From contig CAVURJ010000001.1 of the NCBI GenBank assembly GCA_963743885.1, forward strand, positions 355,173 to 419,172: a stretch of DNA of 64,000 bases. Reading direction: 5' to 3'. Source of the stretch: Candidatus Moraniibacteriota bacterium (GTDB taxonomy: Bacteria > Patescibacteriota > Minisyncoccia > Moranbacterales > UBA1568). The stretch's first letter is position 1. Every line of letters starts with the position of its first letter. Of the stretch, positions 1 to 64,000 are shown piece by piece. Below the pieces are notes generated by a model. That model had not been told where the DNA came from and did no database searches. It saw nothing but the letters and a program-made list of their open reading frames with translations. Both the position numbers and the translations under genes were made by a program.

Positions 1-209
1 CTCATCCGGTGGAAATGGAGATTCCGGAGGGGCTCGCAGCGAAGATCGAGAACAACATCATGACCATTTCCGGTATTGATAAGCAGATGGTCGGCGAGTT
101 CGCTGCCGTCATAAGGAAGCGCAAGCCAGTGGAGCCGTACAAGGGTAAGGGATTCCGCTATGTCGGCGAGATCGTCAGGCGCAAGGAAGGCAAGAAGGCC
201 GCCGCGTAA
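1..209 (+). CDS. rplF: 50S ribosomal protein L6, C-terminal part (5' end outside window)
   Basis: ORF 9..209 (...[16 protein letters not shown]...) matches the L6 C-terminus; lies upstream of rplR in conserved spc-operon order. Confidence 0.85.
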
Positions 210-237
210 AATATTTTAACATTTCAATATTCAAATA

Positions 238-609
238 TTGAAATATCCCCATATGTTGAAGCGAGAAGCGAAAAAAGCGAAGCGGTACGAGCGCAAGCGC
301 CGTGTCCGTGCCAAGATTTCCGGTACGGCGGAGTGTCCGCGCGTGTCTGTTTTCCGTAGCCTCAAGGGCGTTTCGGCCCAGGCGATTGATGACGAGGCAG
401 GCAAGACGCTGGCCCAGGCCAATCTCTTCGAGCTCGGCAAGAAGGCTGAGAACACCGTCGAGGGAGCCGCGCAGGTGGGTAAGCTCATTGCGGAGCGCTT
501 GGTCGCTCTCGGCGTGAGCCGGTCCGTCTTCGACCGATCCGGATACAAGTATCACGGCAAGGTGAAGGCGATCGCCGAAGCCATGCGCGAGAACGGTATC
601 ACGATCTAA
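238..609 (+). CDS. rplR: 50S ribosomal protein L18
   Basis: 123-aa basic protein with L18-like sequence; conserved position between L6 and S5. Confidence 0.9.
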   Translation: MKYPHMLKREAKKAKRYERKRRVRAKISGTAECPRVSVFRSLKGVSAQAIDDEAGKTLAQANLFELGKKAENTVEGAAQVGKLIAERLVALGVSRSVFDRSGYKYHGKVKAIAEAMRENGITI

Positions 610-631
610 GTATTTCTAAAGAAGCCTTTCT

Positions 632-1141
632 ATGGCAAAGCAGCAAGGAAAAAGGACAATGAGGAGGGAGAAGCCGGAGTTCGATCAGAAGCTCCTCAAT
701 TTGGCGCGCGTCACTCGCGTGGTGAAGGGCGGCCGCCGTTTCCGTTTCCGAGCGACGCTCGTCATCGGGAACCGCAAGGGCAAGGTCGGTGTCGGTGTCG
801 CGAAGGGCGCTGATGTTTCCGGTGCTATTCAGAAGGCTTTCAACGATGCCAAGAAGAACATGGTTACTATCGCGCTCGATGGATCGACCATTCCGCACGA
901 TACCGCTGCGAAGCTCGGTGCAGCCTCGGTGCTCCTCAAGCCAGCCTCGGCCGGTCAGGGTGTCATCGCTGGTGGTGCCGTCCGCGCGGTCGTTGATCTC
1001 CTGGGCGTCAAGGATATCGTTTCGAAGTCGCTCGGAGCATCCAACCCGCTCAATGTCGCCCGTGCGACCATCAAGGCGCTCGAAGGCCTCAAGGCCCCTC
1101 GCGTCAAGGCTGAGAAGAAGACGGAAGAAGTCGCAGCCTAA
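632..1141 (+). CDS. rpsE: 30S ribosomal protein S5
   Basis: 169 aa; VTRVVKGGRRFRF...GAGVIAGG motifs typical of S5. Confidence 0.92.
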   Translation: MAKQQGKRTMRREKPEFDQKLLNLARVTRVVKGGRRFRFRATLVIGNRKGKVGVGVAKGADVSGAIQKAFNDAKKNMVTIALDGSTIPHDTAAKLGAASVLLKPASAGQGVIAGGAVRAVVDLLGVKDIVSKSLGASNPLNVARATIKALEGLKAPRVKAEKKTEEVAA

Positions 1142-1168
1142 GCCGGTTACCGCTATCTACACGAATCT

Positions 1169-1585
1169 ATGCAGATCCATCAACTCACAGTAGCAAAGCG
1201 CCAGGAGCGCAAGCGCATCGGCCGTGGCGGCAAGCGCGGCACCACGTCGGGCCGTGGCACCAAGGGCCAGAAGTCCCGTACCGGTTCGTCCGTCGACCCG
1301 TTGTTCGAGGGTGGACGCTCCACGTTTACTGAGCGTCTGAAGAAGCTTCGCGGTTTCAAGTCCATCCATCCGAAGATGCATGCCGTCACGCTTACCAAGA
1401 TCGACCGGATGTTCGCGGATGGCGAGACCGTCACACTCGCAGCACTTATCGAGAAGAAGCTTGTCAGTAAGCGGGCGCTCAAGGACGGTGCTAAGGTGTT
1501 GGCGACCGGCGAGCTTACGAAGAAGCTCGTTCTCGGCAGCGATGTCGCCGCCTCCGAGAAGGCGAAAGCAGCCTTCAAGGCGTAA
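1169..1585 (+). CDS. rplO: 50S ribosomal protein L15 (no L30 gene between S5 and L15)
   Basis: 138 aa; GRGGKRGTTSGRGTKGQKSR motif of L15; only 27 bp separate it from rpsE, so rpmD is absent. Confidence 0.92.
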   Translation: MQIHQLTVAKRQERKRIGRGGKRGTTSGRGTKGQKSRTGSSVDPLFEGGRSTFTERLKKLRGFKSIHPKMHAVTLTKIDRMFADGETVTLAALIEKKLVSKRALKDGAKVLATGELTKKLVLGSDVAASEKAKAAFKA

Positions 1586-1600
1586 ACTGCAGTTTTCGAT

Positions 1601-1629
1601 CCCGCGCTTCTGAAAAGCGCGGGTTTTTG
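1601..1629 (+). terminator. rho-independent terminator after rplO
   Basis: hairpin cccgcgcttctgaaaagcgcggg followed by TTTTT. Confidence 0.75.
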
Positions 1630-1688
1630 CTTTCTTGAGGCAAAACTGCTAGAATCTAAAAGTTGAATCTACTATATACATTCCTGCT

Positions 1689-2960
1689 ATGTACGAGGCA
1701 CTCCAGAACATTTTCCGCGTTTCCGAGCTCCGAAACAAGATTTTGTTTATTTTCGGTATCTTGGTTGTGTATCGTGTGATCGCCAATATCCCGCTTCCGG
1801 GCGTCGATGTACTGGCGCTTCAGAAGCTGTTTGAGGATAATGCTTTTCTCGGACTCCTCAATATGTTCTCCGGCGGCGGATTGTCCAATATCTCGATTGT
1901 GCTTTTGGGTGTCGCACCGTATATTACTGCTTCGATCATCATGCAGCTCATGACGACGCTTGTACCGACGCTTGAGCGTTTGTACAAGGAAGAGGGCGAG
2001 CAGGGACGCCAGAAGTTCAATATGTATACGCGCTGGCTGACCGTGCCGCTTGCGGCGCTCCAATCGTTCAGCATGCTTTCGCTTCTCCGCTCGCAGCAGA
2101 TCCTGGGTGATATCGTGGCGTTCGATATGGCGGTCATCATCGTCACAGCGACCGCTGGCACGATCTTCCTCATGTGGCTCGGCGAGCTTATCACAGAGAA
2201 GGGACTCGGCAACGGCGTTTCTATGATCATCTTTGCAGGCATCGTCACGAGCCTGCCGACATCCGTTTCGCGCTTTATCTCGACATGGGATCCGTCGCAG
2301 CTCTTCACATACCTCCTGTTCTTTGTGCTCGCGGTTGTCACGATCGCCGGCGTTATCTTCATCAATGAGGGGCAGCGCACTATCCCGGTGGCGTATGCCA
2401 AGCGAATGCGCGGTGCTCAGGTCTATGGCGGTTCATCGACGCATCTTCCGCTCAAGGTCAATCAGGCCGGCGTTATCCCGATCATCTTCGCTGTCTCACT
2501 CATCCTCATCCCGACCATGGTGGCCAACTATTTTGCTCAGGCCGGTACAGGAAGAGTGGCTGAGATCGCGCTGTCCGTCTCAGCGTGGTTGCAGGATCAG
2601 TGGGTCTATGGCAGCATCTACTTCCTGCTCGTTGTCATTTTCACGTACTTCTATACCGCGGTCGTCTTCGATCCGGTCAAGATTTCTGAAAACCTCCAGA
2701 AGCAGGGCGGCTATATACCAGGCATCCGTCCTGGCAATACGACGGCCGAGTACCTCTACCACATCATCAATCGCATCACGCTCGCTGGGTCGGTCTTCCT
2801 CGGCGCCATCGCGGTCTTGCCGTATGTCGTGCAGGGCATCACGGGCATCCAGACGCTCACGCTCGGCGGCATCTCGATCCTCATCGTCGTATCGGTTGTG
2901 CTTGAGACGATCAAGCATACGCAGAGCCAGCTGGTGATGCGTAGCTATGAATCGTTCTAG
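1689..2960 (+). CDS. secY: preprotein translocase subunit SecY
   Basis: 423-aa polytopic membrane protein; SecY N-terminal and TM-segment motifs; conserved position after rplO. Confidence 0.95.
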   Translation: MYEALQNIFRVSELRNKILFIFGILVVYRVIANIPLPGVDVLALQKLFEDNAFLGLLNMFSGGGLSNISIVLLGVAPYITASIIMQLMTTLVPTLERLYKEEGEQGRQKFNMYTRWLTVPLAALQSFSMLSLLRSQQILGDIVAFDMAVIIVTATAGTIFLMWLGELITEKGLGNGVSMIIFAGIVTSLPTSVSRFISTWDPSQLFTYLLFFVLAVVTIAGVIFINEGQRTIPVAYAKRMRGAQVYGGSSTHLPLKVNQAGVIPIIFAVSLILIPTMVANYFAQAGTGRVAEIALSVSAWLQDQWVYGSIYFLLVVIFTYFYTAVVFDPVKISENLQKQGGYIPGIRPGNTTAEYLYHIINRITLAGSVFLGAIAVLPYVVQGITGIQTLTLGGISILIVVSVVLETIKHTQSQLVMRSYESF

Positions 2961-2998
2961 TGAATGATAGAAATTAGATATTAGAAATTTTTTATCAC

Positions 2999-3661
2999 AT
3001 GCCATTAAAGGACACCTACATCCTGCTCGGCTCAGCCGGTTCCGGCAAGAGCACCCAGGCAGAGCTTTTGAAGAGCTCGCTCCATCTTTCTCATGTCGAT
3101 ATCGGGGCAGAATTGCGCGCGGTCGCGTCGCATGATACGCCGTTCGGCCGACAGGTGAATGAGATCATGAATGGCCGTCACGAGCTTCTGCCCGATGAAA
3201 TCATCCATGACGTGCTCGAGAATGCGATCCGTTCTGTGCCGGAGACGGTTGGTATTCTCATCGATGGCGCACCACGCTGCGAGAGCCAGATCGCGCAAGT
3301 GCTTGGCGTTCTCGAAGAGACGGGGAGAGAGCTTAATACGGTCATTTATATAGACGTGCCGGAGACGGTGTCGGTTGATCGTATTTCCAAGCGTTTCGCC
3401 TGTCAGGGCTGCCACCGTACGTATATCCTCGGCAAGAACCTGATTGATGCCGACGTTCCGTGCCGGTATTGCGGTGGGAAGATTTCTCAGCGCGAGGATG
3501 ATACCGAGGAGGGGGTCCGCAAGCGCCACCAGGTCTTCCACGAGGAGACGCTTCCGGTCGTCGAGTATTTCGAAAAGACGGGCAAACTGCTCCGTGTCGA
3601 TGGCAACCAAGAAACCTACAAAGTATTTAAGTTTATTCTTGAACATGTCCGCCCCGAATAA
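2999..3661 (+). CDS. adk: adenylate kinase (zinc-binding lid type)
   Basis: GSGKSTQ P-loop, CQGC...CRYCGG lid cysteines; follows secY. Confidence 0.93.
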   Translation: MPLKDTYILLGSAGSGKSTQAELLKSSLHLSHVDIGAELRAVASHDTPFGRQVNEIMNGRHELLPDEIIHDVLENAIRSVPETVGILIDGAPRCESQIAQVLGVLEETGRELNTVIYIDVPETVSVDRISKRFACQGCHRTYILGKNLIDADVPCRYCGGKISQREDDTEEGVRKRHQVFHEETLPVVEYFEKTGKLLRVDGNQETYKVFKFILEHVRPE

Positions 3662-3685
3662 TACGGCCTTGCCGTATGTAAAACT

Positions 3686-4453
3686 ATGAAAGAATGGGTC
3701 AAAACTGAAGATGAACTCCGGCGTTTTCGTGCAGCTGGAAAAGCGCTCGCCTTGGTGCTTGCGGAAGTGATGGCGGCGGTCCGTCCTGGCATGACGACAT
3801 GGGAAGTGGATGCGCTCGCTGAGCGATTGATTCGCGAAAAGGGTGGTACGCCGATTTTTAAAGGTTATGGAGCCGAGTATGGTCGGCCGTTTCCGGCATC
3901 ACTTTGTACGTCGCTTAATGACGAGGTGGTGCATGGTATTCCGAGCGCAAAGCGGGTTATCCGCGAGGGTGATCTCTTCAAACTCGATATCGGTCTCCGG
4001 CTTGATGGTATGGTAGCGGATATGGCGCGGACGATGGCGGTCGGAGAGGTATCGGACGAGGCAAAGCGACTCATGGCGGTTACAGAGGAAAGTCTTCGTC
4101 TTGGCATCGCTGAGCTCCGTTCCGGTGCTCGTATCTCGGCATATGCGCATGCGGTGCAGTCGTATGTCGAGGCAGCCGGCTGTTCGGTCGTTCGCGACCT
4201 GGTTGGTCATGGCGTGGGTCGCGAGCTCCATGAGGAACCGCAGGTGCCGAATTTCGTCTCGCGCCAGCTTGATGATTTCGTCCTTGAGCCGGGCATGACG
4301 CTCGCGCTTGAACCAATGGTGAATGCTGGGAAGTACATGGTCAAGATCGCACCGGATGACTGGACGTTCGTCACGACCGATGGCTCGCTCTCGGCGCACT
4401 TCGAGGATTCGGTCATTATTACGGATGGAGAGGCAGAAATCGTCACGAGATAG
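3686..4453 (+). CDS. map: methionine aminopeptidase type I
   Basis: 255 aa; MetAP pita-bread fold motifs (HGVGRELHEEP, metal-ligand D/H/E pattern); follows adk. Confidence 0.93.
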   Translation: MKEWVKTEDELRRFRAAGKALALVLAEVMAAVRPGMTTWEVDALAERLIREKGGTPIFKGYGAEYGRPFPASLCTSLNDEVVHGIPSAKRVIREGDLFKLDIGLRLDGMVADMARTMAVGEVSDEAKRLMAVTEESLRLGIAELRSGARISAYAHAVQSYVEAAGCSVVRDLVGHGVGRELHEEPQVPNFVSRQLDDFVLEPGMTLALEPMVNAGKYMVKIAPDDWTFVTTDGSLSAHFEDSVIITDGEAEIVTR

Positions 4454-4560
4454 TATCCCGTATTTGCGTATATCGTATATCGGAATATCCTAAACAAGGT
4501 CTTCTTCACCGGCATACGATATACGAAATTCGATATTCGTCTTTTGAGGAGCACTATACT

Positions 4561-4992
4561 TTGGTTAAAGGAAATATGTCGCAAGAGGTTGGAAAAAACT
4601 ATTTAGGAATCGATTGGGGTGCTTCCGATGTGGGGGTAGCGCTCGCACATAGGGAGACGCGCGTGGCTATGGCCTATGCGACGCTGGCAAATGATGGGGA
4701 GCTCTTGCAGCACCTTGCGGATATCATCGCCCGTGAGGATGTCGGCACAGTCGTTATTGGTATCCCGTCGTATATCAACCGCAAGGACGTCGAATATGAA
4801 GGGGAGAAGCTCGGAAAGTTGATTGCTGACATGCTTCCGGATATCCGAGTGGAATACCAGAATGAGATGTTCACGACCAAGATGGCCCAGGTGAATCTGA
4901 TTGAGCGTGGTATGAGGCAGGTCTCAAAACATGACGACGAAGAAGCTGCCCGCATTATTCTCGAAGAATGGCTAGAAAGAAGCGCTTGTTGA
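4561..4992 (+). CDS. ruvX: Holliday-junction resolvase-like nuclease YqgF/RuvX
   Basis: LGIDWGASDVGVALA N-terminal motif of the YqgF/RuvX family; 143 aa; true start may be at MSQEV (4576). Confidence 0.75.
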   Translation: MVKGNMSQEVGKNYLGIDWGASDVGVALAHRETRVAMAYATLANDGELLQHLADIIAREDVGTVVIGIPSYINRKDVEYEGEKLGKLIADMLPDIRVEYQNEMFTTKMAQVNLIERGMRQVSKHDDEEAARIILEEWLERSAC

Positions 4993-5078
4993 TGTCGTTA
5001 GGATTATCGTGCGGAGAGGGGATTTTTGTGGTACAATATCCGTGTAATTAGTCAGGATCATCATCCTCTTTTTTCTGT

Positions 5079-5858
5079 ATGGAACAGCCCTATCTGTCAG
5101 TCATCATCCCGGCCTACAAGGAAGGTGAGCGTATCGGGCGCAATCTACTCGAGATAGACAAGTATCTCAAGGGGAAGAATTATCCGTATGAGATTATCGT
5201 CGTGGATGATGGGTCTCCGGATAATACCGCCGAAGTGGCGCGCAACTACGCGCTCCAGGTACCGAATCTCCGGGTCATCGACAACGATGAGAATCATGGC
5301 AAGGGCTATGTCGTCCGCCAGGGGCTTTTGGACGCCAAAGGAAAGTATCGTCTTTTCCTCGATGCTGACGGTTCCACGTCAATCACGCATCTGGATTCCT
5401 TCCTGCCGCAGTTGGAGAGTGGCTATGATGTCGTCATCGGCTCGCGCAAGATTGAGGGGTCCTTTGTCCAGGTGCACCAGCCGCGACATCGGGAGATCAT
5501 GGGCGAGGGCGGCAATTGGCTTATTCGTATCGTGCTCGGGCTGTGGAGCTATCCGGACACGCAGTGCGGTTTCAAGATGATGAATGCCGAATCAGCCGAG
5601 CAGGTGGCGAGCCGCATGGTCATTGACCGCTTCGGGTTTGATTTCGAGCAGATCATCCTTTCCATCAAGCTCGGCTTCAGGGTCAAGCAGATGCCGGTCC
5701 GCTGGATGAATGAGGAGGGGTCGACCGTATCGCTTACCGGTCCGAACGGTTTCATCCAGGTACTGATAGACCTTTTCAAGACGAAGTGGCGCCTTTTGAT
5801 CGGCGCGTACCATATTGGAGCGTATACCAAGGCCAAGACTGAAGCAGTGAAGGCCTGA
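5079..5858 (+). CDS. family-2 glycosyltransferase (dolichyl/polyprenyl-phosphate sugar synthase-like)
   Basis: LSVIIPAYKE...IVVDDGSPDNT...DADG GT-A fold signature (DxD). Confidence 0.85.
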   Translation: MEQPYLSVIIPAYKEGERIGRNLLEIDKYLKGKNYPYEIIVVDDGSPDNTAEVARNYALQVPNLRVIDNDENHGKGYVVRQGLLDAKGKYRLFLDADGSTSITHLDSFLPQLESGYDVVIGSRKIEGSFVQVHQPRHREIMGEGGNWLIRIVLGLWSYPDTQCGFKMMNAESAEQVASRMVIDRFGFDFEQIILSIKLGFRVKQMPVRWMNEEGSTVSLTGPNGFIQVLIDLFKTKWRLLIGAYHIGAYTKAKTEAVKA

Positions 5859-5874
5859 AGCAGCAAAAAAAGGA

Positions 5875-6924
5875 GTGGAAACAAAACAGAAAGAAATGTC
5901 GGATATACAGATTGAAAACGTGAAAAAGGGTGCGACCTACGAATCCGAGCTTCGGCAGGATATCGTGACAGGGGATTGGGTCGTCATCGCCACTGGCCGC
6001 GCCAAGCGTCCGGATGATTTCGTTGCGGTCGAGCGTATCCCATCTGAGGATGGGCCGGACCCATTCGATGATCCAGAGGCGTCTGGCCAGGAGAAGGATA
6101 TTCTCATCTATCGGCGTGATGACGGCGATTGGAGTCTGCGCGTCTTCCCGAACAAATACCCAGCCTTTACCCGTAGCAAGGCGGTCCGCGAGCTCTCAGA
6201 GGGACCGTATTTTTCTATGACTGGTGTCGGCTATCACGAGATAGTGGTCACACGCGATCCGAGGAAGTCGCTTGGTCTCCTTGAGACCTGGCAGGTGGCC
6301 GAGGTGCTCGATGCGTATCAGGACCGCTATCTGTCGCTCATGAACAAGAAGAGCGTTAGCTATATCCAGATCTTCCATAACCATGGTAAGGAGGCCGGAG
6401 CCTCGATCCCGCACCCACATTCGCAGTTGATGGCCATACCGGTCATCTCGCCGTATATCGAGCTCGAGCTTGATGGAGCGGAGCGCTATTACCGGAGCAA
6501 CCGGCACAAGGTTTACGAAGTGATGGCGGAATATGAGAGTGCGGAAGGGAAGCGTGTCGTCTATGAGAATGATCATTTCATCGCGTTCTGTCCGTTCGCT
6601 TCGCGTGCGGCTTTCGAGGTTTGGGTGGTCGGCAAACATCCGAACCCGTATTTTGAGCGCATCAATGATGAGGAGAAGTTTGCCGCAGCCGAGGCGCTCC
6701 GCACGGCGCTCCGGGCTATCTATGATGGTTTGAATGATCCGGCATACAATTTCTATATCCATACAGCGCCCTGCGATGGCCGCGAGTATCCACACTACCA
6801 GTGGCACATCGAGATTCTGCCGCATACGGGTACGTGGGCCGGATTTGAACTCTCAACCGGTATCGAGGTATCGACGATCCAGCCTGAGGCTGCGGCCGAG
6901 TATCTGCGTTCCAAGATAGCCTGA
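5875..6924 (+). CDS. galT: galactose-1-phosphate uridylyltransferase (GalT/HIT superfamily)
   Basis: FPNKYPAF and HPHSQL motifs characteristic of the GalT family. Confidence 0.8.
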   Translation: METKQKEMSDIQIENVKKGATYESELRQDIVTGDWVVIATGRAKRPDDFVAVERIPSEDGPDPFDDPEASGQEKDILIYRRDDGDWSLRVFPNKYPAFTRSKAVRELSEGPYFSMTGVGYHEIVVTRDPRKSLGLLETWQVAEVLDAYQDRYLSLMNKKSVSYIQIFHNHGKEAGASIPHPHSQLMAIPVISPYIELELDGAERYYRSNRHKVYEVMAEYESAEGKRVVYENDHFIAFCPFASRAAFEVWVVGKHPNPYFERINDEEKFAAAEALRTALRAIYDGLNDPAYNFYIHTAPCDGREYPHYQWHIEILPHTGTWAGFELSTGIEVSTIQPEAAAEYLRSKIA

Positions 6925-6927
6925 TAT

Positions 6928-7710
6928 ATGCGCATGTCTTATGTCATCGGCAATCTGAAGATGAATCTCCTGTCGCGCGAAGAGGCGCGGCAGTATCTTT
7001 CCGTCTTCCGCCGCGAGATGCAGGGGAAACAGCTTGAACATACGGTCTGTGCTGTCTGCCCTTCGTTCGTCCATCTTTCCGAGTTCGATCATCTGCCGCA
7101 TGGCATCAAGAAGGGCGCGCAGGATGTCTTTTGGGAGAAGAGCGGCGCCTATACCGGCGAGGTCTCGCCGGCGACGCTTAAGGACGAAGGTGTCGAGTAT
7201 GTGATCGTGGGTCACAGCGAGCGGCGTCTCTATGGCGGCGAGACGAATGAGATCGTCAGGGAGAAGGCACTCGCCGCGCTCAAGCATCATATGACGCCTA
7301 TCGTCTGCATCGGCGAGACCGATGAGGAGCGTCGGGCTGAGGAGACCGATCGAGTGCTGTCACTTCAGGTACGGACAGTATTTTCTGGACTCTCGAAACT
7401 CCAAGCGGAAGGTGTCATGATTGCCTATGAGCCGCGCTGGGCGATCGGGACGGACCGGCTGCCGACGACACAGGAGATCCTTTCTGTGCGTGTCCTCTTG
7501 CGCAAGATCCTGACGGAGGAGTTCGATGCTCAGACCGCAGAACGCGTTGCTATGATTTACGGTGGATCGGTCAAGAGTTCTTTCCTTGGTGATGTCTCCT
7601 GGGAGGCAGGCATGGATGGCGTGCTGGTCGGGAGAGAGAGTCTTTTTCCGTACGAGCTGGTCAAGATGGCGTCGATGTTTGAAGAGCATGGCAAGGAAGA
7701 AGAGGCATAA
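6928..7710 (+). CDS. tpiA: triosephosphate isomerase
   Basis: IGNLKMN, IVGHSERR and AYEPRWAIGT motifs. Confidence 0.93.
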   Translation: MRMSYVIGNLKMNLLSREEARQYLSVFRREMQGKQLEHTVCAVCPSFVHLSEFDHLPHGIKKGAQDVFWEKSGAYTGEVSPATLKDEGVEYVIVGHSERRLYGGETNEIVREKALAALKHHMTPIVCIGETDEERRAEETDRVLSLQVRTVFSGLSKLQAEGVMIAYEPRWAIGTDRLPTTQEILSVRVLLRKILTEEFDAQTAERVAMIYGGSVKSSFLGDVSWEAGMDGVLVGRESLFPYELVKMASMFEEHGKEEEA

Positions 7711-7714
7711 AAAA

Positions 7715-7858
7715 GCACCAAATCCAAAATCACAATTTCCAAATAAATCCCAATGTTCAAAATAAAAAAATAACGCCGCATCATTTTGAGTTTCGGGATT
7801 TGAATTTGTAATTTGTTTGGAGCTTGGGATTTCAGTTTTTGAATTTTTATAGAAACAT
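7715..7858. repeat. AT-rich imperfect palindromic intergenic element, copy E1 (homologous to 23040..23170)
   Basis: shared words tccaaaatcacaa..ccaaataaat / tttggagcttgggattt..gtttttgaattt with the second copy; the two arms are inverted relative to each other. Confidence 0.6.
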
Positions 7859-8716
7859 ATGATAGTCGATGTGAAGGAGATGCTCATGAAGGCGAAGGCA
7901 GGCGGCTATGCTGTCGGTGCTTTCAATACGGTCAACCTTGAGACGACGCGCGCGATCATCGATACGGCGAAGGAGCTCTCCTCACCGGTCATCGTGCAGA
8001 TGACTGAGAAGACCTTCGACTATGCCGGCGGGCGCGCCATCTTCCATCTTGTGAAGCATATCGCCGAATATTATGCTCCGGAGATCCCAATCGGCATCCA
8101 CCTCGATCATGGTAAGAGTTTTGAAGCAGTGGAGCGGGCCATGGAGATTGGCTTCGGTTCGGTCATGTATGACGGGTCGCGCAAAGAATACGTCGACAAC
8201 CTGATGATGACCAAAAAGATTGTTGAGATCGCTCATAAGAAGGGTATCGTCGTTCAGGCGGAGCTTGGCAATGTGCCGTATCTCGGCGAGATGCAGATGG
8301 AAACGATTGATTGGAACAAGTATATGACCGATCTCGGTCAGGTGGAAGAGTTCGTGAAGGAGACTGGCGTCGATACGCTCGCGGTTGCGATTGGCAATGC
8401 ACACGGGTTTTTTCGTGAACGGAGCGAACCGGATTACGACCGGCTGTCGGCAATCGCTGCCAAGGTGGACTTGCCGCTCGTGCTCCACGGAGCATCCGAT
8501 TGGCATAATGGCCGGGTCACAGAGGTAATCAAGCGCGGTATCAGCTGTTTCAATGTCGATACGGCTGTACGCATGGCGTTCATCAGCGGACTGCGCGAAG
8601 TGCTCGCTTCTGAGGAGGAGACGGATCTCCGCAAGGTGATGGGCAGCGCTCGTGATGCCGCATCGAATGCTGTGAAAGAGAAGATAATCGCATTCGGAAG
8701 CGCGGGACGTGCGTAA
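7859..8716 (+). CDS. fba: fructose-bisphosphate aldolase class II
   Basis: AGGYAVGAFN, VIVQ and HLDHG motifs of class II FBA. Confidence 0.9.
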   Translation: MIVDVKEMLMKAKAGGYAVGAFNTVNLETTRAIIDTAKELSSPVIVQMTEKTFDYAGGRAIFHLVKHIAEYYAPEIPIGIHLDHGKSFEAVERAMEIGFGSVMYDGSRKEYVDNLMMTKKIVEIAHKKGIVVQAELGNVPYLGEMQMETIDWNKYMTDLGQVEEFVKETGVDTLAVAIGNAHGFFRERSEPDYDRLSAIAAKVDLPLVLHGASDWHNGRVTEVIKRGISCFNVDTAVRMAFISGLREVLASEEETDLRKVMGSARDAASNAVKEKIIAFGSAGRA

Positions 8717-8764
8717 GACAGAATAAAGAATCATGAATTAAGAATCAAGAAAAGGAATAAACCT

Positions 8765-9763
8765 ATGGCGAAAAGAATTGCGATAAACGGTTTTGGGAGG
8801 ATTGGACGTGCGGCGCTCAAGATCGCGCTTGAGAAGAAGTCGCTCGAGGTGGTGGCGATCAATGACCTGACGGAGGCGTCCGTTTTGGCGCATCTGTTCC
8901 GCTATGATACGGCGTATGGCCGCTATCGGAAGAGCGTCGAGGCGAAGGATGGCAAGCTTATCATCGACGGCCAGGAGATTCCCGTGTATGCCGAACCGGA
9001 TCCGAAAAAGCTGCCTTGGGGCGAGCTCAAGGTAGATGTAGTGCTCGAGTGCACCGGTCGTTTCACAGATAAGGATAGTTCAGCTCAGCATATCGAGGCG
9101 GGCGCGAAGAAAGTAGTGCTTTCAGCGCCGTCCAAAGGCGATGATGGCTCTGTTCCGACCTTTCTTATTGGCGTGAACGAGGATGAGTACGCCGGCGAAA
9201 CGGTTGTTTCGAACGCTTCCTGTACGACGAACTGCCTGGCACCGGTCGCCAAGGTACTGCACGATGCGTTCGGTATCGGCAAGGCCATGATGACGACGAT
9301 TCATTCGTATACGGCCGACCAGAATCTCCAGGATGCGCCGCATAAGGACCTGCGACGTGCCCGTGCTGCTGCCCAGAATATCGTCCCGACGACGACTGGT
9401 GCAGCGATCTCGGTGACGCAGGTCATTCCTGACCTCAAGGGGATGTTTGATGGCTTGGCGGTCCGTGTGCCGACGATCGTCGTCTCTCTGACTGATTTCA
9501 CGTTCTTGCTCAAGAAGAAGACAACGAAAGAGGAAGTGAACGAGGTGCTCCGTGCCGCTGCTGCTTCAGCACGCTTCGGCAAAGTGCTCGCCGTGACGGA
9601 TGAGCCGCTCGTCTCCTCGGACTTCATCGGCAATCCGTATTCGACAATCGTCGACCTCTCGCTTACCAAGGTGGTGGATGGAGACCTTGTGAAGGTGGTG
9701 GCGTGGTATGATAATGAATGGGGATATTCCAACCGCCTCGTGGAGATGGCGGAGATCATTTAG
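8765..9763 (+). CDS. gap: glyceraldehyde-3-phosphate dehydrogenase
   Basis: INGFGRIGR NAD-binding motif and SCTTNCLAP active-site motif. Confidence 0.95.
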   Translation: MAKRIAINGFGRIGRAALKIALEKKSLEVVAINDLTEASVLAHLFRYDTAYGRYRKSVEAKDGKLIIDGQEIPVYAEPDPKKLPWGELKVDVVLECTGRFTDKDSSAQHIEAGAKKVVLSAPSKGDDGSVPTFLIGVNEDEYAGETVVSNASCTTNCLAPVAKVLHDAFGIGKAMMTTIHSYTADQNLQDAPHKDLRRARAAAQNIVPTTTGAAISVTQVIPDLKGMFDGLAVRVPTIVVSLTDFTFLLKKKTTKEEVNEVLRAAAASARFGKVLAVTDEPLVSSDFIGNPYSTIVDLSLTKVVDGDLVKVVAWYDNEWGYSNRLVEMAEII

Positions 9764-9793
9764 GGATACACATATAACAGGAGGGAAAGTAGT

Positions 9794-10867
9794 ATGGGAG
9801 GAAAAAAAACAAACGTATCAGTCATGACGAAGGAGCAATGCAAGGCACGTCTCGATGAGATCGCGTTGCTTTCAATCGGCGCGCTTGGCGATGATGAGGC
9901 GTTCGCTATCATCAAGGAGCGCAAGGAGCTCGAGAAGCTTTTTATCGAGCTTGAGCATGCTGAAGAAGCGGCAGCTCAGGCGGCGCGCCTTGAAAACGAG
10001 GCGTCCAATCTCGTAGCCTCTATCGAAGAGCTGAACCGGTCTATTGTGCCAGATAAGTCCGACGAGGAGCTTTTAGCGCTTATCGGAAGGCGGAAGGAGC
10101 TCGAAGCCAAATTGAAAGCCATTGATACTGGACGTGTATCGCGCATGCTCGTTTCCAAACCAGTGTCTGTTGCTATCGAGATGGATGCTGCTGTGCCAGA
10201 ATTTGCCACTGGCTCTGCTGAGGATCCTGTTGCTGCTGATCCAGTGATAGATACTGAGGAATCGGTAGCGGAATCGGGATCAGCTGACAGAGAAGAGGGT
10301 ATTTCGGTCCGGCAGACACCGGAAGATTTCGGTGACGAGGGTATTCGAATCAATCCGCTCGAAGTGACCGGTGAGTTTAAACAGTATCTCGATGGTATCC
10401 AGGGTCATCTTGATTCGCTTGGTCCGTATCTTCAGCGCTTGCCGGCAACTGCTAGAGCGAATAAGCATTTTATGCTCAAGGCCGCCGAGACCGACCCTGC
10501 CTACGTGATGCATTATGCTGATCCGGCGCTCAAGAGCGATGAGGATTTTTGTACGCGCGTAGCGGCGATGCCGAACAAGCGAAATTCCGGCAATGCGCTG
10601 GCTGAGATGGATCCGGTTGGCCGTACCGGCAAGACGGTCATGGCTGGTGTGAAGCAGGATTATCGCAATATCCGTTTCGCGTTGCCAAATATGGAGGGAT
10701 ACCGCGAGATGCTCGAGATCGCGAAGCGCGGCGCGCTCCACAAGATACAGGAATTGAAGGATGGCGCTGATGTGATGTTGCTCGTGCCGAAGGTCCTCCA
10801 GAAAGACCAGGAATTTATGCGCCAGGTGAACGCTATTGCTTCGCCGGAAGGGGATTCATCGAAATAG
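9794..10867 (+). CDS. hypothetical protein (coiled-coil N-terminus, acidic linker, C-terminal DUF4116-like repeats)
   Basis: 357-aa ORF with good RBS (aggagg); no recognisable catalytic motifs. Confidence 0.6.
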   Translation: MGGKKTNVSVMTKEQCKARLDEIALLSIGALGDDEAFAIIKERKELEKLFIELEHAEEAAAQAARLENEASNLVASIEELNRSIVPDKSDEELLALIGRRKELEAKLKAIDTGRVSRMLVSKPVSVAIEMDAAVPEFATGSAEDPVAADPVIDTEESVAESGSADREEGISVRQTPEDFGDEGIRINPLEVTGEFKQYLDGIQGHLDSLGPYLQRLPATARANKHFMLKAAETDPAYVMHYADPALKSDEDFCTRVAAMPNKRNSGNALAEMDPVGRTGKTVMAGVKQDYRNIRFALPNMEGYREMLEIAKRGALHKIQELKDGADVMLLVPKVLQKDQEFMRQVNAIASPEGDSSK

Positions 10868-10880
10868 CAGACCAAGTCCC

Positions 10881-12473
10881 ATGTACGATATTCTTATCAG
10901 GAACGGGATCGTGGTAGACGGCAGCGGGCGCCCTATGTACCGCTCGGACGTCGCGATCAATGAGGACCGTATCGCCGCGATGGGCGATCTTTCGCATGCG
11001 CATGCGGAGCGTATTATCGAGGCCGATGGGAAATATGTCGTCCCTGGTTTCGTTGATATTAACAATCATTCCGATACATACTGGCAGCTTTTCGCTGCTC
11101 CGGATCTTGAGAGTCTGCTCCGGCAGGGCGTGACGACTATCATCGGTGGCAATTCAGGTTCATCACTTGCGCCGCTTACTGATCGGAGCGTCATCCGTTC
11201 CATTCAGAAGTGGACTGATGTCGAGAAGATCAATTTCAATTGGCTCTCGATGGAAGAGTTCCTTGCCGAGACTGAGCATCGCCGGCCGAGGCTCAATTTC
11301 GCGACACTTGTCGGCCATGGTACGATTCGCCGCGGCGCGATGAAGGATGAGACACGCACGATCACGCCGGATGAAATCGATATTATGCAGGATCTGCTCA
11401 AGCAATCGCTCAAAGATGGAGCGATCGGGCTTTCGACCGGCCTCAAATACACGCATGCTCGCGGGACTGGCATCCGGGAGCTCGTCGCGCTTACCAAGAC
11501 GGTGGTTGGTCAGAAAGGCGTCTACGTGACCTATGTCCGCGATGAGGAGGAGGGACTGGTCAAGTCGGTGGAGGAAGCGATCACGGTCGCTCGTGAGACC
11601 GGGGCGCCGCTCCACATCTCGCACCTCAAAGCGGTCAGTGAGAAGAACTGGCACCTTATGGACGAGGCGCTCAATCTGATCGAGACGGCGGCGCTCAATG
11701 ATATCAAAGTGACATTCGATGTCTATCCGTATATCACGACCGGTTCGGTGCTCTATACGCTTTTGCCGGAGTGGGTCACACAGGATGGCCGCAAGATGAT
11801 GCTCGAGCGTCTCAAAGATATGCAGGTGCGGAGCGCTGTCATCCGCGATATGAAGAAACGCGGGACTGATTATTCGAAGGTGCTCGTCTCTACCTCGACG
11901 CTCTCCAAGATGATGACACATCGTAAGATCTCTGATATCGCACTCCTTCAGGGTAAGTCGCCGGAAGAGACGGTCGTTGATTTTCTTATCGCGTCGGCTG
12001 GCCGGGCAATCGTATCAATGGAAGTGCTCTCGCCTCGCAATGTCCGCCGTGCTATCCAGCATCCATTTTCGATCATTTCGAGCAATGGCGTCGGTTACAG
12101 CGTGACGCACAAGGAGACGGGGGAGTTGGTACATCCACGCAATTTTGGTACCTTTCCCAAGGTGCTCGCCCAGTATGTACGTGAGGAGAAGGCGCTCTCC
12201 TGGGAAGAAGCGATTCATAAGATGAGCGGCAAGCCAGCGATGAAGTTCAGTCTGGAGAAGCGCGGCATGATCCAAGAGGGATATTTCGCCGATGTCGTCA
12301 TTCTCGATCCGGAGACCGTGGCGGACAATGCGACCATGGAGGACCCGTACCAGTATCCTGACGGTATCTCGCATGTCATTGTGAACGGCCGGCTCTCTCT
12401 TGAGAACGGCGTTCTGGTCGGCGAGCGTACCGGCACCGTACTTCGGAGGAAGAAGAAGCTGTTTGAGTGGTAG
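10881..12473 (+). CDS. N-acyl-D-amino-acid deacylase (D-aminoacylase), amidohydrolase superfamily
   Basis: MYDILIRNGIVVDGSG...VVPGFVDINNHSD N-terminus typical of D-aminoacylases; the ORF-track start 10836 overlaps the preceding gene, so the internal Met at 10881 was chosen. Confidence 0.8.
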   Translation: MYDILIRNGIVVDGSGRPMYRSDVAINEDRIAAMGDLSHAHAERIIEADGKYVVPGFVDINNHSDTYWQLFAAPDLESLLRQGVTTIIGGNSGSSLAPLTDRSVIRSIQKWTDVEKINFNWLSMEEFLAETEHRRPRLNFATLVGHGTIRRGAMKDETRTITPDEIDIMQDLLKQSLKDGAIGLSTGLKYTHARGTGIRELVALTKTVVGQKGVYVTYVRDEEEGLVKSVEEAITVARETGAPLHISHLKAVSEKNWHLMDEALNLIETAALNDIKVTFDVYPYITTGSVLYTLLPEWVTQDGRKMMLERLKDMQVRSAVIRDMKKRGTDYSKVLVSTSTLSKMMTHRKISDIALLQGKSPEETVVDFLIASAGRAIVSMEVLSPRNVRRAIQHPFSIISSNGVGYSVTHKETGELVHPRNFGTFPKVLAQYVREEKALSWEEAIHKMSGKPAMKFSLEKRGMIQEGYFADVVILDPETVADNATMEDPYQYPDGISHVIVNGRLSLENGVLVGERTGTVLRRKKKLFEW

Positions 12474-12563
12474 CAAATAAAATTTTTGTAATTTTGTAAT
12501 TTAAAATTTTAAAAGAATGTCCTAATATCTTAATTTTTTGAGTATTTGGAAATTCAAAAATTA

Positions 12564-12656
12564 TTACCAAGTGTAGTGAGTGAAACGAGAACTTGCTCTC
12601 GTTTCCGAGCGCAGCGCAGGTAAAATCGGGTCAATACCCCGCAGCTTGCTGCGGGG
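12564..12656 (+). repeat. conserved intergenic element R1 (two hairpins plus a GTAAAAT box); copies at 31544 and 47337
   Basis: about 90 nt alignable to 31544..31622 with compensatory changes in hairpin gaaacgaga..tctcgtttc versus gaaacgaaa..tttcgtttc. Confidence 0.6.
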
Positions 12657-12801
12657 AAGGCAAGCGAAGCTTGTCTGCAATGCGGGTCTTGCCCCGCGGT
12701 GCAATACTTGTTATTTTAAAATTTAGAATTTGAAATTAAAAATTTAAAAGCTCCTTTCCTGGGGGTATTTTTTTATTGTCTGAAAAGGTGTAGAATGACG
12801 G

Positions 12802-14223
12802 GTGTCTGAAGCGAAATATATGCAACCAGAATCATTTTTCAAGGGAAAGAAAGTGACAGTGTTCGGTCTTGGCCTCAATATGGGAGGCGTAGGGACGGTC
12901 CGTTTTTTGGCTGAGCATGGAGCTCGTGAGATCGTCGTGACCGACATCAAGACGCGTGAAGAGCTCGCGCCTTCCATGGAAAAACTCGCGAAATACAAGC
13001 AGATCACTTATGTGCTCGGCCAACATCGGCCGGAGGATTTTTCGCATACGGACATGGTGATTAAGAATCCGGGTATTCCATGGACGAATGAATACATACG
13101 GGCGGCGGAGCAGGCCGGTGTGCCGGTCGAGATGGATTCGAGTCTCTTCTTCCGATTTTCTAAGGCACCGATCATTGGTGTGACCGGGACTAAGGGCAAG
13201 ACGACTACGGCGAGCCTGATAGCACATATCCTCCAGGCGGCGGGACGCGATGTCGTGCGCGCTGGCATCGGTCAGGTCGGCGTACTGTCCGTGCTCGAGA
13301 AGATTTCGCCGGAGAGCGTCGTCGTCTTCGAGCTTTCTTCATGGCGGCTTTCAGCGCTCGGTCGCATTAAGAAGAGTCCGCATATCGCTGTCCTCACCAA
13401 TCTCTATCCTGACCACCTCAACTATTACGGCACGATGAAGGCGTATGCTGATGATAAGCGGTATATCTTCTCGTCGCAAAAGGGGAAAGATATACTGATT
13501 GCCAATGCTGATAACGGATTTGTCCGAGATATGGCGCAGGATGCACCGGGAGAGCTCGTATGGTTTTCAGAGGCGGGTCTGGCGGATGGCGATGGTGTCT
13601 GGTACTCCGATGGCGTGCTGTTTGCCCGAGTGCAGGGTAAGGAAAGCGTGCTCCTGCCGATCGAGAAGGTACCGCTCAAGGGAAGGCATAATATTGGCAA
13701 TGTGCTGGCGGCAGCCGGGGCGGCGCTTGCGGCTGGACTTTCTGTCGAGGAAGTCCGCTCCGGTATCGAGAGCTTTCAGGGCGTACCGCATCGTCTCGAG
13801 CGTATCGCCGAGAAGGGCGGCGTCCAGTATTTCAATGATACGGCGGCGACGATTCCGGAGGCGGCGATTGCGGCGCTTCGGGCGTTCGATCAGCCGGTCA
13901 TCCTTATTGCGGGCGGGAGCGATAAGCGGCTCGAGTTCGGCGCGTTCGCAGATGAGATCCTGGCGCGCTCCAAGGCACTCATCCTTTTCAAGGGTGTCGC
14001 GACGGATAAGCTGGTCCAGGCGCTGAGAGAGCGTCTGCCGGAAAGCGAGAAGGAGCGGAGGTTCGTCGTGGTGGAGAGCATGGGCAAGGCAGTGGAGTTT
14101 GCTGCCCGCGGCGCCGAGCCAGGAGATACTGTGTTGTTGTCGCCGGGCGCGGCGAGCTTCGGGCTGTTCCGCAACGAGTTCGATCGTGGCGAGCAGTTCT
14201 CCGCTCGGGTGAAGGAGTTGTAA
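12802..14223 (+). CDS. murD: UDP-N-acetylmuramoyl-L-alanine--D-glutamate ligase
   Basis: GVTGTKGKTTT P-loop and overall Mur ligase architecture; N-terminal Rossmann motif VFGLGLNMGG. Confidence 0.9.
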   Translation: MSEAKYMQPESFFKGKKVTVFGLGLNMGGVGTVRFLAEHGAREIVVTDIKTREELAPSMEKLAKYKQITYVLGQHRPEDFSHTDMVIKNPGIPWTNEYIRAAEQAGVPVEMDSSLFFRFSKAPIIGVTGTKGKTTTASLIAHILQAAGRDVVRAGIGQVGVLSVLEKISPESVVVFELSSWRLSALGRIKKSPHIAVLTNLYPDHLNYYGTMKAYADDKRYIFSSQKGKDILIANADNGFVRDMAQDAPGELVWFSEAGLADGDGVWYSDGVLFARVQGKESVLLPIEKVPLKGRHNIGNVLAAAGAALAAGLSVEEVRSGIESFQGVPHRLERIAEKGGVQYFNDTAATIPEAAIAALRAFDQPVILIAGGSDKRLEFGAFADEILARSKALILFKGVATDKLVQALRERLPESEKERRFVVVESMGKAVEFAARGAEPGDTVLLSPGAASFGLFRNEFDRGEQFSARVKEL

Positions 14224-14236
14224 GATTTTCTTTGAA

Positions 14237-14270
14237 ATACCCCTTTTAAAAGGGGTATTTTTTGTTTTTT
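14237..14270 (+). terminator. rho-independent terminator after murD (the hairpin is also a TACCCC/GGGGTA palindrome)
   Basis: ataccccttttaaaaggggtat followed by a T-run. Confidence 0.75.
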
Positions 14271-14280
14271 TAAATAGGAG

Positions 14281-14347
14281 TTGACAGTATATACCCCCAT
14301 GGGGTACTATATATGTATACCATAAGGGGGTATAGGTATAATAAGGA
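14281..14347 (+). promoter_or_regulatory. promoter region with TTGACA(14281)-18-TACTAT and a second TATAAT (about 14342), overlapped by two TACCC-N-GGGTA palindromes
   Basis: ttgacagtatatacccccatggggtactatat...tataccataagggggtataggtataat; the palindromes resemble CsoR/RcnR-family operator architecture. Confidence 0.55.
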
Positions 14348-14376
14348 GTTCTTTATAAACCAAGGAGGAATCAATC

Positions 14377-14814
14377 ATGTGTCATGCAACGAATCCGGAA
14401 GTCTGGTTTCGTCCCAACTCCAGGCTCAGTCTTGATAGGCTGGTCGGTCTTATGCGATCGGGTGAACTCGTCGCTACGCCCCGTCTTGGTATCCGTGACA
14501 GACATCATCCGAAAGGATATGTTCCAGGACAGCGCGTGACACTCAGGGTGTTCGACGCCGCTGGAGCGGAACGGCTCACTGCGAGCATCAAAGTGGAGCA
14601 TCTCTGCATCAAGCCGCTCTCGCGGCTTACGAAGCAGGATCTTCTTGGTACGATGATGTACGATGACTGGCATCAGATCCAGTCTGACCTCTCGGGTTTT
14701 GAGGGAAAGGTCCTTGATGAGGAGAATATGGTTACGATCGTAGCCTTTTCCTATGTTCATCCGTTGATAACAAATAAGGAGAAAGACTATGGCGACTATC
14801 GGATCGCTTGCTGA
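14377..14814 (+). CDS. hypothetical protein, possible ASCH/PUA-like domain
   Basis: 145 aa; LMRSGELVATPR...GQRVTL resembles the ASCH core; weak. Confidence 0.45.
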   Translation: MCHATNPEVWFRPNSRLSLDRLVGLMRSGELVATPRLGIRDRHHPKGYVPGQRVTLRVFDAAGAERLTASIKVEHLCIKPLSRLTKQDLLGTMMYDDWHQIQSDLSGFEGKVLDEENMVTIVAFSYVHPLITNKEKDYGDYRIAC

Positions 14815-15793
14815 GAATGGTGTCATTACGGTGGCTTCGCAGCCGCCGAAGAATGGCGAGCTGTCCGGTTCCGGACCGCTTGTCATTCCGCTCATCGCGG
14901 AAGATTATCCCGCGAAGACGGCGGTAATGTGGAATGCTGCTTTCAAGGCTTTTGGGTTGCAAGATAGGAACGCCATGGTAATAGCCGATCCTCTTCAGGC
15001 TGGCGAGATCCTCGAGGCATTTCGGAAGGACCCGAGATATATCGGCGGGGGCGCCGGTGTCGGCTTCAAGGAGGCAGTTGTTGCACATCTTGATGCTGTC
15101 GAACCAATCGCGCAAGCGATGGGTTCGGTCAATATCATCAGGAAAATTGATGGCCGTCTCGTGGGGAGCAATACCGATGGAGCCGGGTACGTGGCGAGCT
15201 TGGAGCGATTGTTTCCAGAGGCATCCGTCGAGAGGAAGCATATCCTGATGCTCGGTGCTGGCGGTACCGGTCGCGCGATCGCGTTCTTTCTCGCTCGAAA
15301 AGGCGCGCGGATTAGTATCGTGAACCGGACTGTCGAAAAGGCGGTCGAGCTCGCGAGCGCCGTGAATGCATTCGTCTCAACGGAAGCCGCAAGGGGCTTT
15401 GGGCGCGAACATATCGGCGAGTTGATCCCGTCTGCTGATGCCGTCGTATCGGTCATCGATGACGCTCATTCGCCGCTTGATGAGTACTCGACGCTCGGGA
15501 GCATGGCGCTACCGATTACTGAAGCATCTGTGCTCGCCAATCGGCAGGAAACGGCAGATCTGCTTGCATCTGCGAGGCCCGGACTCGTTGTATCGGATAT
15601 CCGGATCCGGAAATCCGAGACGGCGATGCTTCGGCAGGCACGAGAAGCGGGATTTGCCGTGCTGAATGGTATTCCGATGGTTATCAACCAGGGTGTCCAG
15701 GCATTCTGGTGGATCTATGGTGATACGCTTTCTTCTCGGGGTGTTTCCGAGCAGGATGTAGAGCACATCATGAGAGATGCCGCTTCTTGGTGA
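14789..15793 (+). CDS. aroE: shikimate dehydrogenase family protein
   Basis: substrate-binding N-domain (VMWNAAFKAFGL), NTDGAG and LGAGGTGRA NADP-binding motifs; overlaps the upstream gene by 26 nt. Confidence 0.75.
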   Translation: MATIGSLAENGVITVASQPPKNGELSGSGPLVIPLIAEDYPAKTAVMWNAAFKAFGLQDRNAMVIADPLQAGEILEAFRKDPRYIGGGAGVGFKEAVVAHLDAVEPIAQAMGSVNIIRKIDGRLVGSNTDGAGYVASLERLFPEASVERKHILMLGAGGTGRAIAFFLARKGARISIVNRTVEKAVELASAVNAFVSTEAARGFGREHIGELIPSADAVVSVIDDAHSPLDEYSTLGSMALPITEASVLANRQETADLLASARPGLVVSDIRIRKSETAMLRQAREAGFAVLNGIPMVINQGVQAFWWIYGDTLSSRGVSEQDVEHIMRDAASW

Positions 15794-15812
15794 ATAGCTG
15801 CAGCGCAGCGAA

Positions 15813-15847
15813 GGGAGAATCTTTCGAGATTCTCCCGATTCTTTTTT
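15813..15847 (+). terminator. rho-independent terminator after the aroE-like gene
   Basis: perfect hairpin gggagaatctttcgagattctccc followed by TTTTTT. Confidence 0.75.
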
Positions 15848-15876
15848 CAGGGTTGATATTTTTTTTCAAGCGATGT

Positions 15877-15891
15877 ATCCTTTACCCTAGA
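15877..15891. promoter_or_regulatory. TACCCTAGAGGGGTA palindrome (CsoR-family operator-like) just upstream of the csoR-like gene
   Basis: GC-tract inverted repeat flanked by TA, 30 nt upstream of ORF 15924. Confidence 0.5.
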
Positions 15892-15923
15892 GGGGTATAT
15901 CTTAATTCGAATGCCGTATTATT

Positions 15924-16181
15924 ATGCCAAAAGCATCAACGAAGCCGGAACAAGAGAAGATTCTCGACCGCATATCTAGGATAGAAGGACAGCTCAAGGG
16001 CATCCGCCGCATGGTGGAGGGCGGGAAGGAGTGTCTTGATATCATCACGCAGATCAGCGCTATCCGCGAAGCGGTGGCAATGCTCGGTGTAGAGCTTCTC
16101 CGGAATGATTTCGTCTGCAAGTGGGAAGGGAAGAAGAAGATCGACGAAGCCTATCTCAAGTCTCTCTTCAAGATGCAGTAA
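15924..16181 (+). CDS. CsoR/RcnR/FrmR-family (DUF156) transcriptional repressor
   Basis: 85 aa; IEGQLKGIRRMVEGGKECLDIITQISAIREAVAMLG matches the CsoR-family helix alpha1-alpha2 signature; second Cys present (FVCK) but no His in the usual H-x-x-x-C position. Confidence 0.8.
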   Translation: MPKASTKPEQEKILDRISRIEGQLKGIRRMVEGGKECLDIITQISAIREAVAMLGVELLRNDFVCKWEGKKKIDEAYLKSLFKMQ

Positions 16182-16198
16182 TCATTTTTTTCAAGCAT

Positions 16199-17122
16199 AT
16201 GTACGATATTATCATCATCGGTGGGGGGCCGGGCGGAGTAGCAGCCGGTGTCTATGCGGCTCGCAAGCAGATGAAAGCGCTTCTCATCACGGAGAATTTC
16301 CTTTCGCAGTCGGCGGTCTCGGCGAGCATCGAGAACTGGATTGGCACCGTGACTATCCCAGGGTATGAGTTTGCACAGTCTCTTGAGAAGCATCTGCGGG
16401 CTCAGGAGGGGATCGAAATCAAGACTGAAGACCGGGTAGCGAAGGTAGAGGAGATCGCTTCCGGTGGGTATGCGGTCACGACCGTGAAAGGCGAACGCTA
16501 CGAGACCAAGACGATCGTCATCGCGGCCGGCGGCCGGCATCGCCATCTCGAGGTGCCGGGCGAGGAGAAGTTCGTCGGCAAGGGTGTCGTATTCTGCTCG
16601 ACGTGCGATGCACCGTTCTTCCGCAGCAAGCGGGCGGTCGTCGTAGGGAGTGGCAACTCAGCGCTTGAGGCAGTGGAGGATCTCTTGCCGTATGCGAGCG
16701 AGATTACGCTCCTTGTCCGTTCGGGCGAGCTGAAGGGTGATCAGGTGACGCGTGAGAAGATCCTGGCTGATAGCCGTGTGAAGGCCATCTTTTTCGGAAC
16801 GACGAAGGAGATCCTGGGTGAAGAAAAACTCACAGGACTCCGCTATCTCGATACGCAGTCGAATGAGGAGAAGGTCATCGAGACCGATGGTGTCTTCGTG
16901 GAGATCGGCATGCTGCCGAATACGGAATTTGTGAAGGGCTTGGTCGATCTCAATGAGCGTGGCGAGATTATCCTTGATCATCGGACCAAAGCGACGTCGA
17001 AGCCCGGTATTTTTGCGGCGGGCGATGCGACCGATGCACCGTACAAACAGAACAATATTTCTGCCGGTGAAGGCGTCGTCGCAGCACTCTCGGCGTATGA
17101 CTTTGTGCGGAAAGGGAAATAA
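16199..17122 (+). CDS. trxB: thioredoxin-disulfide reductase
   Basis: YDIIIIGGGPGG FAD motif, CSTC redox-active pair region, second GSGNSA NADPH motif; start chosen at the internal Met of ORF 16121. Confidence 0.85.
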   Translation: MYDIIIIGGGPGGVAAGVYAARKQMKALLITENFLSQSAVSASIENWIGTVTIPGYEFAQSLEKHLRAQEGIEIKTEDRVAKVEEIASGGYAVTTVKGERYETKTIVIAAGGRHRHLEVPGEEKFVGKGVVFCSTCDAPFFRSKRAVVVGSGNSALEAVEDLLPYASEITLLVRSGELKGDQVTREKILADSRVKAIFFGTTKEILGEEKLTGLRYLDTQSNEEKVIETDGVFVEIGMLPNTEFVKGLVDLNERGEIILDHRTKATSKPGIFAAGDATDAPYKQNNISAGEGVVAALSAYDFVRKGK

Positions 17123-17138
17123 TCTTAAGGAAGAACGA

Positions 17139-17166
17139 AGAGGGGTTTGTATGCCCCTCTTTTTTG
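17139..17166 (+). terminator. rho-independent terminator after trxB
   Basis: agaggggtttgtatgcccctct followed by TTTTTT. Confidence 0.75.
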
Positions 17167-17216
17167 ATATATTCTTCCATTTTTTTCATTCCACCTAGAG
17201 CCACTTCCTACGTAAT

Positions 17217-17372
17217 CTCCCACCCGGAAACTCTTTTCTCGAGCAAAAGGAAACTCGAATGGCTTGTTTCTAACGAAGCTCTTCCCTCCCTCTTCACGAC
17301 CTAAGGAATAGCTTCGAGAAACAAGCCCTTCTCAGACAGTCCTTTTGCCTCAAAAAGACATCCGGGTGGGAG
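17217..17372 (+). repeat. structured repeat element, C family, copy 1 (candidate ncRNA); core about 156 nt
   Basis: aligns to 27518..27673 with compensatory substitutions in three nested stems (ctcccacccgg/ccgggtgggag versus ctcccgcccag/ctgggcgggag, and others). Confidence 0.65.
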
Positions 17373-17696
17373 ATGCCTTTTCAAAATATTTCTACTTATT
17401 TAGAGGTTAAACTTCTAAGCAGAAGAATTTTTTGGCAGCGCCAGAGACCCAGGAAACACGTCTGCGGGGGCGGAATCGCCTCGTCCCCATTTCTGGAAAA
17501 ACAGAAGGAAATCCTTGATAAGATGGATAGATAAAAGAGGCTTCGAAAGCCTCTTTTATGGCGCCATTCGCGACCCTTTACAGAATCGAAAAAATGTGCT
17601 ATAATGGAATGTTTGTGGAGATGCTGAGAGGCATATCCGGAACCGCCATCTTTCCGGGCGTATCGGAAAAATGTATCTTGAAAAGGAGATGACGCC

Positions 17697-18323
17697 ATGG
17701 AAACCCATGTCCCCATCGAAAGTGTTACCCCTGGTCAAGCGGGGAAGCTGTACGACATGTTCGTCGCGAGCTTGTGCAAGAGCGGCGCTCAAAAGGAGCC
17801 CTCGCAACAAGTGATCGAACATCAGGGCACGCAGGTGGTTCGCGATATGGTGGCCGTGTTCTGCAAATATGTGGAAGCGATTAGCAACTTAATCGTCCGT
17901 CACGCCACTGTGAATCGCACCCGCACCCCGACGGAAGCGATCGATGCGACTGGTCGGAACAAGTATCTTACCGATGATGTCGTCAAGACGATGCCACGAG
18001 GCGAGGGCGACGAAGTGGACGTGGTCTTCTTCAAGCCCGACGAGTCGGCATACGACAAGCATGGCCTGATCAGCGACGACGAGGTCGCCAGGCAGTACGA
18101 GCTGCGCGGTTTCAAGCCCGCTGACCCGTATGCGCTCGCTGCCGTCAACGAGGCCGATCCGGCGTTTGCTGATGAGCATCCCAATGGTACTCATTGGCAG
18201 GATGCGAATGGCAACTGGTGCTATGCGGCCTTCGGTCGGTGGCGCGACGAGCGTGGCGTGCACGTCCACCGGCACGGCTACGACTGGCGTGGCCGCTGGT
18301 GGTTCGCTGGCCTGCGCAAGTAG
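17697..18323 (+). CDS. DGR target (variable) protein; C-terminal variable repeat, probable C-type-lectin-fold ligand-binding domain
   Basis: 208-aa ORF with RBS aaggag; C-terminal 32 codons are homologous to the template repeat 18742..18839 with adenine-specific differences; ends ...WWFAGLRK. Confidence 0.8.
   Translation: METHVPIESVTPGQAGKLYDMFVASLCKSGAQKEPSQQVIEHQGTQVVRDMVAVFCKYVEAISNLIVRHATVNRTRTPTEAIDATGRNKYLTDDVVKTMPRGEGDEVDVVFFKPDESAYDKHGLISDDEVARQYELRGFKPADPYALAAVNEADPAFADEHPNGTHWQDANGNWCYAAFGRWRDERGVHVHRHGYDWRGRWWFAGLRK
18223..18320 (+). repeat. DGR variable repeat (VR), about 96 bp, at the 3' end of the target gene
   Basis: about 80% identical to the TR; every internal difference lies at a TR adenine; shared 3' block tggtggttcgctggcctgcgcaa is a candidate IMH. 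Confidence 0.85.
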
Positions 18324-18369
18324 TCCTCTGGACTTTGGATTTTGCTCTGACCTTTGAGCTTAGTCCTTA

Positions 18370-18401
18370 GCCCTTTGACCCCGCATTTTACCAACATGGT
18401 A
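18370..18401 (+). terminator. GC-rich hairpin plus T-run downstream of the VR (terminator and/or DGR homing-associated hairpin)
   Basis: ccccgca-N17-tgcgggg followed by tttcatttttt, about 50 nt after the target-gene stop. Confidence 0.5.
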
Positions 18402-18741
18402 GTGCGGGGTTTCATTTTTTCAATTTCTTACATTTTGATATACTGAAACTGGTAGTAGGCGAATCTGGAGGTGATTACGGTTGCTTCCGGCCGAATCCAG
18501 TATCCATACATCGAGAATATCTTCGGACTACGGTTCAGGGTAGGGTGATGTATGCAGACACTTCATCCTTCGATAAGACTCAGGATGACCCCGAGTTTGT
18601 CGATGGGTCAAAAATGAAGATACTTGGTATAGGGCACTATGGCATTTGAGATGCCGAATCCGATTCAATTCCGAGAGTTCGTCTCTGCCTAGTCGGCGGA
18701 TGAAGAATCAAGGAATGGTGGCATGGGCGGTGCCTTATACG

Positions 18742-18839
18742 ATGCGGCCTTCAATCGGTGGAACGACAAGCGTAACGTGAACGTCAACCGGAACGACAAC
18801 GACTGGAATGACAACTGGTGGTTCGCTGGCCTGCGCAAC
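18742..18839 (+). repeat. DGR template repeat (TR), about 96 bp, adenine-rich (many AAC codons)
   Basis: same orientation as the VR; noncoding although ORF finders call 18723..19040; abuts the 3' end of the avd-like gene on the opposite strand. Confidence 0.85.
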
Positions 18840-18844
18840 TCTCT

Positions 18845-19243
18845 TCATTTCTCTCCCTTCCTTGTGTTGGGAGAGTTTTGTTTCAAGAGTTGTCCGTTCC
18901 AGCCGCCGAGCATCCGCCCGATTTCGTCGATCTTTTCGGAAAGTGCGATATACTTCTTGGTATCGACCGATTTCGTTTCCCAGAGGACGAGCAGGAGAAC
19001 TTTGAGTGTGTCGACTTTTCGTATCGCATGGCGGACATAGGGCATCTTTTCCTGCGGCGAGAGGAAAGCGGCTGCCGAGACGCATTCGATGCACTCTATG
19101 AAAATATGATCGATTCGTTGGCCGAGAGAATAGCGATGCGTCTTGGGAAGCGAAGAAAGAATATTGTACCAGAATAAATAAGCATCCTTTATCTTATGCA
19201 AGACAGGCACAAGTCTGGGGGGGGTAACTCCAGGAAGCATCAT
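18845..19243 (-). CDS. avd: DGR accessory variability determinant (Avd), four-helix-bundle protein (23S rRNA-intervening-sequence protein family)
   Basis: 132 aa; pattern Y..L....Y.IL..LPKTHRYSLG.RI....I...E....A...............K.....LL.L...........S.KIDEIGRMLGGW matches Bordetella phage bAvd and other DGR Avd proteins. Confidence 0.8.
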   Translation of the reverse strand: MMLPGVTPPRLVPVLHKIKDAYLFWYNILSSLPKTHRYSLGQRIDHIFIECIECVSAAAFLSPQEKMPYVRHAIRKVDTLKVLLLVLWETKSVDTKKYIALSEKIDEIGRMLGGWNGQLLKQNSPNTRKGEK

Positions 19244-20347
19244 AGCAAAACAAAAAAGAAATTAGCGGCTGCCTATGATGATATCATATCTCTTGAGAAT
19301 CTTCTCGATGCCTGGAAAGAATTCCTGAAGGGGAAAAAGAACAAGCAGGATGTCCAGGCATTCGAAGCGCGTCTCATGGACAACCTCTTCTCGCTCCATG
19401 AAGACCTGAAGCACAAAACCTACGAGCACGGTGGCTATCAGGCTTTCAAGATAAGTGACCCGAAGCCGCGCGATATCCACAAAGCCTCGGTACGTGACCG
19501 GCTCATCCATCACGCCATCTACCGAATCCTCTATCCGTTCTTCGATACGCTCTTTATCGCCGATTCATATTCTTGCCGCGAAGAGAAAGGCACACACCGG
19601 GCACTTGATCGTTTCCAGGCCTTCGCTCGGAAAGTCTCGTGCAATCACACAAAGACCGCCTGGGTGCTCAAGTGTGATATCCGGAAGTTTTTCGCGTCGA
19701 TTGATCAGGATATTCTACTTAGTATCTTACAGGAGCGGATACCGGACCGGGACATACTGTGGCTTTTGGAGAAAGTGATAGGAAGTTTTTCCTCTACCTG
19801 TTGTCATCCCGGGCTCCCGCCCGTACCGAACCGGTGCGTTCGGGCGGGTGACCCGGGATCCAGAGGGGATGGATTCCGGCTCGGGGGCCGGAATGACAGA
19901 GAAGAGGATTCTATGAGAAAAAATGGGCTCCCACTTGGCAACCTCACTTCGCAGCTTCTCGTGAATATCTACATGAACGAATTCGACCAGTTCGTGAAGC
20001 ATCGCCTGAAAGCGAAATACTCTATACGTTACGCAGATGATTTTGTCTTGTTTTCAAGAAACCACGAAGAGCTTGATGGCTGGCTTATCCTCATCACGGA
20101 GTTCCTTTGGGAACAGCTTCATCTGAAGCTCCACCCAAACAAGGTCTCTATCCAGACAGTCGCTTCGGGTGTGGACTTCCTTGGGTGGACACATTTTCCT
20201 GATCATCGGGTGCTCCGAGGAGCGACGAAGCGGAGGATGTTCCGGAAAGCGAGTGAGAAGAATGTCGCTTCATATATTGGATTGCTCTCGCATGGGAATG
20301 GGTACCGACTCCAAAAGATGTTGGCAGAGCGTTTTGGTGTGGAGTGA
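19196..20347 (+). CDS. DGR reverse transcriptase
   Basis: VRDRLIHHAIYRIL...FIADSYSCREEKGTHRALDRFQ is nearly collinear with Bordetella bRT; YADDFVLF catalytic motif; LGNLTSQ motif 4 (the I/LGxxxSQ DGR signature); ATG start overlaps the divergent avd start by about 48 nt. Confidence 0.9.
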   Translation: MQDRHKSGGGNSRKHHSKTKKKLAAAYDDIISLENLLDAWKEFLKGKKNKQDVQAFEARLMDNLFSLHEDLKHKTYEHGGYQAFKISDPKPRDIHKASVRDRLIHHAIYRILYPFFDTLFIADSYSCREEKGTHRALDRFQAFARKVSCNHTKTAWVLKCDIRKFFASIDQDILLSILQERIPDRDILWLLEKVIGSFSSTCCHPGLPPVPNRCVRAGDPGSRGDGFRLGGRNDREEDSMRKNGLPLGNLTSQLLVNIYMNEFDQFVKHRLKAKYSIRYADDFVLFSRNHEELDGWLILITEFLWEQLHLKLHPNKVSIQTVASGVDFLGWTHFPDHRVLRGATKRRMFRKASEKNVASYIGLLSHGNGYRLQKMLAERFGVE

Positions 20348-20421
20348 TGCAAAGGTACTGAAACAGTACGCGCGCTTTACAGCGACGTAAAAACGTGCTA
20401 TACTGATAGGGTAGTGGAAAG

Positions 20422-20460
20422 GCGGGTGGTCTCGGAAACGGGACGCCCGCTTTTCTTTTT
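20422..20460 (+). terminator. hairpin plus T-rich tract downstream of the RT
   Basis: gcgggtggtctcggaaacgggacgcccgc followed by ttttcttttt, then a second long imperfect hairpin at 20461..20538. Confidence 0.45.
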
Positions 20461-20703
20461 CCGGGAGAGAAAGCCTGCTTTTTGAGGTACTGCGGCGCAG
20501 TTTCTGTGTTACGCGGCCCAGCGAGGCTTTTCTCCCGGGGGAAGAAACAGGTCCTTTAAAAACAAAAATCAAAAACAAAAAGCCCTGCTTTTTACAAAGC
20601 AAGACATGATTCCCTGTCTTGACCGCCTTCTTCACGGCGAAAAATCGAACAGACCGCTTCTGAAAAAACCTTTTCACAAGCGGTTTTTTCATTTATTCCC
20701 ATA

Positions 20704-20732
20704 TTGATTTATAGGCTGTTTTCGGCTATGAT
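20704..20732 (+). promoter_or_regulatory. sigma70-like promoter TTGATT-17-TATGAT upstream of murA
   Basis: spacing and hexamers fit the consensus; 30 nt upstream of the ATG. Confidence 0.5.
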
Positions 20733-20761
20733 GCCAGGGTACATCCGGTAATACATCTGTC

Positions 20762-22024
20762 ATGGAAGTATTCGAAATCGAGGGAGGAAAGCGGCTGAAA
20801 GGCGAGATATCTGTCTCGGGATCCAAGAACGCGACAACGCCGATTCTCGCTGCGACGCTTCTCACTCAGGAAATTTGCGTACTCTCAAATCTACCCCTCA
20901 TCGAGGACGTGTTCCGCATGCTCGAAATCCTCGAGAGCATGGGAGCGGTCATCGAATGGCGTGGCAAGCGGACGGTCGCTATCACGGCGAAGGATATCGA
21001 TCCGAAGAAGATGGATGTCGAGAAAGTGAAGCAGATCCGTTCCTCGATTCTCTTGCTTGGTTCACTCTCGGCCCGTTTTGATCGGTTCTCGCTCTATCAT
21101 CCCGGCGGTTGTGTGATTGGCGCCCGTCCGGTCGGGACGCATTTTGATGCGCTTCGGAAGCTCGGCGTGAAGATTGCCGCGAAGGGGAAAGCATACCAGC
21201 TGGATGCATCCGGCCGCCATGCAGATACCGTCGTGCTCCGCGAGATGTCGGTGACAGCGACGGAGAATGCCATGATGCTCGCTGCCGGGTGTCCCGGGAA
21301 GACGGTCATCAAGATCGCTGCATCCGAGCCTCACGTCGAGGATCTCGGCCGTTTTCTTATCTCGATGGGTGCGAAGATCAATGGCTTGGGGACTCATACG
21401 CTTACGATCACCGGTACGAAGAAGCTTCGTGGTGGGAAGCATCGGATCATCCCGGATGCCAATGAGGCAGCGACGTTCCTTATCCTCGGTGCAGCGACTG
21501 GTAGCCCGATCACAGTGAAGGGCGCACGCGAAGAACATCTCGACCTTGTGCTCGAGAAGCTCCGTGAGTTCGGCGCTGATTTTTCCATAAAGAAGGATGC
21601 TATCACTGTGGTGCCGGCGAGGCGGCTTCGAGCGGTTGCCAAAGTGGACACGCGGACCTATCCGGGCATCCCGACGGATGTGCAGGCGCCATTCGGAGTG
21701 TTGGCAACGCAGGCGGAGGGTGAGACGCTCATCCACGACTCGCTGTTCGAAGGGCGGTTCAATTATGTCTCTGAGATTGAGAAGATGGGTGGCCAGGCAT
21801 CAGTGCTCAATCCGCACCAGGTAGTAGTGCATGGCAGGACGAAGCTCCATGGCACCGTGATCAAGAGCTATGACCTCCGAGCTGGTGCGGCGCTCATCAT
21901 CGCGGCGCTTTCGGCTTCCGGCAAGACGGTCATTGAGGATATCTACCAGGTGGATCGCGGGTATGAGCGGATAGAGGAACGGCTTGCGAAGATCGGTGCC
22001 CGGATCAAAAGAATCACCGTATGA
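20762..22024 (+). CDS. murA: UDP-N-acetylglucosamine 1-carboxyvinyltransferase
   Basis: 420 aa; EPSP-synthase-like fold signatures; MurA N-terminus (EIEGGKRLKGEISVSGSKNA). Confidence 0.93.
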   Translation: MEVFEIEGGKRLKGEISVSGSKNATTPILAATLLTQEICVLSNLPLIEDVFRMLEILESMGAVIEWRGKRTVAITAKDIDPKKMDVEKVKQIRSSILLLGSLSARFDRFSLYHPGGCVIGARPVGTHFDALRKLGVKIAAKGKAYQLDASGRHADTVVLREMSVTATENAMMLAAGCPGKTVIKIAASEPHVEDLGRFLISMGAKINGLGTHTLTITGTKKLRGGKHRIIPDANEAATFLILGAATGSPITVKGAREEHLDLVLEKLREFGADFSIKKDAITVVPARRLRAVAKVDTRTYPGIPTDVQAPFGVLATQAEGETLIHDSLFEGRFNYVSEIEKMGGQASVLNPHQVVVHGRTKLHGTVIKSYDLRAGAALIIAALSASGKTVIEDIYQVDRGYERIEERLAKIGARIKRITV

Positions 22025-23037
22025 AACCAGTATTCCTCCGAAAAATAGGCATCGATCTTGGTACGGCGAATACGCTCGTGTTTGTGCCGGGGAAGGGCGT
22101 CGTGATCAACGAACCTTCTGTCGTGGCGATATCGCTCTTGGAAAACAAGGTCATCGCGGTTGGTAATGAGGCCAAGGAGATGCTTGGCCGCACGCCGGAT
22201 ACAATCGTCGCGAGCCAGCCTTTGAAGGACGGTGCTATCGCGGACTATCGCATTACCGAGGCGATGCTCAAGTATTTCTTGAACCGTGTCGGCGGACGCA
22301 TCCGCTTTTTTCGCCCGGAGGTTGTGCTGTCTATTCCGGCTGGTATCACGTCGACCGAGCGCCGCGCGGTCATTGATGCCGCGCTCAAGGCGGGTGCCAA
22401 GGCGGCGTATGTCGTGAAGGAGCCAATCCTGGCAGCGATTGGTGCCGGTATCCCGATCCATACGGCACAGGGCAATATGATTATCAATATCGGCGGCGGT
22501 ACATCTGAGATTGCTATCATCAGTCTTGGTGGCGTGGTGGCGGCGCACAGCGCGCGCGTCGGCGGCAACCGTATTGATCAGGCCATCTCCGACTATATCA
22601 AGCGCAAGTACAGCCTGGCGATCGGTGATCGGACGGCTGAGGAGGTCAAGATCAAGATCGGATCGGCCATCGCCCAGGTGAAGGAGGATCATATGGAGGT
22701 GCGCGGCCGCGACCTGATGGGCGGATTGCCGAAGACGGTCTCTATCTCGTCGAATGAGGTGACCGAAGCGATTCAGGATGAGCTCCGTGAGATCATCAAT
22801 GTCATCAAGCAGGTGCTCCAGGAGACGCCGCCGGAGCTCGCGGCCGATATTATGGATAAGGGCATGGTGCTTTCGGGCGGCACAGCGCAACTCCGTTATC
22901 TCGACCAGCTCATCTCGAAGACGATCAATGTGCCGTGCTATGTCGCGGATGATCCGGCTTTCTGTGTGGTCAAGGGGACGGGCATCGTGCTCGAGAATCT
23001 CGAAGTCTACAAGAGGAGTATCATGTTAGCAAAATAG
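22021..23037 (+). CDS. mreB: rod shape-determining protein MreB
   Basis: IGIDLGTANTLVFV actin-fold phosphate-1 motif and MreB-wide similarity; 4-nt overlap with murA. Confidence 0.93.
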   Translation: MKPVFLRKIGIDLGTANTLVFVPGKGVVINEPSVVAISLLENKVIAVGNEAKEMLGRTPDTIVASQPLKDGAIADYRITEAMLKYFLNRVGGRIRFFRPEVVLSIPAGITSTERRAVIDAALKAGAKAAYVVKEPILAAIGAGIPIHTAQGNMIINIGGGTSEIAIISLGGVVAAHSARVGGNRIDQAISDYIKRKYSLAIGDRTAEEVKIKIGSAIAQVKEDHMEVRGRDLMGGLPKTVSISSNEVTEAIQDELREIINVIKQVLQETPPELAADIMDKGMVLSGGTAQLRYLDQLISKTINVPCYVADDPAFCVVKGTGIVLENLEVYKRSIMLAK

Positions 23038-23039
23038 AT

Positions 23040-23170
23040 TTTGCTAACAAATTCCAAAGCTCAAAATCACAAATCCCAAATAAATTTCAAATGACAAAAT
23101 TCGAATGTTCGAAATGTCTTGGATTTTGATATTGAGTTTTTGAATTTATTTGGAGCTTGCGATTTTGAAT
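23040..23170. repeat. AT-rich imperfect palindromic intergenic element, copy E2
   Basis: left arm ccaaagctcaaaatcacaaatcccaaataaattt and right arm aatttatttggagcttgcgattttgaatttt are near reverse-complements; homologous to 7715..7858. Confidence 0.6.
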
Positions 23171-23171
23171 T

Positions 23172-24305
23172 TTGAATTTTATGCTCATCGGTATTGATGC
23201 TTCGCGGGCGTTTCTCAAGCGGCGGACAGGCATCGAGGAATACGCGTATCAGACGATCAAACATTTGCGGACGGCTATCCCGGTGACGGATAGTGTTGTT
23301 TTATATGTTCGAAAAAAATTGGAAATTGGTCCGCCGGCTGGCGGATGGAAATTGGAAATTCGCACGCCAGAGATAGACTTTGAATTACCGAAAAACTGGC
23401 ACGTGCGCGCCTTATGGGCTCCTCGTTTTTGGACACAAGTAGGGCTTTCACTTGAGATGCTTCTCCGGCGCCCGGATGTTCTTTTTGTGCCAGCCCATAC
23501 GGTTCCAATCATCCACCCGAAAAAGACTATCGTGACGGTCCATGGCCTGGAATACGAATTCTGTCCCGAAGCGTATCCGTTTCTTGCACGTCTCTATATG
23601 CGCTTTTTCATCCGGCACTCATGTCGTGTGGCGAGTACGGTAATCTGTGTATCGGAGAATACCAAGAGGGATGTGATGCGGCTTTATGGTACGCCGGAAG
23701 AAAAAATACGGGTGGTGTATGAAGGTTTTGAAAGAATCAAGAATCAAGAATCAAGAATCAAGAACGGAATTCAAAAACCGTATTTGTTATTCATCGGCAG
23801 GCTTGAGGAGAGAAAAAATCTCAAGAGAATCATAGAGGCTTTTGAAATTTTGAAAAAGTGGCACGGCATCCCGCATGATTTGATGCTTGTCGGGAAACCC
23901 GGATATGGGTATGGGGGCATAAAATCCTTGATTCTCAATTCTCAATTCTCAATTCATCTCAAAGAGCTGGGATATGTAAGCGAGGAAGAGAAGTGGAGTC
24001 TCTTGGCAAATGCTGATGTATTCCTTTTCCCGACGCTCTATGAGGGATTCGGTATCCCGGTACTCGAAGCACAAGCGGCTGGTGCGCCGGTCGTCGCGTC
24101 GAATACGTCTTCTTTGCCCGAGGTGGGCGGTGAGGGGGCGGTCTACGCTGATCCTTTGAGTGCGGAAAGCATCGCGGAAGCTATCCAGAAGCTCCTTTCG
24201 GACGAAGCCTTTCGAGATGATATAATAAGGAAAGGTTTGGAAAACGTGAAGCGTTTCAGTTGGCATGGATGTGCAGGTGAGATTGCGAGCTTATTGAGGA
24301 AGTAA
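23172..24305 (+). CDS. family-4 (GT-B) glycosyltransferase; contains two heptanucleotide tandem-repeat tracts
   Basis: C-terminal EGFGIPVLEA...G.PVVAS GT4 motif; (gaatcaa)x4 at 23734..23761 and (attctca)x3-4 at 23931..23958 lie inside the CDS. Confidence 0.85.
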   Translation: MNFMLIGIDASRAFLKRRTGIEEYAYQTIKHLRTAIPVTDSVVLYVRKKLEIGPPAGGWKLEIRTPEIDFELPKNWHVRALWAPRFWTQVGLSLEMLLRRPDVLFVPAHTVPIIHPKKTIVTVHGLEYEFCPEAYPFLARLYMRFFIRHSCRVASTVICVSENTKRDVMRLYGTPEEKIRVVYEGFERIKNQESRIKNGIQKPYLLFIGRLEERKNLKRIIEAFEILKKWHGIPHDLMLVGKPGYGYGGIKSLILNSQFSIHLKELGYVSEEEKWSLLANADVFLFPTLYEGFGIPVLEAQAAGAPVVASNTSSLPEVGGEGAVYADPLSAESIAEAIQKLLSDEAFRDDIIRKGLENVKRFSWHGCAGEIASLLRK

Positions 24306-24404
24306 CTGGTAATCAGTAACTAGGGAGAAGAGATTGGCGGGCTTTCCTGGTTACCAGTTACGAGTTACTAATTACGTTGTATAGATTTTTATTTTGAAAA
24401 TCAG

Positions 24405-25544
24405 ATGTTAGATACAATGAAGTCAAAAAAAATCGCATTAGTTCATGATTTTCTTGTTTCGTACGGCGGGGCGGAGCGGGTGTTTCAGACGATCGCCGAG
24501 ATGTATCCGGAAGCGCCGATCTACACGTTGGTCGCGGACCGCGAATTGGTCGAGCGGCATTTCCCTGGCCGTGATGTCCGGGTTTCATGGTTGTCTGGGC
24601 TACCTTCGTTCCTCCGCAGGCGGTATCGCTGGTTTCTGCCGTTCTTTCCGGCAGCGGTCGAGGCGTTCGATTTGCGCGATTTCGATCTCGTCATCTCATC
24701 ATCCGGTGCTTGGGGGAAGGGTATCGTCACTCGGCTTAATACGAAGCATATCGCGTACCTGCATTCGCCTATGCGCTATGCTTGGGACTACCACGAAGAA
24801 TACTTGAAGGAGATTGGCCGTCGGAAGCCGGGCATCTGTGTCAGACTACTGCTTTCCTATCTTCGTGTCTGGGATCGCCAGGCAGCGGACCGACCAGACT
24901 TCCTTATTGCCAATTCACGGTATACTGCTGACCGTGTCAGGAAATACTATCGCCGTGAAAGCGTGGTTATTTATCCACCGGCTTTGGGATTGGCGGAGAC
25001 GATTTCAAACGGGGCCCTTCGACAAGCTCAGGGCGACCAAAAAATAAGAGAACATTTTTTGGTCGTTTCGCGGCTGACCAGATCAAAGAAAGTCGATATT
25101 GCTATCGAGGCGTTCAATAAGCTCGGATTCCCGCTTGTCATCGTCGGCGATGGCCCGGAGCGTGCACGGCTGGCACGGATGGCTGGCACGAATATTCGTT
25201 TTGCTGGTTTTGTCTCGGATGATGAGCTTGCAAAGCTGTATCTTGGCGCACGGGCGCTCATCTTCCCGTCTGAGGAGGATTTTGGCATGACGGCCGCAGA
25301 AGCACTCTCTTTCGGGACGCCGGTCATTGCGTTCGAATACGGCGGCATCCGGGAGGTTGTTGAGCAGGGCCGGTCAGGAGAGTTGTTCGCGGCCCAGACG
25401 CCGGAGATCCTCGCCGAGGGTGTGCGGCGCTTCCTTGCGAATGAGGGGAAGTATGATGAAACACTTATGAAGGAATCGGTGGATAGATTTAGCAAAGAGC
25501 GGTTTCGGGAAGAACTCCGTGCGTTTGTAGAAAAAGTGATTTAA
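24405..25544 (+). CDS. family-4 (GT-B) glycosyltransferase
   Basis: EDFGMTAAEALSFGTPVIA GT4 signature; N-terminal ALVHDFLVSYGGAERV typical of GT1/GT4 N-domains. Confidence 0.85.
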   Translation: MLDTMKSKKIALVHDFLVSYGGAERVFQTIAEMYPEAPIYTLVADRELVERHFPGRDVRVSWLSGLPSFLRRRYRWFLPFFPAAVEAFDLRDFDLVISSSGAWGKGIVTRLNTKHIAYLHSPMRYAWDYHEEYLKEIGRRKPGICVRLLLSYLRVWDRQAADRPDFLIANSRYTADRVRKYYRRESVVIYPPALGLAETISNGALRQAQGDQKIREHFLVVSRLTRSKKVDIAIEAFNKLGFPLVIVGDGPERARLARMAGTNIRFAGFVSDDELAKLYLGARALIFPSEEDFGMTAAEALSFGTPVIAFEYGGIREVVEQGRSGELFAAQTPEILAEGVRRFLANEGKYDETLMKESVDRFSKERFREELRAFVEKVI

Positions 25545-25607
25545 GATTGATGATTGATGATTTAGGAATGAATTCATAAATCCTAATTCATAAATCCTAA
25601 ATCGTCT

Positions 25608-26495
25608 ATGTATATCATCGGCCATCAGAAACAGAGGGAGCAGCTGCGGATGGCGGCGGAGCAGGGGAATCTCGCCCAGAGTTACTTGTTTTCCGGCCCG
25701 GATAGCGTCGGCAAATCGCTCTGTGCTCTGGAGTTCGCTTGCTGTTTGGCGGGGGAGCCAGATTTCGAGCCGGAGGCTGCAAAGGAAGCACCGTTCGATG
25801 TCATGATTGTTCGACCCGAGGAGGAGACGAAGCGCGGCGTGACGAAGACGAAGAGTATCGCGGCGGAGGATATCCGCGATGCGCTCTCGTTTCTGGGAAA
25901 GTATCCGGTTGCCGGCCGGTATCGAGCGGTCATCATCCTCGATGCGCACAAGCTGTCGATTTCGGCGCAGAACGTTCTTCTGAAGACGCTTGAGGAGCCG
26001 AATACCTCGGCGGTTATCATCCTCTCGACGCATGAATCCGGAAGCCTCCTGCCGACGATCATCTCCCGCGTGCAGCATGTCCGTTTTGGGCTCGTTCCAG
26101 AAGAAGATATCCGGTCCGGTGTTTCTGATCCAGGATCTCTTCCAGGGTTCTTCTTTTCACTTGGTCGTCCAGGAGCGATCATCCGCGCGCTCGGGAATCC
26201 GGAGGCCTTCGCGGGCGACAAGGAGCTTTTGAGCGGCTTGTTCCGTCTTTCTACTCTTTCCCTTGCGGAACGGCTTGTGCTTGCTGAGAAGATGGCGGGC
26301 GATGTGCCGCGCGCTATCCGGATGCTCGAATGGTGGCTGCCAGGACTGCATGCTTCTGCACTCAAGACTACCGAATCAGGAGCGACGGCGCGCTTCTTCG
26401 CGCTGCTCGATGAGACTGAACAAATGCTCCGTCTACTCAAGACGACACAGAGCAACGCGCGTCTCCTCCTGGAGCGGCTATTCCTTTCTGTTTGA
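25608..26495 (+). CDS. holB: DNA polymerase III delta' subunit
   Basis: SYLFSGPDSVGKSLCALEFA AAA+ P-loop-like motif and delta' architecture. Confidence 0.8.
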   Translation: MYIIGHQKQREQLRMAAEQGNLAQSYLFSGPDSVGKSLCALEFACCLAGEPDFEPEAAKEAPFDVMIVRPEEETKRGVTKTKSIAAEDIRDALSFLGKYPVAGRYRAVIILDAHKLSISAQNVLLKTLEEPNTSAVIILSTHESGSLLPTIISRVQHVRFGLVPEEDIRSGVSDPGSLPGFFFSLGRPGAIIRALGNPEAFAGDKELLSGLFRLSTLSLAERLVLAEKMAGDVPRAIRMLEWWLPGLHASALKTTESGATARFFALLDETEQMLRLLKTTQSNARLLLERLFLSV

Positions 26496-27475
26496 ATCGT
26501 ATGGGTATCCTGGCGAAATGGAAGAAGACGCGCGGAACGAGAGGGGATTTCTCTTCGAAGGTGTTTACGTCGTCGCGCGCGATGGCTCGGCCGAACCGCC
26601 GAGAGGCGATTGATGGCAGGAAGCCACTGCCAATCGTTGACTTCGTCCTGTGGGGCTCGCTGCTTGCAGTTTCCGGTTATTTGCTCTTGTTCTCACCGTT
26701 TCTCACGGTAAGCCGAGTGGATATTTCAGGTCTTTCCGAGCTGGATGATTCGGATGTGCGTGCTGCGGTTATGAGCGAGCTTTCTGGCAAGCATCTTGGC
26801 ATCTGGCCGAAGGACAACTTCTTCGCGGTGCGACCGGCTAAGCTTTCCGGATTGCTCACCGGTCAGTATCCACTTTTGCGGGAGGTCTTGGTGACGCGCC
26901 GCTTCCCAGAGACGCTGCTTATAGAGGTGAAAGAACGCGAGCATATCGTGCTCTGGCACAGGGCGGGAGAGCAAGGCCTGATGCTCGGCGAGGATGGCCG
27001 GCTGTTCCAGAATGACCAAGTGTTTTCCGAAGCGAATGCGCCGTATGTCGTCTCGATCACTGATCTATCTGCTCAGCCGGCGGCCGAGGGTCAGCGTGTG
27101 GCTGATGAGCGGCTGGTTCCATTCGTTTCCTCGATAGGTGAGGAAATAGCACGTCGTCTTGGGCTTTCGGTCGGGAATGAGTATTCGATTGTATCGCGGT
27201 TCGCCGGTGAGCTCCGCATGACGACCGGTGAGGGGTGGGAACTTTATATGAGCACGGAGCGGCCGCTTGCTGCGACGCTTGATGCGCTTGCGCTTCTTTT
27301 TGAGAAGGAACTGTCGCCGGAAAAGCGGTCAGGACTCCGGTATATCGATATGCGCATCGAAAATCGCGTGTACTATGCTTTTAAGGATGCTCCAGCGGAA
27401 GAGCCAGCCATCGAGTCATCTGAATCATCGGATAAGAAGGAGGTTGTGGATGACGAGAAGAAAAAGAAAAAGTAG
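26492..27475 (+). CDS. ftsQ: cell-division protein FtsQ/DivIB-like (POTRA domain)
   Basis: single TM segment followed by POTRA-like VSRVDISGL...; true start probably downstream near 26582. Confidence 0.65.
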   Translation: MNRMGILAKWKKTRGTRGDFSSKVFTSSRAMARPNRREAIDGRKPLPIVDFVLWGSLLAVSGYLLLFSPFLTVSRVDISGLSELDDSDVRAAVMSELSGKHLGIWPKDNFFAVRPAKLSGLLTGQYPLLREVLVTRRFPETLLIEVKEREHIVLWHRAGEQGLMLGEDGRLFQNDQVFSEANAPYVVSITDLSAQPAAEGQRVADERLVPFVSSIGEEIARRLGLSVGNEYSIVSRFAGELRMTTGEGWELYMSTERPLAATLDALALLFEKELSPEKRSGLRYIDMRIENRVYYAFKDAPAEEPAIESSESSDKKEVVDDEKKKKK

Positions 27476-27517
27476 TTTTTTGGCTCATGGTCTTGGCATG
27501 TATCTTTGAGCGTGAGT

Positions 27518-27890
27518 CTCCCGCCCAGAAACTCCTTTCTCGAGCAAAAGAAAACTCGAAGGGTTTGTTTCTAACGGAGCTTTTCCCTCATTCTACACGG
27601 CCCCAGGAAAACCTCCGAGAAACAAACCCTTCTTAGACAATTCTTTTGCCTCAAAAGGACATCTGGGCGGGAGACCTTCCTCATACCACGCTTGGTCTCT
27701 TTCGTTTGAGTTTCGCATCTCCTCCTCGTCCATTTTTTCTTCCTCTGGTTTCCGGCGGCAACATTTCTGATGAGTGAGCCGGTAACGGTCGAGCATGGCG
27801 TTCGGGACTGCTTCAGTCCTCAGAACGAACAACTCCCCGTTCGGCAGAGCAAGTCAGAAATGTTCGACGGAAATCATGGAATGAAAAAAT
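27518..27890 (+). repeat. structured repeat element, C family, copy 2 (156-nt core plus about 155-nt 3' module shared with copy 3)
   Basis: core 27518..27673 aligns to copy 1; 3' module 27735..27890 is nearly identical to 47672..47830. Confidence 0.65.
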
Positions 27891-27946
27891 GGATAGGAGG
27901 CGATGCATGAATGGTTTCCGGATGAGAAATTGATGCGGTCCTTACT

Positions 27947-27982
27947 GCTTAAAAAACACCCCGGAATTATTCTGGGGTGTTT
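27947..27982 (-). terminator. rho-independent terminator for the minus-strand gene 27998..29893
   Basis: hairpin aacaccccggaattattctggggtgtt with an A-run on plus (T-run on minus). Confidence 0.7.
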
Positions 27983-27997
27983 CGTATTTGGTCTGTA

Positions 27998-29893
27998 TCA
28001 GTCCGCGACGGGAGGAATGTAATAGATGAAGAAAGAATCTCCGACGCGGGTGACAGGCGTGTAGTCCTTGAGCCAGGAGTAGTCGCGCTGGCCTGCAGGC
28101 TTCTCCTTGTAGAGGCTTTCCTGATAGAAGAAAGAGCAGATCGCGTACCAGCCGGCCTCTGGTTCTCGTTTGTCCCACCATGGAATAAACATGTTACCAA
28201 GGTAGTAGGCCGGGCTCGATCCGCCGAAGTAGTCGACGCGGATCTTGTCGATCGGGGGAAGCGTGGCGAGAGAGTCGTCACATCTGGTGGATGTATCCGT
28301 TCCGGCGATGCAGGCATTGTGTTCCTCGATGAACCCTCTGAGGTATTTGAGATCCTGGCCCCAGTCGTAGTTGGAATCAGTGACGTACTTGTAGCCGTTC
28401 TGGTGGCCGCCGGCCGCGGCATTGAAGTACGAGAGGTAGTGCGGGAAGGCGAGTACGGGGATTGCGATGATGGAGAGAGCGAGGCCGAGGATAACAATCC
28501 GTGAAGTCTTGCGGTCGGCAGCGTCGCCATCCTGGCGCTTGAGAAAATCGCCGACGGTCTTGCCGACGAGCAGATACAGGAATGGTAAGATCGGAAAGAG
28601 ATGGCGGAATCCGATATTGAGATTGCCAGTTACGCTTATCGACATGTAGTAGAAGATGAAGAACGCTGCGAGATACTGGGCGGTCCGCGCCTGGAAGGAT
28701 CGGGCGAAGATGCGCCAGAGCGAATCACCCGCAGCGCGCTCTCCGAGATAGGCTTTCGCTATGCGGAAGAGTGAGTAGAAGAGCGTGGCGAGGATCAGGA
28801 AGAGGAATGGGAGCGTTTCCTTGAGCATGAAGACGAGCGGGAAGTATGAAGCACTCGCTTTGTCGGAAACGGTACCGAGGTAGTAATAGACATTGCCAGC
28901 GCCGACGCGTGAGAAGACTTTGGCGACGCCGACAAAATAGACAGCAAAAGGTCGGAGGACGGGGGATTCACCGAGCGTCACGATGGCTGAATGAGCCATC
29001 TGGGCCGGGGTGTTGGGTTGCGAGAGGAAGAGATCAGCCAGGGCGTTCACTTTTTCTGCTGGCATGGCGAAGGTGTTGAGCGCGTAGACGATCCAGATGA
29101 GCACGAATGAGACAGCGACGCTGCCGGCATATTTGAGGATATAACTGATGATCGTCCGGCTCCGGAACGAGAGAACTGTCCGGCTGTCTGTCTTTGGCTG
29201 AAGGAGTGTCATGGCGGCGAGGAGCGCGAAGAGTCCGAAGGCTGGAAAAAGGAGCACGGCTGAGAACTTGGTCAGCTGTGCGATTCCGAGGAAAAAGCCG
29301 GCGACAAAGACATTTTGCCAGTTCGGGTGTCTGAGGAAGCGGACGAAGAAGTAGGCGGCAGCGAAGACTGCAGCGGCGATACCGATATCGGTCGTGACGT
29401 AGTGGCTATGGGCGATGACGTTGGGGTCGGCCGCATAGAGGAGCGTCGCGAAGAGACCGGCGACGGTGCCGCCGAGCTCACGCGTCCAAGCGAAGATACC
29501 GAGACCGAGAAGGACAGCGACCAGTGTGATAGGCAGTCGCGACCAGAAGAGGATCGCATCTGAATCATTGCAGATCTGGGATGGGTCGGTGCAATTGAGG
29601 AAGAGATCACCAAGGATCCATTGTTCGTTGCGTCCGGTCTGCCAGGCATCGGATCCATAGGGGAAGGAGATATTGAGGAACTGGAGCGGAAAACCGGAGA
29701 GATCCTTGATAAGCGGTGGATGTTCCGGATTGACGCGCATGTCGTACGCATCGAGGTATGAATAGGCGGCCGGAATATGAGCGCGCTCGTCATAAGTAGC
29801 CGATTCTTTGAGGGAAACAGTGGTCGATACGATGAAGAGCGCCGCGAGCATAAGGGCGACGAAGCGTAGTGGATAGCGTCTGAGCACTTCCAT
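27998..29893 (-). CDS. family-39/PMT-like membrane glycosyltransferase (dolichyl-phosphate-mannose-protein mannosyltransferase / ArnT-like)
   Basis: 631 aa polytopic; N-terminal DE...HPPL loop-1 motif of GT-C enzymes. Confidence 0.75.
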   Translation of the reverse strand: MEVLRRYPLRFVALMLAALFIVSTTVSLKESATYDERAHIPAAYSYLDAYDMRVNPEHPPLIKDLSGFPLQFLNISFPYGSDAWQTGRNEQWILGDLFLNCTDPSQICNDSDAILFWSRLPITLVAVLLGLGIFAWTRELGGTVAGLFATLLYAADPNVIAHSHYVTTDIGIAAAVFAAAYFFVRFLRHPNWQNVFVAGFFLGIAQLTKFSAVLLFPAFGLFALLAAMTLLQPKTDSRTVLSFRSRTIISYILKYAGSVAVSFVLIWIVYALNTFAMPAEKVNALADLFLSQPNTPAQMAHSAIVTLGESPVLRPFAVYFVGVAKVFSRVGAGNVYYYLGTVSDKASASYFPLVFMLKETLPFLFLILATLFYSLFRIAKAYLGERAAGDSLWRIFARSFQARTAQYLAAFFIFYYMSISVTGNLNIGFRHLFPILPFLYLLVGKTVGDFLKRQDGDAADRKTSRIVILGLALSIIAIPVLAFPHYLSYFNAAAGGHQNGYKYVTDSNYDWGQDLKYLRGFIEEHNACIAGTDTSTRCDDSLATLPPIDKIRVDYFGGSSPAYYLGNMFIPWWDKREPEAGWYAICSFFYQESLYKEKPAGQRDYSWLKDYTPVTRVGDSFFIYYIPPVAD

Positions 29894-29914
29894 AATGAGC
29901 AGATGATAAATTGG

Positions 29915-31540
29915 TTACGGTAGACGGACGATGGTAAAGGCGCTTCCGGTGCCTGGCCGCGGGTCGATTTCTATGACTTTGGCTTCTGGGGAGCGGGCGA
30001 GGATGTTGGCGATGACTTTGTCGTTGCGTGAGATGAAGATGATGATGCTGTCATAGCGCGAGATGGTCACATCGGCATCAGGAATGAGCCAGGTGAGGTT
30101 CTTGATCTTTCCGTCAGTCAGAAAGACAATCGGCTGAGCATCGATCGGGAGGTGGTTGCCGACGATGCGGCTTCGGTCGTTTGAGACGACGTATTTATGT
30201 GTTTCTTCCGGCAGAGCGAGGAGGTATTCGGCGATATTGCGCTCGTTTAGGGAGAATGAGCTCATCTGGCTCGGGCTCCCGGCGAAGTAGACGAAATATT
30301 TGGTGAGATTGATGGCGGCGCTCGCACCGAGGAGGATGATCAGTGCTGAGAGGAGCATCGTCCGCTTGGTATGCCGCGCAGTGATGCCGTGTTTGGCTAT
30401 CCAGAAGACAGGGAGCGTCGCCATGAGGAAGACCGGTACTTGGGTGCCGATGGAGCGGAGTGCGTGTGGCAGTCCCTCGTGGGTGAGGAATTCCGGCATG
30501 AGCATGACGAAGAACGATCCGAGGAGGAAGGTATTGCGCACGAGCCGGAGATCGCGGTCCTTGCGTATCAGCCTTCGGCCGAGGAGTAATCCAGCCTGCC
30601 AGACAGTATAGATGAAGCCGGCAAGGAAAAGTGCACCGACGATCGGATCAAGGACGGGATAGGGCGGATAGTTGTGTCGCCAGTTCTGGTCGCCCCAGAA
30701 GTTGTATTTGATGAGGCTAAGTGTGACGGTTTTGCTCATTGTTCCGAGGAGATCACCGTGGTTAATCTCCGGGGAGAAGATGGAGACGGCAGCGGAACGG
30801 GAGGCAAAATCTCCTGGATGCGAGATGAAGAAATGGTAGAGCATCGGAGCGGCCGAGACGAAAGCGCCGAAGATGAAGACGACTCCGTGTTTCCAGTAGC
30901 GCCTGAGGAAGTCCTCGTAGGAGAGGATGAGTACTGGGAGAAGGATGACGAGGATGAGTGGTGCGACGCGGAAGGCGACGTACGTATGGAGTCCGAGACC
31001 GAAGATGAGGCCACCCCAGAGGAAATCTGCGAATTTGCGTGTGCGGAGGCCGCGGAAGAAGAAGTAGAAGGAGAACGAGAGGATGAGCGACGTCATAATC
31101 GCCCGGAAGCCGATGCGGGAGAAGTTGATCGCCCAGAAGGAGGTGGCAGTGATGAAGGCGGCGATGAGTCCGGCGGAACGGCGGCGGAAGAGTTCGGCAG
31201 CGAGGAGATACATGCCCCAGACAGTCAACGTGCCGAAGATGATCGACCAGAGTTTGAGGGCAGGAATGGTGTTGCCGAGAGCCTTGAGCGCCAAGGCCTG
31301 GAGGTTGATGAAGAGCCCTTCGCGGCCGTAATTGTTCTCGTAGAAGAGGAGGTAGTCGCCGGTCCGGTTGGCGTAGGTTGCATCGGCCGCATTGACGGCT
31401 TCGTCGGGGTAGATGCCGGAGGGGATGTCTGAGATACGGTAGCTTCGGACGAAGAGTGCGAGGAGAAGGATGAGTGTGAGCACTCCGAAATTTATGAGCC
31501 GTGCACGCTGGGTGTTGTTCATATGTTTTTTTATTACCAA
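29915..31540 (-). CDS. ArnT/GT83-GT39-like membrane glycosyltransferase
   Basis: 541 aa polytopic; YRISDIPSGIYPDEAVNA GT-C loop motif. Confidence 0.75.
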   Translation of the reverse strand: MVIKKHMNNTQRARLINFGVLTLILLLALFVRSYRISDIPSGIYPDEAVNAADATYANRTGDYLLFYENNYGREGLFINLQALALKALGNTIPALKLWSIIFGTLTVWGMYLLAAELFRRRSAGLIAAFITATSFWAINFSRIGFRAIMTSLILSFSFYFFFRGLRTRKFADFLWGGLIFGLGLHTYVAFRVAPLILVILLPVLILSYEDFLRRYWKHGVVFIFGAFVSAAPMLYHFFISHPGDFASRSAAVSIFSPEINHGDLLGTMSKTVTLSLIKYNFWGDQNWRHNYPPYPVLDPIVGALFLAGFIYTVWQAGLLLGRRLIRKDRDLRLVRNTFLLGSFFVMLMPEFLTHEGLPHALRSIGTQVPVFLMATLPVFWIAKHGITARHTKRTMLLSALIILLGASAAINLTKYFVYFAGSPSQMSSFSLNERNIAEYLLALPEETHKYVVSNDRSRIVGNHLPIDAQPIVFLTDGKIKNLTWLIPDADVTISRYDSIIIFISRNDKVIANILARSPEAKVIEIDPRPGTGSAFTIVRLP

Positions 31541-31543
31541 ACG

Positions 31544-31622
31544 AAGTGAGTGAAACGAAAGTTTGCTTTCGTTTCCGAACGCAGTGCTGGTAAAATCAGG
31601 TATAATACTCCGCGGCTTGCCC
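31544..31622 (+). repeat. conserved intergenic element R2 (hairpins plus tgGTAAAAT box)
   Basis: aligns to 12564..12656 with compensatory hairpin changes. Confidence 0.6.
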
Positions 31623-31761
31623 GCCTAGCCGGTGAGTCTAGCCGCAGAAAGAAATGAACATCGGTTCGTTACCTGTTGTTATCCCGCTGCCTTCCGACAG
31701 CGTTTTTTGTTTCTCTTTCTTTATGGTACAATTATAGCAAATCGCATATGAAAAAAACAGC

Positions 31762-32943
31762 ATGTTCGGGAGAGGTTTTTCATTTTTTCAAGGAGCGGCC
31801 GAATCTCGCGCAACGAGTGGGGGGTCGATAGGGTTTATAGACGCAGACGTGTCCAAGGAAAAGATTTCTAGTGGTAATGGGGAGATCACTTTTTTTGGTA
31901 CGCCGCAATCTTCTATGCCGATAGCAGAAGAGTTTATGGGGCCCGCTGGGGCGAAAATTATACAGTGGCCGGTTGTTGATGATGCGGAAGCGGAGAAGAG
32001 GATGGAGGAGTTGAGGGAGGCACATCATTCGGATGTCTTATTGAAGGGCGTTGAAGACACTGGGGTAGCCGAGTCGGTTGCTATCCCTGTCAGGGAGGAA
32101 GTATCGTCTGTGGATGCGACCGTTGTTCCGGCGGAGGAGGCTGTAGCGTCGTCAGAATTGGTTTCTCAGGCAGTATCGGGGAATGTTGCGAAAGTTTTAG
32201 TGCATGTTGAAGGAGAGGCGGAAGCGCCTGAGATACAGACTGAGGCACAGAAGCAGTTCGAGGCGCTTGAAGAGGAGATTGAACAGGAGATCAATGAGAT
32301 AGACAAGATGATCAAGAGTCATCGGAAGACGGTCCAGATGCGCGCGATGAACAAATGGACGCATGAGGAGGAATGGACCAAGCTAACTGCGGCGCTCGAT
32401 CAGGCGAAGGCGGATATGGATGCAGCTATCGATCTTGCTAATGGAAATGGACATGAGCAGGAGGCGCTTGATCAGCTCAAGAAGATCAAAGCGAGTCTCG
32501 ATATCAGTGTGCTTGAGGTCAAGGTGCTGCCGGAGCTTGAAGAAGAAACAGTGGATGTAAAAGTGCCTGTTGCTGAGAAGAAAAAGAAACAAGGGGAGGG
32601 TCCGAAGAAGAAGCCAGAGGGAAAAAAGAAGGCGGTTGCGAAGCAGGAAACGCGCGAGTCGGAAGAGGTAGTATACGAGAGACTTGAGCGGATGGCTGAG
32701 GATGATGGCGCGTATCATACGGTTTTGGGCGCTATCGCGGCCGGTCTGCGTACGATGAAGGAGACTGTTCCGGGTATCGAGAAGAGGAAGGATGAGCTTT
32801 CGGGTCGTATCGCGGAAGCGATCGCTCTGAAACTGGAGCATCCTATCGTTGCGACCGGAGAGCGGCTCGGCTGGTCCGCGGATGAGACTGGATTGTTCGC
32901 GCGGGAGATTGTCCGGAAGGGTATCGAGAAATTTCTGAAATAA
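31762..32943 (+). CDS. hypothetical acidic coiled-coil protein
   Basis: 393-aa ORF; first gene of a tightly packed plus-strand block 31762..39166. Confidence 0.55.
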   Translation: MFGRGFSFFQGAAESRATSGGSIGFIDADVSKEKISSGNGEITFFGTPQSSMPIAEEFMGPAGAKIIQWPVVDDAEAEKRMEELREAHHSDVLLKGVEDTGVAESVAIPVREEVSSVDATVVPAEEAVASSELVSQAVSGNVAKVLVHVEGEAEAPEIQTEAQKQFEALEEEIEQEINEIDKMIKSHRKTVQMRAMNKWTHEEEWTKLTAALDQAKADMDAAIDLANGNGHEQEALDQLKKIKASLDISVLEVKVLPELEEETVDVKVPVAEKKKKQGEGPKKKPEGKKKAVAKQETRESEEVVYERLERMAEDDGAYHTVLGAIAAGLRTMKETVPGIEKRKDELSGRIAEAIALKLEHPIVATGERLGWSADETGLFAREIVRKGIEKFLK

Positions 32944-32964
32944 GATTAAGAAGGAGGGATATCT

Positions 32965-33543
32965 ATGACGAAGGAAGGGATGAATCATGCGCCTACTGAT
33001 GCCGAGATAGATGCGGCCATCCTCAAGGGAGCAGAGGTCGCTGGCGAAGAGGCACGTAAGGGTCTTGGATTGCCGGCGGAGGCACCGGTTGTTGGGGCTG
33101 TTCCGGAAGCAAAGCCGGCTGTTGTTGAAGCTGCTCCGAAGACTGAGAAGACGCCGGAGAAGGTTCGGAGTCCCAAGAACAGCAAATCGACTTCTCCTAT
33201 GAGTGCGACCGGAGCTGGGAGAAATAGGAGCGGTCGCGTCGGGAAGAAGGTCGCTAAGAAGATATCTCAAGAAATTGCTGCTGAGACCGGTTCCGGCACG
33301 ATCGTCGAAGAGGAGAATCCGGAAGCGAGGCCTGTCAGCGCGGGATTTCCGGAATGGGGCGTTTCGCGGGATTCGGTGTATGAATCGCGGATGATTATCC
33401 CGATGGTTCAGAATGAGGTTTTGGTGGAAGCGGTCTCTTCCGGGATGCGAGAAGAGAAAGCGCCGGCCGCGGTTGCTGAGGCGGTTGCTGATTCGGTTTC
33501 AGATGGCGGTCGCTTCGGATGCTGGTGCGGCTGGATCTGGTGA
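32965..33543 (+). CDS. hypothetical protein (Ala/Pro/Glu-rich)
   Basis: 192 aa; its TGA stop overlaps the ATG of the next gene (TGAgATG). Confidence 0.5.
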   Translation: MTKEGMNHAPTDAEIDAAILKGAEVAGEEARKGLGLPAEAPVVGAVPEAKPAVVEAAPKTEKTPEKVRSPKNSKSTSPMSATGAGRNRSGRVGKKVAKKISQEIAAETGSGTIVEEENPEARPVSAGFPEWGVSRDSVYESRMIIPMVQNEVLVEAVSSGMREEKAPAAVAEAVADSVSDGGRFGCWCGWIW

Positions 33544-33544
33544 G

Positions 33545-35719
33545 ATGCAGCCTCATAAAGCTTGGAAGGTGTCGGCGCAGGAGGGGTGGTATAAGGAAGA
33601 GGAGGGGCATGGTCCGGAAGGCGGTGATGAGGATGAATTCGTAGTGAAGAATCCGAGGATAGCGATCCCTGGCAGTTCGGAGTGGAGTGAGGTGATGGCA
33701 GCGTATGGTCGAACTGCGGATACCGCGTCCGGGGAGGCTGAAAGAGGGACGATCGACAAATTAAAAGATGAGGTCGCCGGATTGCGAGCGAAATACGCGT
33801 CGAGAATGTATGAACATAGCCGATTGGCAGCGAATCTGAAGTCATCGAAGATCGGAAGATTTTTCAGTCTTGGGGATGCTGATGAGGCTGATCTTGAATA
33901 CTGGAGGAGGGAATATGAAGAGAAGCTCGCAGCGCTCCGTGAGGCGGAGCTCGAGGAGATCAAAGGATCTCGTCTCAAGGGACAGGAGCTCAAGGAGGCC
34001 ATGGCAGGATTGCTCCGTGCATCAAAGGTGGACGAAGTGCTTTCGCTGATCAGTGATCGGGATACGTATCGGCTTGAAGGAAATAAATGGTCAGATAAGG
34101 TTTATAATACTTTTCGGTCAGTAGGTGAGTGGTATAACAAGGTACCGAAGAGGTATAAGATCATGGCTGGCGTAGCAATCGGATCGCTTGCGCTTGGTAC
34201 GGCTGCAATGGGCGGGGTGGCTTTGGCGGGTGGAGTGAAAATTGCACGGCGATTGGTCTCTGGCGCCGGTTTTGCGGTAGCTATTGATGCCGCGCTTGAT
34301 GCGAAGATGGAAGAACGCTTTAAGAAGCAGGCAGAATATGAGATTGAAGTGGAGCTCGATCAGATGTTTGGTTCGGTCGAGCCGTCCACAGAAGGTAAGT
34401 CGTCTTCTGAGCGCTCGCAGGAAGAGATGATGCAGATGTTCGAGGAACGTTTGCAAGCTGCTTCTGGCGGGGTGACGCTCGTATTTGAGGACCAACTTTT
34501 CAAGCGGAAGTTGAATGGCGTCGCAGGTGTCGCTGCCGGTACGATCGCAGGTTTCGCAGGTTCGGCGGCAATGGAATGGTTCAAGGAGAGCGGTGCGGCG
34601 GATGCGACACGCGATATTCTTTTTGGGCAGGATGCCGAGCCAATCCAGATGACTGATGCGGAATTGGCTGCTCGGACGGCAGCGGCTCGCGATATGGCTG
34701 AGGAATATGGGAGTGCCTCGCCGGAGCGACAGCTCGATATCCGGAATGCCACGAGTATGACTGATGGCCAGCTCTCTGCTTTGGCGCGGACGATCGAGAT
34801 AGAAGGCGGGCATATTGTTCCGGGATCAGTCAGTGCTGTGGAAATAGTCTCAGCTGGACCGAATGAGATTGTAAAAAGCCTGCTTTTAGAGCATGAATTG
34901 ACAACAGCCGATGCTAAAAGAGGGTTGTGGGGCGTGCTCGAATCGCGTTTGCCGGCCGATATGTCGGGAGCGGATAAGGCGCGCACGATTGCGGCATTGG
35001 AGAATGCGATCAGCCTGAAGGTTGGGCAGATGTCACCAGAAGAGCGGCTGGCAGCTGGTTTCCGGGGCAACAATATCGGTGAGGTATTCGCTGGCGATAC
35101 GCTTCATCTCGATAGGGTGCTATCGGTCGATGAAGTGCGGACTGCGATGGAAGGCGGGCATGCCTCTGGTATTGGATCGGCGGTTGCGGAGCATCATGTA
35201 GCCGGATCGGCCGGGATTGAGAAGCATGCCGGTGTTGTCGCGCATGATCACGGCGGTCCCGCTGTTCCTGATCGCGGTGCTGCCGCGGCGATTGCTGAGC
35301 CGGTTACGGAAGCGGCGGATATCGAGACGATGTCCCAGGCACTTCGCCCGCGTGTCGATAGCTGGTTTGACCAGATCTTCCGTGCTGAGAATGAGATGCT
35401 GGGATCGGGGCGTGATTGGGTTGTCGATCGCGAACGGATCAGCAAGATCAGCATCCGTGATATGATGCGTGATGCCGCATTGTATGGGCGGGGAGCGGTT
35501 TCGGGGTATCGGACAGGACTTTCCGTCGAGCAGATTAAGAATTTCATCCAGTTTTTCAAAGAAGTCGGTGATGGTGTTAAGGATCAGGATGCTATGACGG
35601 AGATCATCTATGCCACGGTAGTGCCAGGGAAGGATATGACGGTGGCGGAATATCTTGAGAGGGTTGCGCCACTCGTCAAAAAGAGCCAGCATCTCGGGCC
35701 CTTCACGACGCCCGTCTAG
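33545..35719 (+). CDS. large hypothetical protein with coiled-coil and internal hydrophobic segments
   Basis: start moved to the ATG at 33545 (ORF track 33413); Gly/Ala-rich TM-like stretch GVAIGSLALGTAAMGGVALAGG. Confidence 0.55.
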   Translation: MQPHKAWKVSAQEGWYKEEEGHGPEGGDEDEFVVKNPRIAIPGSSEWSEVMAAYGRTADTASGEAERGTIDKLKDEVAGLRAKYASRMYEHSRLAANLKSSKIGRFFSLGDADEADLEYWRREYEEKLAALREAELEEIKGSRLKGQELKEAMAGLLRASKVDEVLSLISDRDTYRLEGNKWSDKVYNTFRSVGEWYNKVPKRYKIMAGVAIGSLALGTAAMGGVALAGGVKIARRLVSGAGFAVAIDAALDAKMEERFKKQAEYEIEVELDQMFGSVEPSTEGKSSSERSQEEMMQMFEERLQAASGGVTLVFEDQLFKRKLNGVAGVAAGTIAGFAGSAAMEWFKESGAADATRDILFGQDAEPIQMTDAELAARTAAARDMAEEYGSASPERQLDIRNATSMTDGQLSALARTIEIEGGHIVPGSVSAVEIVSAGPNEIVKSLLLEHELTTADAKRGLWGVLESRLPADMSGADKARTIAALENAISLKVGQMSPEERLAAGFRGNNIGEVFAGDTLHLDRVLSVDEVRTAMEGGHASGIGSAVAEHHVAGSAGIEKHAGVVAHDHGGPAVPDRGAAAAIAEPVTEAADIETMSQALRPRVDSWFDQIFRAENEMLGSGRDWVVDRERISKISIRDMMRDAALYGRGAVSGYRTGLSVEQIKNFIQFFKEVGDGVKDQDAMTEIIYATVVPGKDMTVAEYLERVAPLVKKSQHLGPFTTPV

Positions 35720-35749
35720 GTATAACTAATTACCAATTACTAAAGACAT

Positions 35750-36061
35750 ATGATCGATCAGCAAGCGCTTACGCAGGAGCTTATCGCCGCCTTCCATTTA
35801 GAAGGTATCCCGAAAGAGAAGCAGGAGGCGCTCATCGCCAAGATGGGCGAGGCTATCCTGAAGCGTATCTTTCTTGAGACGATGGAGAAAATCGGCGACG
35901 AGGGCGTGAAGGAATATGAAACTCTTCTTGACCGGCAGGCAGGAGAGCAGGAAATTAGCGCGTTTTTCGAGGCGAAGATTCCGGGGTATGATATATTCGT
36001 GGAGGATACGGTGAAGAAGTTCAAGGAGGATATGCTTCAGGGTATGGCAGCAGGTAACTAA
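35750..36061 (+). CDS. hypothetical small protein
   Basis: 103-aa ORF in the operon. Confidence 0.5.
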   Translation: MIDQQALTQELIAAFHLEGIPKEKQEALIAKMGEAILKRIFLETMEKIGDEGVKEYETLLDRQAGEQEISAFFEAKIPGYDIFVEDTVKKFKEDMLQGMAAGN

Positions 36062-36158
36062 CAACTAACAACTGATAACTAACGACACGCATAGACAACG
36101 GCAGGGCTCGTTTCATGATTTCTTCCGTTGTAAGTTGTGGGTTGTAGGTTTATATAGT

Positions 36159-36572
36159 ATGGCCGAAGAGATCATAGAACCAGCAGGTATCGAGACAGAG
36201 CCGGCAGCAGCGTCGGTAGAGAAGGAGGCATCCCATGATATCCCGTCCGCAGAGCGGATAGAGTTTTATGAAACGGGGCATGAGCGTGCTGAAGCGAAAT
36301 ACAAGAAGATTCTGTCGAAGGTGGTGGCGCTGAAGTCCGCATCTGCTTCGGATGATGATGCAGCGGCTGACGTGAGTAGTCTGAGCGACATGGACGATGA
36401 GGAGGGGAAGGTGAAGAAGCTTATCGATCTGGCCCAGACGAAGAGCGTCGAGCATGCCGTACGGGTCGCCCGTTCACTTGGGGACTATTACGTCCTCGAT
36501 CGGATGCATGACGAGCTCGCTGGAAAATTTTATGACGGCCTGGTTGAGAAGGGCCTGATCGAAAAAGAATAA
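36159..36572 (+). CDS. hypothetical acidic protein
   Basis: start chosen at MAEEII within ORF 36135. Confidence 0.45.
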   Translation: MAEEIIEPAGIETEPAAASVEKEASHDIPSAERIEFYETGHERAEAKYKKILSKVVALKSASASDDDAAADVSSLSDMDDEEGKVKKLIDLAQTKSVEHAVRVARSLGDYYVLDRMHDELAGKFYDGLVEKGLIEKE

Positions 36573-36646
36573 TCGAAACAGATCCTTTGCTTGATGATTG
36601 GTGCTTGGTTCTTGGGATTTGTTTTGTTTCAGAAAAAACAAAACTT

Positions 36647-39166
36647 ATGGAGGGATTCGACTATAATACGGTATTCGTGCCGCTGGCCTGGGTGCTTGCC
36701 TGTGTAGCGCTCGGCAGCGGAATATTTCTGATTCTCAGGAGCTTTTTTCGTTTCCGCTACCAGGTGAACCAGTCGATTGCAATGGATATCGAGCTGGTCC
36801 GTGTCGTGAAGCCGGTGATTCAGTCGGAAGTTCAGACGTCGAAAGAGGCTTGGAAGGAAGAAGTGCTTGTCATGGAGAAACTGTTTGCGGCTATGGCATC
36901 CTTCAAACGGAGCGCGAGTCCGATGAAGCGGTTTTTCTATGAGACGCCGACAATCGTGCTTGAGATGGCTCAGCCGGCGGGAAGTGAGGAGATACTCTTT
37001 TTCATCGCGATGCCGAAGAAGTTCCGTGATGGTATCGAGAAGCAGGTACATAGCTTTTTTCCTGGCGCGGTCATCGAGAAGATGGCTGATTATACGATTT
37101 TCTCACCAGGGAGCGCGACCGCGCTCTCGATGCTTGGGCTCAAGTCCGATTCAGCATTGCCGCTTCGTACATATAATGCGTTCGGGACTGATTCGCTCGA
37201 TGAGTTCGCGAGCGCGATGAGTAAGCTTGATACCAGCGATGAAGGCGCGGCAATCCAAGTCGTCTTAGCTCCGTGCCATGAGAACGGATGGCGCAAGCAT
37301 GCGAAAGAGATCGCTCGGCGCATGCAGCAGGGGAAACGGCTCAAGGAAGCCGCGGAACATCCGAGTTCATCCGGGTCAGCATTTCTTACAGGTGTCGCTA
37401 AGGGTGTGGTAAAAGAAGCGGCTGGAGCAGCGACTTTCGGTGTCGTCGGAAAGAAGTCTGATTCTACCAAGCCAGATGCTGAAGAGAAAGTTGTCTCTCT
37501 CACTCCCGAAGAGCAGGAAACGCTCAAGGCGATCGAGACGAAAGCGGCAAGCCCGGCTTTCCGGGTGAATATTCGGTTGCTTACGTCTGCTCGGACGGAG
37601 GCGCGTGCGGAAGAGCTTCTTGGTCAGCTTGAGACGGCGTTCACGCAGTTTGATCACCCGGAAGTGAATACGCTCCAGGTGAAGCGTCGAGTGAAGAAGA
37701 AGCAGGCTGCCTTTGATTATATCTTCCGCAATTTCGACGAAGAGATGTCGATGACACTGTCTTCTGAGGAGATTGCAAGCATCTTCCATTTCCCGATATC
37801 GGTGACAGAGACGCCCAAGATCAAGTGGCTCAAGTCGGGTGCTGCCGCTCCGCCAATCAATATTCCGAAGGAAGGCCTCCTGCTCGGCTATAACGAGTAT
37901 CGCGGCATCAAGTCGGAGATCCGCATCACGGATAATGACCGTCGTCGACATATGTATGTCATCGGTCAGACCGGTGTCGGCAAGTCGAACTATCTCCAGG
38001 AGATGGCTAAGAAGGATGCTCAGGCCGGCAAAGGATTCTGTTTTATTGATCCGCATGGCGATGCTATCGAAGATATCCTAACTGCTATTCCGAAAGAGCG
38101 CGCGGAAGATGTGATTATTTTCGACCCATCGGACATGGCTCGGCCAATCGGTATCAATATGCTTGAATACGATCCGGCGCATCCGGAACAGAAGACGTTC
38201 GTCATCAACGAGATGATCGGCATCTTCGACCAGCTCTACGATATGAAGGCGACCGGCGGACCGATGTTCGAGCAGTATATGCGCAATGCCATGCTACTCA
38301 TCATGGAGGATCCGGAGAGCGGATCGACGCTGCTTGAGATCTCTAAGGTGCTCTCGGATGAGGATTTCCGCCGGTACAAGCTCTCGAAGTGCACGAACCC
38401 GATTGTCCGCGACTTCTGGATCAAGGAGGCGGAGAAGGCCGGCGGTGAGGCGGCGCTCGCCAATATGGTGCCGTACATTACGTCCAAACTCACGACGTTC
38501 ATTTCGAACGACATGATGCGTCCAATCATTGCGCAGCAGAAGAGCGCGCTTGATTTTCGCGCCATCATGGACGGCCGGAAGATCCTCCTTATCAACCTTT
38601 CCAAGGGCAAGATTGGCGAGATTAATGCCAAACTGCTCGGTATGGTCGTCGTCGGCAAGATCCTCATGGCAGCACTTTCCCGCGTCGATATGCCAGAAGC
38701 TGAGCGTGAGGATTTCTATCTCTATCTTGATGAATTCCAGAACGTGACGACGAATTCGATTGCGCAGATCCTCTCTGAGGCGCGCAAGTACCATCTCTGC
38801 CTCATCTTGGCGCACCAGTTCATCGGGCAGCTCAAAGAGGAGATCTCCAAGGCAGTCTTCGGCAACGTGGGATCGCTCTGCTCGTTCCGCGTCGGTCCGG
38901 AAGACGCTGAGTTCCTTGAGAAGCAGTTTGAGCCGGTCTTCACGGCGAATGATATTGTCAATGTTGATAACTATAACTTCTTCGCGCGGCTGCTCATGAA
39001 CAACGAGTTGACCAAGCCGTTCAATATGAAGACATATCCGCCGACCCATGGCGATCAGGAGGTGGCCAATGCGTTCAAGGAGCTTTCCCGTCTGCGGTAC
39101 GGCCGCGATACCGATATCGTTAATCGGGAGATCATGAGCCGCATCCGTCTCGCTGAAGGAGCGTAG
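36647..39166 (+). CDS. membrane-anchored P-loop ATPase of the VirD4/TraD-HerA/FtsK superfamily (type IV secretion coupling-protein-like)
   Basis: N-terminal TM helix, Walker A GQTGVGKS, Walker B region LYLDEFQN, then ARKYHLCLILAHQ, typical of TraG/TraD/DUF87 ATPases. Confidence 0.6.
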   Translation: MEGFDYNTVFVPLAWVLACVALGSGIFLILRSFFRFRYQVNQSIAMDIELVRVVKPVIQSEVQTSKEAWKEEVLVMEKLFAAMASFKRSASPMKRFFYETPTIVLEMAQPAGSEEILFFIAMPKKFRDGIEKQVHSFFPGAVIEKMADYTIFSPGSATALSMLGLKSDSALPLRTYNAFGTDSLDEFASAMSKLDTSDEGAAIQVVLAPCHENGWRKHAKEIARRMQQGKRLKEAAEHPSSSGSAFLTGVAKGVVKEAAGAATFGVVGKKSDSTKPDAEEKVVSLTPEEQETLKAIETKAASPAFRVNIRLLTSARTEARAEELLGQLETAFTQFDHPEVNTLQVKRRVKKKQAAFDYIFRNFDEEMSMTLSSEEIASIFHFPISVTETPKIKWLKSGAAAPPINIPKEGLLLGYNEYRGIKSEIRITDNDRRRHMYVIGQTGVGKSNYLQEMAKKDAQAGKGFCFIDPHGDAIEDILTAIPKERAEDVIIFDPSDMARPIGINMLEYDPAHPEQKTFVINEMIGIFDQLYDMKATGGPMFEQYMRNAMLLIMEDPESGSTLLEISKVLSDEDFRRYKLSKCTNPIVRDFWIKEAEKAGGEAALANMVPYITSKLTTFISNDMMRPIIAQQKSALDFRAIMDGRKILLINLSKGKIGEINAKLLGMVVVGKILMAALSRVDMPEAEREDFYLYLDEFQNVTTNSIAQILSEARKYHLCLILAHQFIGQLKEEISKAVFGNVGSLCSFRVGPEDAEFLEKQFEPVFTANDIVNVDNYNFFARLLMNNELTKPFNMKTYPPTHGDQEVANAFKELSRLRYGRDTDIVNREIMSRIRLAEGA

Positions 39167-39241
39167 TGGAAAGATGAGATATCAATCGGGTATGAAAAAG
39201 CCTCTCCGAGTGGAGAGGCTTTTGGTTTTCAGCGGGTTTTC

Positions 39242-41854
39242 TTATGGCTTTAGGGAGAAGAGTGTATCTTCGGCGGCGATGAGGAGTTCGTCAGTCTCCT
39301 CGTTCCAAGTGATCGATCGAGCGCCCTTCAGCTGTTCTCCGAAGTATTGTGTCTCGATGGCACCGTCCTTGTTCCAGATGATGATGCGCCCTGAGACAGT
39401 GTCGAGGGCGTAGGCGGCGCTCACATCAGAACGGCTCGCGATGCTCGTGATAGAGAGAGGGGTGTGAGTCGTTTCGAGGTCTTTATCGGGACGGCCGCGG
39501 AAGAATCTCTTGAGAGATGCCCCATCAGACGAAGCGAAGATGCTTTCGCTGACTGCCATGCGGGCATGTTCGTCTGTTGTCAGGCTCTCACGGAGCCAGG
39601 ATGCGGGCGTTCCGAATCCGCCATCGGCGCGGGGGAAGCGATAGATCTGCCCGCTCATTCCGTCGAGAGTGTAGAGGTAGGTGAGATAGGTGCCGATGCT
39701 CTGTACGCGGGCTCCTTGCGGGAGGGTAAGGGTATTCTCAGCGAAGGTTCGGCTGATCGGGCTCCAGGCGAAGAGCTTTCCTTGGTCGGTATAGAGGAAG
39801 ATGAGCCGTAAGTCATCCATAGGTGTAGAGAGGACGACCTGCCCACTTCCTGAAGGGATCTGGTATTCCCGGTCTCCGGAGATATCGTAGATACTCTGGG
39901 AAGAGATGGCATATGCTTGGCCGTGGAGCGTTACGGCATCCGTGATGCCGTTTCGTCGCAAGATCGTTGTCAGAGCGTTGAGCTGCTTTGCATTCTTTTC
40001 TTCGACATAGGCCGGTGCAGCAGCTGTTTCGGCTGGTTCTGGTGCTGGCGCGGATACTGATTCCGGGGTGTCATTAGAAAGCAGAGCGAAGGTTCCGGCC
40101 GCTCCGAGGAGCGCCAGGGATGATCCGAGGACAATCAAGCGTCGTTTCGGCGGGAGCGCAGATAGGGCTGAGACGGACTTTTTTGCGGTTTTCAGGGTAT
40201 TTCGGAGAAGCTGTCCACCAAGCTTGGTCGTCGTCGATGCGACTGAAGCAGCGACCGGTCGGACGGATCGGAATACGGATGAGACGATAAGGACAGCCTT
40301 TTCGGAAATCGGCGTGACGCTGATAACTGCTGTCTCGTGGACCTCGATAGTAGCTGTTTCTGGACTTGGTTGCGCGGATTGGGCGTGTTCCTTTCGGTAG
40401 AAGGCGGCGAGCTTTTCGCGTATGAAAAGAGGGATCTCGACTTCTTCGGGTATCGGCGCTGTCGGAGGAGCGATGGGAGTGGTAGGTGACGGTTGTTCTG
40501 GTGCCGGACGGATCGCGTCGAGAGGCGGCGCTACTGGAGGGGTGGTCGCGGCTATCGGAGGCTTCGTTTCTATGGTGAGCGCCCGCTGCTCGTCTTGTTC
40601 TTTCCTGATTCGCTTGCGGTTTGCCAAGCACCGTCGGAATGCTGCAAACATCCGGTCAGCTGCTGATTGCATCGACTCGGTCGATTCAGCGAGAGCGATT
40701 GCGGATTGTTTCCGCATCTTGCGGAACCATTTTGATTGCGTTCCGACTGATGCGCGGAGCGAAGCGCCGATTTCTTGAGAGAAGAGAGAGAGACGTTCGA
40801 GAGCAGGGTGGGCAGCCGGTTCTATAGGATCGTTTCCTTGTACATAGATGTGCCCGGTTTTGGAATCTATATATTCGCTTTGCGGCTCTTCTGCTGCCGA
40901 GGCATCTTTTTCTGTTTCTGCTTGCGCTTCAGAGGCTTTTTTAGAAAAAGCCGACTGACTGAAGACATTTTGGATAGTGGAGGCTGCCCGGACCGGCTCA
41001 GGCTTCTTTTCTGGAGCTTTTTTCGGAGCTTGGGTGCCTTCCTTGATATGCATGACGATCGTTCCGGCCATGTCGAGCTCGTTGACGAGAGCGGTTTTCA
41101 GGAATTGATCGAACTGCCCTTCGTCCATGCGGAGCGCGTTCTTGATGAGATCCTCCTGCGAGAAGAGCCTGAGGAGTTCTGGAGAAGAGAAAATGATGCG
41201 ATCGCCAGCAAGCAGCCGGCCGCTGGAGATCTCTATGAATGTCTTGATAGGATGGACCGATGCCTCGTCGGACGCCAATCCTTCGCCGATGTCAGTCAGC
41301 GTATCATTGCGGAGAAGAAGGATGCTGCCTTGGCCGGTGGCGGAAAAATGCATGCCGCCTTTCTCGAAGGCGCCAATGACACCATGGAAGCTGCCGAGCC
41401 AGGCGACGTTGCCGTGCTTGACGAGCTCGGCCAATGCGAGGTTCACCTTATGGAGAGCCGCTTCGAAGCTTTCGACGGCGCCACGTCGTGGGTTGCCGAA
41501 ATATTCCTTCTTAGCAACTGAGGCTAGGAAGTTGACGATGTACGCGGAATCCTCGCTCCGCTCGTCTACTTCGAAGACACCGACAAGCGTCCCGAGGTCG
41601 AGGGAGGAGACGTTCTCGCCGCTCTGGATGAATGTCTTCACGAACGGCTCAAAAGATCGTCCGCGAGCGACGAGGATTTCTGTGGGGAATTTTTCAAGCA
41701 CGGTCGATTGGCCGTTTTTTTCCGAAGATTTCTTTTCGTGCATAGCGGGCATTTCCGGTGCCGGACCGATTTTCGTATCCAGCGGAACGCGCAGAAAAAT
41801 TGGATTTCTGCCGGTCATCCGTTCTCTCATAGTATAGCATACAAAAGCTCTCAT
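39242..41854 (-). CDS. large hypothetical membrane protein (N-terminal domain with weak PP2C/SpoIIE-like features, Pro-rich linker, TM segment, C-terminal beta-rich domain)
   Basis: 870-aa ORF; domain assignment is low confidence. Confidence 0.5.
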   Translation of the reverse strand: MRAFVCYTMRERMTGRNPIFLRVPLDTKIGPAPEMPAMHEKKSSEKNGQSTVLEKFPTEILVARGRSFEPFVKTFIQSGENVSSLDLGTLVGVFEVDERSEDSAYIVNFLASVAKKEYFGNPRRGAVESFEAALHKVNLALAELVKHGNVAWLGSFHGVIGAFEKGGMHFSATGQGSILLLRNDTLTDIGEGLASDEASVHPIKTFIEISSGRLLAGDRIIFSSPELLRLFSQEDLIKNALRMDEGQFDQFLKTALVNELDMAGTIVMHIKEGTQAPKKAPEKKPEPVRAASTIQNVFSQSAFSKKASEAQAETEKDASAAEEPQSEYIDSKTGHIYVQGNDPIEPAAHPALERLSLFSQEIGASLRASVGTQSKWFRKMRKQSAIALAESTESMQSAADRMFAAFRRCLANRKRIRKEQDEQRALTIETKPPIAATTPPVAPPLDAIRPAPEQPSPTTPIAPPTAPIPEEVEIPLFIREKLAAFYRKEHAQSAQPSPETATIEVHETAVISVTPISEKAVLIVSSVFRSVRPVAASVASTTTKLGGQLLRNTLKTAKKSVSALSALPPKRRLIVLGSSLALLGAAGTFALLSNDTPESVSAPAPEPAETAAAPAYVEEKNAKQLNALTTILRRNGITDAVTLHGQAYAISSQSIYDISGDREYQIPSGSGQVVLSTPMDDLRLIFLYTDQGKLFAWSPISRTFAENTLTLPQGARVQSIGTYLTYLYTLDGMSGQIYRFPRADGGFGTPASWLRESLTTDEHARMAVSESIFASSDGASLKRFFRGRPDKDLETTHTPLSITSIASRSDVSAAYALDTVSGRIIIWNKDGAIETQYFGEQLKGARSITWNEETDELLIAAEDTLFSLKP

Positions 41855-41905
41855 TGGAGAGCTTTTTCGGTGGTTTTGGCATCACTTGCCGTCCAGGGAC
41901 GGTTT

Positions 41906-41934
41906 TTGACTTTTCTATCGGGTTTTCCTATACT
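41906..41934 (+). promoter_or_regulatory. sigma70-like promoter TTGACT-17-TATACT
   Basis: consensus spacing; 40 nt upstream of ORF 41976. Confidence 0.55.
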
Positions 41935-41975
41935 TCCGTGTAGTATCCCGTCCTAACCATAATTCCTGTCTTCCT

Positions 41976-42581
41976 ATGTCGCTTGCATTGTTTGATACGC
42001 TGTTTGGATCGAAAGCCCGTGCCCGCCTCATCAGATTCTTCATTCTTAATCCCGGTGCTGAATTTACGGCAGCTCAGGTCGCTGAGAGGACGCTTGTTTC
42101 TAGGACGGAAGTTTCGAGAGAGCTCGCCCGACTGGTCAAGATGAAACTTATCTTTGAGCGGGCACGCAAGAATCGGAAGCATTTCATTGTGAATGAGGAT
42201 TTCCCGTTCTTCATCGAGTTGAAGAGCCTGGTGTCGAAGCTCAATGTCCATGCTCAGTCGCAGGTGTTCCGAAAATTGAAGATCATTGGCGAAGTGAAGC
42301 TCATTCTGATCAGCGGCCTCTTCCTCAACTATCCCAAGAGCAAGGTCGACATGATCCTGGTCGTGAACAATGTTAACCGGACCAAGCTCAAGCATGCGAT
42401 CGCTCATCTTGAGGCTGAGGTCGGTAAGGAGATTCGCTTCATGCTTATGAACAACGAGGAGCTGCACTATCGGCTCAATATGCTCGACCGTTTCTTCATC
42501 GAGTTCCTTGAAGCGCCGTATGAGGAAGTGACCAACAAAGTGCCAGAGCTCAAGCGGTTCGTGGCAGGGCTCAAGAAGTAG
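41976..42581 (+). CDS. hypothetical protein with N-terminal winged-HTH-like segment
   Basis: 201 aa; LIRFFILNPGAEFTAAQVAERTLVSRTEVSRELARL resembles ArsR/MarR-type HTH. Confidence 0.45.
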   Translation: MSLALFDTLFGSKARARLIRFFILNPGAEFTAAQVAERTLVSRTEVSRELARLVKMKLIFERARKNRKHFIVNEDFPFFIELKSLVSKLNVHAQSQVFRKLKIIGEVKLILISGLFLNYPKSKVDMILVVNNVNRTKLKHAIAHLEAEVGKEIRFMLMNNEELHYRLNMLDRFFIEFLEAPYEEVTNKVPELKRFVAGLKK

Positions 42582-42679
42582 CTTAGTGGAATTCCTAATA
42601 TCACACTTCTAATCTTTAGGGATTAAGACATTGGGATCTTCGTTAGGAATTAGAAATTAGATATTAGAAATTTGAAAGT

Positions 42680-43780
42680 ATGCTTACGGGGGCGCTCATT
42701 TTTTTGGGAATCGTAATAGCTGGCCTGCTCTTGTGGCTGGCTTTTTCTTTCCGTCGGCAGCCGATCGCTCCTGATCAGGGGCTCACAGAGCTGCGCGCGC
42801 AGCTTGATGTTTCGGCACGGCGTTCCGATGAGCGGCTGCAGATGGTGGCCAATACGCTCAATCAGCAGCTCGCGGCCTTTCAACACACGCTTGACCGTCG
42901 GCTCGATGATAGCGGCAAGCGCCTCGATGAGCGCCTCGATGCGGCTTCGCGATCGTATGCGGATGTCCAGAAGAGCCTTTCGGAGATGCATCAGTCGAGC
43001 GCGCGCATCCTCGAAGTCGGCAAGGAGGTGGCTTCGCTCCAGGAGATCCTCAAGGCACCGAAGATTCGTGGTGGTTTCGGCGAGCTCATGCTCAAGGATC
43101 TGCTTATGCAGATGTTGCCGAAGGAGAATTTCGTCCTGCAGTACGCCTTCAAGAGCGGCGAGGCAGTGGATGCGCTCATCCGATTGAAGGATGCTTCCGT
43201 CAGCGTCGATTCCAAGTTTCCGCTCGAGAATTTCCGCCGCGTGATTGAAGCCAAGACTGATGACGAACGAAAGGTCGCGAGGAGGCAGTTTTATACCGAT
43301 GTGAAGAAGCATGTCGATGCTATTGCGTCCAAATACATCGTGCCGGAAGAAGGAACGCTCGATTTCGCGCTCATGTATATTCCGGCTGAGAACGTTTATT
43401 ACGAAATCATCATCAAGGATGAGGATGGCCAGGGTCTGATCAACTATCTCGCACAGAAGCGGGTCATGCCGGTCTCGCCCAATTCGTTCTACGCCTATAT
43501 GCGCACTATCCTTTTCGGGCTGCAGGGGCTTCAGATCGAGAAGCGGGCCAAGGAGATCATGGGGCAGCTTGAGAGGCTCGCGAGGATGTATGAACGGTTC
43601 GAGAAGGAATTCGACGTGCTCGGCAGCCATATCGGCAATGCGCATAAGAAGTATGAGGACGCCGAGAAGCATCTCCGTCGTGTTGGTGACCAGCTGGAGC
43701 ATTCCCGGCTCGGTCTTGGGCAGGGATCAGCGGCCTTGCTGGACGGTGATGAGGTAGTATCTGGAGACGAACACCTATGA
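42680..43780 (+). CDS. rmuC: DNA recombination protein RmuC
   Basis: N-terminal TM segment, long coiled coil, and C-terminal RmuC nuclease-like region ([14 protein letters not shown]). Confidence 0.75.
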
Positions 43781-44181
43781 TATCGGAAACGCCGGGAGGA
43801 TTGATGTGGGAGCGGGATATCGCCGAATCCGAGCAGGGAGTCGGCTTTTTCGGCAATGCGATCATCCGTACGCTGCTTATCCTTTCTGTCATCGTGATCA
43901 TCGCGCTCACTGGCATCCTCGTCTGGGCTGTCAGTCCGACGGAAAATCTTATCATTCTCCATTACAGCGTCTATTTCGGCGTTGATATGCTCGGGGCTTG
44001 GTGGCAGGCGTATCTCGCTCCTGTCTTGGCTACGCTGTTCCTTTTTGGCCATCTGCTGCTCGCGAAGTATTTTTATAATCATTCGGAGCGTATCGCCGCG
44101 TATTTGCTCATGCTGTCTGCTGGGTGGATAGCGGCAGGGGCGTTGGTTTCGGGTGCAAGCATCGCGTTCATCAACTATTGA
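43777..44181 (+). CDS. hypothetical membrane protein
   Basis: 134 aa with 3-4 predicted TM helices; 4-nt overlap with rmuC. Confidence 0.5.
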
Positions 44182-44184
44182 TAT

Positions 44185-45231
44185 ATGATGCGCTGGGAAC
44201 TCTTCTTGCCGCCATTCCTGACAGCATTCGTCCTGACGGCAGGGCTGATCCTTATGTTTCTGCTTGTGCCGTTCTTCAAGCGGGAGGCGTGGCGGATCGG
44301 GAAACGCCATGGTCGGAAGCAGTCGCTTTCACGGCTCGGAGGACTCGCTATGCTGCTCGCTTTCCTTGTGACAGTGGCGATGGATCCACACCTCGTCCTC
44401 TCCAAAGAGCTGCTTGGTCTCTTCGTCGGGTCAATCTTTGTGCTCGGTTTCGGGCTCTGGGACGATCTTTCGGAGCTTAGCTGGAAGGTTCAAGTTTTCC
44501 TCCAAGTGTCGCTCGCCGTCATCATCTTCGTCTTCGGCATCAGGATCATCTCGATTCCGGACCTTTCCGGCGGTGCCTGGTTCTTTCCAGTGGACGGGAT
44601 GATCCTCCCAGCCTTCCTCTTGCTGCTCGCCTGGCTCATGCTGGTCATGAATTCCATGAATTGGCTCGATGGGCTCGATGGACTTTCCGGTGGGGTCGCG
44701 ACGGTTACGCTTACGACAGTCTTCTTTCTTAGCCTCAAGCCGGAAGTGAACCAGCCAGCCATCGCTATCCTCGCCGCTATCGGTATGGGCGCGGCGCTCG
44801 GTTTTCTGCTTTTCAACGCGTATCCTGCTCGAATCATGGCGGGGACGGCTGGATCGATGTTTCTCGGCTTCCTTATCACGGCGCTTTCAGTGATTGCCGG
44901 TACCAAGATCGCTACGGCATTACTCGTCCTTGCGCTGCCGGTCGCCGATGCCCTCTGGGTGATCGGAGAGCGTCTCCGCGCTGGCGTCTCGGCGTTTCAT
45001 GCCGATGAGCGGCACCTGCATTACCGTCTCCGGAAGCTCGGCTGGTCAGAGGGATACATCACTGCCACTTTTTTTTCCGTGACGCTCGCTATCGCCCCGA
45101 TCGCGCTCTTTACGAGATCGTTTGGTAAGCTTATCGCGTTCACTCTTGTTTCGGCAGCTATCTTCCTTTTCCTCTTCTTGGTCGGCAGGAAGGTGAAGCG
45201 TCTGGAAGCGGAATCCAATCATGAAGCATGA
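44185..45231 (+). CDS. polyprenyl-phosphate N-acetylhexosamine-1-phosphate transferase (MraY/WecA family)
   Basis: NSMNWLDGLDGLSGG motif diagnostic of MraY/WecA-family transferases. Confidence 0.85.
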   Translation: MMRWELFLPPFLTAFVLTAGLILMFLLVPFFKREAWRIGKRHGRKQSLSRLGGLAMLLAFLVTVAMDPHLVLSKELLGLFVGSIFVLGFGLWDDLSELSWKVQVFLQVSLAVIIFVFGIRIISIPDLSGGAWFFPVDGMILPAFLLLLAWLMLVMNSMNWLDGLDGLSGGVATVTLTTVFFLSLKPEVNQPAIAILAAIGMGAALGFLLFNAYPARIMAGTAGSMFLGFLITALSVIAGTKIATALLVLALPVADALWVIGERLRAGVSAFHADERHLHYRLRKLGWSEGYITATFFSVTLAIAPIALFTRSFGKLIAFTLVSAAIFLFLFLVGRKVKRLEAESNHEA

Positions 45232-45234
45232 GGT

Positions 45235-45699
45235 ATGATGCGGAAACTATGGAACAGAAAAACGATAATCATTCCTGTGGCAGCGATGTTTTTGCTCGCC
45301 TGCGGATTGTTGGTAGTTTTTTTGTATCAGGAGACGGATGTTCCGCACGCGAAGGGGAATTCCGTGTCGATAGTTGGGAAAGAATATACTCTCGAGATTG
45401 CTGATACGGATAATGAGCGTTCGTTCGGTCTCGGTGAGCGTGATAGTCTCTGTTCGTCGTGTGCGATGCTCTTTGTCTTCGATCGGCCGGCTGCGTATGC
45501 CTTCTGGATGAAGGGGATGCGTTTCCCGATCGATATCGTCTGGCTGTTGGGCGGCGAAGTCGTCCATATCGAGCGGCGTATCCCGGCAGATGCGCGTTCT
45601 ATCTATACGCCAGCTCGACCGGCGGACCGGGTACTCGAGTTCAATGCCGGAGCCACGGATGGCTTGTTCGTCGGGGATAAGGTGGAATCTTTGCCGTAA
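45235..45699 (+). CDS. DUF192 domain protein
   Basis: LEIADTDNERSFGLGERDSL...FWMKGMRFPIDIVWL matches the COG1430/DUF192 core. Confidence 0.7.
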   Translation: MMRKLWNRKTIIIPVAAMFLLACGLLVVFLYQETDVPHAKGNSVSIVGKEYTLEIADTDNERSFGLGERDSLCSSCAMLFVFDRPAAYAFWMKGMRFPIDIVWLLGGEVVHIERRIPADARSIYTPARPADRVLEFNAGATDGLFVGDKVESLP

Positions 45700-45720
45700 A
45701 AAATCCTTTTTAGGGAAACA

Positions 45721-45750
45721 AAAAGCCCCCATTTGGGGGTTTTTTGTTTT
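45721..45750. terminator. bidirectional rho-independent terminator
   Basis: aaagcccccatttgggggttttttgtttt; A-run upstream and T-run downstream serve both the plus gene 45235 and the minus gene 45773. Confidence 0.75.
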
Positions 45751-45772
45751 GAACCGAAAGAATCGAAGGCAA

Positions 45773-45898
45773 TTACTTGCGCTTCGCAGTCTTCTTCGCC
45801 GCCTTCTTCTTGGCGACCTTCTTCACGGTCTTCTTCACGGCCTTCTTTGCGACCTTCTTCTTGGTCACCTTCTTTGCCGCCTTTTTCTTAGCTGCCAT
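45773..45898 (-). CDS. 41-aa lysine-rich basic protein (histone H1/Hc1-like)
   Basis: not in the ORF track (under 60 aa); minus-strand translation MAAKKKAAKKVTKKKVAKKAVKKTVKKVAKKKAAKKTAKRK; strong RBS (GAAGGAGGAGGTG) just upstream. Confidence 0.6.
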   Translation of the reverse strand: MAAKKKAAKKVTKKKVAKKAVKKTVKKVAKKKAAKKTAKRK

Positions 45899-46305
45899 AA
45901 TGATCACCTCCTCCTTCTTCCTTCTCCGATCACACGTTCTCCATACGTTCATGGATGCGTCCGCCGTGAGAAGATTTAATTTTTTGTTTCACGACACAGA
46001 TGTTTTTGTGCGTGATACAGAAAAATTTTTCTGTACATTTTTATTATACACTCTTTTTAGAAAAAGCAAAGAGAAAATAAATATATGTCAACCCTGTTAG
46101 AGATATGAGTTGAGATATTTTTATTATGAAATGAAATATGCGAGTAGTGAGTGGATTGCGCGCAGATTTTTTTAAATAGTTTGTATGGCATCAGTCTTGT
46201 TGCGCGCTTCGTGTACGGTCATCATCGGAACATCAGTCGATGTATCCGTGTCGTATGATGATATGCAGATGAAGGATAAGATCTTGATGTGATTTTTTTC
46301 GAGAG

Positions 46306-46325
46306 AATTTCTCGCGCGAGAAATT
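46306..46325. promoter_or_regulatory. perfect 20-bp palindrome AATTTCTCGCGCGAGAAATT (operator-like) in a long noncoding region
   Basis: exact reverse-complement symmetry; about 230 nt upstream of the promoter at 46531. Confidence 0.45.
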
Positions 46326-46530
46326 TCAACGATGATTTTCATGCGATGTAAGAATCCTTTCGTGCAGATGAGGAGGATCCGGTGTGTGATGCGAGATCAC
46401 CCGGCTATCGCGCGTTCTTTCTTGCCATTTGCACTGGCACTAGCCGTCTCTAGACCGGACATCGCGTATTTTTTCACAAAAACAGCTCAAAAGAGGCTTC
46501 ATTAAGCTGAAAATGAGACGTTTTGTCCAG

Positions 46531-46559
46531 TTGACAGCCATTTTTCGCAGACGTACTAT
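46531..46559 (+). promoter_or_regulatory. sigma70-like promoter TTGACA-17-TACTAT
   Basis: consensus hexamers and spacing; about 125-nt leader before ORF 46684. Confidence 0.6.
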
Positions 46560-46683
46560 GGAGAGACGGGGGGTCGATAATGGCTTCAACGCAAGCGTAC
46601 TTTTAAAATCATCATGATTCTATCGGGAGAATCATTCCGATTTTTTCGATAGCGTCTAAAACTAGGAAGAGAGGTGAATATTC

Positions 46684-55793: not shown

Positions 55794-56606
55794 ATGTCAC
55801 TTATCAAAGATGCAGGAGATGCTTTGTTGGCCGATTCTCTCGCAAACGATTCTGCGCGGGCGCGCGGCGAATATCTACCGAAGCCTGCCGCTTTGGAGCT
55901 TGTCCGGTATGCGCTCAATATTGGCGCACTCGAACTCGTTCCTGAGGGTCGTAAGCTGAAGAGTGGGCGTATCTCGCCGTACTTCTTCAATTCCGGCTTG
56001 TTCAAGACCGGTTTGTCGATGGACTATCTGGCGAACGCTTACGCTGTCGCAATCGACGCCCCTTTCGGCGCGGAGATGGATGTCATCTTCGGGCCGGCGT
56101 ACAAGGGCATACCGCTCGCGGTCGCAATCGCCATGAAATGGCAATCGCTGAGCGGGCATGATGTCGAGTTTGCATTCAACCGCAAGGAAGAGAAACAGCA
56201 TGGCGATGGCGGTCTCGTTGTCGGTGCATCGCTCCAGGGGAAAAAGGTCCTCATCGTCGATGATGTCATCACAAGCGGCGAGAGTAAGCGCGAGGCGGTG
56301 GAGATCATCCGAGCCCAGGGCGGAACGCCGATTGGGTGTGCGGTCGCCTTTGATCGCCAGGAGAAGGGGTTCGACAAGGAGACTCAGACGGACAAGGACT
56401 TGTCGGCAGTGCAAGAGTTCGAACAGGTGTTCGGCATCCCGCTCGTTGCCGCGGCGACGCTCAGCGATCTCATGTATTACCTCTATCGTTTAGTCGACGA
56501 GGAGCAGCTGGATGATCTTGGCCAGTATCGTGCCGGTCTGATGTTTCATAAGCTCAAGGAGTACCGTGCACAATACGGCGCGGCAGTCCCTGATGCTTGG
56601 CCGTGA
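55794..56606 (+). CDS. pyrE: orotate phosphoribosyltransferase
   Basis: VLIVDDVITSGES PRPP-binding motif. Confidence 0.85.
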   Translation: MSLIKDAGDALLADSLANDSARARGEYLPKPAALELVRYALNIGALELVPEGRKLKSGRISPYFFNSGLFKTGLSMDYLANAYAVAIDAPFGAEMDVIFGPAYKGIPLAVAIAMKWQSLSGHDVEFAFNRKEEKQHGDGGLVVGASLQGKKVLIVDDVITSGESKREAVEIIRAQGGTPIGCAVAFDRQEKGFDKETQTDKDLSAVQEFEQVFGIPLVAAATLSDLMYYLYRLVDEEQLDDLGQYRAGLMFHKLKEYRAQYGAAVPDAWP

Positions 56607-56768
56607 TGTGACGGAAATGAGGTTTGGTGCGCAACGCGCGCCATGACTCACAAAGCTCGTTCTGCAACGCGCAAGCGTTTCAGTCGGGCTTTTTTCTTTT
56701 TATGCTAAAATAGGAGTGTTTCCTGCTAACTGTTGTTTACTGTTGATTGCTCACTGTTAACTGACTTT

Positions 56769-57482
56769 ATGTCTACTTTGATTTTCGATATCGAGACCGT
56801 CGGCGATGATTTTGATGCGCTCGATGAGACCAGTCAGGATGTGCTCACGCGCTGGATCAGGAAAGAATCCGAGAGCAGTGAGAGCTACGCGGCGGCGCTC
56901 GCGGATCTCAAGAATACGATGGGATTCTCTCCACTCACCGGGCAGATTGTCGCGATCGGCATGTATGACGGCGAGCGTGAGAAGGGCGCGGTGTATTTCC
57001 AGTCGTCGCCAAAGAAGGATGAGCAGAGCTTTGAGGAAGATGGTTACAAGTTCGAAGTGATGACAGAGGAAGTCATGCTCCGGAAGTTTTGGGAGGTGGT
57101 GGAGAAGTATGATACGTTCGTCACATTCAACGGCCGGCAGTTCGATGTACCGTTCCTTATGGTGCGTTCGGCGGTGCATGGTATCCGTCCGACCAAGAAC
57201 CTCCTTGCCAACCGCTATCTCAACTATCATCCATCTAACGCGCGGCATATCGACCTCTTCGACCAGCTGACATTTTACGGGGCGATGCGCAAGAAGGGGA
57301 GTCTCCATCTCTGGTGCCGGGCGTTCGGCATCGAGAGTCCGAAGAGTCAAGGCGTGGACGGTGATGATGTGAAGATGCTCTTCGACAAGGGGCGGAGCTC
57401 CGATATCGCGCGCTACAATTCCCGCGACCTCAAGGCGACGTATGAGCTGTACCGGAAATACGTCGAATACCTGCAGTTTTAA
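56769..57482 (+). CDS. DnaQ-like 3'-5' exonuclease (PolB-exo-like, DEDD family)
   Basis: LIFDIETVG Exo I motif, then FNGRQFDVPFL and YNSRDLKATYELY Exo II/III-like motifs. Confidence 0.7.
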   Translation: MSTLIFDIETVGDDFDALDETSQDVLTRWIRKESESSESYAAALADLKNTMGFSPLTGQIVAIGMYDGEREKGAVYFQSSPKKDEQSFEEDGYKFEVMTEEVMLRKFWEVVEKYDTFVTFNGRQFDVPFLMVRSAVHGIRPTKNLLANRYLNYHPSNARHIDLFDQLTFYGAMRKKGSLHLWCRAFGIESPKSQGVDGDDVKMLFDKGRSSDIARYNSRDLKATYELYRKYVEYLQF

Positions 57483-57644
57483 GAGCATGAAGCCTTAATA
57501 GGTTGCTTATGAGCGACAAGCCTTGTTTTTGTGCTCTTTTTCGGATACAATCACAGGCGTATCACGTTTCGTTGCTGTGCCCGGTAGTAGAGCTTCGATC
57601 GGGTCTGAGAGGGGCGAATATTGAAATGGTAAACATGTGAAATA

Positions 57645-58784
57645 TTGTTTACCATACTTTTGATGGATAGTTTAGAAGGAGAAATCATCGAAGTTTCACT
57701 ATCGGGTATGGAAATCAAGCAGGAATTGAAGGATTTTAAGGCGCGTCTCGATCCGAAAATCGGGGCGTATTTCGATACAGTCATAGCCAAGGCTGGCAAG
57801 GAAGACGATCTGATCGCCGAAGCGGTCCAGCACGTCCGCGAGCTGGTGCTTGCTGGCGGAAAGCGCTTGCGGGCAGCTTTTATGTATTATGGTTACCTGG
57901 GAGCCGGTGGCACTGAGGAAGAGAAGATTCTCGATACGGCCGTGGCGGTCGAGCTGGTCCATGCCTTCCTTCTCGTTCATGATGATATCATCGATCGTGA
58001 TGAGATCCGTCATGGAGTGCCGACGCTGCATCGGCGGTATGCCGATTTCGGCAAACGGTTCTTTCCGGACAAGGATACGGAGCATTTCGGCGCCTCCATC
58101 GCTCTTATCATGGGCGATATGCTTTGCGCGTTCGGCAATGACATCATTTTCCGTTCAGTGTTCCCGGCTGAACGCGTATTCGAAGCGCTTTCGAAGCTCC
58201 AGCATATCGTCTCGTATACCGTGGTCGGTCAGGCGCGCGATGTCTATATGGAATACAAGCGCGAAGCGAGCGAAGAGGAGATCCTCAAGATGTATGAGAA
58301 TAAGACGGCCAAGTATACTGTCGAGGGGCCGCTCCATCTGGGTGGTATTCTGGCAGGTGCGTCGCAAGAGCTTTTGAGCGGGTTTTCAGCCTATGCTGTG
58401 CCGCTCGGTATCGCGTTCCAGATCCAGGATGATATTTTGGGCACATTCGGGACGGAAGAACGTCTCGGCAAACCGGTCGGTTCCGATATCCAGGAAGGAA
58501 AAATCACGCTGCTGGTTTCGCGTGCGCTCCGTGACGGTACGCCGGCCCAGGCGAAGCGGATTCGTGAGATCCTCGATGCTGGTGATCGGTTGACGGAGGC
58601 GGACATAGCCGAATTCCGCTCCATTATCGAAGCGACGGGCGCGCTTGCTGGATCGCAGCAGTTGGCGGCTGGGTATATAGCGTCCGGCAGGAGTGCGCTT
58701 GAGGGGATCCGCGATGGGTTGCATCCGCGAGCATATGATTTTCTCTCCTCCGTTTCCGAATACATGATGAAGAGGGAGTACTAG
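57645..58784 (+). CDS. polyprenyl diphosphate synthase (trans-isoprenyl, IspA/GGPPS-like)
   Basis: first and second Asp-rich motifs LVHDDIIDRD and FQIQDDILG. Confidence 0.85.
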   Translation: MFTILLMDSLEGEIIEVSLSGMEIKQELKDFKARLDPKIGAYFDTVIAKAGKEDDLIAEAVQHVRELVLAGGKRLRAAFMYYGYLGAGGTEEEKILDTAVAVELVHAFLLVHDDIIDRDEIRHGVPTLHRRYADFGKRFFPDKDTEHFGASIALIMGDMLCAFGNDIIFRSVFPAERVFEALSKLQHIVSYTVVGQARDVYMEYKREASEEEILKMYENKTAKYTVEGPLHLGGILAGASQELLSGFSAYAVPLGIAFQIQDDILGTFGTEERLGKPVGSDIQEGKITLLVSRALRDGTPAQAKRIREILDAGDRLTEADIAEFRSIIEATGALAGSQQLAAGYIASGRSALEGIRDGLHPRAYDFLSSVSEYMMKREY

Positions 58785-58890
58785 CCGTAACTCGTAACCA
58801 GTAACTAGTAATTAGGGAAGACGGGCTTTTTCGGTCCTCTCCCAGTTACCAATTACCAGTCACTAGTTACTTTTTCATAAAGACTCAATT

Positions 58891-59619
58891 ATGACGAAAT
58901 CGGACATCGTTTTGAAAGAAGAATTTTTGCCAAGACATGTTGCCATCATTCCTGATGGTAATCGCCGTTGGGCGGCTGCCCGTGGCCTTGAGCCGTGGGA
59001 TGGACACGAAGCAGGCGCCAAGAATACCGAGCGCCTCGTCCGCGAGGCGAGAAGGCTCGGCATCCGCGAGTTGTCGCTTTGGGGATCGTCTATCGAAAAT
59101 CTCAAGAAGCGGCCGATGCTCGAGAGCAAAGCGCTTCTGGATATCTACAGCCGATATCTTGAGCAGTTGATCGGGAGCGAGGACATCATGCGTGACAAGG
59201 TACGGCTCCGTTTCATCGGGAGGTGGCGTGAGCAATTTCCTGCTTCGCTCCGGACGATGCTCGAGGAAGCGGAAGAGAAGACTCGTCAGCATGATGCGTA
59301 TTTCCTGAATTTCTTCCTTGCTTATAGCGGTGATGATGAGATGCGCTTGGCGATCCGCGGCATCGCTGATGAACTCCGGCCCGGCGAAGCGGTGACGGAC
59401 GAGATGATCAAGCGTCACCTGATGACGAACGATATGCCGCCGGTTGACCTCCTGATCAGAACAGGTGGGGAGCCGCATCTTTCGGCTGGATTCATGATGT
59501 GGGACCTTGCTGATAGTCAACTGTATTTCTCGGAAAAGCACTACCCGGATTTCGATGAAAAGGCATTCCAGGAGGCGATAGAGGATTACGCTGTCCGCAG
59601 TCGCCGTTTCGGCAAATAG
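58891..59619 (+). CDS. uppS: undecaprenyl-diphosphate synthase (cis-prenyltransferase)
   Basis: HVAIIPDGNRRWA signature of UPP synthases. Confidence 0.9.
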   Translation: MTKSDIVLKEEFLPRHVAIIPDGNRRWAAARGLEPWDGHEAGAKNTERLVREARRLGIRELSLWGSSIENLKKRPMLESKALLDIYSRYLEQLIGSEDIMRDKVRLRFIGRWREQFPASLRTMLEEAEEKTRQHDAYFLNFFLAYSGDDEMRLAIRGIADELRPGEAVTDEMIKRHLMTNDMPPVDLLIRTGGEPHLSAGFMMWDLADSQLYFSEKHYPDFDEKAFQEAIEDYAVRSRRFGK

Positions 59620-59717
59620 TACGGACTTATACAGACCGGAAACGGACCTTTGCGGAAGCGGAAAAGAAGGAAAAGTCAGCATGGGTCAGATGGAGTCAGT
59701 ATCGGTCGGCGATATTG

Positions 59718-59746
59718 TTGACAATATTCCAGTCTTCCTCTACAAT
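59718..59746 (+). promoter_or_regulatory. strong sigma70-like promoter TTGACA-17-TACAAT upstream of infA
   Basis: consensus hexamers and 17-bp spacer, followed by an about 160-nt leader. Confidence 0.6.
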
Positions 59747-59908
59747 GGTAACTACGTTTGAAAAACCGCATAGATTCGGGAAAGAGAGGGCAACCGAGAG
59801 CCGTTTTCAGGAACGAGGATCGATCGAGTGCCAAAAGGAAACTTCTCTGTTTTTTGTCGTTTACAGAGCTTTTTTCCATGAATCTTGCTAGCGAAAAAAC
59901 CGTACGGT

Positions 59909-60130
59909 ATGGCCAATAATAAGGAATTGATCCGGGTAGAGGGCGAAGTGCTCGAAACACTTCCCAGCACTACTTTCCGTGTCCGTCTCGATAACGGGCA
60001 TGAGGTCCTGGCTCATATTTCCGGCCGCATGCGCGTGCATTATATCCGTCTTTTGCCAGGGGATCGCGTGACGCTCGAGATGAGCCCGTACGATCTCTCG
60101 AAAGGTAGAATCGTCCTGCGAAACAGATAA
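59909..60130 (+). CDS. infA: translation initiation factor IF-1
   Basis: S1-like OB fold sequence (ELIRVEGEV...[19 protein letters not shown]); ATG at 59909 preferred over the TTG of ORF 59885. Confidence 0.9.
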
Positions 60131-60140
60131 CTGCGAATTT

Positions 60141-60254
60141 ATGAAAGTGAGAGCATCAGTCAAGAAAATCTGCGCGAATTGCAAGATCGTGAAGCGCAAG
60201 GGTGTCATTTTCGTCATCTGCGCCAATCCTAAGCATAAGCAGCGCCAGGGCTAA
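60141..60254 (+). CDS. rpmJ: 50S ribosomal protein L36
   Basis: [37 protein letters not shown], canonical L36 zinc ribbon; not in the ORF track. Confidence 0.9.
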
Positions 60255-60269
60255 CTAGGAGAACCTACT

Positions 60270-60659
60270 ATGATAAGAATCGCAGGCATCAACATTCCGG
60301 ATAATAAGAGGATCGAAATCGCTTTGACGTATGTCTATGGCATCGGTCTTCCGACGAGCCAGAAGATCCTCAAGGATCTTGGTATCGACGCGAATGTCCG
60401 TACGAAGGATCTCTCTACTGAGGATGCAAATAAGCTCCGTGAGACGATTGAGAAGAAGCATCGTGTCGAAGGTGAGCTCCGCCATGTTGTGAAGAGCAAT
60501 ATCAAGCGCCTGAAGGAGATCGGTTGCTATCGCGGTACCAGGCATCAGAAGAGCCTGCCGGCCCGCGGTCAGCGCACCAAGACCAATACCCGTACTGTCC
60601 GTGGCAACGTACGCCGCACGATGGGCAGCGGCCGCAAGAAGTCAGACGCCAAGACTTAA
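60270..60659 (+). CDS. rpsM: 30S ribosomal protein S13
   Basis: [10 protein letters not shown]...YGIG N-terminus and basic C-tail. Confidence 0.95.
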
Positions 60660-60769
60660 AATAGTTTTCAGCTTCGCTAGCTCCTTAGCTTCGCTAGCGG
60701 AATCAAGAAAGACTAATGAAGCTAAAAGCTAATGAAGCTAATGAAGCTAATGAAGCTCAGAAATATAGT

Positions 60770-61228
60770 ATGGCAGACGAAGTGAAGACAACTGATGAGA
60801 CGACGGAGGCCCCGGAAAGCGCTGTTGCCGCTGCTGCGGATGCAGTCGCTGAGAAGAAGCGCAAGAAGTCGTCCAAGCGCCAGATCCTGAAGGGTCGGGC
60901 GAGCATCCAGTGCACCTACAACAACACGATCGTTTCGATCGCTGATCTTTCGGGTGCCGTCCTCGGATGGTCGAGCTCTGGACACATGGGTTTCAAGGGC
61001 GCCAAGAAGTCGACACCGTATGCTGCTACCCAGGTAGTCGCTGAGCTTTCTGAAAAGGTGAAGAAATATGGTATCCAGGAACTCGAAGTCTTCGTGAAGG
61101 GTGTCGGCAGTGGTCGCGAGGCCTCTATCCGCGCTCTGTCCAACAATGGCTTCAACCTCGTTGCGATCAAGGATATCACTCCGATTCCTCACAATGGTTG
61201 CCGTCCGCGCCGTCCGCGCCGCATTTAA
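60770..61228 (+). CDS. rpsK: 30S ribosomal protein S11
   Basis: S11 core (ASIQCTYNNTIVSIADLSGA...GFKGAKKSTPYAA); start at the internal Met after the low-complexity (gctaatgaa)n leader of ORF 60716; manual start may be off by 1 nt. Confidence 0.9.
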   Translation: MADEVKTTDETTEAPESAVAAAADAVAEKKRKKSSKRQILKGRASIQCTYNNTIVSIADLSGAVLGWSSSGHMGFKGAKKSTPYAATQVVAELSEKVKKYGIQELEVFVKGVGSGREASIRALSNNGFNLVAIKDITPIPHNGCRPRRPRRI

Positions 61229-61243
61229 CCGAAGAAGAATACT

Positions 61244-61873
61244 ATGGCCATTATCGATTCCAAATGCAAACTCTGCCGCCGCGCTGGCGAAAAGCTCTTC
61301 CTCAAGGGGGACCGCTGTCTGTCGCCGAAGTGCGCGATGGTGCGTCGGCCGTATCTTCCGGGTGTCCATGGACATAATCCTTCCCGCGGTGGTAGCGAAT
61401 TCGGCCGCCAGCTCGCGATGAAGCAGAAGATCAAGCGCCTCTACGGTGTCATGGAGCGTCAGTTCCGCCACCACTTCGATGAGGTGAGGAAGACCCCGGG
61501 TATCACCGGTGATCAGCTGCTCTCCCGTCTCGAGCGTCGTCTCGACAACGTGATCTATCGCCTCGGTTTCGCGGCTTCCCGCGTCCAGGCCAAGCAGCTC
61601 GTTTCGCACAAGATGTTCGAGGTGAACGGCAAGCGCATGAATATCCCGTCTGTCGAGGTGCATGTCGGCGATGTGATCGCTCTCAAGCAGAACAAGAAGG
61701 ACAAGACGTTCTTCAAGCTCCAGTCTGAGATCATGAAGGGTAAGAAGGATGTGCCGCACTGGCTGGAACTCGATACTGAGAAGCTCGTCGCCAAGGTGAT
61801 CGCGCTTCCGACCCGTCAGGATGTCGGCGTGAGCGTCGATCCGCAGATGGTCGTCGAATATTACTCCAAGTAG
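61244..61873 (+). CDS. rpsD: 30S ribosomal protein S4
   Basis: Cys cluster CKLCRR...C..KC and S4 domain. Confidence 0.95.
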   Translation: MAIIDSKCKLCRRAGEKLFLKGDRCLSPKCAMVRRPYLPGVHGHNPSRGGSEFGRQLAMKQKIKRLYGVMERQFRHHFDEVRKTPGITGDQLLSRLERRLDNVIYRLGFAASRVQAKQLVSHKMFEVNGKRMNIPSVEVHVGDVIALKQNKKDKTFFKLQSEIMKGKKDVPHWLELDTEKLVAKVIALPTRQDVGVSVDPQMVVEYYSK

Positions 61874-61974
61874 TCAACGCCCGGATGGGCCGTAAATCAT
61901 AATCAACGCTAAGCGTTTCCGGTGACCAGTCAATATCCGCCAGGTCCGACAGGTCATCCGAGACAAGCAAAGAT

Positions 61975-62790
61975 ATGCAGACGATAACCGTGCCGCAGCA
62001 GCCTAAGCAGACCGTGCTAGGCCAGAACCACAGCAAGTTCGAGATCATGGGGTGCTTCCCGGGCTATGGCACCACGCTTGGAAACGCGCTGCGCCGTGTG
62101 CTGCTCTCGTCTCTCGAGGGCGCCGCTGCGAAGTCTGTGAAGATATCAGGTGTTTCCCATGAGTTTTCCGCCGTTGATGGCGTCATGGAAGATGTCGTGC
62201 AGATCATCCTCAACATGAAGCAGGTCCGCTTTCGCCTCCATGGCGAAGAGGATGAGACCGTCAAGGTGACCCTCAAGCACAAGGGCGAGGGCGCAGTGAC
62301 AGCGGGTATGATCAAGGTTCCGTCGAATGTCGAAGTCGTCAATCCGGACCAGGTGATCGCCACGCTGACCGACAAGAAGACCGAGTTCGAGATGGAGATT
62401 GAGATCGACCGCGGTCTCGGGTATGTCCCGGCTGAGGCTCGTGAGAACGAAGAGCGTGAAATCGGCGTCATCGCTATCGACGCGATCTATACTCCGGTCA
62501 AGCGCGTGAACTACGAGATCGAGAACATGCGCGTCGGAAAGCGCACGGATTATGATAAGATCACCCTCGAGGTGGTGACCGACGGCAGCGTGACGCCGGA
62601 AGAGGCTTTCATGAAGGGTGTAAACATCCTTATGGGACAGTTCTCGGCTATGTCTGCTTTTGCGACAGATGAGGTGGCAGCCCCAGCGGAAGCTGTTGAG
62701 GCCCCGGTCGCTGAGGAGGCTCCGGTTGCCGAAGAGTCTGAAGAGAAGCCGAAGAAGGCCGCAAAGAAGAAGAAGACCGAAGAGGAATAA
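61975..62790 (+). CDS. rpoA: DNA-directed RNA polymerase subunit alpha, N-terminal domain only (no alpha-CTD)
   Basis: 271 aa; alpha-NTD motifs present; ends in a low-complexity acidic/Lys tail instead of the about 80-aa HhH C-terminal domain. Confidence 0.85.
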   Translation: MQTITVPQQPKQTVLGQNHSKFEIMGCFPGYGTTLGNALRRVLLSSLEGAAAKSVKISGVSHEFSAVDGVMEDVVQIILNMKQVRFRLHGEEDETVKVTLKHKGEGAVTAGMIKVPSNVEVVNPDQVIATLTDKKTEFEMEIEIDRGLGYVPAEARENEEREIGVIAIDAIYTPVKRVNYEIENMRVGKRTDYDKITLEVVTDGSVTPEEAFMKGVNILMGQFSAMSAFATDEVAAPAEAVEAPVAEEAPVAEESEEKPKKAAKKKKTEEE

Positions 62791-62814
62791 GTCACCAGTC
62801 AGCATGTCAGCATT

Positions 62815-63180
62815 ATGAAGCATAGGCACACAGGCCGTATTCTCTCCCGCGGCAGGAACCAGCGCAGAGCGCTTATCAAGACTCTTCTTGGGAGCTTGAT
62901 TCTCCATGAGAGCATCACTACGACCGAGGCGAAGGCCAAGGAAGTCAAGGATTATGTCGACCAGATCGTCGGCAAGGCCAAGGTGGCTCGAAATGATGAG
63001 AAGCGCCGCGTCGCTATGATTCGCGAGCTCCGCAAGAAGCTCCCGTTGGTGGCTGTCGAGAAACTTGTCTCCGATTTCGGCGCTCGTTTCGACGCTCGCC
63101 AGAGCGGCTATACCCGTATCGTGAAGCTCGATGCCAGGAAGAGCGACAGTGCTCGTATGGCTGTCATCGAATTCGTCTAA
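62815..63180 (+). CDS. rplQ: 50S ribosomal protein L17
   Basis: MKHRHTGRILSR...TTTEAKAKE L17 signature. Confidence 0.93.
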   Translation: MKHRHTGRILSRGRNQRRALIKTLLGSLILHESITTTEAKAKEVKDYVDQIVGKAKVARNDEKRRVAMIRELRKKLPLVAVEKLVSDFGARFDARQSGYTRIVKLDARKSDSARMAVIEFV

Positions 63181-63193
63181 GCAATCCTCCCTT

Positions 63194-63607
63194 ATGGCAC
63201 AGAAGAAGAACATGATCGATCGGAAGTACCACCTCTTTGATGCGCAGGGGAAGGTGCTCGGCCGCCTTGCGACTGAGATCGCTACGATACTGATCGGCAA
63301 GGACAAGGTTACCTATGCTCCGCATATTGATGGAGGCGATTTCGTCGTGATCATCAATTCCGATGGTATCGATGTGACCGGCAACAAGCGCACTGACAAG
63401 ATGTATCATCGCTTCTCGGGCTATCCGGGCGGCATCACCTCGATTGCTTTCAAGGACCAGCTCAAGAAGGATTCGAGGAAGCTGATCCATCAGGCGGTCT
63501 ACGGTATGCTTCCGAAGAACACTCTCCGCGACCGGATGCTCACCAGACTCCGTATCTACAAGAAGGGCGAGCACGGGCACAAGGCGATCCATGTAACACA
63601 CGACTAA
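63194..63607 (+). CDS. rplM: 50S ribosomal protein L13
   Basis: start at the internal Met of ORF 63131; L13 motifs (KVLGRLATEIATIL...GDFVVIINSD). Confidence 0.92.
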   Translation: MAQKKNMIDRKYHLFDAQGKVLGRLATEIATILIGKDKVTYAPHIDGGDFVVIINSDGIDVTGNKRTDKMYHRFSGYPGGITSIAFKDQLKKDSRKLIHQAVYGMLPKNTLRDRMLTRLRIYKKGEHGHKAIHVTHD

Positions 63608-63612
63608 CGGTT

Positions 63613-64000
63613 ATGGCAACGAAGGCAACGACAATCAAGGAAGAGACAAAGGCGGTGAAGGCACCGGCCAAGAAGAAGGCGGTCGCTGCTGCTGCTTCAG
63701 AGCGTTATACGTACGCTGTGGGCCGCCGCAAGACAGCTGTCGCCCAGGTACGTCTCTATCCGTCGGCTGCGGCTGAGGAAGGCGTCGTCAATGAGCGTCC
63801 GCTCAAGGAGTATTTCGCTACGCCGGCGCTCCAGTCGGCTGCACTCGCTCCGCTTACCGCTACCGGCCTTATCGAGGCGTTCCGCGTCTCTGTCTTGGTC
63901 CGTGGAGGCGGTCTCAACGGTCAGGCAGATGCCGTGAAGCTCGGTGTTGCCCGCGCGTTGATTGAGCACGATGCGGCACTCCGCTCCGCTCTCAAGGCTG
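63613..64000 (+). CDS. rpsI: 30S ribosomal protein S9 (3' end outside window)
   Basis: ATG at about 63613; translation ...YAVGRRKTAVAQVRLYP... matches S9; not in the ORF track because it is truncated by the window edge. Confidence 0.85.
   Translation, partial: MATKATTIKEETKAVKAPAKKKAVAAAASERYTYAVGRRKTAVAQVRLYPSAAAEEGVVNERPLKEYFATPALQSAALAPLTATGLIEAFRVSVLVRGGGLNGQADAVKLGVARALIEHDAALRSALKA

Follow-up and report, generated by a model that had tools for sequence, protein, structure and literature searches.

An RNA polymerase alpha subunit without its C-terminal domain carries a conserved lysine-rich tail in Moraniibacteriota

The RNA polymerase alpha subunit of a Candidatus Moraniibacteriota bacterium, a member of the candidate phyla radiation (CPR, Patescibacteria), is an RpoA orthologue of a subtype without a C-terminal domain (alpha-CTD), not a canonical two-domain alpha. 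We find an intact N-terminal domain (alpha-NTD) followed by a disordered acidic linker and a conserved block of lysines; the alpha-CTD itself is, with near certainty, absent from the gene, and the absence fixed across the lineage. The alpha-CTD is a textbook part of RNA polymerase; it reads UP elements and is where class I activators chiefly take hold. The gene lies in a stretch of 64,000 nucleotides of genomic DNA (hereafter the window), and all window coordinates below refer to that stretch.

Results

A CTD-less gene in the canonical rpoA position

The rpoA coding sequence occupies positions 61975..62790 on the forward strand and encodes 271 amino acids between an ATG start and a TAA stop, its identity being given by the open reading frame together with Pfam, NCBIfam and PDB matches. 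Upstream on the same strand are the open reading frames of infA (59885-60130), rpmJ (60141-60254), rpsM (60270-60659), rpsK (60716-61228; Pfam S11) and rpsD (61244-61873; Pfam S4). Directly downstream is rplQ (62815..63180, forward strand; ribosomal protein L17, Pfam PF01196, 1.2e-26), which begins 24 nt past the rpoA stop, just behind the tail, as an earlier reading of this DNA (the sequence-only reading) had placed it. Relatives with and without an alpha-CTD alike share this order, infA-rpmJ-rpsM-rpsK-rpsD-rpoA-rplQ, and the adjacency of rpoA and rplQ recurs in loci L005, L006, L008 and L009. Because the CTD-less gene holds the canonical operon position, it is to be regarded as the orthologue of rpoA. 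The best sigma-70-like promoter match 5' of infA, TTGACA-17-TACAAT at 59718..59746 on the forward strand (11 of 12 consensus positions; a prediction), is likely the promoter of the infA-rpoA cluster.

We considered a fusion of alpha to L17 by stop-codon read-through and rejected it: the two genes share a frame in the window, with eight sense codons between them, and their frames differ in L009, so that the shared frame is a coincidence.

An intact alpha-NTD and no trace of an alpha-CTD

Pfam assigned PF01000 to residues 55-173 (2.9e-36) and PF01193 to residues 28-222 (3.5e-22) of the window protein, and PF03118 was absent from it even at E<=1. Two NCBIfam rpoA equivalogs were passed, NF003519 at 285.3 bits (cut-off 277) and TIGR02027 at 265.8 (cut-off 227.8), with matches that end near position 220-247 of models ~298-340 long; the missing CTD part left six other PRK05182 sub-models under their own cut-offs. 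Alpha subunits in the PDB matched at E values of ~1e-59 to 5e-59, and identity to bacterial alpha was 40-45%. These solved structures align to query residues ~16-227, or to 254, only, and the alignment with E. coli RpoA is confined to the alpha-NTD (E. coli residues 20-232). The LGNALRRVLLSS motif in the alpha-NTD is conserved both in the PDB matches and in 39 orthologues.

Structure prediction drew the boundary at the same place. AlphaFold2, run on a 39-sequence alignment, folded residues 1-230, mostly at pLDDT 80-93 and with the last helix at 208-229, and gave residues 231-271 a pLDDT of 28-36 (all below 50). In Foldseek the predicted model matched alpha-NTD chains with TM scores of 0.83-0.86. 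On these data and the E. coli alignment, the alpha-NTD, which is the platform for dimerisation and for beta/beta' assembly, comprises residues 1-230 (61975..62664, forward strand). The sequence-only reading had described the alpha-NTD as intact and the alpha-CTD as missing; Pfam, the PDB alignments, AlphaFold2 and Foldseek bear out the first description, and the lack of PF03118 and the silence of a dedicated profile in the window bear out the second. That profile, an HMM that jackhmmer built on 84 CTD-bearing homologues starting with the E. coli CTD, gave no hit in any of the six reading frames of the 64-kb window with all filters off (best E 0.4); on a CTD-bearing relative used as positive control it scored 3e-21.

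A normal alpha-CTD could in principle be hidden by a frameshift, by faulty assembly or by a gene call that ends too early, and many distant CTD-less database entries are in fact frameshifted or chimeric. The sequence-only reading had itself named such an error as what would overturn it, and none was seen. The 24 nt between the rpoA stop and rplQ leave no space for a frameshifted alpha-CTD of ~70 aa, no frame contains alpha-CTD-like sequence, and the same architecture occurs in more than 100 independent assemblies and on long contigs. We therefore rejected an artefact on gap size, the six-frame search and the independent assemblies, and give it next to no credence.

A retained linker that ends in a conserved lysine block

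The closest CTD-bearing relative, P0121 (TAK96341.1, 'Patescibacteria group bacterium', 322 aa), is 65% identical to the window protein; its locus has PF03118 and the gene order of the window. In BLASTP, residues 1-256 of the query align collinearly with residues 1-253 of P0121, the Ala/Pro/Val/Glu-rich stretch included, and in place of the P0121 CTD (254-322) the query has fifteen residues, EKPKKAAKKKKTEEE. From this collinearity it follows that the acidic segment is the retained inter-domain linker. The comparison thus indicates a precise deletion of the folded alpha-CTD, with the alpha-NTD, the old linker and a lysine block left in place.

Three segments can be told apart in the tail, whose part quoted in the sequence-only reading, EVAAPAEAVEAPVAEEAPVAEESEEKPKKAAKKKKTEEE, is residues 233-271. 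Residues 231-257 (62665..62745, forward strand) are the acidic, Ala/Pro/Val/Glu-rich disordered linker, delimited by low pLDDT and by collinearity with P0121. Residues 258-267 (62746..62775, forward strand) are the terminal lysine block KPKKAAKKKK, a proposed DNA-contacting element recognised by its conservation in orthologues. Residues 268-271 (62776..62787, forward strand) form a short acidic cap, TEEE; most orthologues likewise end in [TS]E[EA] behind their lysine block.

The linker and the block differ in how they are conserved. Across 39 aligned orthologues (68-91% identity) the linker differs widely both in sequence and in length, and the terminal block is kept as K-x-KK-x-x-KKKK, with K261 and K265 invariant and K264 and K266 present in at least 90%. 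Lysine codons alternate between AAG and AAA from one orthologue to another, the residue staying unchanged. At least five K/R per ten residues occur near the C-terminus in 118 of the 120 best homologues. In 110 orthologues the median linker is 28 aa long with a charge of -7 (-10 in the window protein), the basic block has a charge of +7, and the acidic cap has a median of 5 residues and a charge of -2; the net charge of the whole tail is -6. What had been described as 'only a low-complexity tail' is thus low in complexity and disordered, as stated, and more than that word allows, being made of a conserved block and of a linker homologous to the inter-domain linker.

By composition the tail is lysine-rich, with seven lysines among the ten residues of KPKKAAKKKK and a pLDDT of ~30, a compositional test that implies no homology. 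RpoA has the highest C-terminal K/R density of the 57 window ORFs, so such lysine ends are no general trait of this genome. An FtsQ-like protein is the only other ORF in the window with a comparable acidic stretch and a KKKKK end, so acidic-plus-lysine ends are not unique to alpha.

The CTD-less form throughout Moranbacteria

We drew the 120 best homologues (68-98% identity) from NCBI, JGI, ENA and Logan; those with names are Candidatus Moranbacteria or Moraniibacteriota. All 120 are 236-301 aa long and contain PF01000 and PF01193 only, and the same layout is found in two syntenic loci, so that the orthologues, to which the sequence-only reading had pointed as a check, agree with it. On the 767-kb Moraniibacteriota contig JBAQEZ010000003.1, for example, a 263-aa rpoA lies in the order infA-rpmJ-rpsM-rpsK-rpsD-rpoA-rplQ-rplM-rpsI, and PF03118 is absent from the +-10 kb around it.

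These data also bear on whether an alpha-CTD might be supplied in trans, either encoded by a split gene or carried by a second, full-length rpoA located elsewhere. Two alpha paralogues do coexist in Francisella (PDB 6wmp chains), and our search for a split gene covered the 64-kb window and nine relatives' loci, +-10 kb each around the orthologous genes. Within that range, neither the window nor the CTD-less loci of relatives contained an alpha-CTD-like sequence. Moreover, the CTD-less gene holds the canonical operon slot and is thus the orthologue, all 120 closest homologues are short, and a free alpha-CTD would have no tether to RNA polymerase. Supply in trans is unlikely on these grounds, and we assign it a very small probability.

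Repeated loss across Patescibacteria

To place the Moranbacteria among their relatives we took database representatives clustered at 50% and considered the best 150. The alpha-CTD is present in 83 or 84 of them, depending on the E-value cut-off, and ~22-26 are genuinely CTD-less with acidic-then-basic tails; the remaining representatives are either fragments or gene calls with frameshifts or chimeric joins, and these faulty calls were excluded. One apparent CTD-less locus, L004, was rejected because its gene is cut by the contig end and groups with CTD-bearing relatives. Both forms occur under the Parcubacteria name: the alpha of Giovannonibacteria (Parcubacteria) retains the CTD, and that of 'Parcubacteria group bacterium' P0235 is without it.

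A neighbour-joining tree of the alpha-NTD (208 columns, 200 bootstrap replicates; deep nodes unsupported) recovered a Moranbacteria clade with 96% bootstrap and, also with 96%, a clade of Moranbacteria with P0121 and P0123, both CTD-bearing. Monophyly of all CTD-less forms was recovered in 0 of the 200 replicates. The alpha of Kerfeldbacteria L005 (49% identical, 281 aa), which falls outside the clade of Moranbacteria, P0121 and P0123, is CTD-less, and its tail includes ...EEKPKKKAAKKKKDE... and ends ...EEKPKKKAAKKKKDETEGTED. Given a CTD-bearing sister group and no monophyly of the CTD-less forms, the alpha-CTD has been lost at least two times in Patescibacteria, and probably more often than twice.

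An AT-hook at the same position in Falkowbacteria-type alphas

A second set of homologues, obtained by a search with the CTD-less protein P0151, comprised 120 matches at 63-100% identity, Candidatus Falkowbacteria or Patescibacteria by name, all with PF01000 and PF01193 only. The canonical AT-hook KKRGRPKK, preceded by a hypervariable acidic linker, is the end of 108 of these 120 alphas; the other 12 have lysine-rich ends, and overall 119 of the 120 end K/R-rich. Linker length (35 aa), linker charge (-7) and block charge (+7) match the Moranbacteria statistics, and on a 233-kb Falkowbacteria-type contig the synteny is as in Moranbacteria. Related tails score 12.5-13.1 bits against the Pfam AT_hook model PF02178, under its gathering cut-off of 17.4, so that the AT-hook assignment rests on the motif itself.

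The GRP core of the AT-hook was found in 0 of the 120 Moranbacteria-type homologues. With no GRP in KPKKAAKKKK, the window protein is not an AT-hook protein, though its tail may work like an AT-hook. We also asked whether the type of tail follows genome GC and rejected this explanation: L008, which is Falkowbacteria-type, is at 50.6%, Moranbacteria-type loci are at 45-51% and the window is at 53.5%.

Discussion

What the tail may do

Core assembly starts from the alpha-NTD dimer, and the alpha-CTD contacts UP elements through their minor groove and is what class I activators target (PMC12641261; PMC8321222); in B. subtilis, RNA polymerase without the alpha-CTD is viable in vivo (PMC4495994). 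In the Moraniibacteriota enzyme the core would be expected to assemble normally on the alpha-NTD dimer. From the established roles of the alpha-CTD, its loss implies the loss of UP-element reading and of class I activator contacts: UP elements would not be readable through an alpha-CTD helix-hairpin-helix, and activators that dock on the alpha-CTD could not recruit the enzyme. The 'simplified promoter architecture' proposed for this bacterium by the sequence-only reading is plausible.

The conserved lysine block, and an AT-hook at the same position in a lineage that is independently CTD-less, suggest that the upstream contact may be replaced, not simply lost. The best explanation overall, to which we give about even confidence by analogy and from the conservation of these tails, is that the tail is a DNA-contacting substitute resembling those of HMGA and histone H1. 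Each alpha would then bear a tethered, intrinsically disordered, HMGA/H1-like basic peptide, which the linker would let reach the DNA just 5' of the -35 element. The lysine block would bind the backbone or the minor groove with little sequence specificity, and the AT-hook version would prefer AT-rich minor grooves; the acidic spacer probably would hold the tail extended and damp non-specific binding. The basic tails would in this way partly replace the contacts of the alpha-CTD with upstream DNA, and the outcome would be a cheap, generic boost to the formation of promoter complexes. For the contact with upstream DNA taken by itself, our confidence stands midway between acceptance and doubt. 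Somewhat more tentatively still, several Patescibacteria lineages may have independently swapped the alpha-CTD for such a module, an acidic spacer with an AT-hook or lysine block, on the core of RNA polymerase.

Against this proposal stand the net negative charge of the whole tail, the lack of a GRP core in the window protein, the similar end of the FtsQ-like protein and the promoters of the window. At nine promoter-like sites the AT content 5' of the -35 element was 0.50 vs 0.53 for intergenic sequence, a sample too small to carry much weight. The 30 nt upstream of the infA promoter match are 50% AT, with no AT-rich tract at -40 to -60. Only one of the nine promoter-like sites (14281) has a T-tract.

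The lack of UP-like AT enrichment at these nine sites would fit a purely reductive loss, in which the alpha-CTD had become dispensable in a small genome with few regulators, the tail were a functionless leftover linker with a drifting charged end, and alpha made no upstream contacts at all. [quoted passage not shown] Yet the lysine block keeps invariant positions beside a hypervariable linker, the acidic-then-basic layout returns in independent lineages with near-identical charge statistics, and the RGRP motif is conserved in 108 of 120 Falkowbacteria-type alphas down to 63% identity; a neutral remnant is not expected to retain its length or its basic end. This pattern of conservation, together with the convergence, weakens the neutral-remnant reading, which we consider rather unlikely, although it is the strongest of the competitors.

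A functional tail might instead have a partner other than promoter DNA: RNA, an acidic protein or regulator for which it would form a new activator-docking site, or an association with the nucleoid or a condensate. Disordered tails rich in lysine bind promiscuously, AT tracts are missing from the window promoters, and the net negative charge of the tail suggests intramolecular or protein contacts. Against such partners, the AT-hook of the Falkowbacteria-type alphas is an established minor-groove DNA-binding motif, and the tail leaves the alpha-NTD where the alpha-CTD normally reaches upstream DNA. In the established structure of RNA polymerase, it is from this exit point on the alpha-NTD that the alpha-CTD reaches that DNA. 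We judge a non-DNA partner improbable and keep the DNA-contacting tail as our working reading.

Relation to known systems

Canonical bacterial RpoA, as in E. coli, B. subtilis and T. thermophilus (TIGR02027/PRK05182), shares with the window protein an orthologous alpha-NTD with PF01193 and PF01000, the predicted fold, the operon position rpsM-rpsK-rpsD-rpoA-rplQ and a flexible linker that exits the NTD at the same point. It differs in having PF03118, the helix-hairpin-helix UP-element reader and class I docking surface with its 261/265/287 determinants, so that ~70-80 folded residues stand where the window protein has its fifteen. Archaeal RpoD and eukaryotic Rpb3/AC40 resemble the window protein in having the same two Pfam domains, in serving as assembly platform and in lacking an alpha-CTD, but they pair with Rpb11/RpoL as heterodimers and often have further insertions. 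That the window protein is bacterial is clear from its 40-45% identity to bacterial alpha and from its scores above the rpoA equivalog cut-offs.

An alpha without its CTD is an already known kind of protein in extreme endosymbionts and some plastids. The rpoA products of Hodgkinia, Tremblaya and the Euglena plastid, compared here by description, likewise keep the NTD and have no alpha-CTD (PMC8321222), and for the Hodgkinia and Tremblaya type the absence has been read as a loss of UP-element and activator input (PMC8321222). The loss described here differs from that of Hodgkinia and Tremblaya: it has happened repeatedly, it is fixed in environmental lineages that are large and diverse and whose genomes are ~50% GC, and these alphas still have the linker together with a conserved terminus, basic or AT-hook, that was either gained or kept.

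The nearest functional likeness is with CarD of Myxococcus xanthus, in which a disordered acidic segment and then RGRP AT-hooks come after a CarD_CdnL_TRCF domain that binds RNAP-beta, and which binds AT tracts at -63 and -77 (PMC4374960; PMC8156234). As in the alpha tails, a module seated on RNA polymerase is joined to an acidic disordered segment and a basic region. According to a review, the AT-hook domain of CarD can be exchanged for histone H1 or for the lysine-rich tail of H1 (PMC8156234), an interchangeability that parallels the AT-hook of Falkowbacteria-type and the lysine block of Moranbacteria-type alphas. The two systems have no sequence homology, and the DNA binding seen for CarD is a proposal for the alpha tails. 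Moreover, CarD acts as an accessory factor, its acidic region ~50 residues long and its AT-hooks four in number, whereas the alpha tail, a single basic block, is joined to a core subunit of which each enzyme has two. Histone H1 tails, too, are far longer, at ~100 residues against the 10 of the window lysine block.

Significance

In the literature searched, with subscription journals outside its scope, loss of the alpha-CTD in CPR bacteria or Patescibacteria came up as a one-line mention, the statement that it 'is also present in Parcubacteria' (PMC8321222). Nelson & Stegen 2015, the source cited there, has no reference to RNA polymerase in the main text and names rpoA in the supplement as a core gene only. 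Within the same scope we found neither a basic or AT-hook tail on alpha nor AT-hooks in connection with CPR bacteria. Bare loss of the alpha-CTD in Patescibacteria thus appears barely documented, and its conserved basic or AT-hook replacement and the recurrence appear new. A comparative study of 2025 describes the alpha-CTD as ubiquitous across all Bacteria (PMC12531629), a statement that our findings, if true, contradict.

If the proposed role of the tail is right, these bacteria would have an undescribed way of holding upstream promoter DNA, with an enzyme that carries a built-in architectural DNA-binding peptide and has no alpha-CTD-dependent activation. Abundant, large CPR lineages without an alpha-CTD bear on promoter prediction, on the inference of regulation and on how transcription factors are interpreted for about a quarter or more of bacterial diversity. 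The recurrent tails raise the question of the minimum needed to replace a folded DNA-binding domain, and they offer a natural experiment in the evolution of disordered DNA-binding tails on the core transcription machinery.

Organization of the rpoA locus

In the window, rpoA and rplQ share a reading frame, separated only by a TAA stop and eight sense codons (62788-62815), so that read-through would fuse alpha to L17. Because the two frames differ at L009, the rpoA locus of a relative on a 767-kb Moraniibacteriota contig, we regard the shared frame as probably a coincidence.

The spc-alpha ribosomal gene cluster, usually one unit, is split here. S5-L15-SecY-Adk-Map lies at the start of the window (632-4453), while infA-rpmJ-rpsM-rpsK-rpsD-rpoA-rplQ-rplM-rpsI is found ~55 kb downstream (59885-63607). 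Immediately upstream of infA is uppS, a neighbourhood common to the window and a Moraniibacteriota relative.

Charged and low-complexity termini in other proteins

Among window ORFs, only one besides rpoA encodes an alpha-like tail. This FtsQ-type POTRA protein (26492-27475; Pfam, 1.9e-08) has a C-terminal end in which an acidic stretch is followed by a lysine run (...ESSESSDKKEVVDDEKKKKK). At the opposite terminus, the S11 ORF shows a long low-complexity N-terminal extension (60716-60890) that runs from ANEANEANEA... through an acidic part to EKKRKKSSKRQ, with the conserved S11 domain beginning at residue 60; the start codon as called is uncertain.

Retroelement, high-skew region and tRNA genes

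A complete diversity-generating retroelement (DGR) occupies 17697-20347. Its reverse transcriptase ORF (19196-20347; Pfam RVT_1, 5e-25) is accompanied by a 97-nt template repeat (18742-18838), and the target ORF (17697-18323) carries at its 3' end a 97-nt variable repeat (18223-18319). The two repeats are 82% identical over 97 nt, and the template base is A at every mismatch. Flanking the element is a 49-nt direct repeat (17576-17624 and 20375-20423) whose copies are 73% identical and within which sits an extended -10 promoter-like box, TTTACA-17-TGTGCTATAAT.

Between 28000 and 36000, GC skew is unusually high (0.24-0.33). After a 768-aa ORF at 33413-35719, for which Pfam gave no match, comes a VirD4/TrwB-like type IV secretion coupling protein (36587-39166).

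The tRNA cluster at 52964-54185 comprises Thr-TGT, Tyr, Thr-GGT, Trp and Glu-CTC, with the small ORF rpmG (L33; 53740-53898) inside it between tRNA-Thr and tRNA-Trp. Across the whole window, Rfam at the gathering threshold returned no other RNA families beyond this cluster. Downstream of tRNA-Glu (54113-54185), the region extending to 54580 holds three more partial copies of the tRNA-Glu 3' end (GGATTCCCCTTAGGGCTAC-like; ~54341, ~54415 and ~54551), each preceded by a hairpin-like GGGGAATCGAAGGGTA unit. The copies appear to have arisen by serial duplication of this 3' end and are possibly scars of integrative elements.

A T-rich tract upstream of a promoter-like site

At 14251-14309, a strongly T-rich tract, GGGGTATTTTTTGTTTTTTTAAATAGGAG (73% AT), lies upstream of TTGACA-18-TACTAT, the only one of the window's nine promoter-like sites with such a tract. 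The tract may be an UP-like element; the alpha subunit of this genome is without the C-terminal domain.
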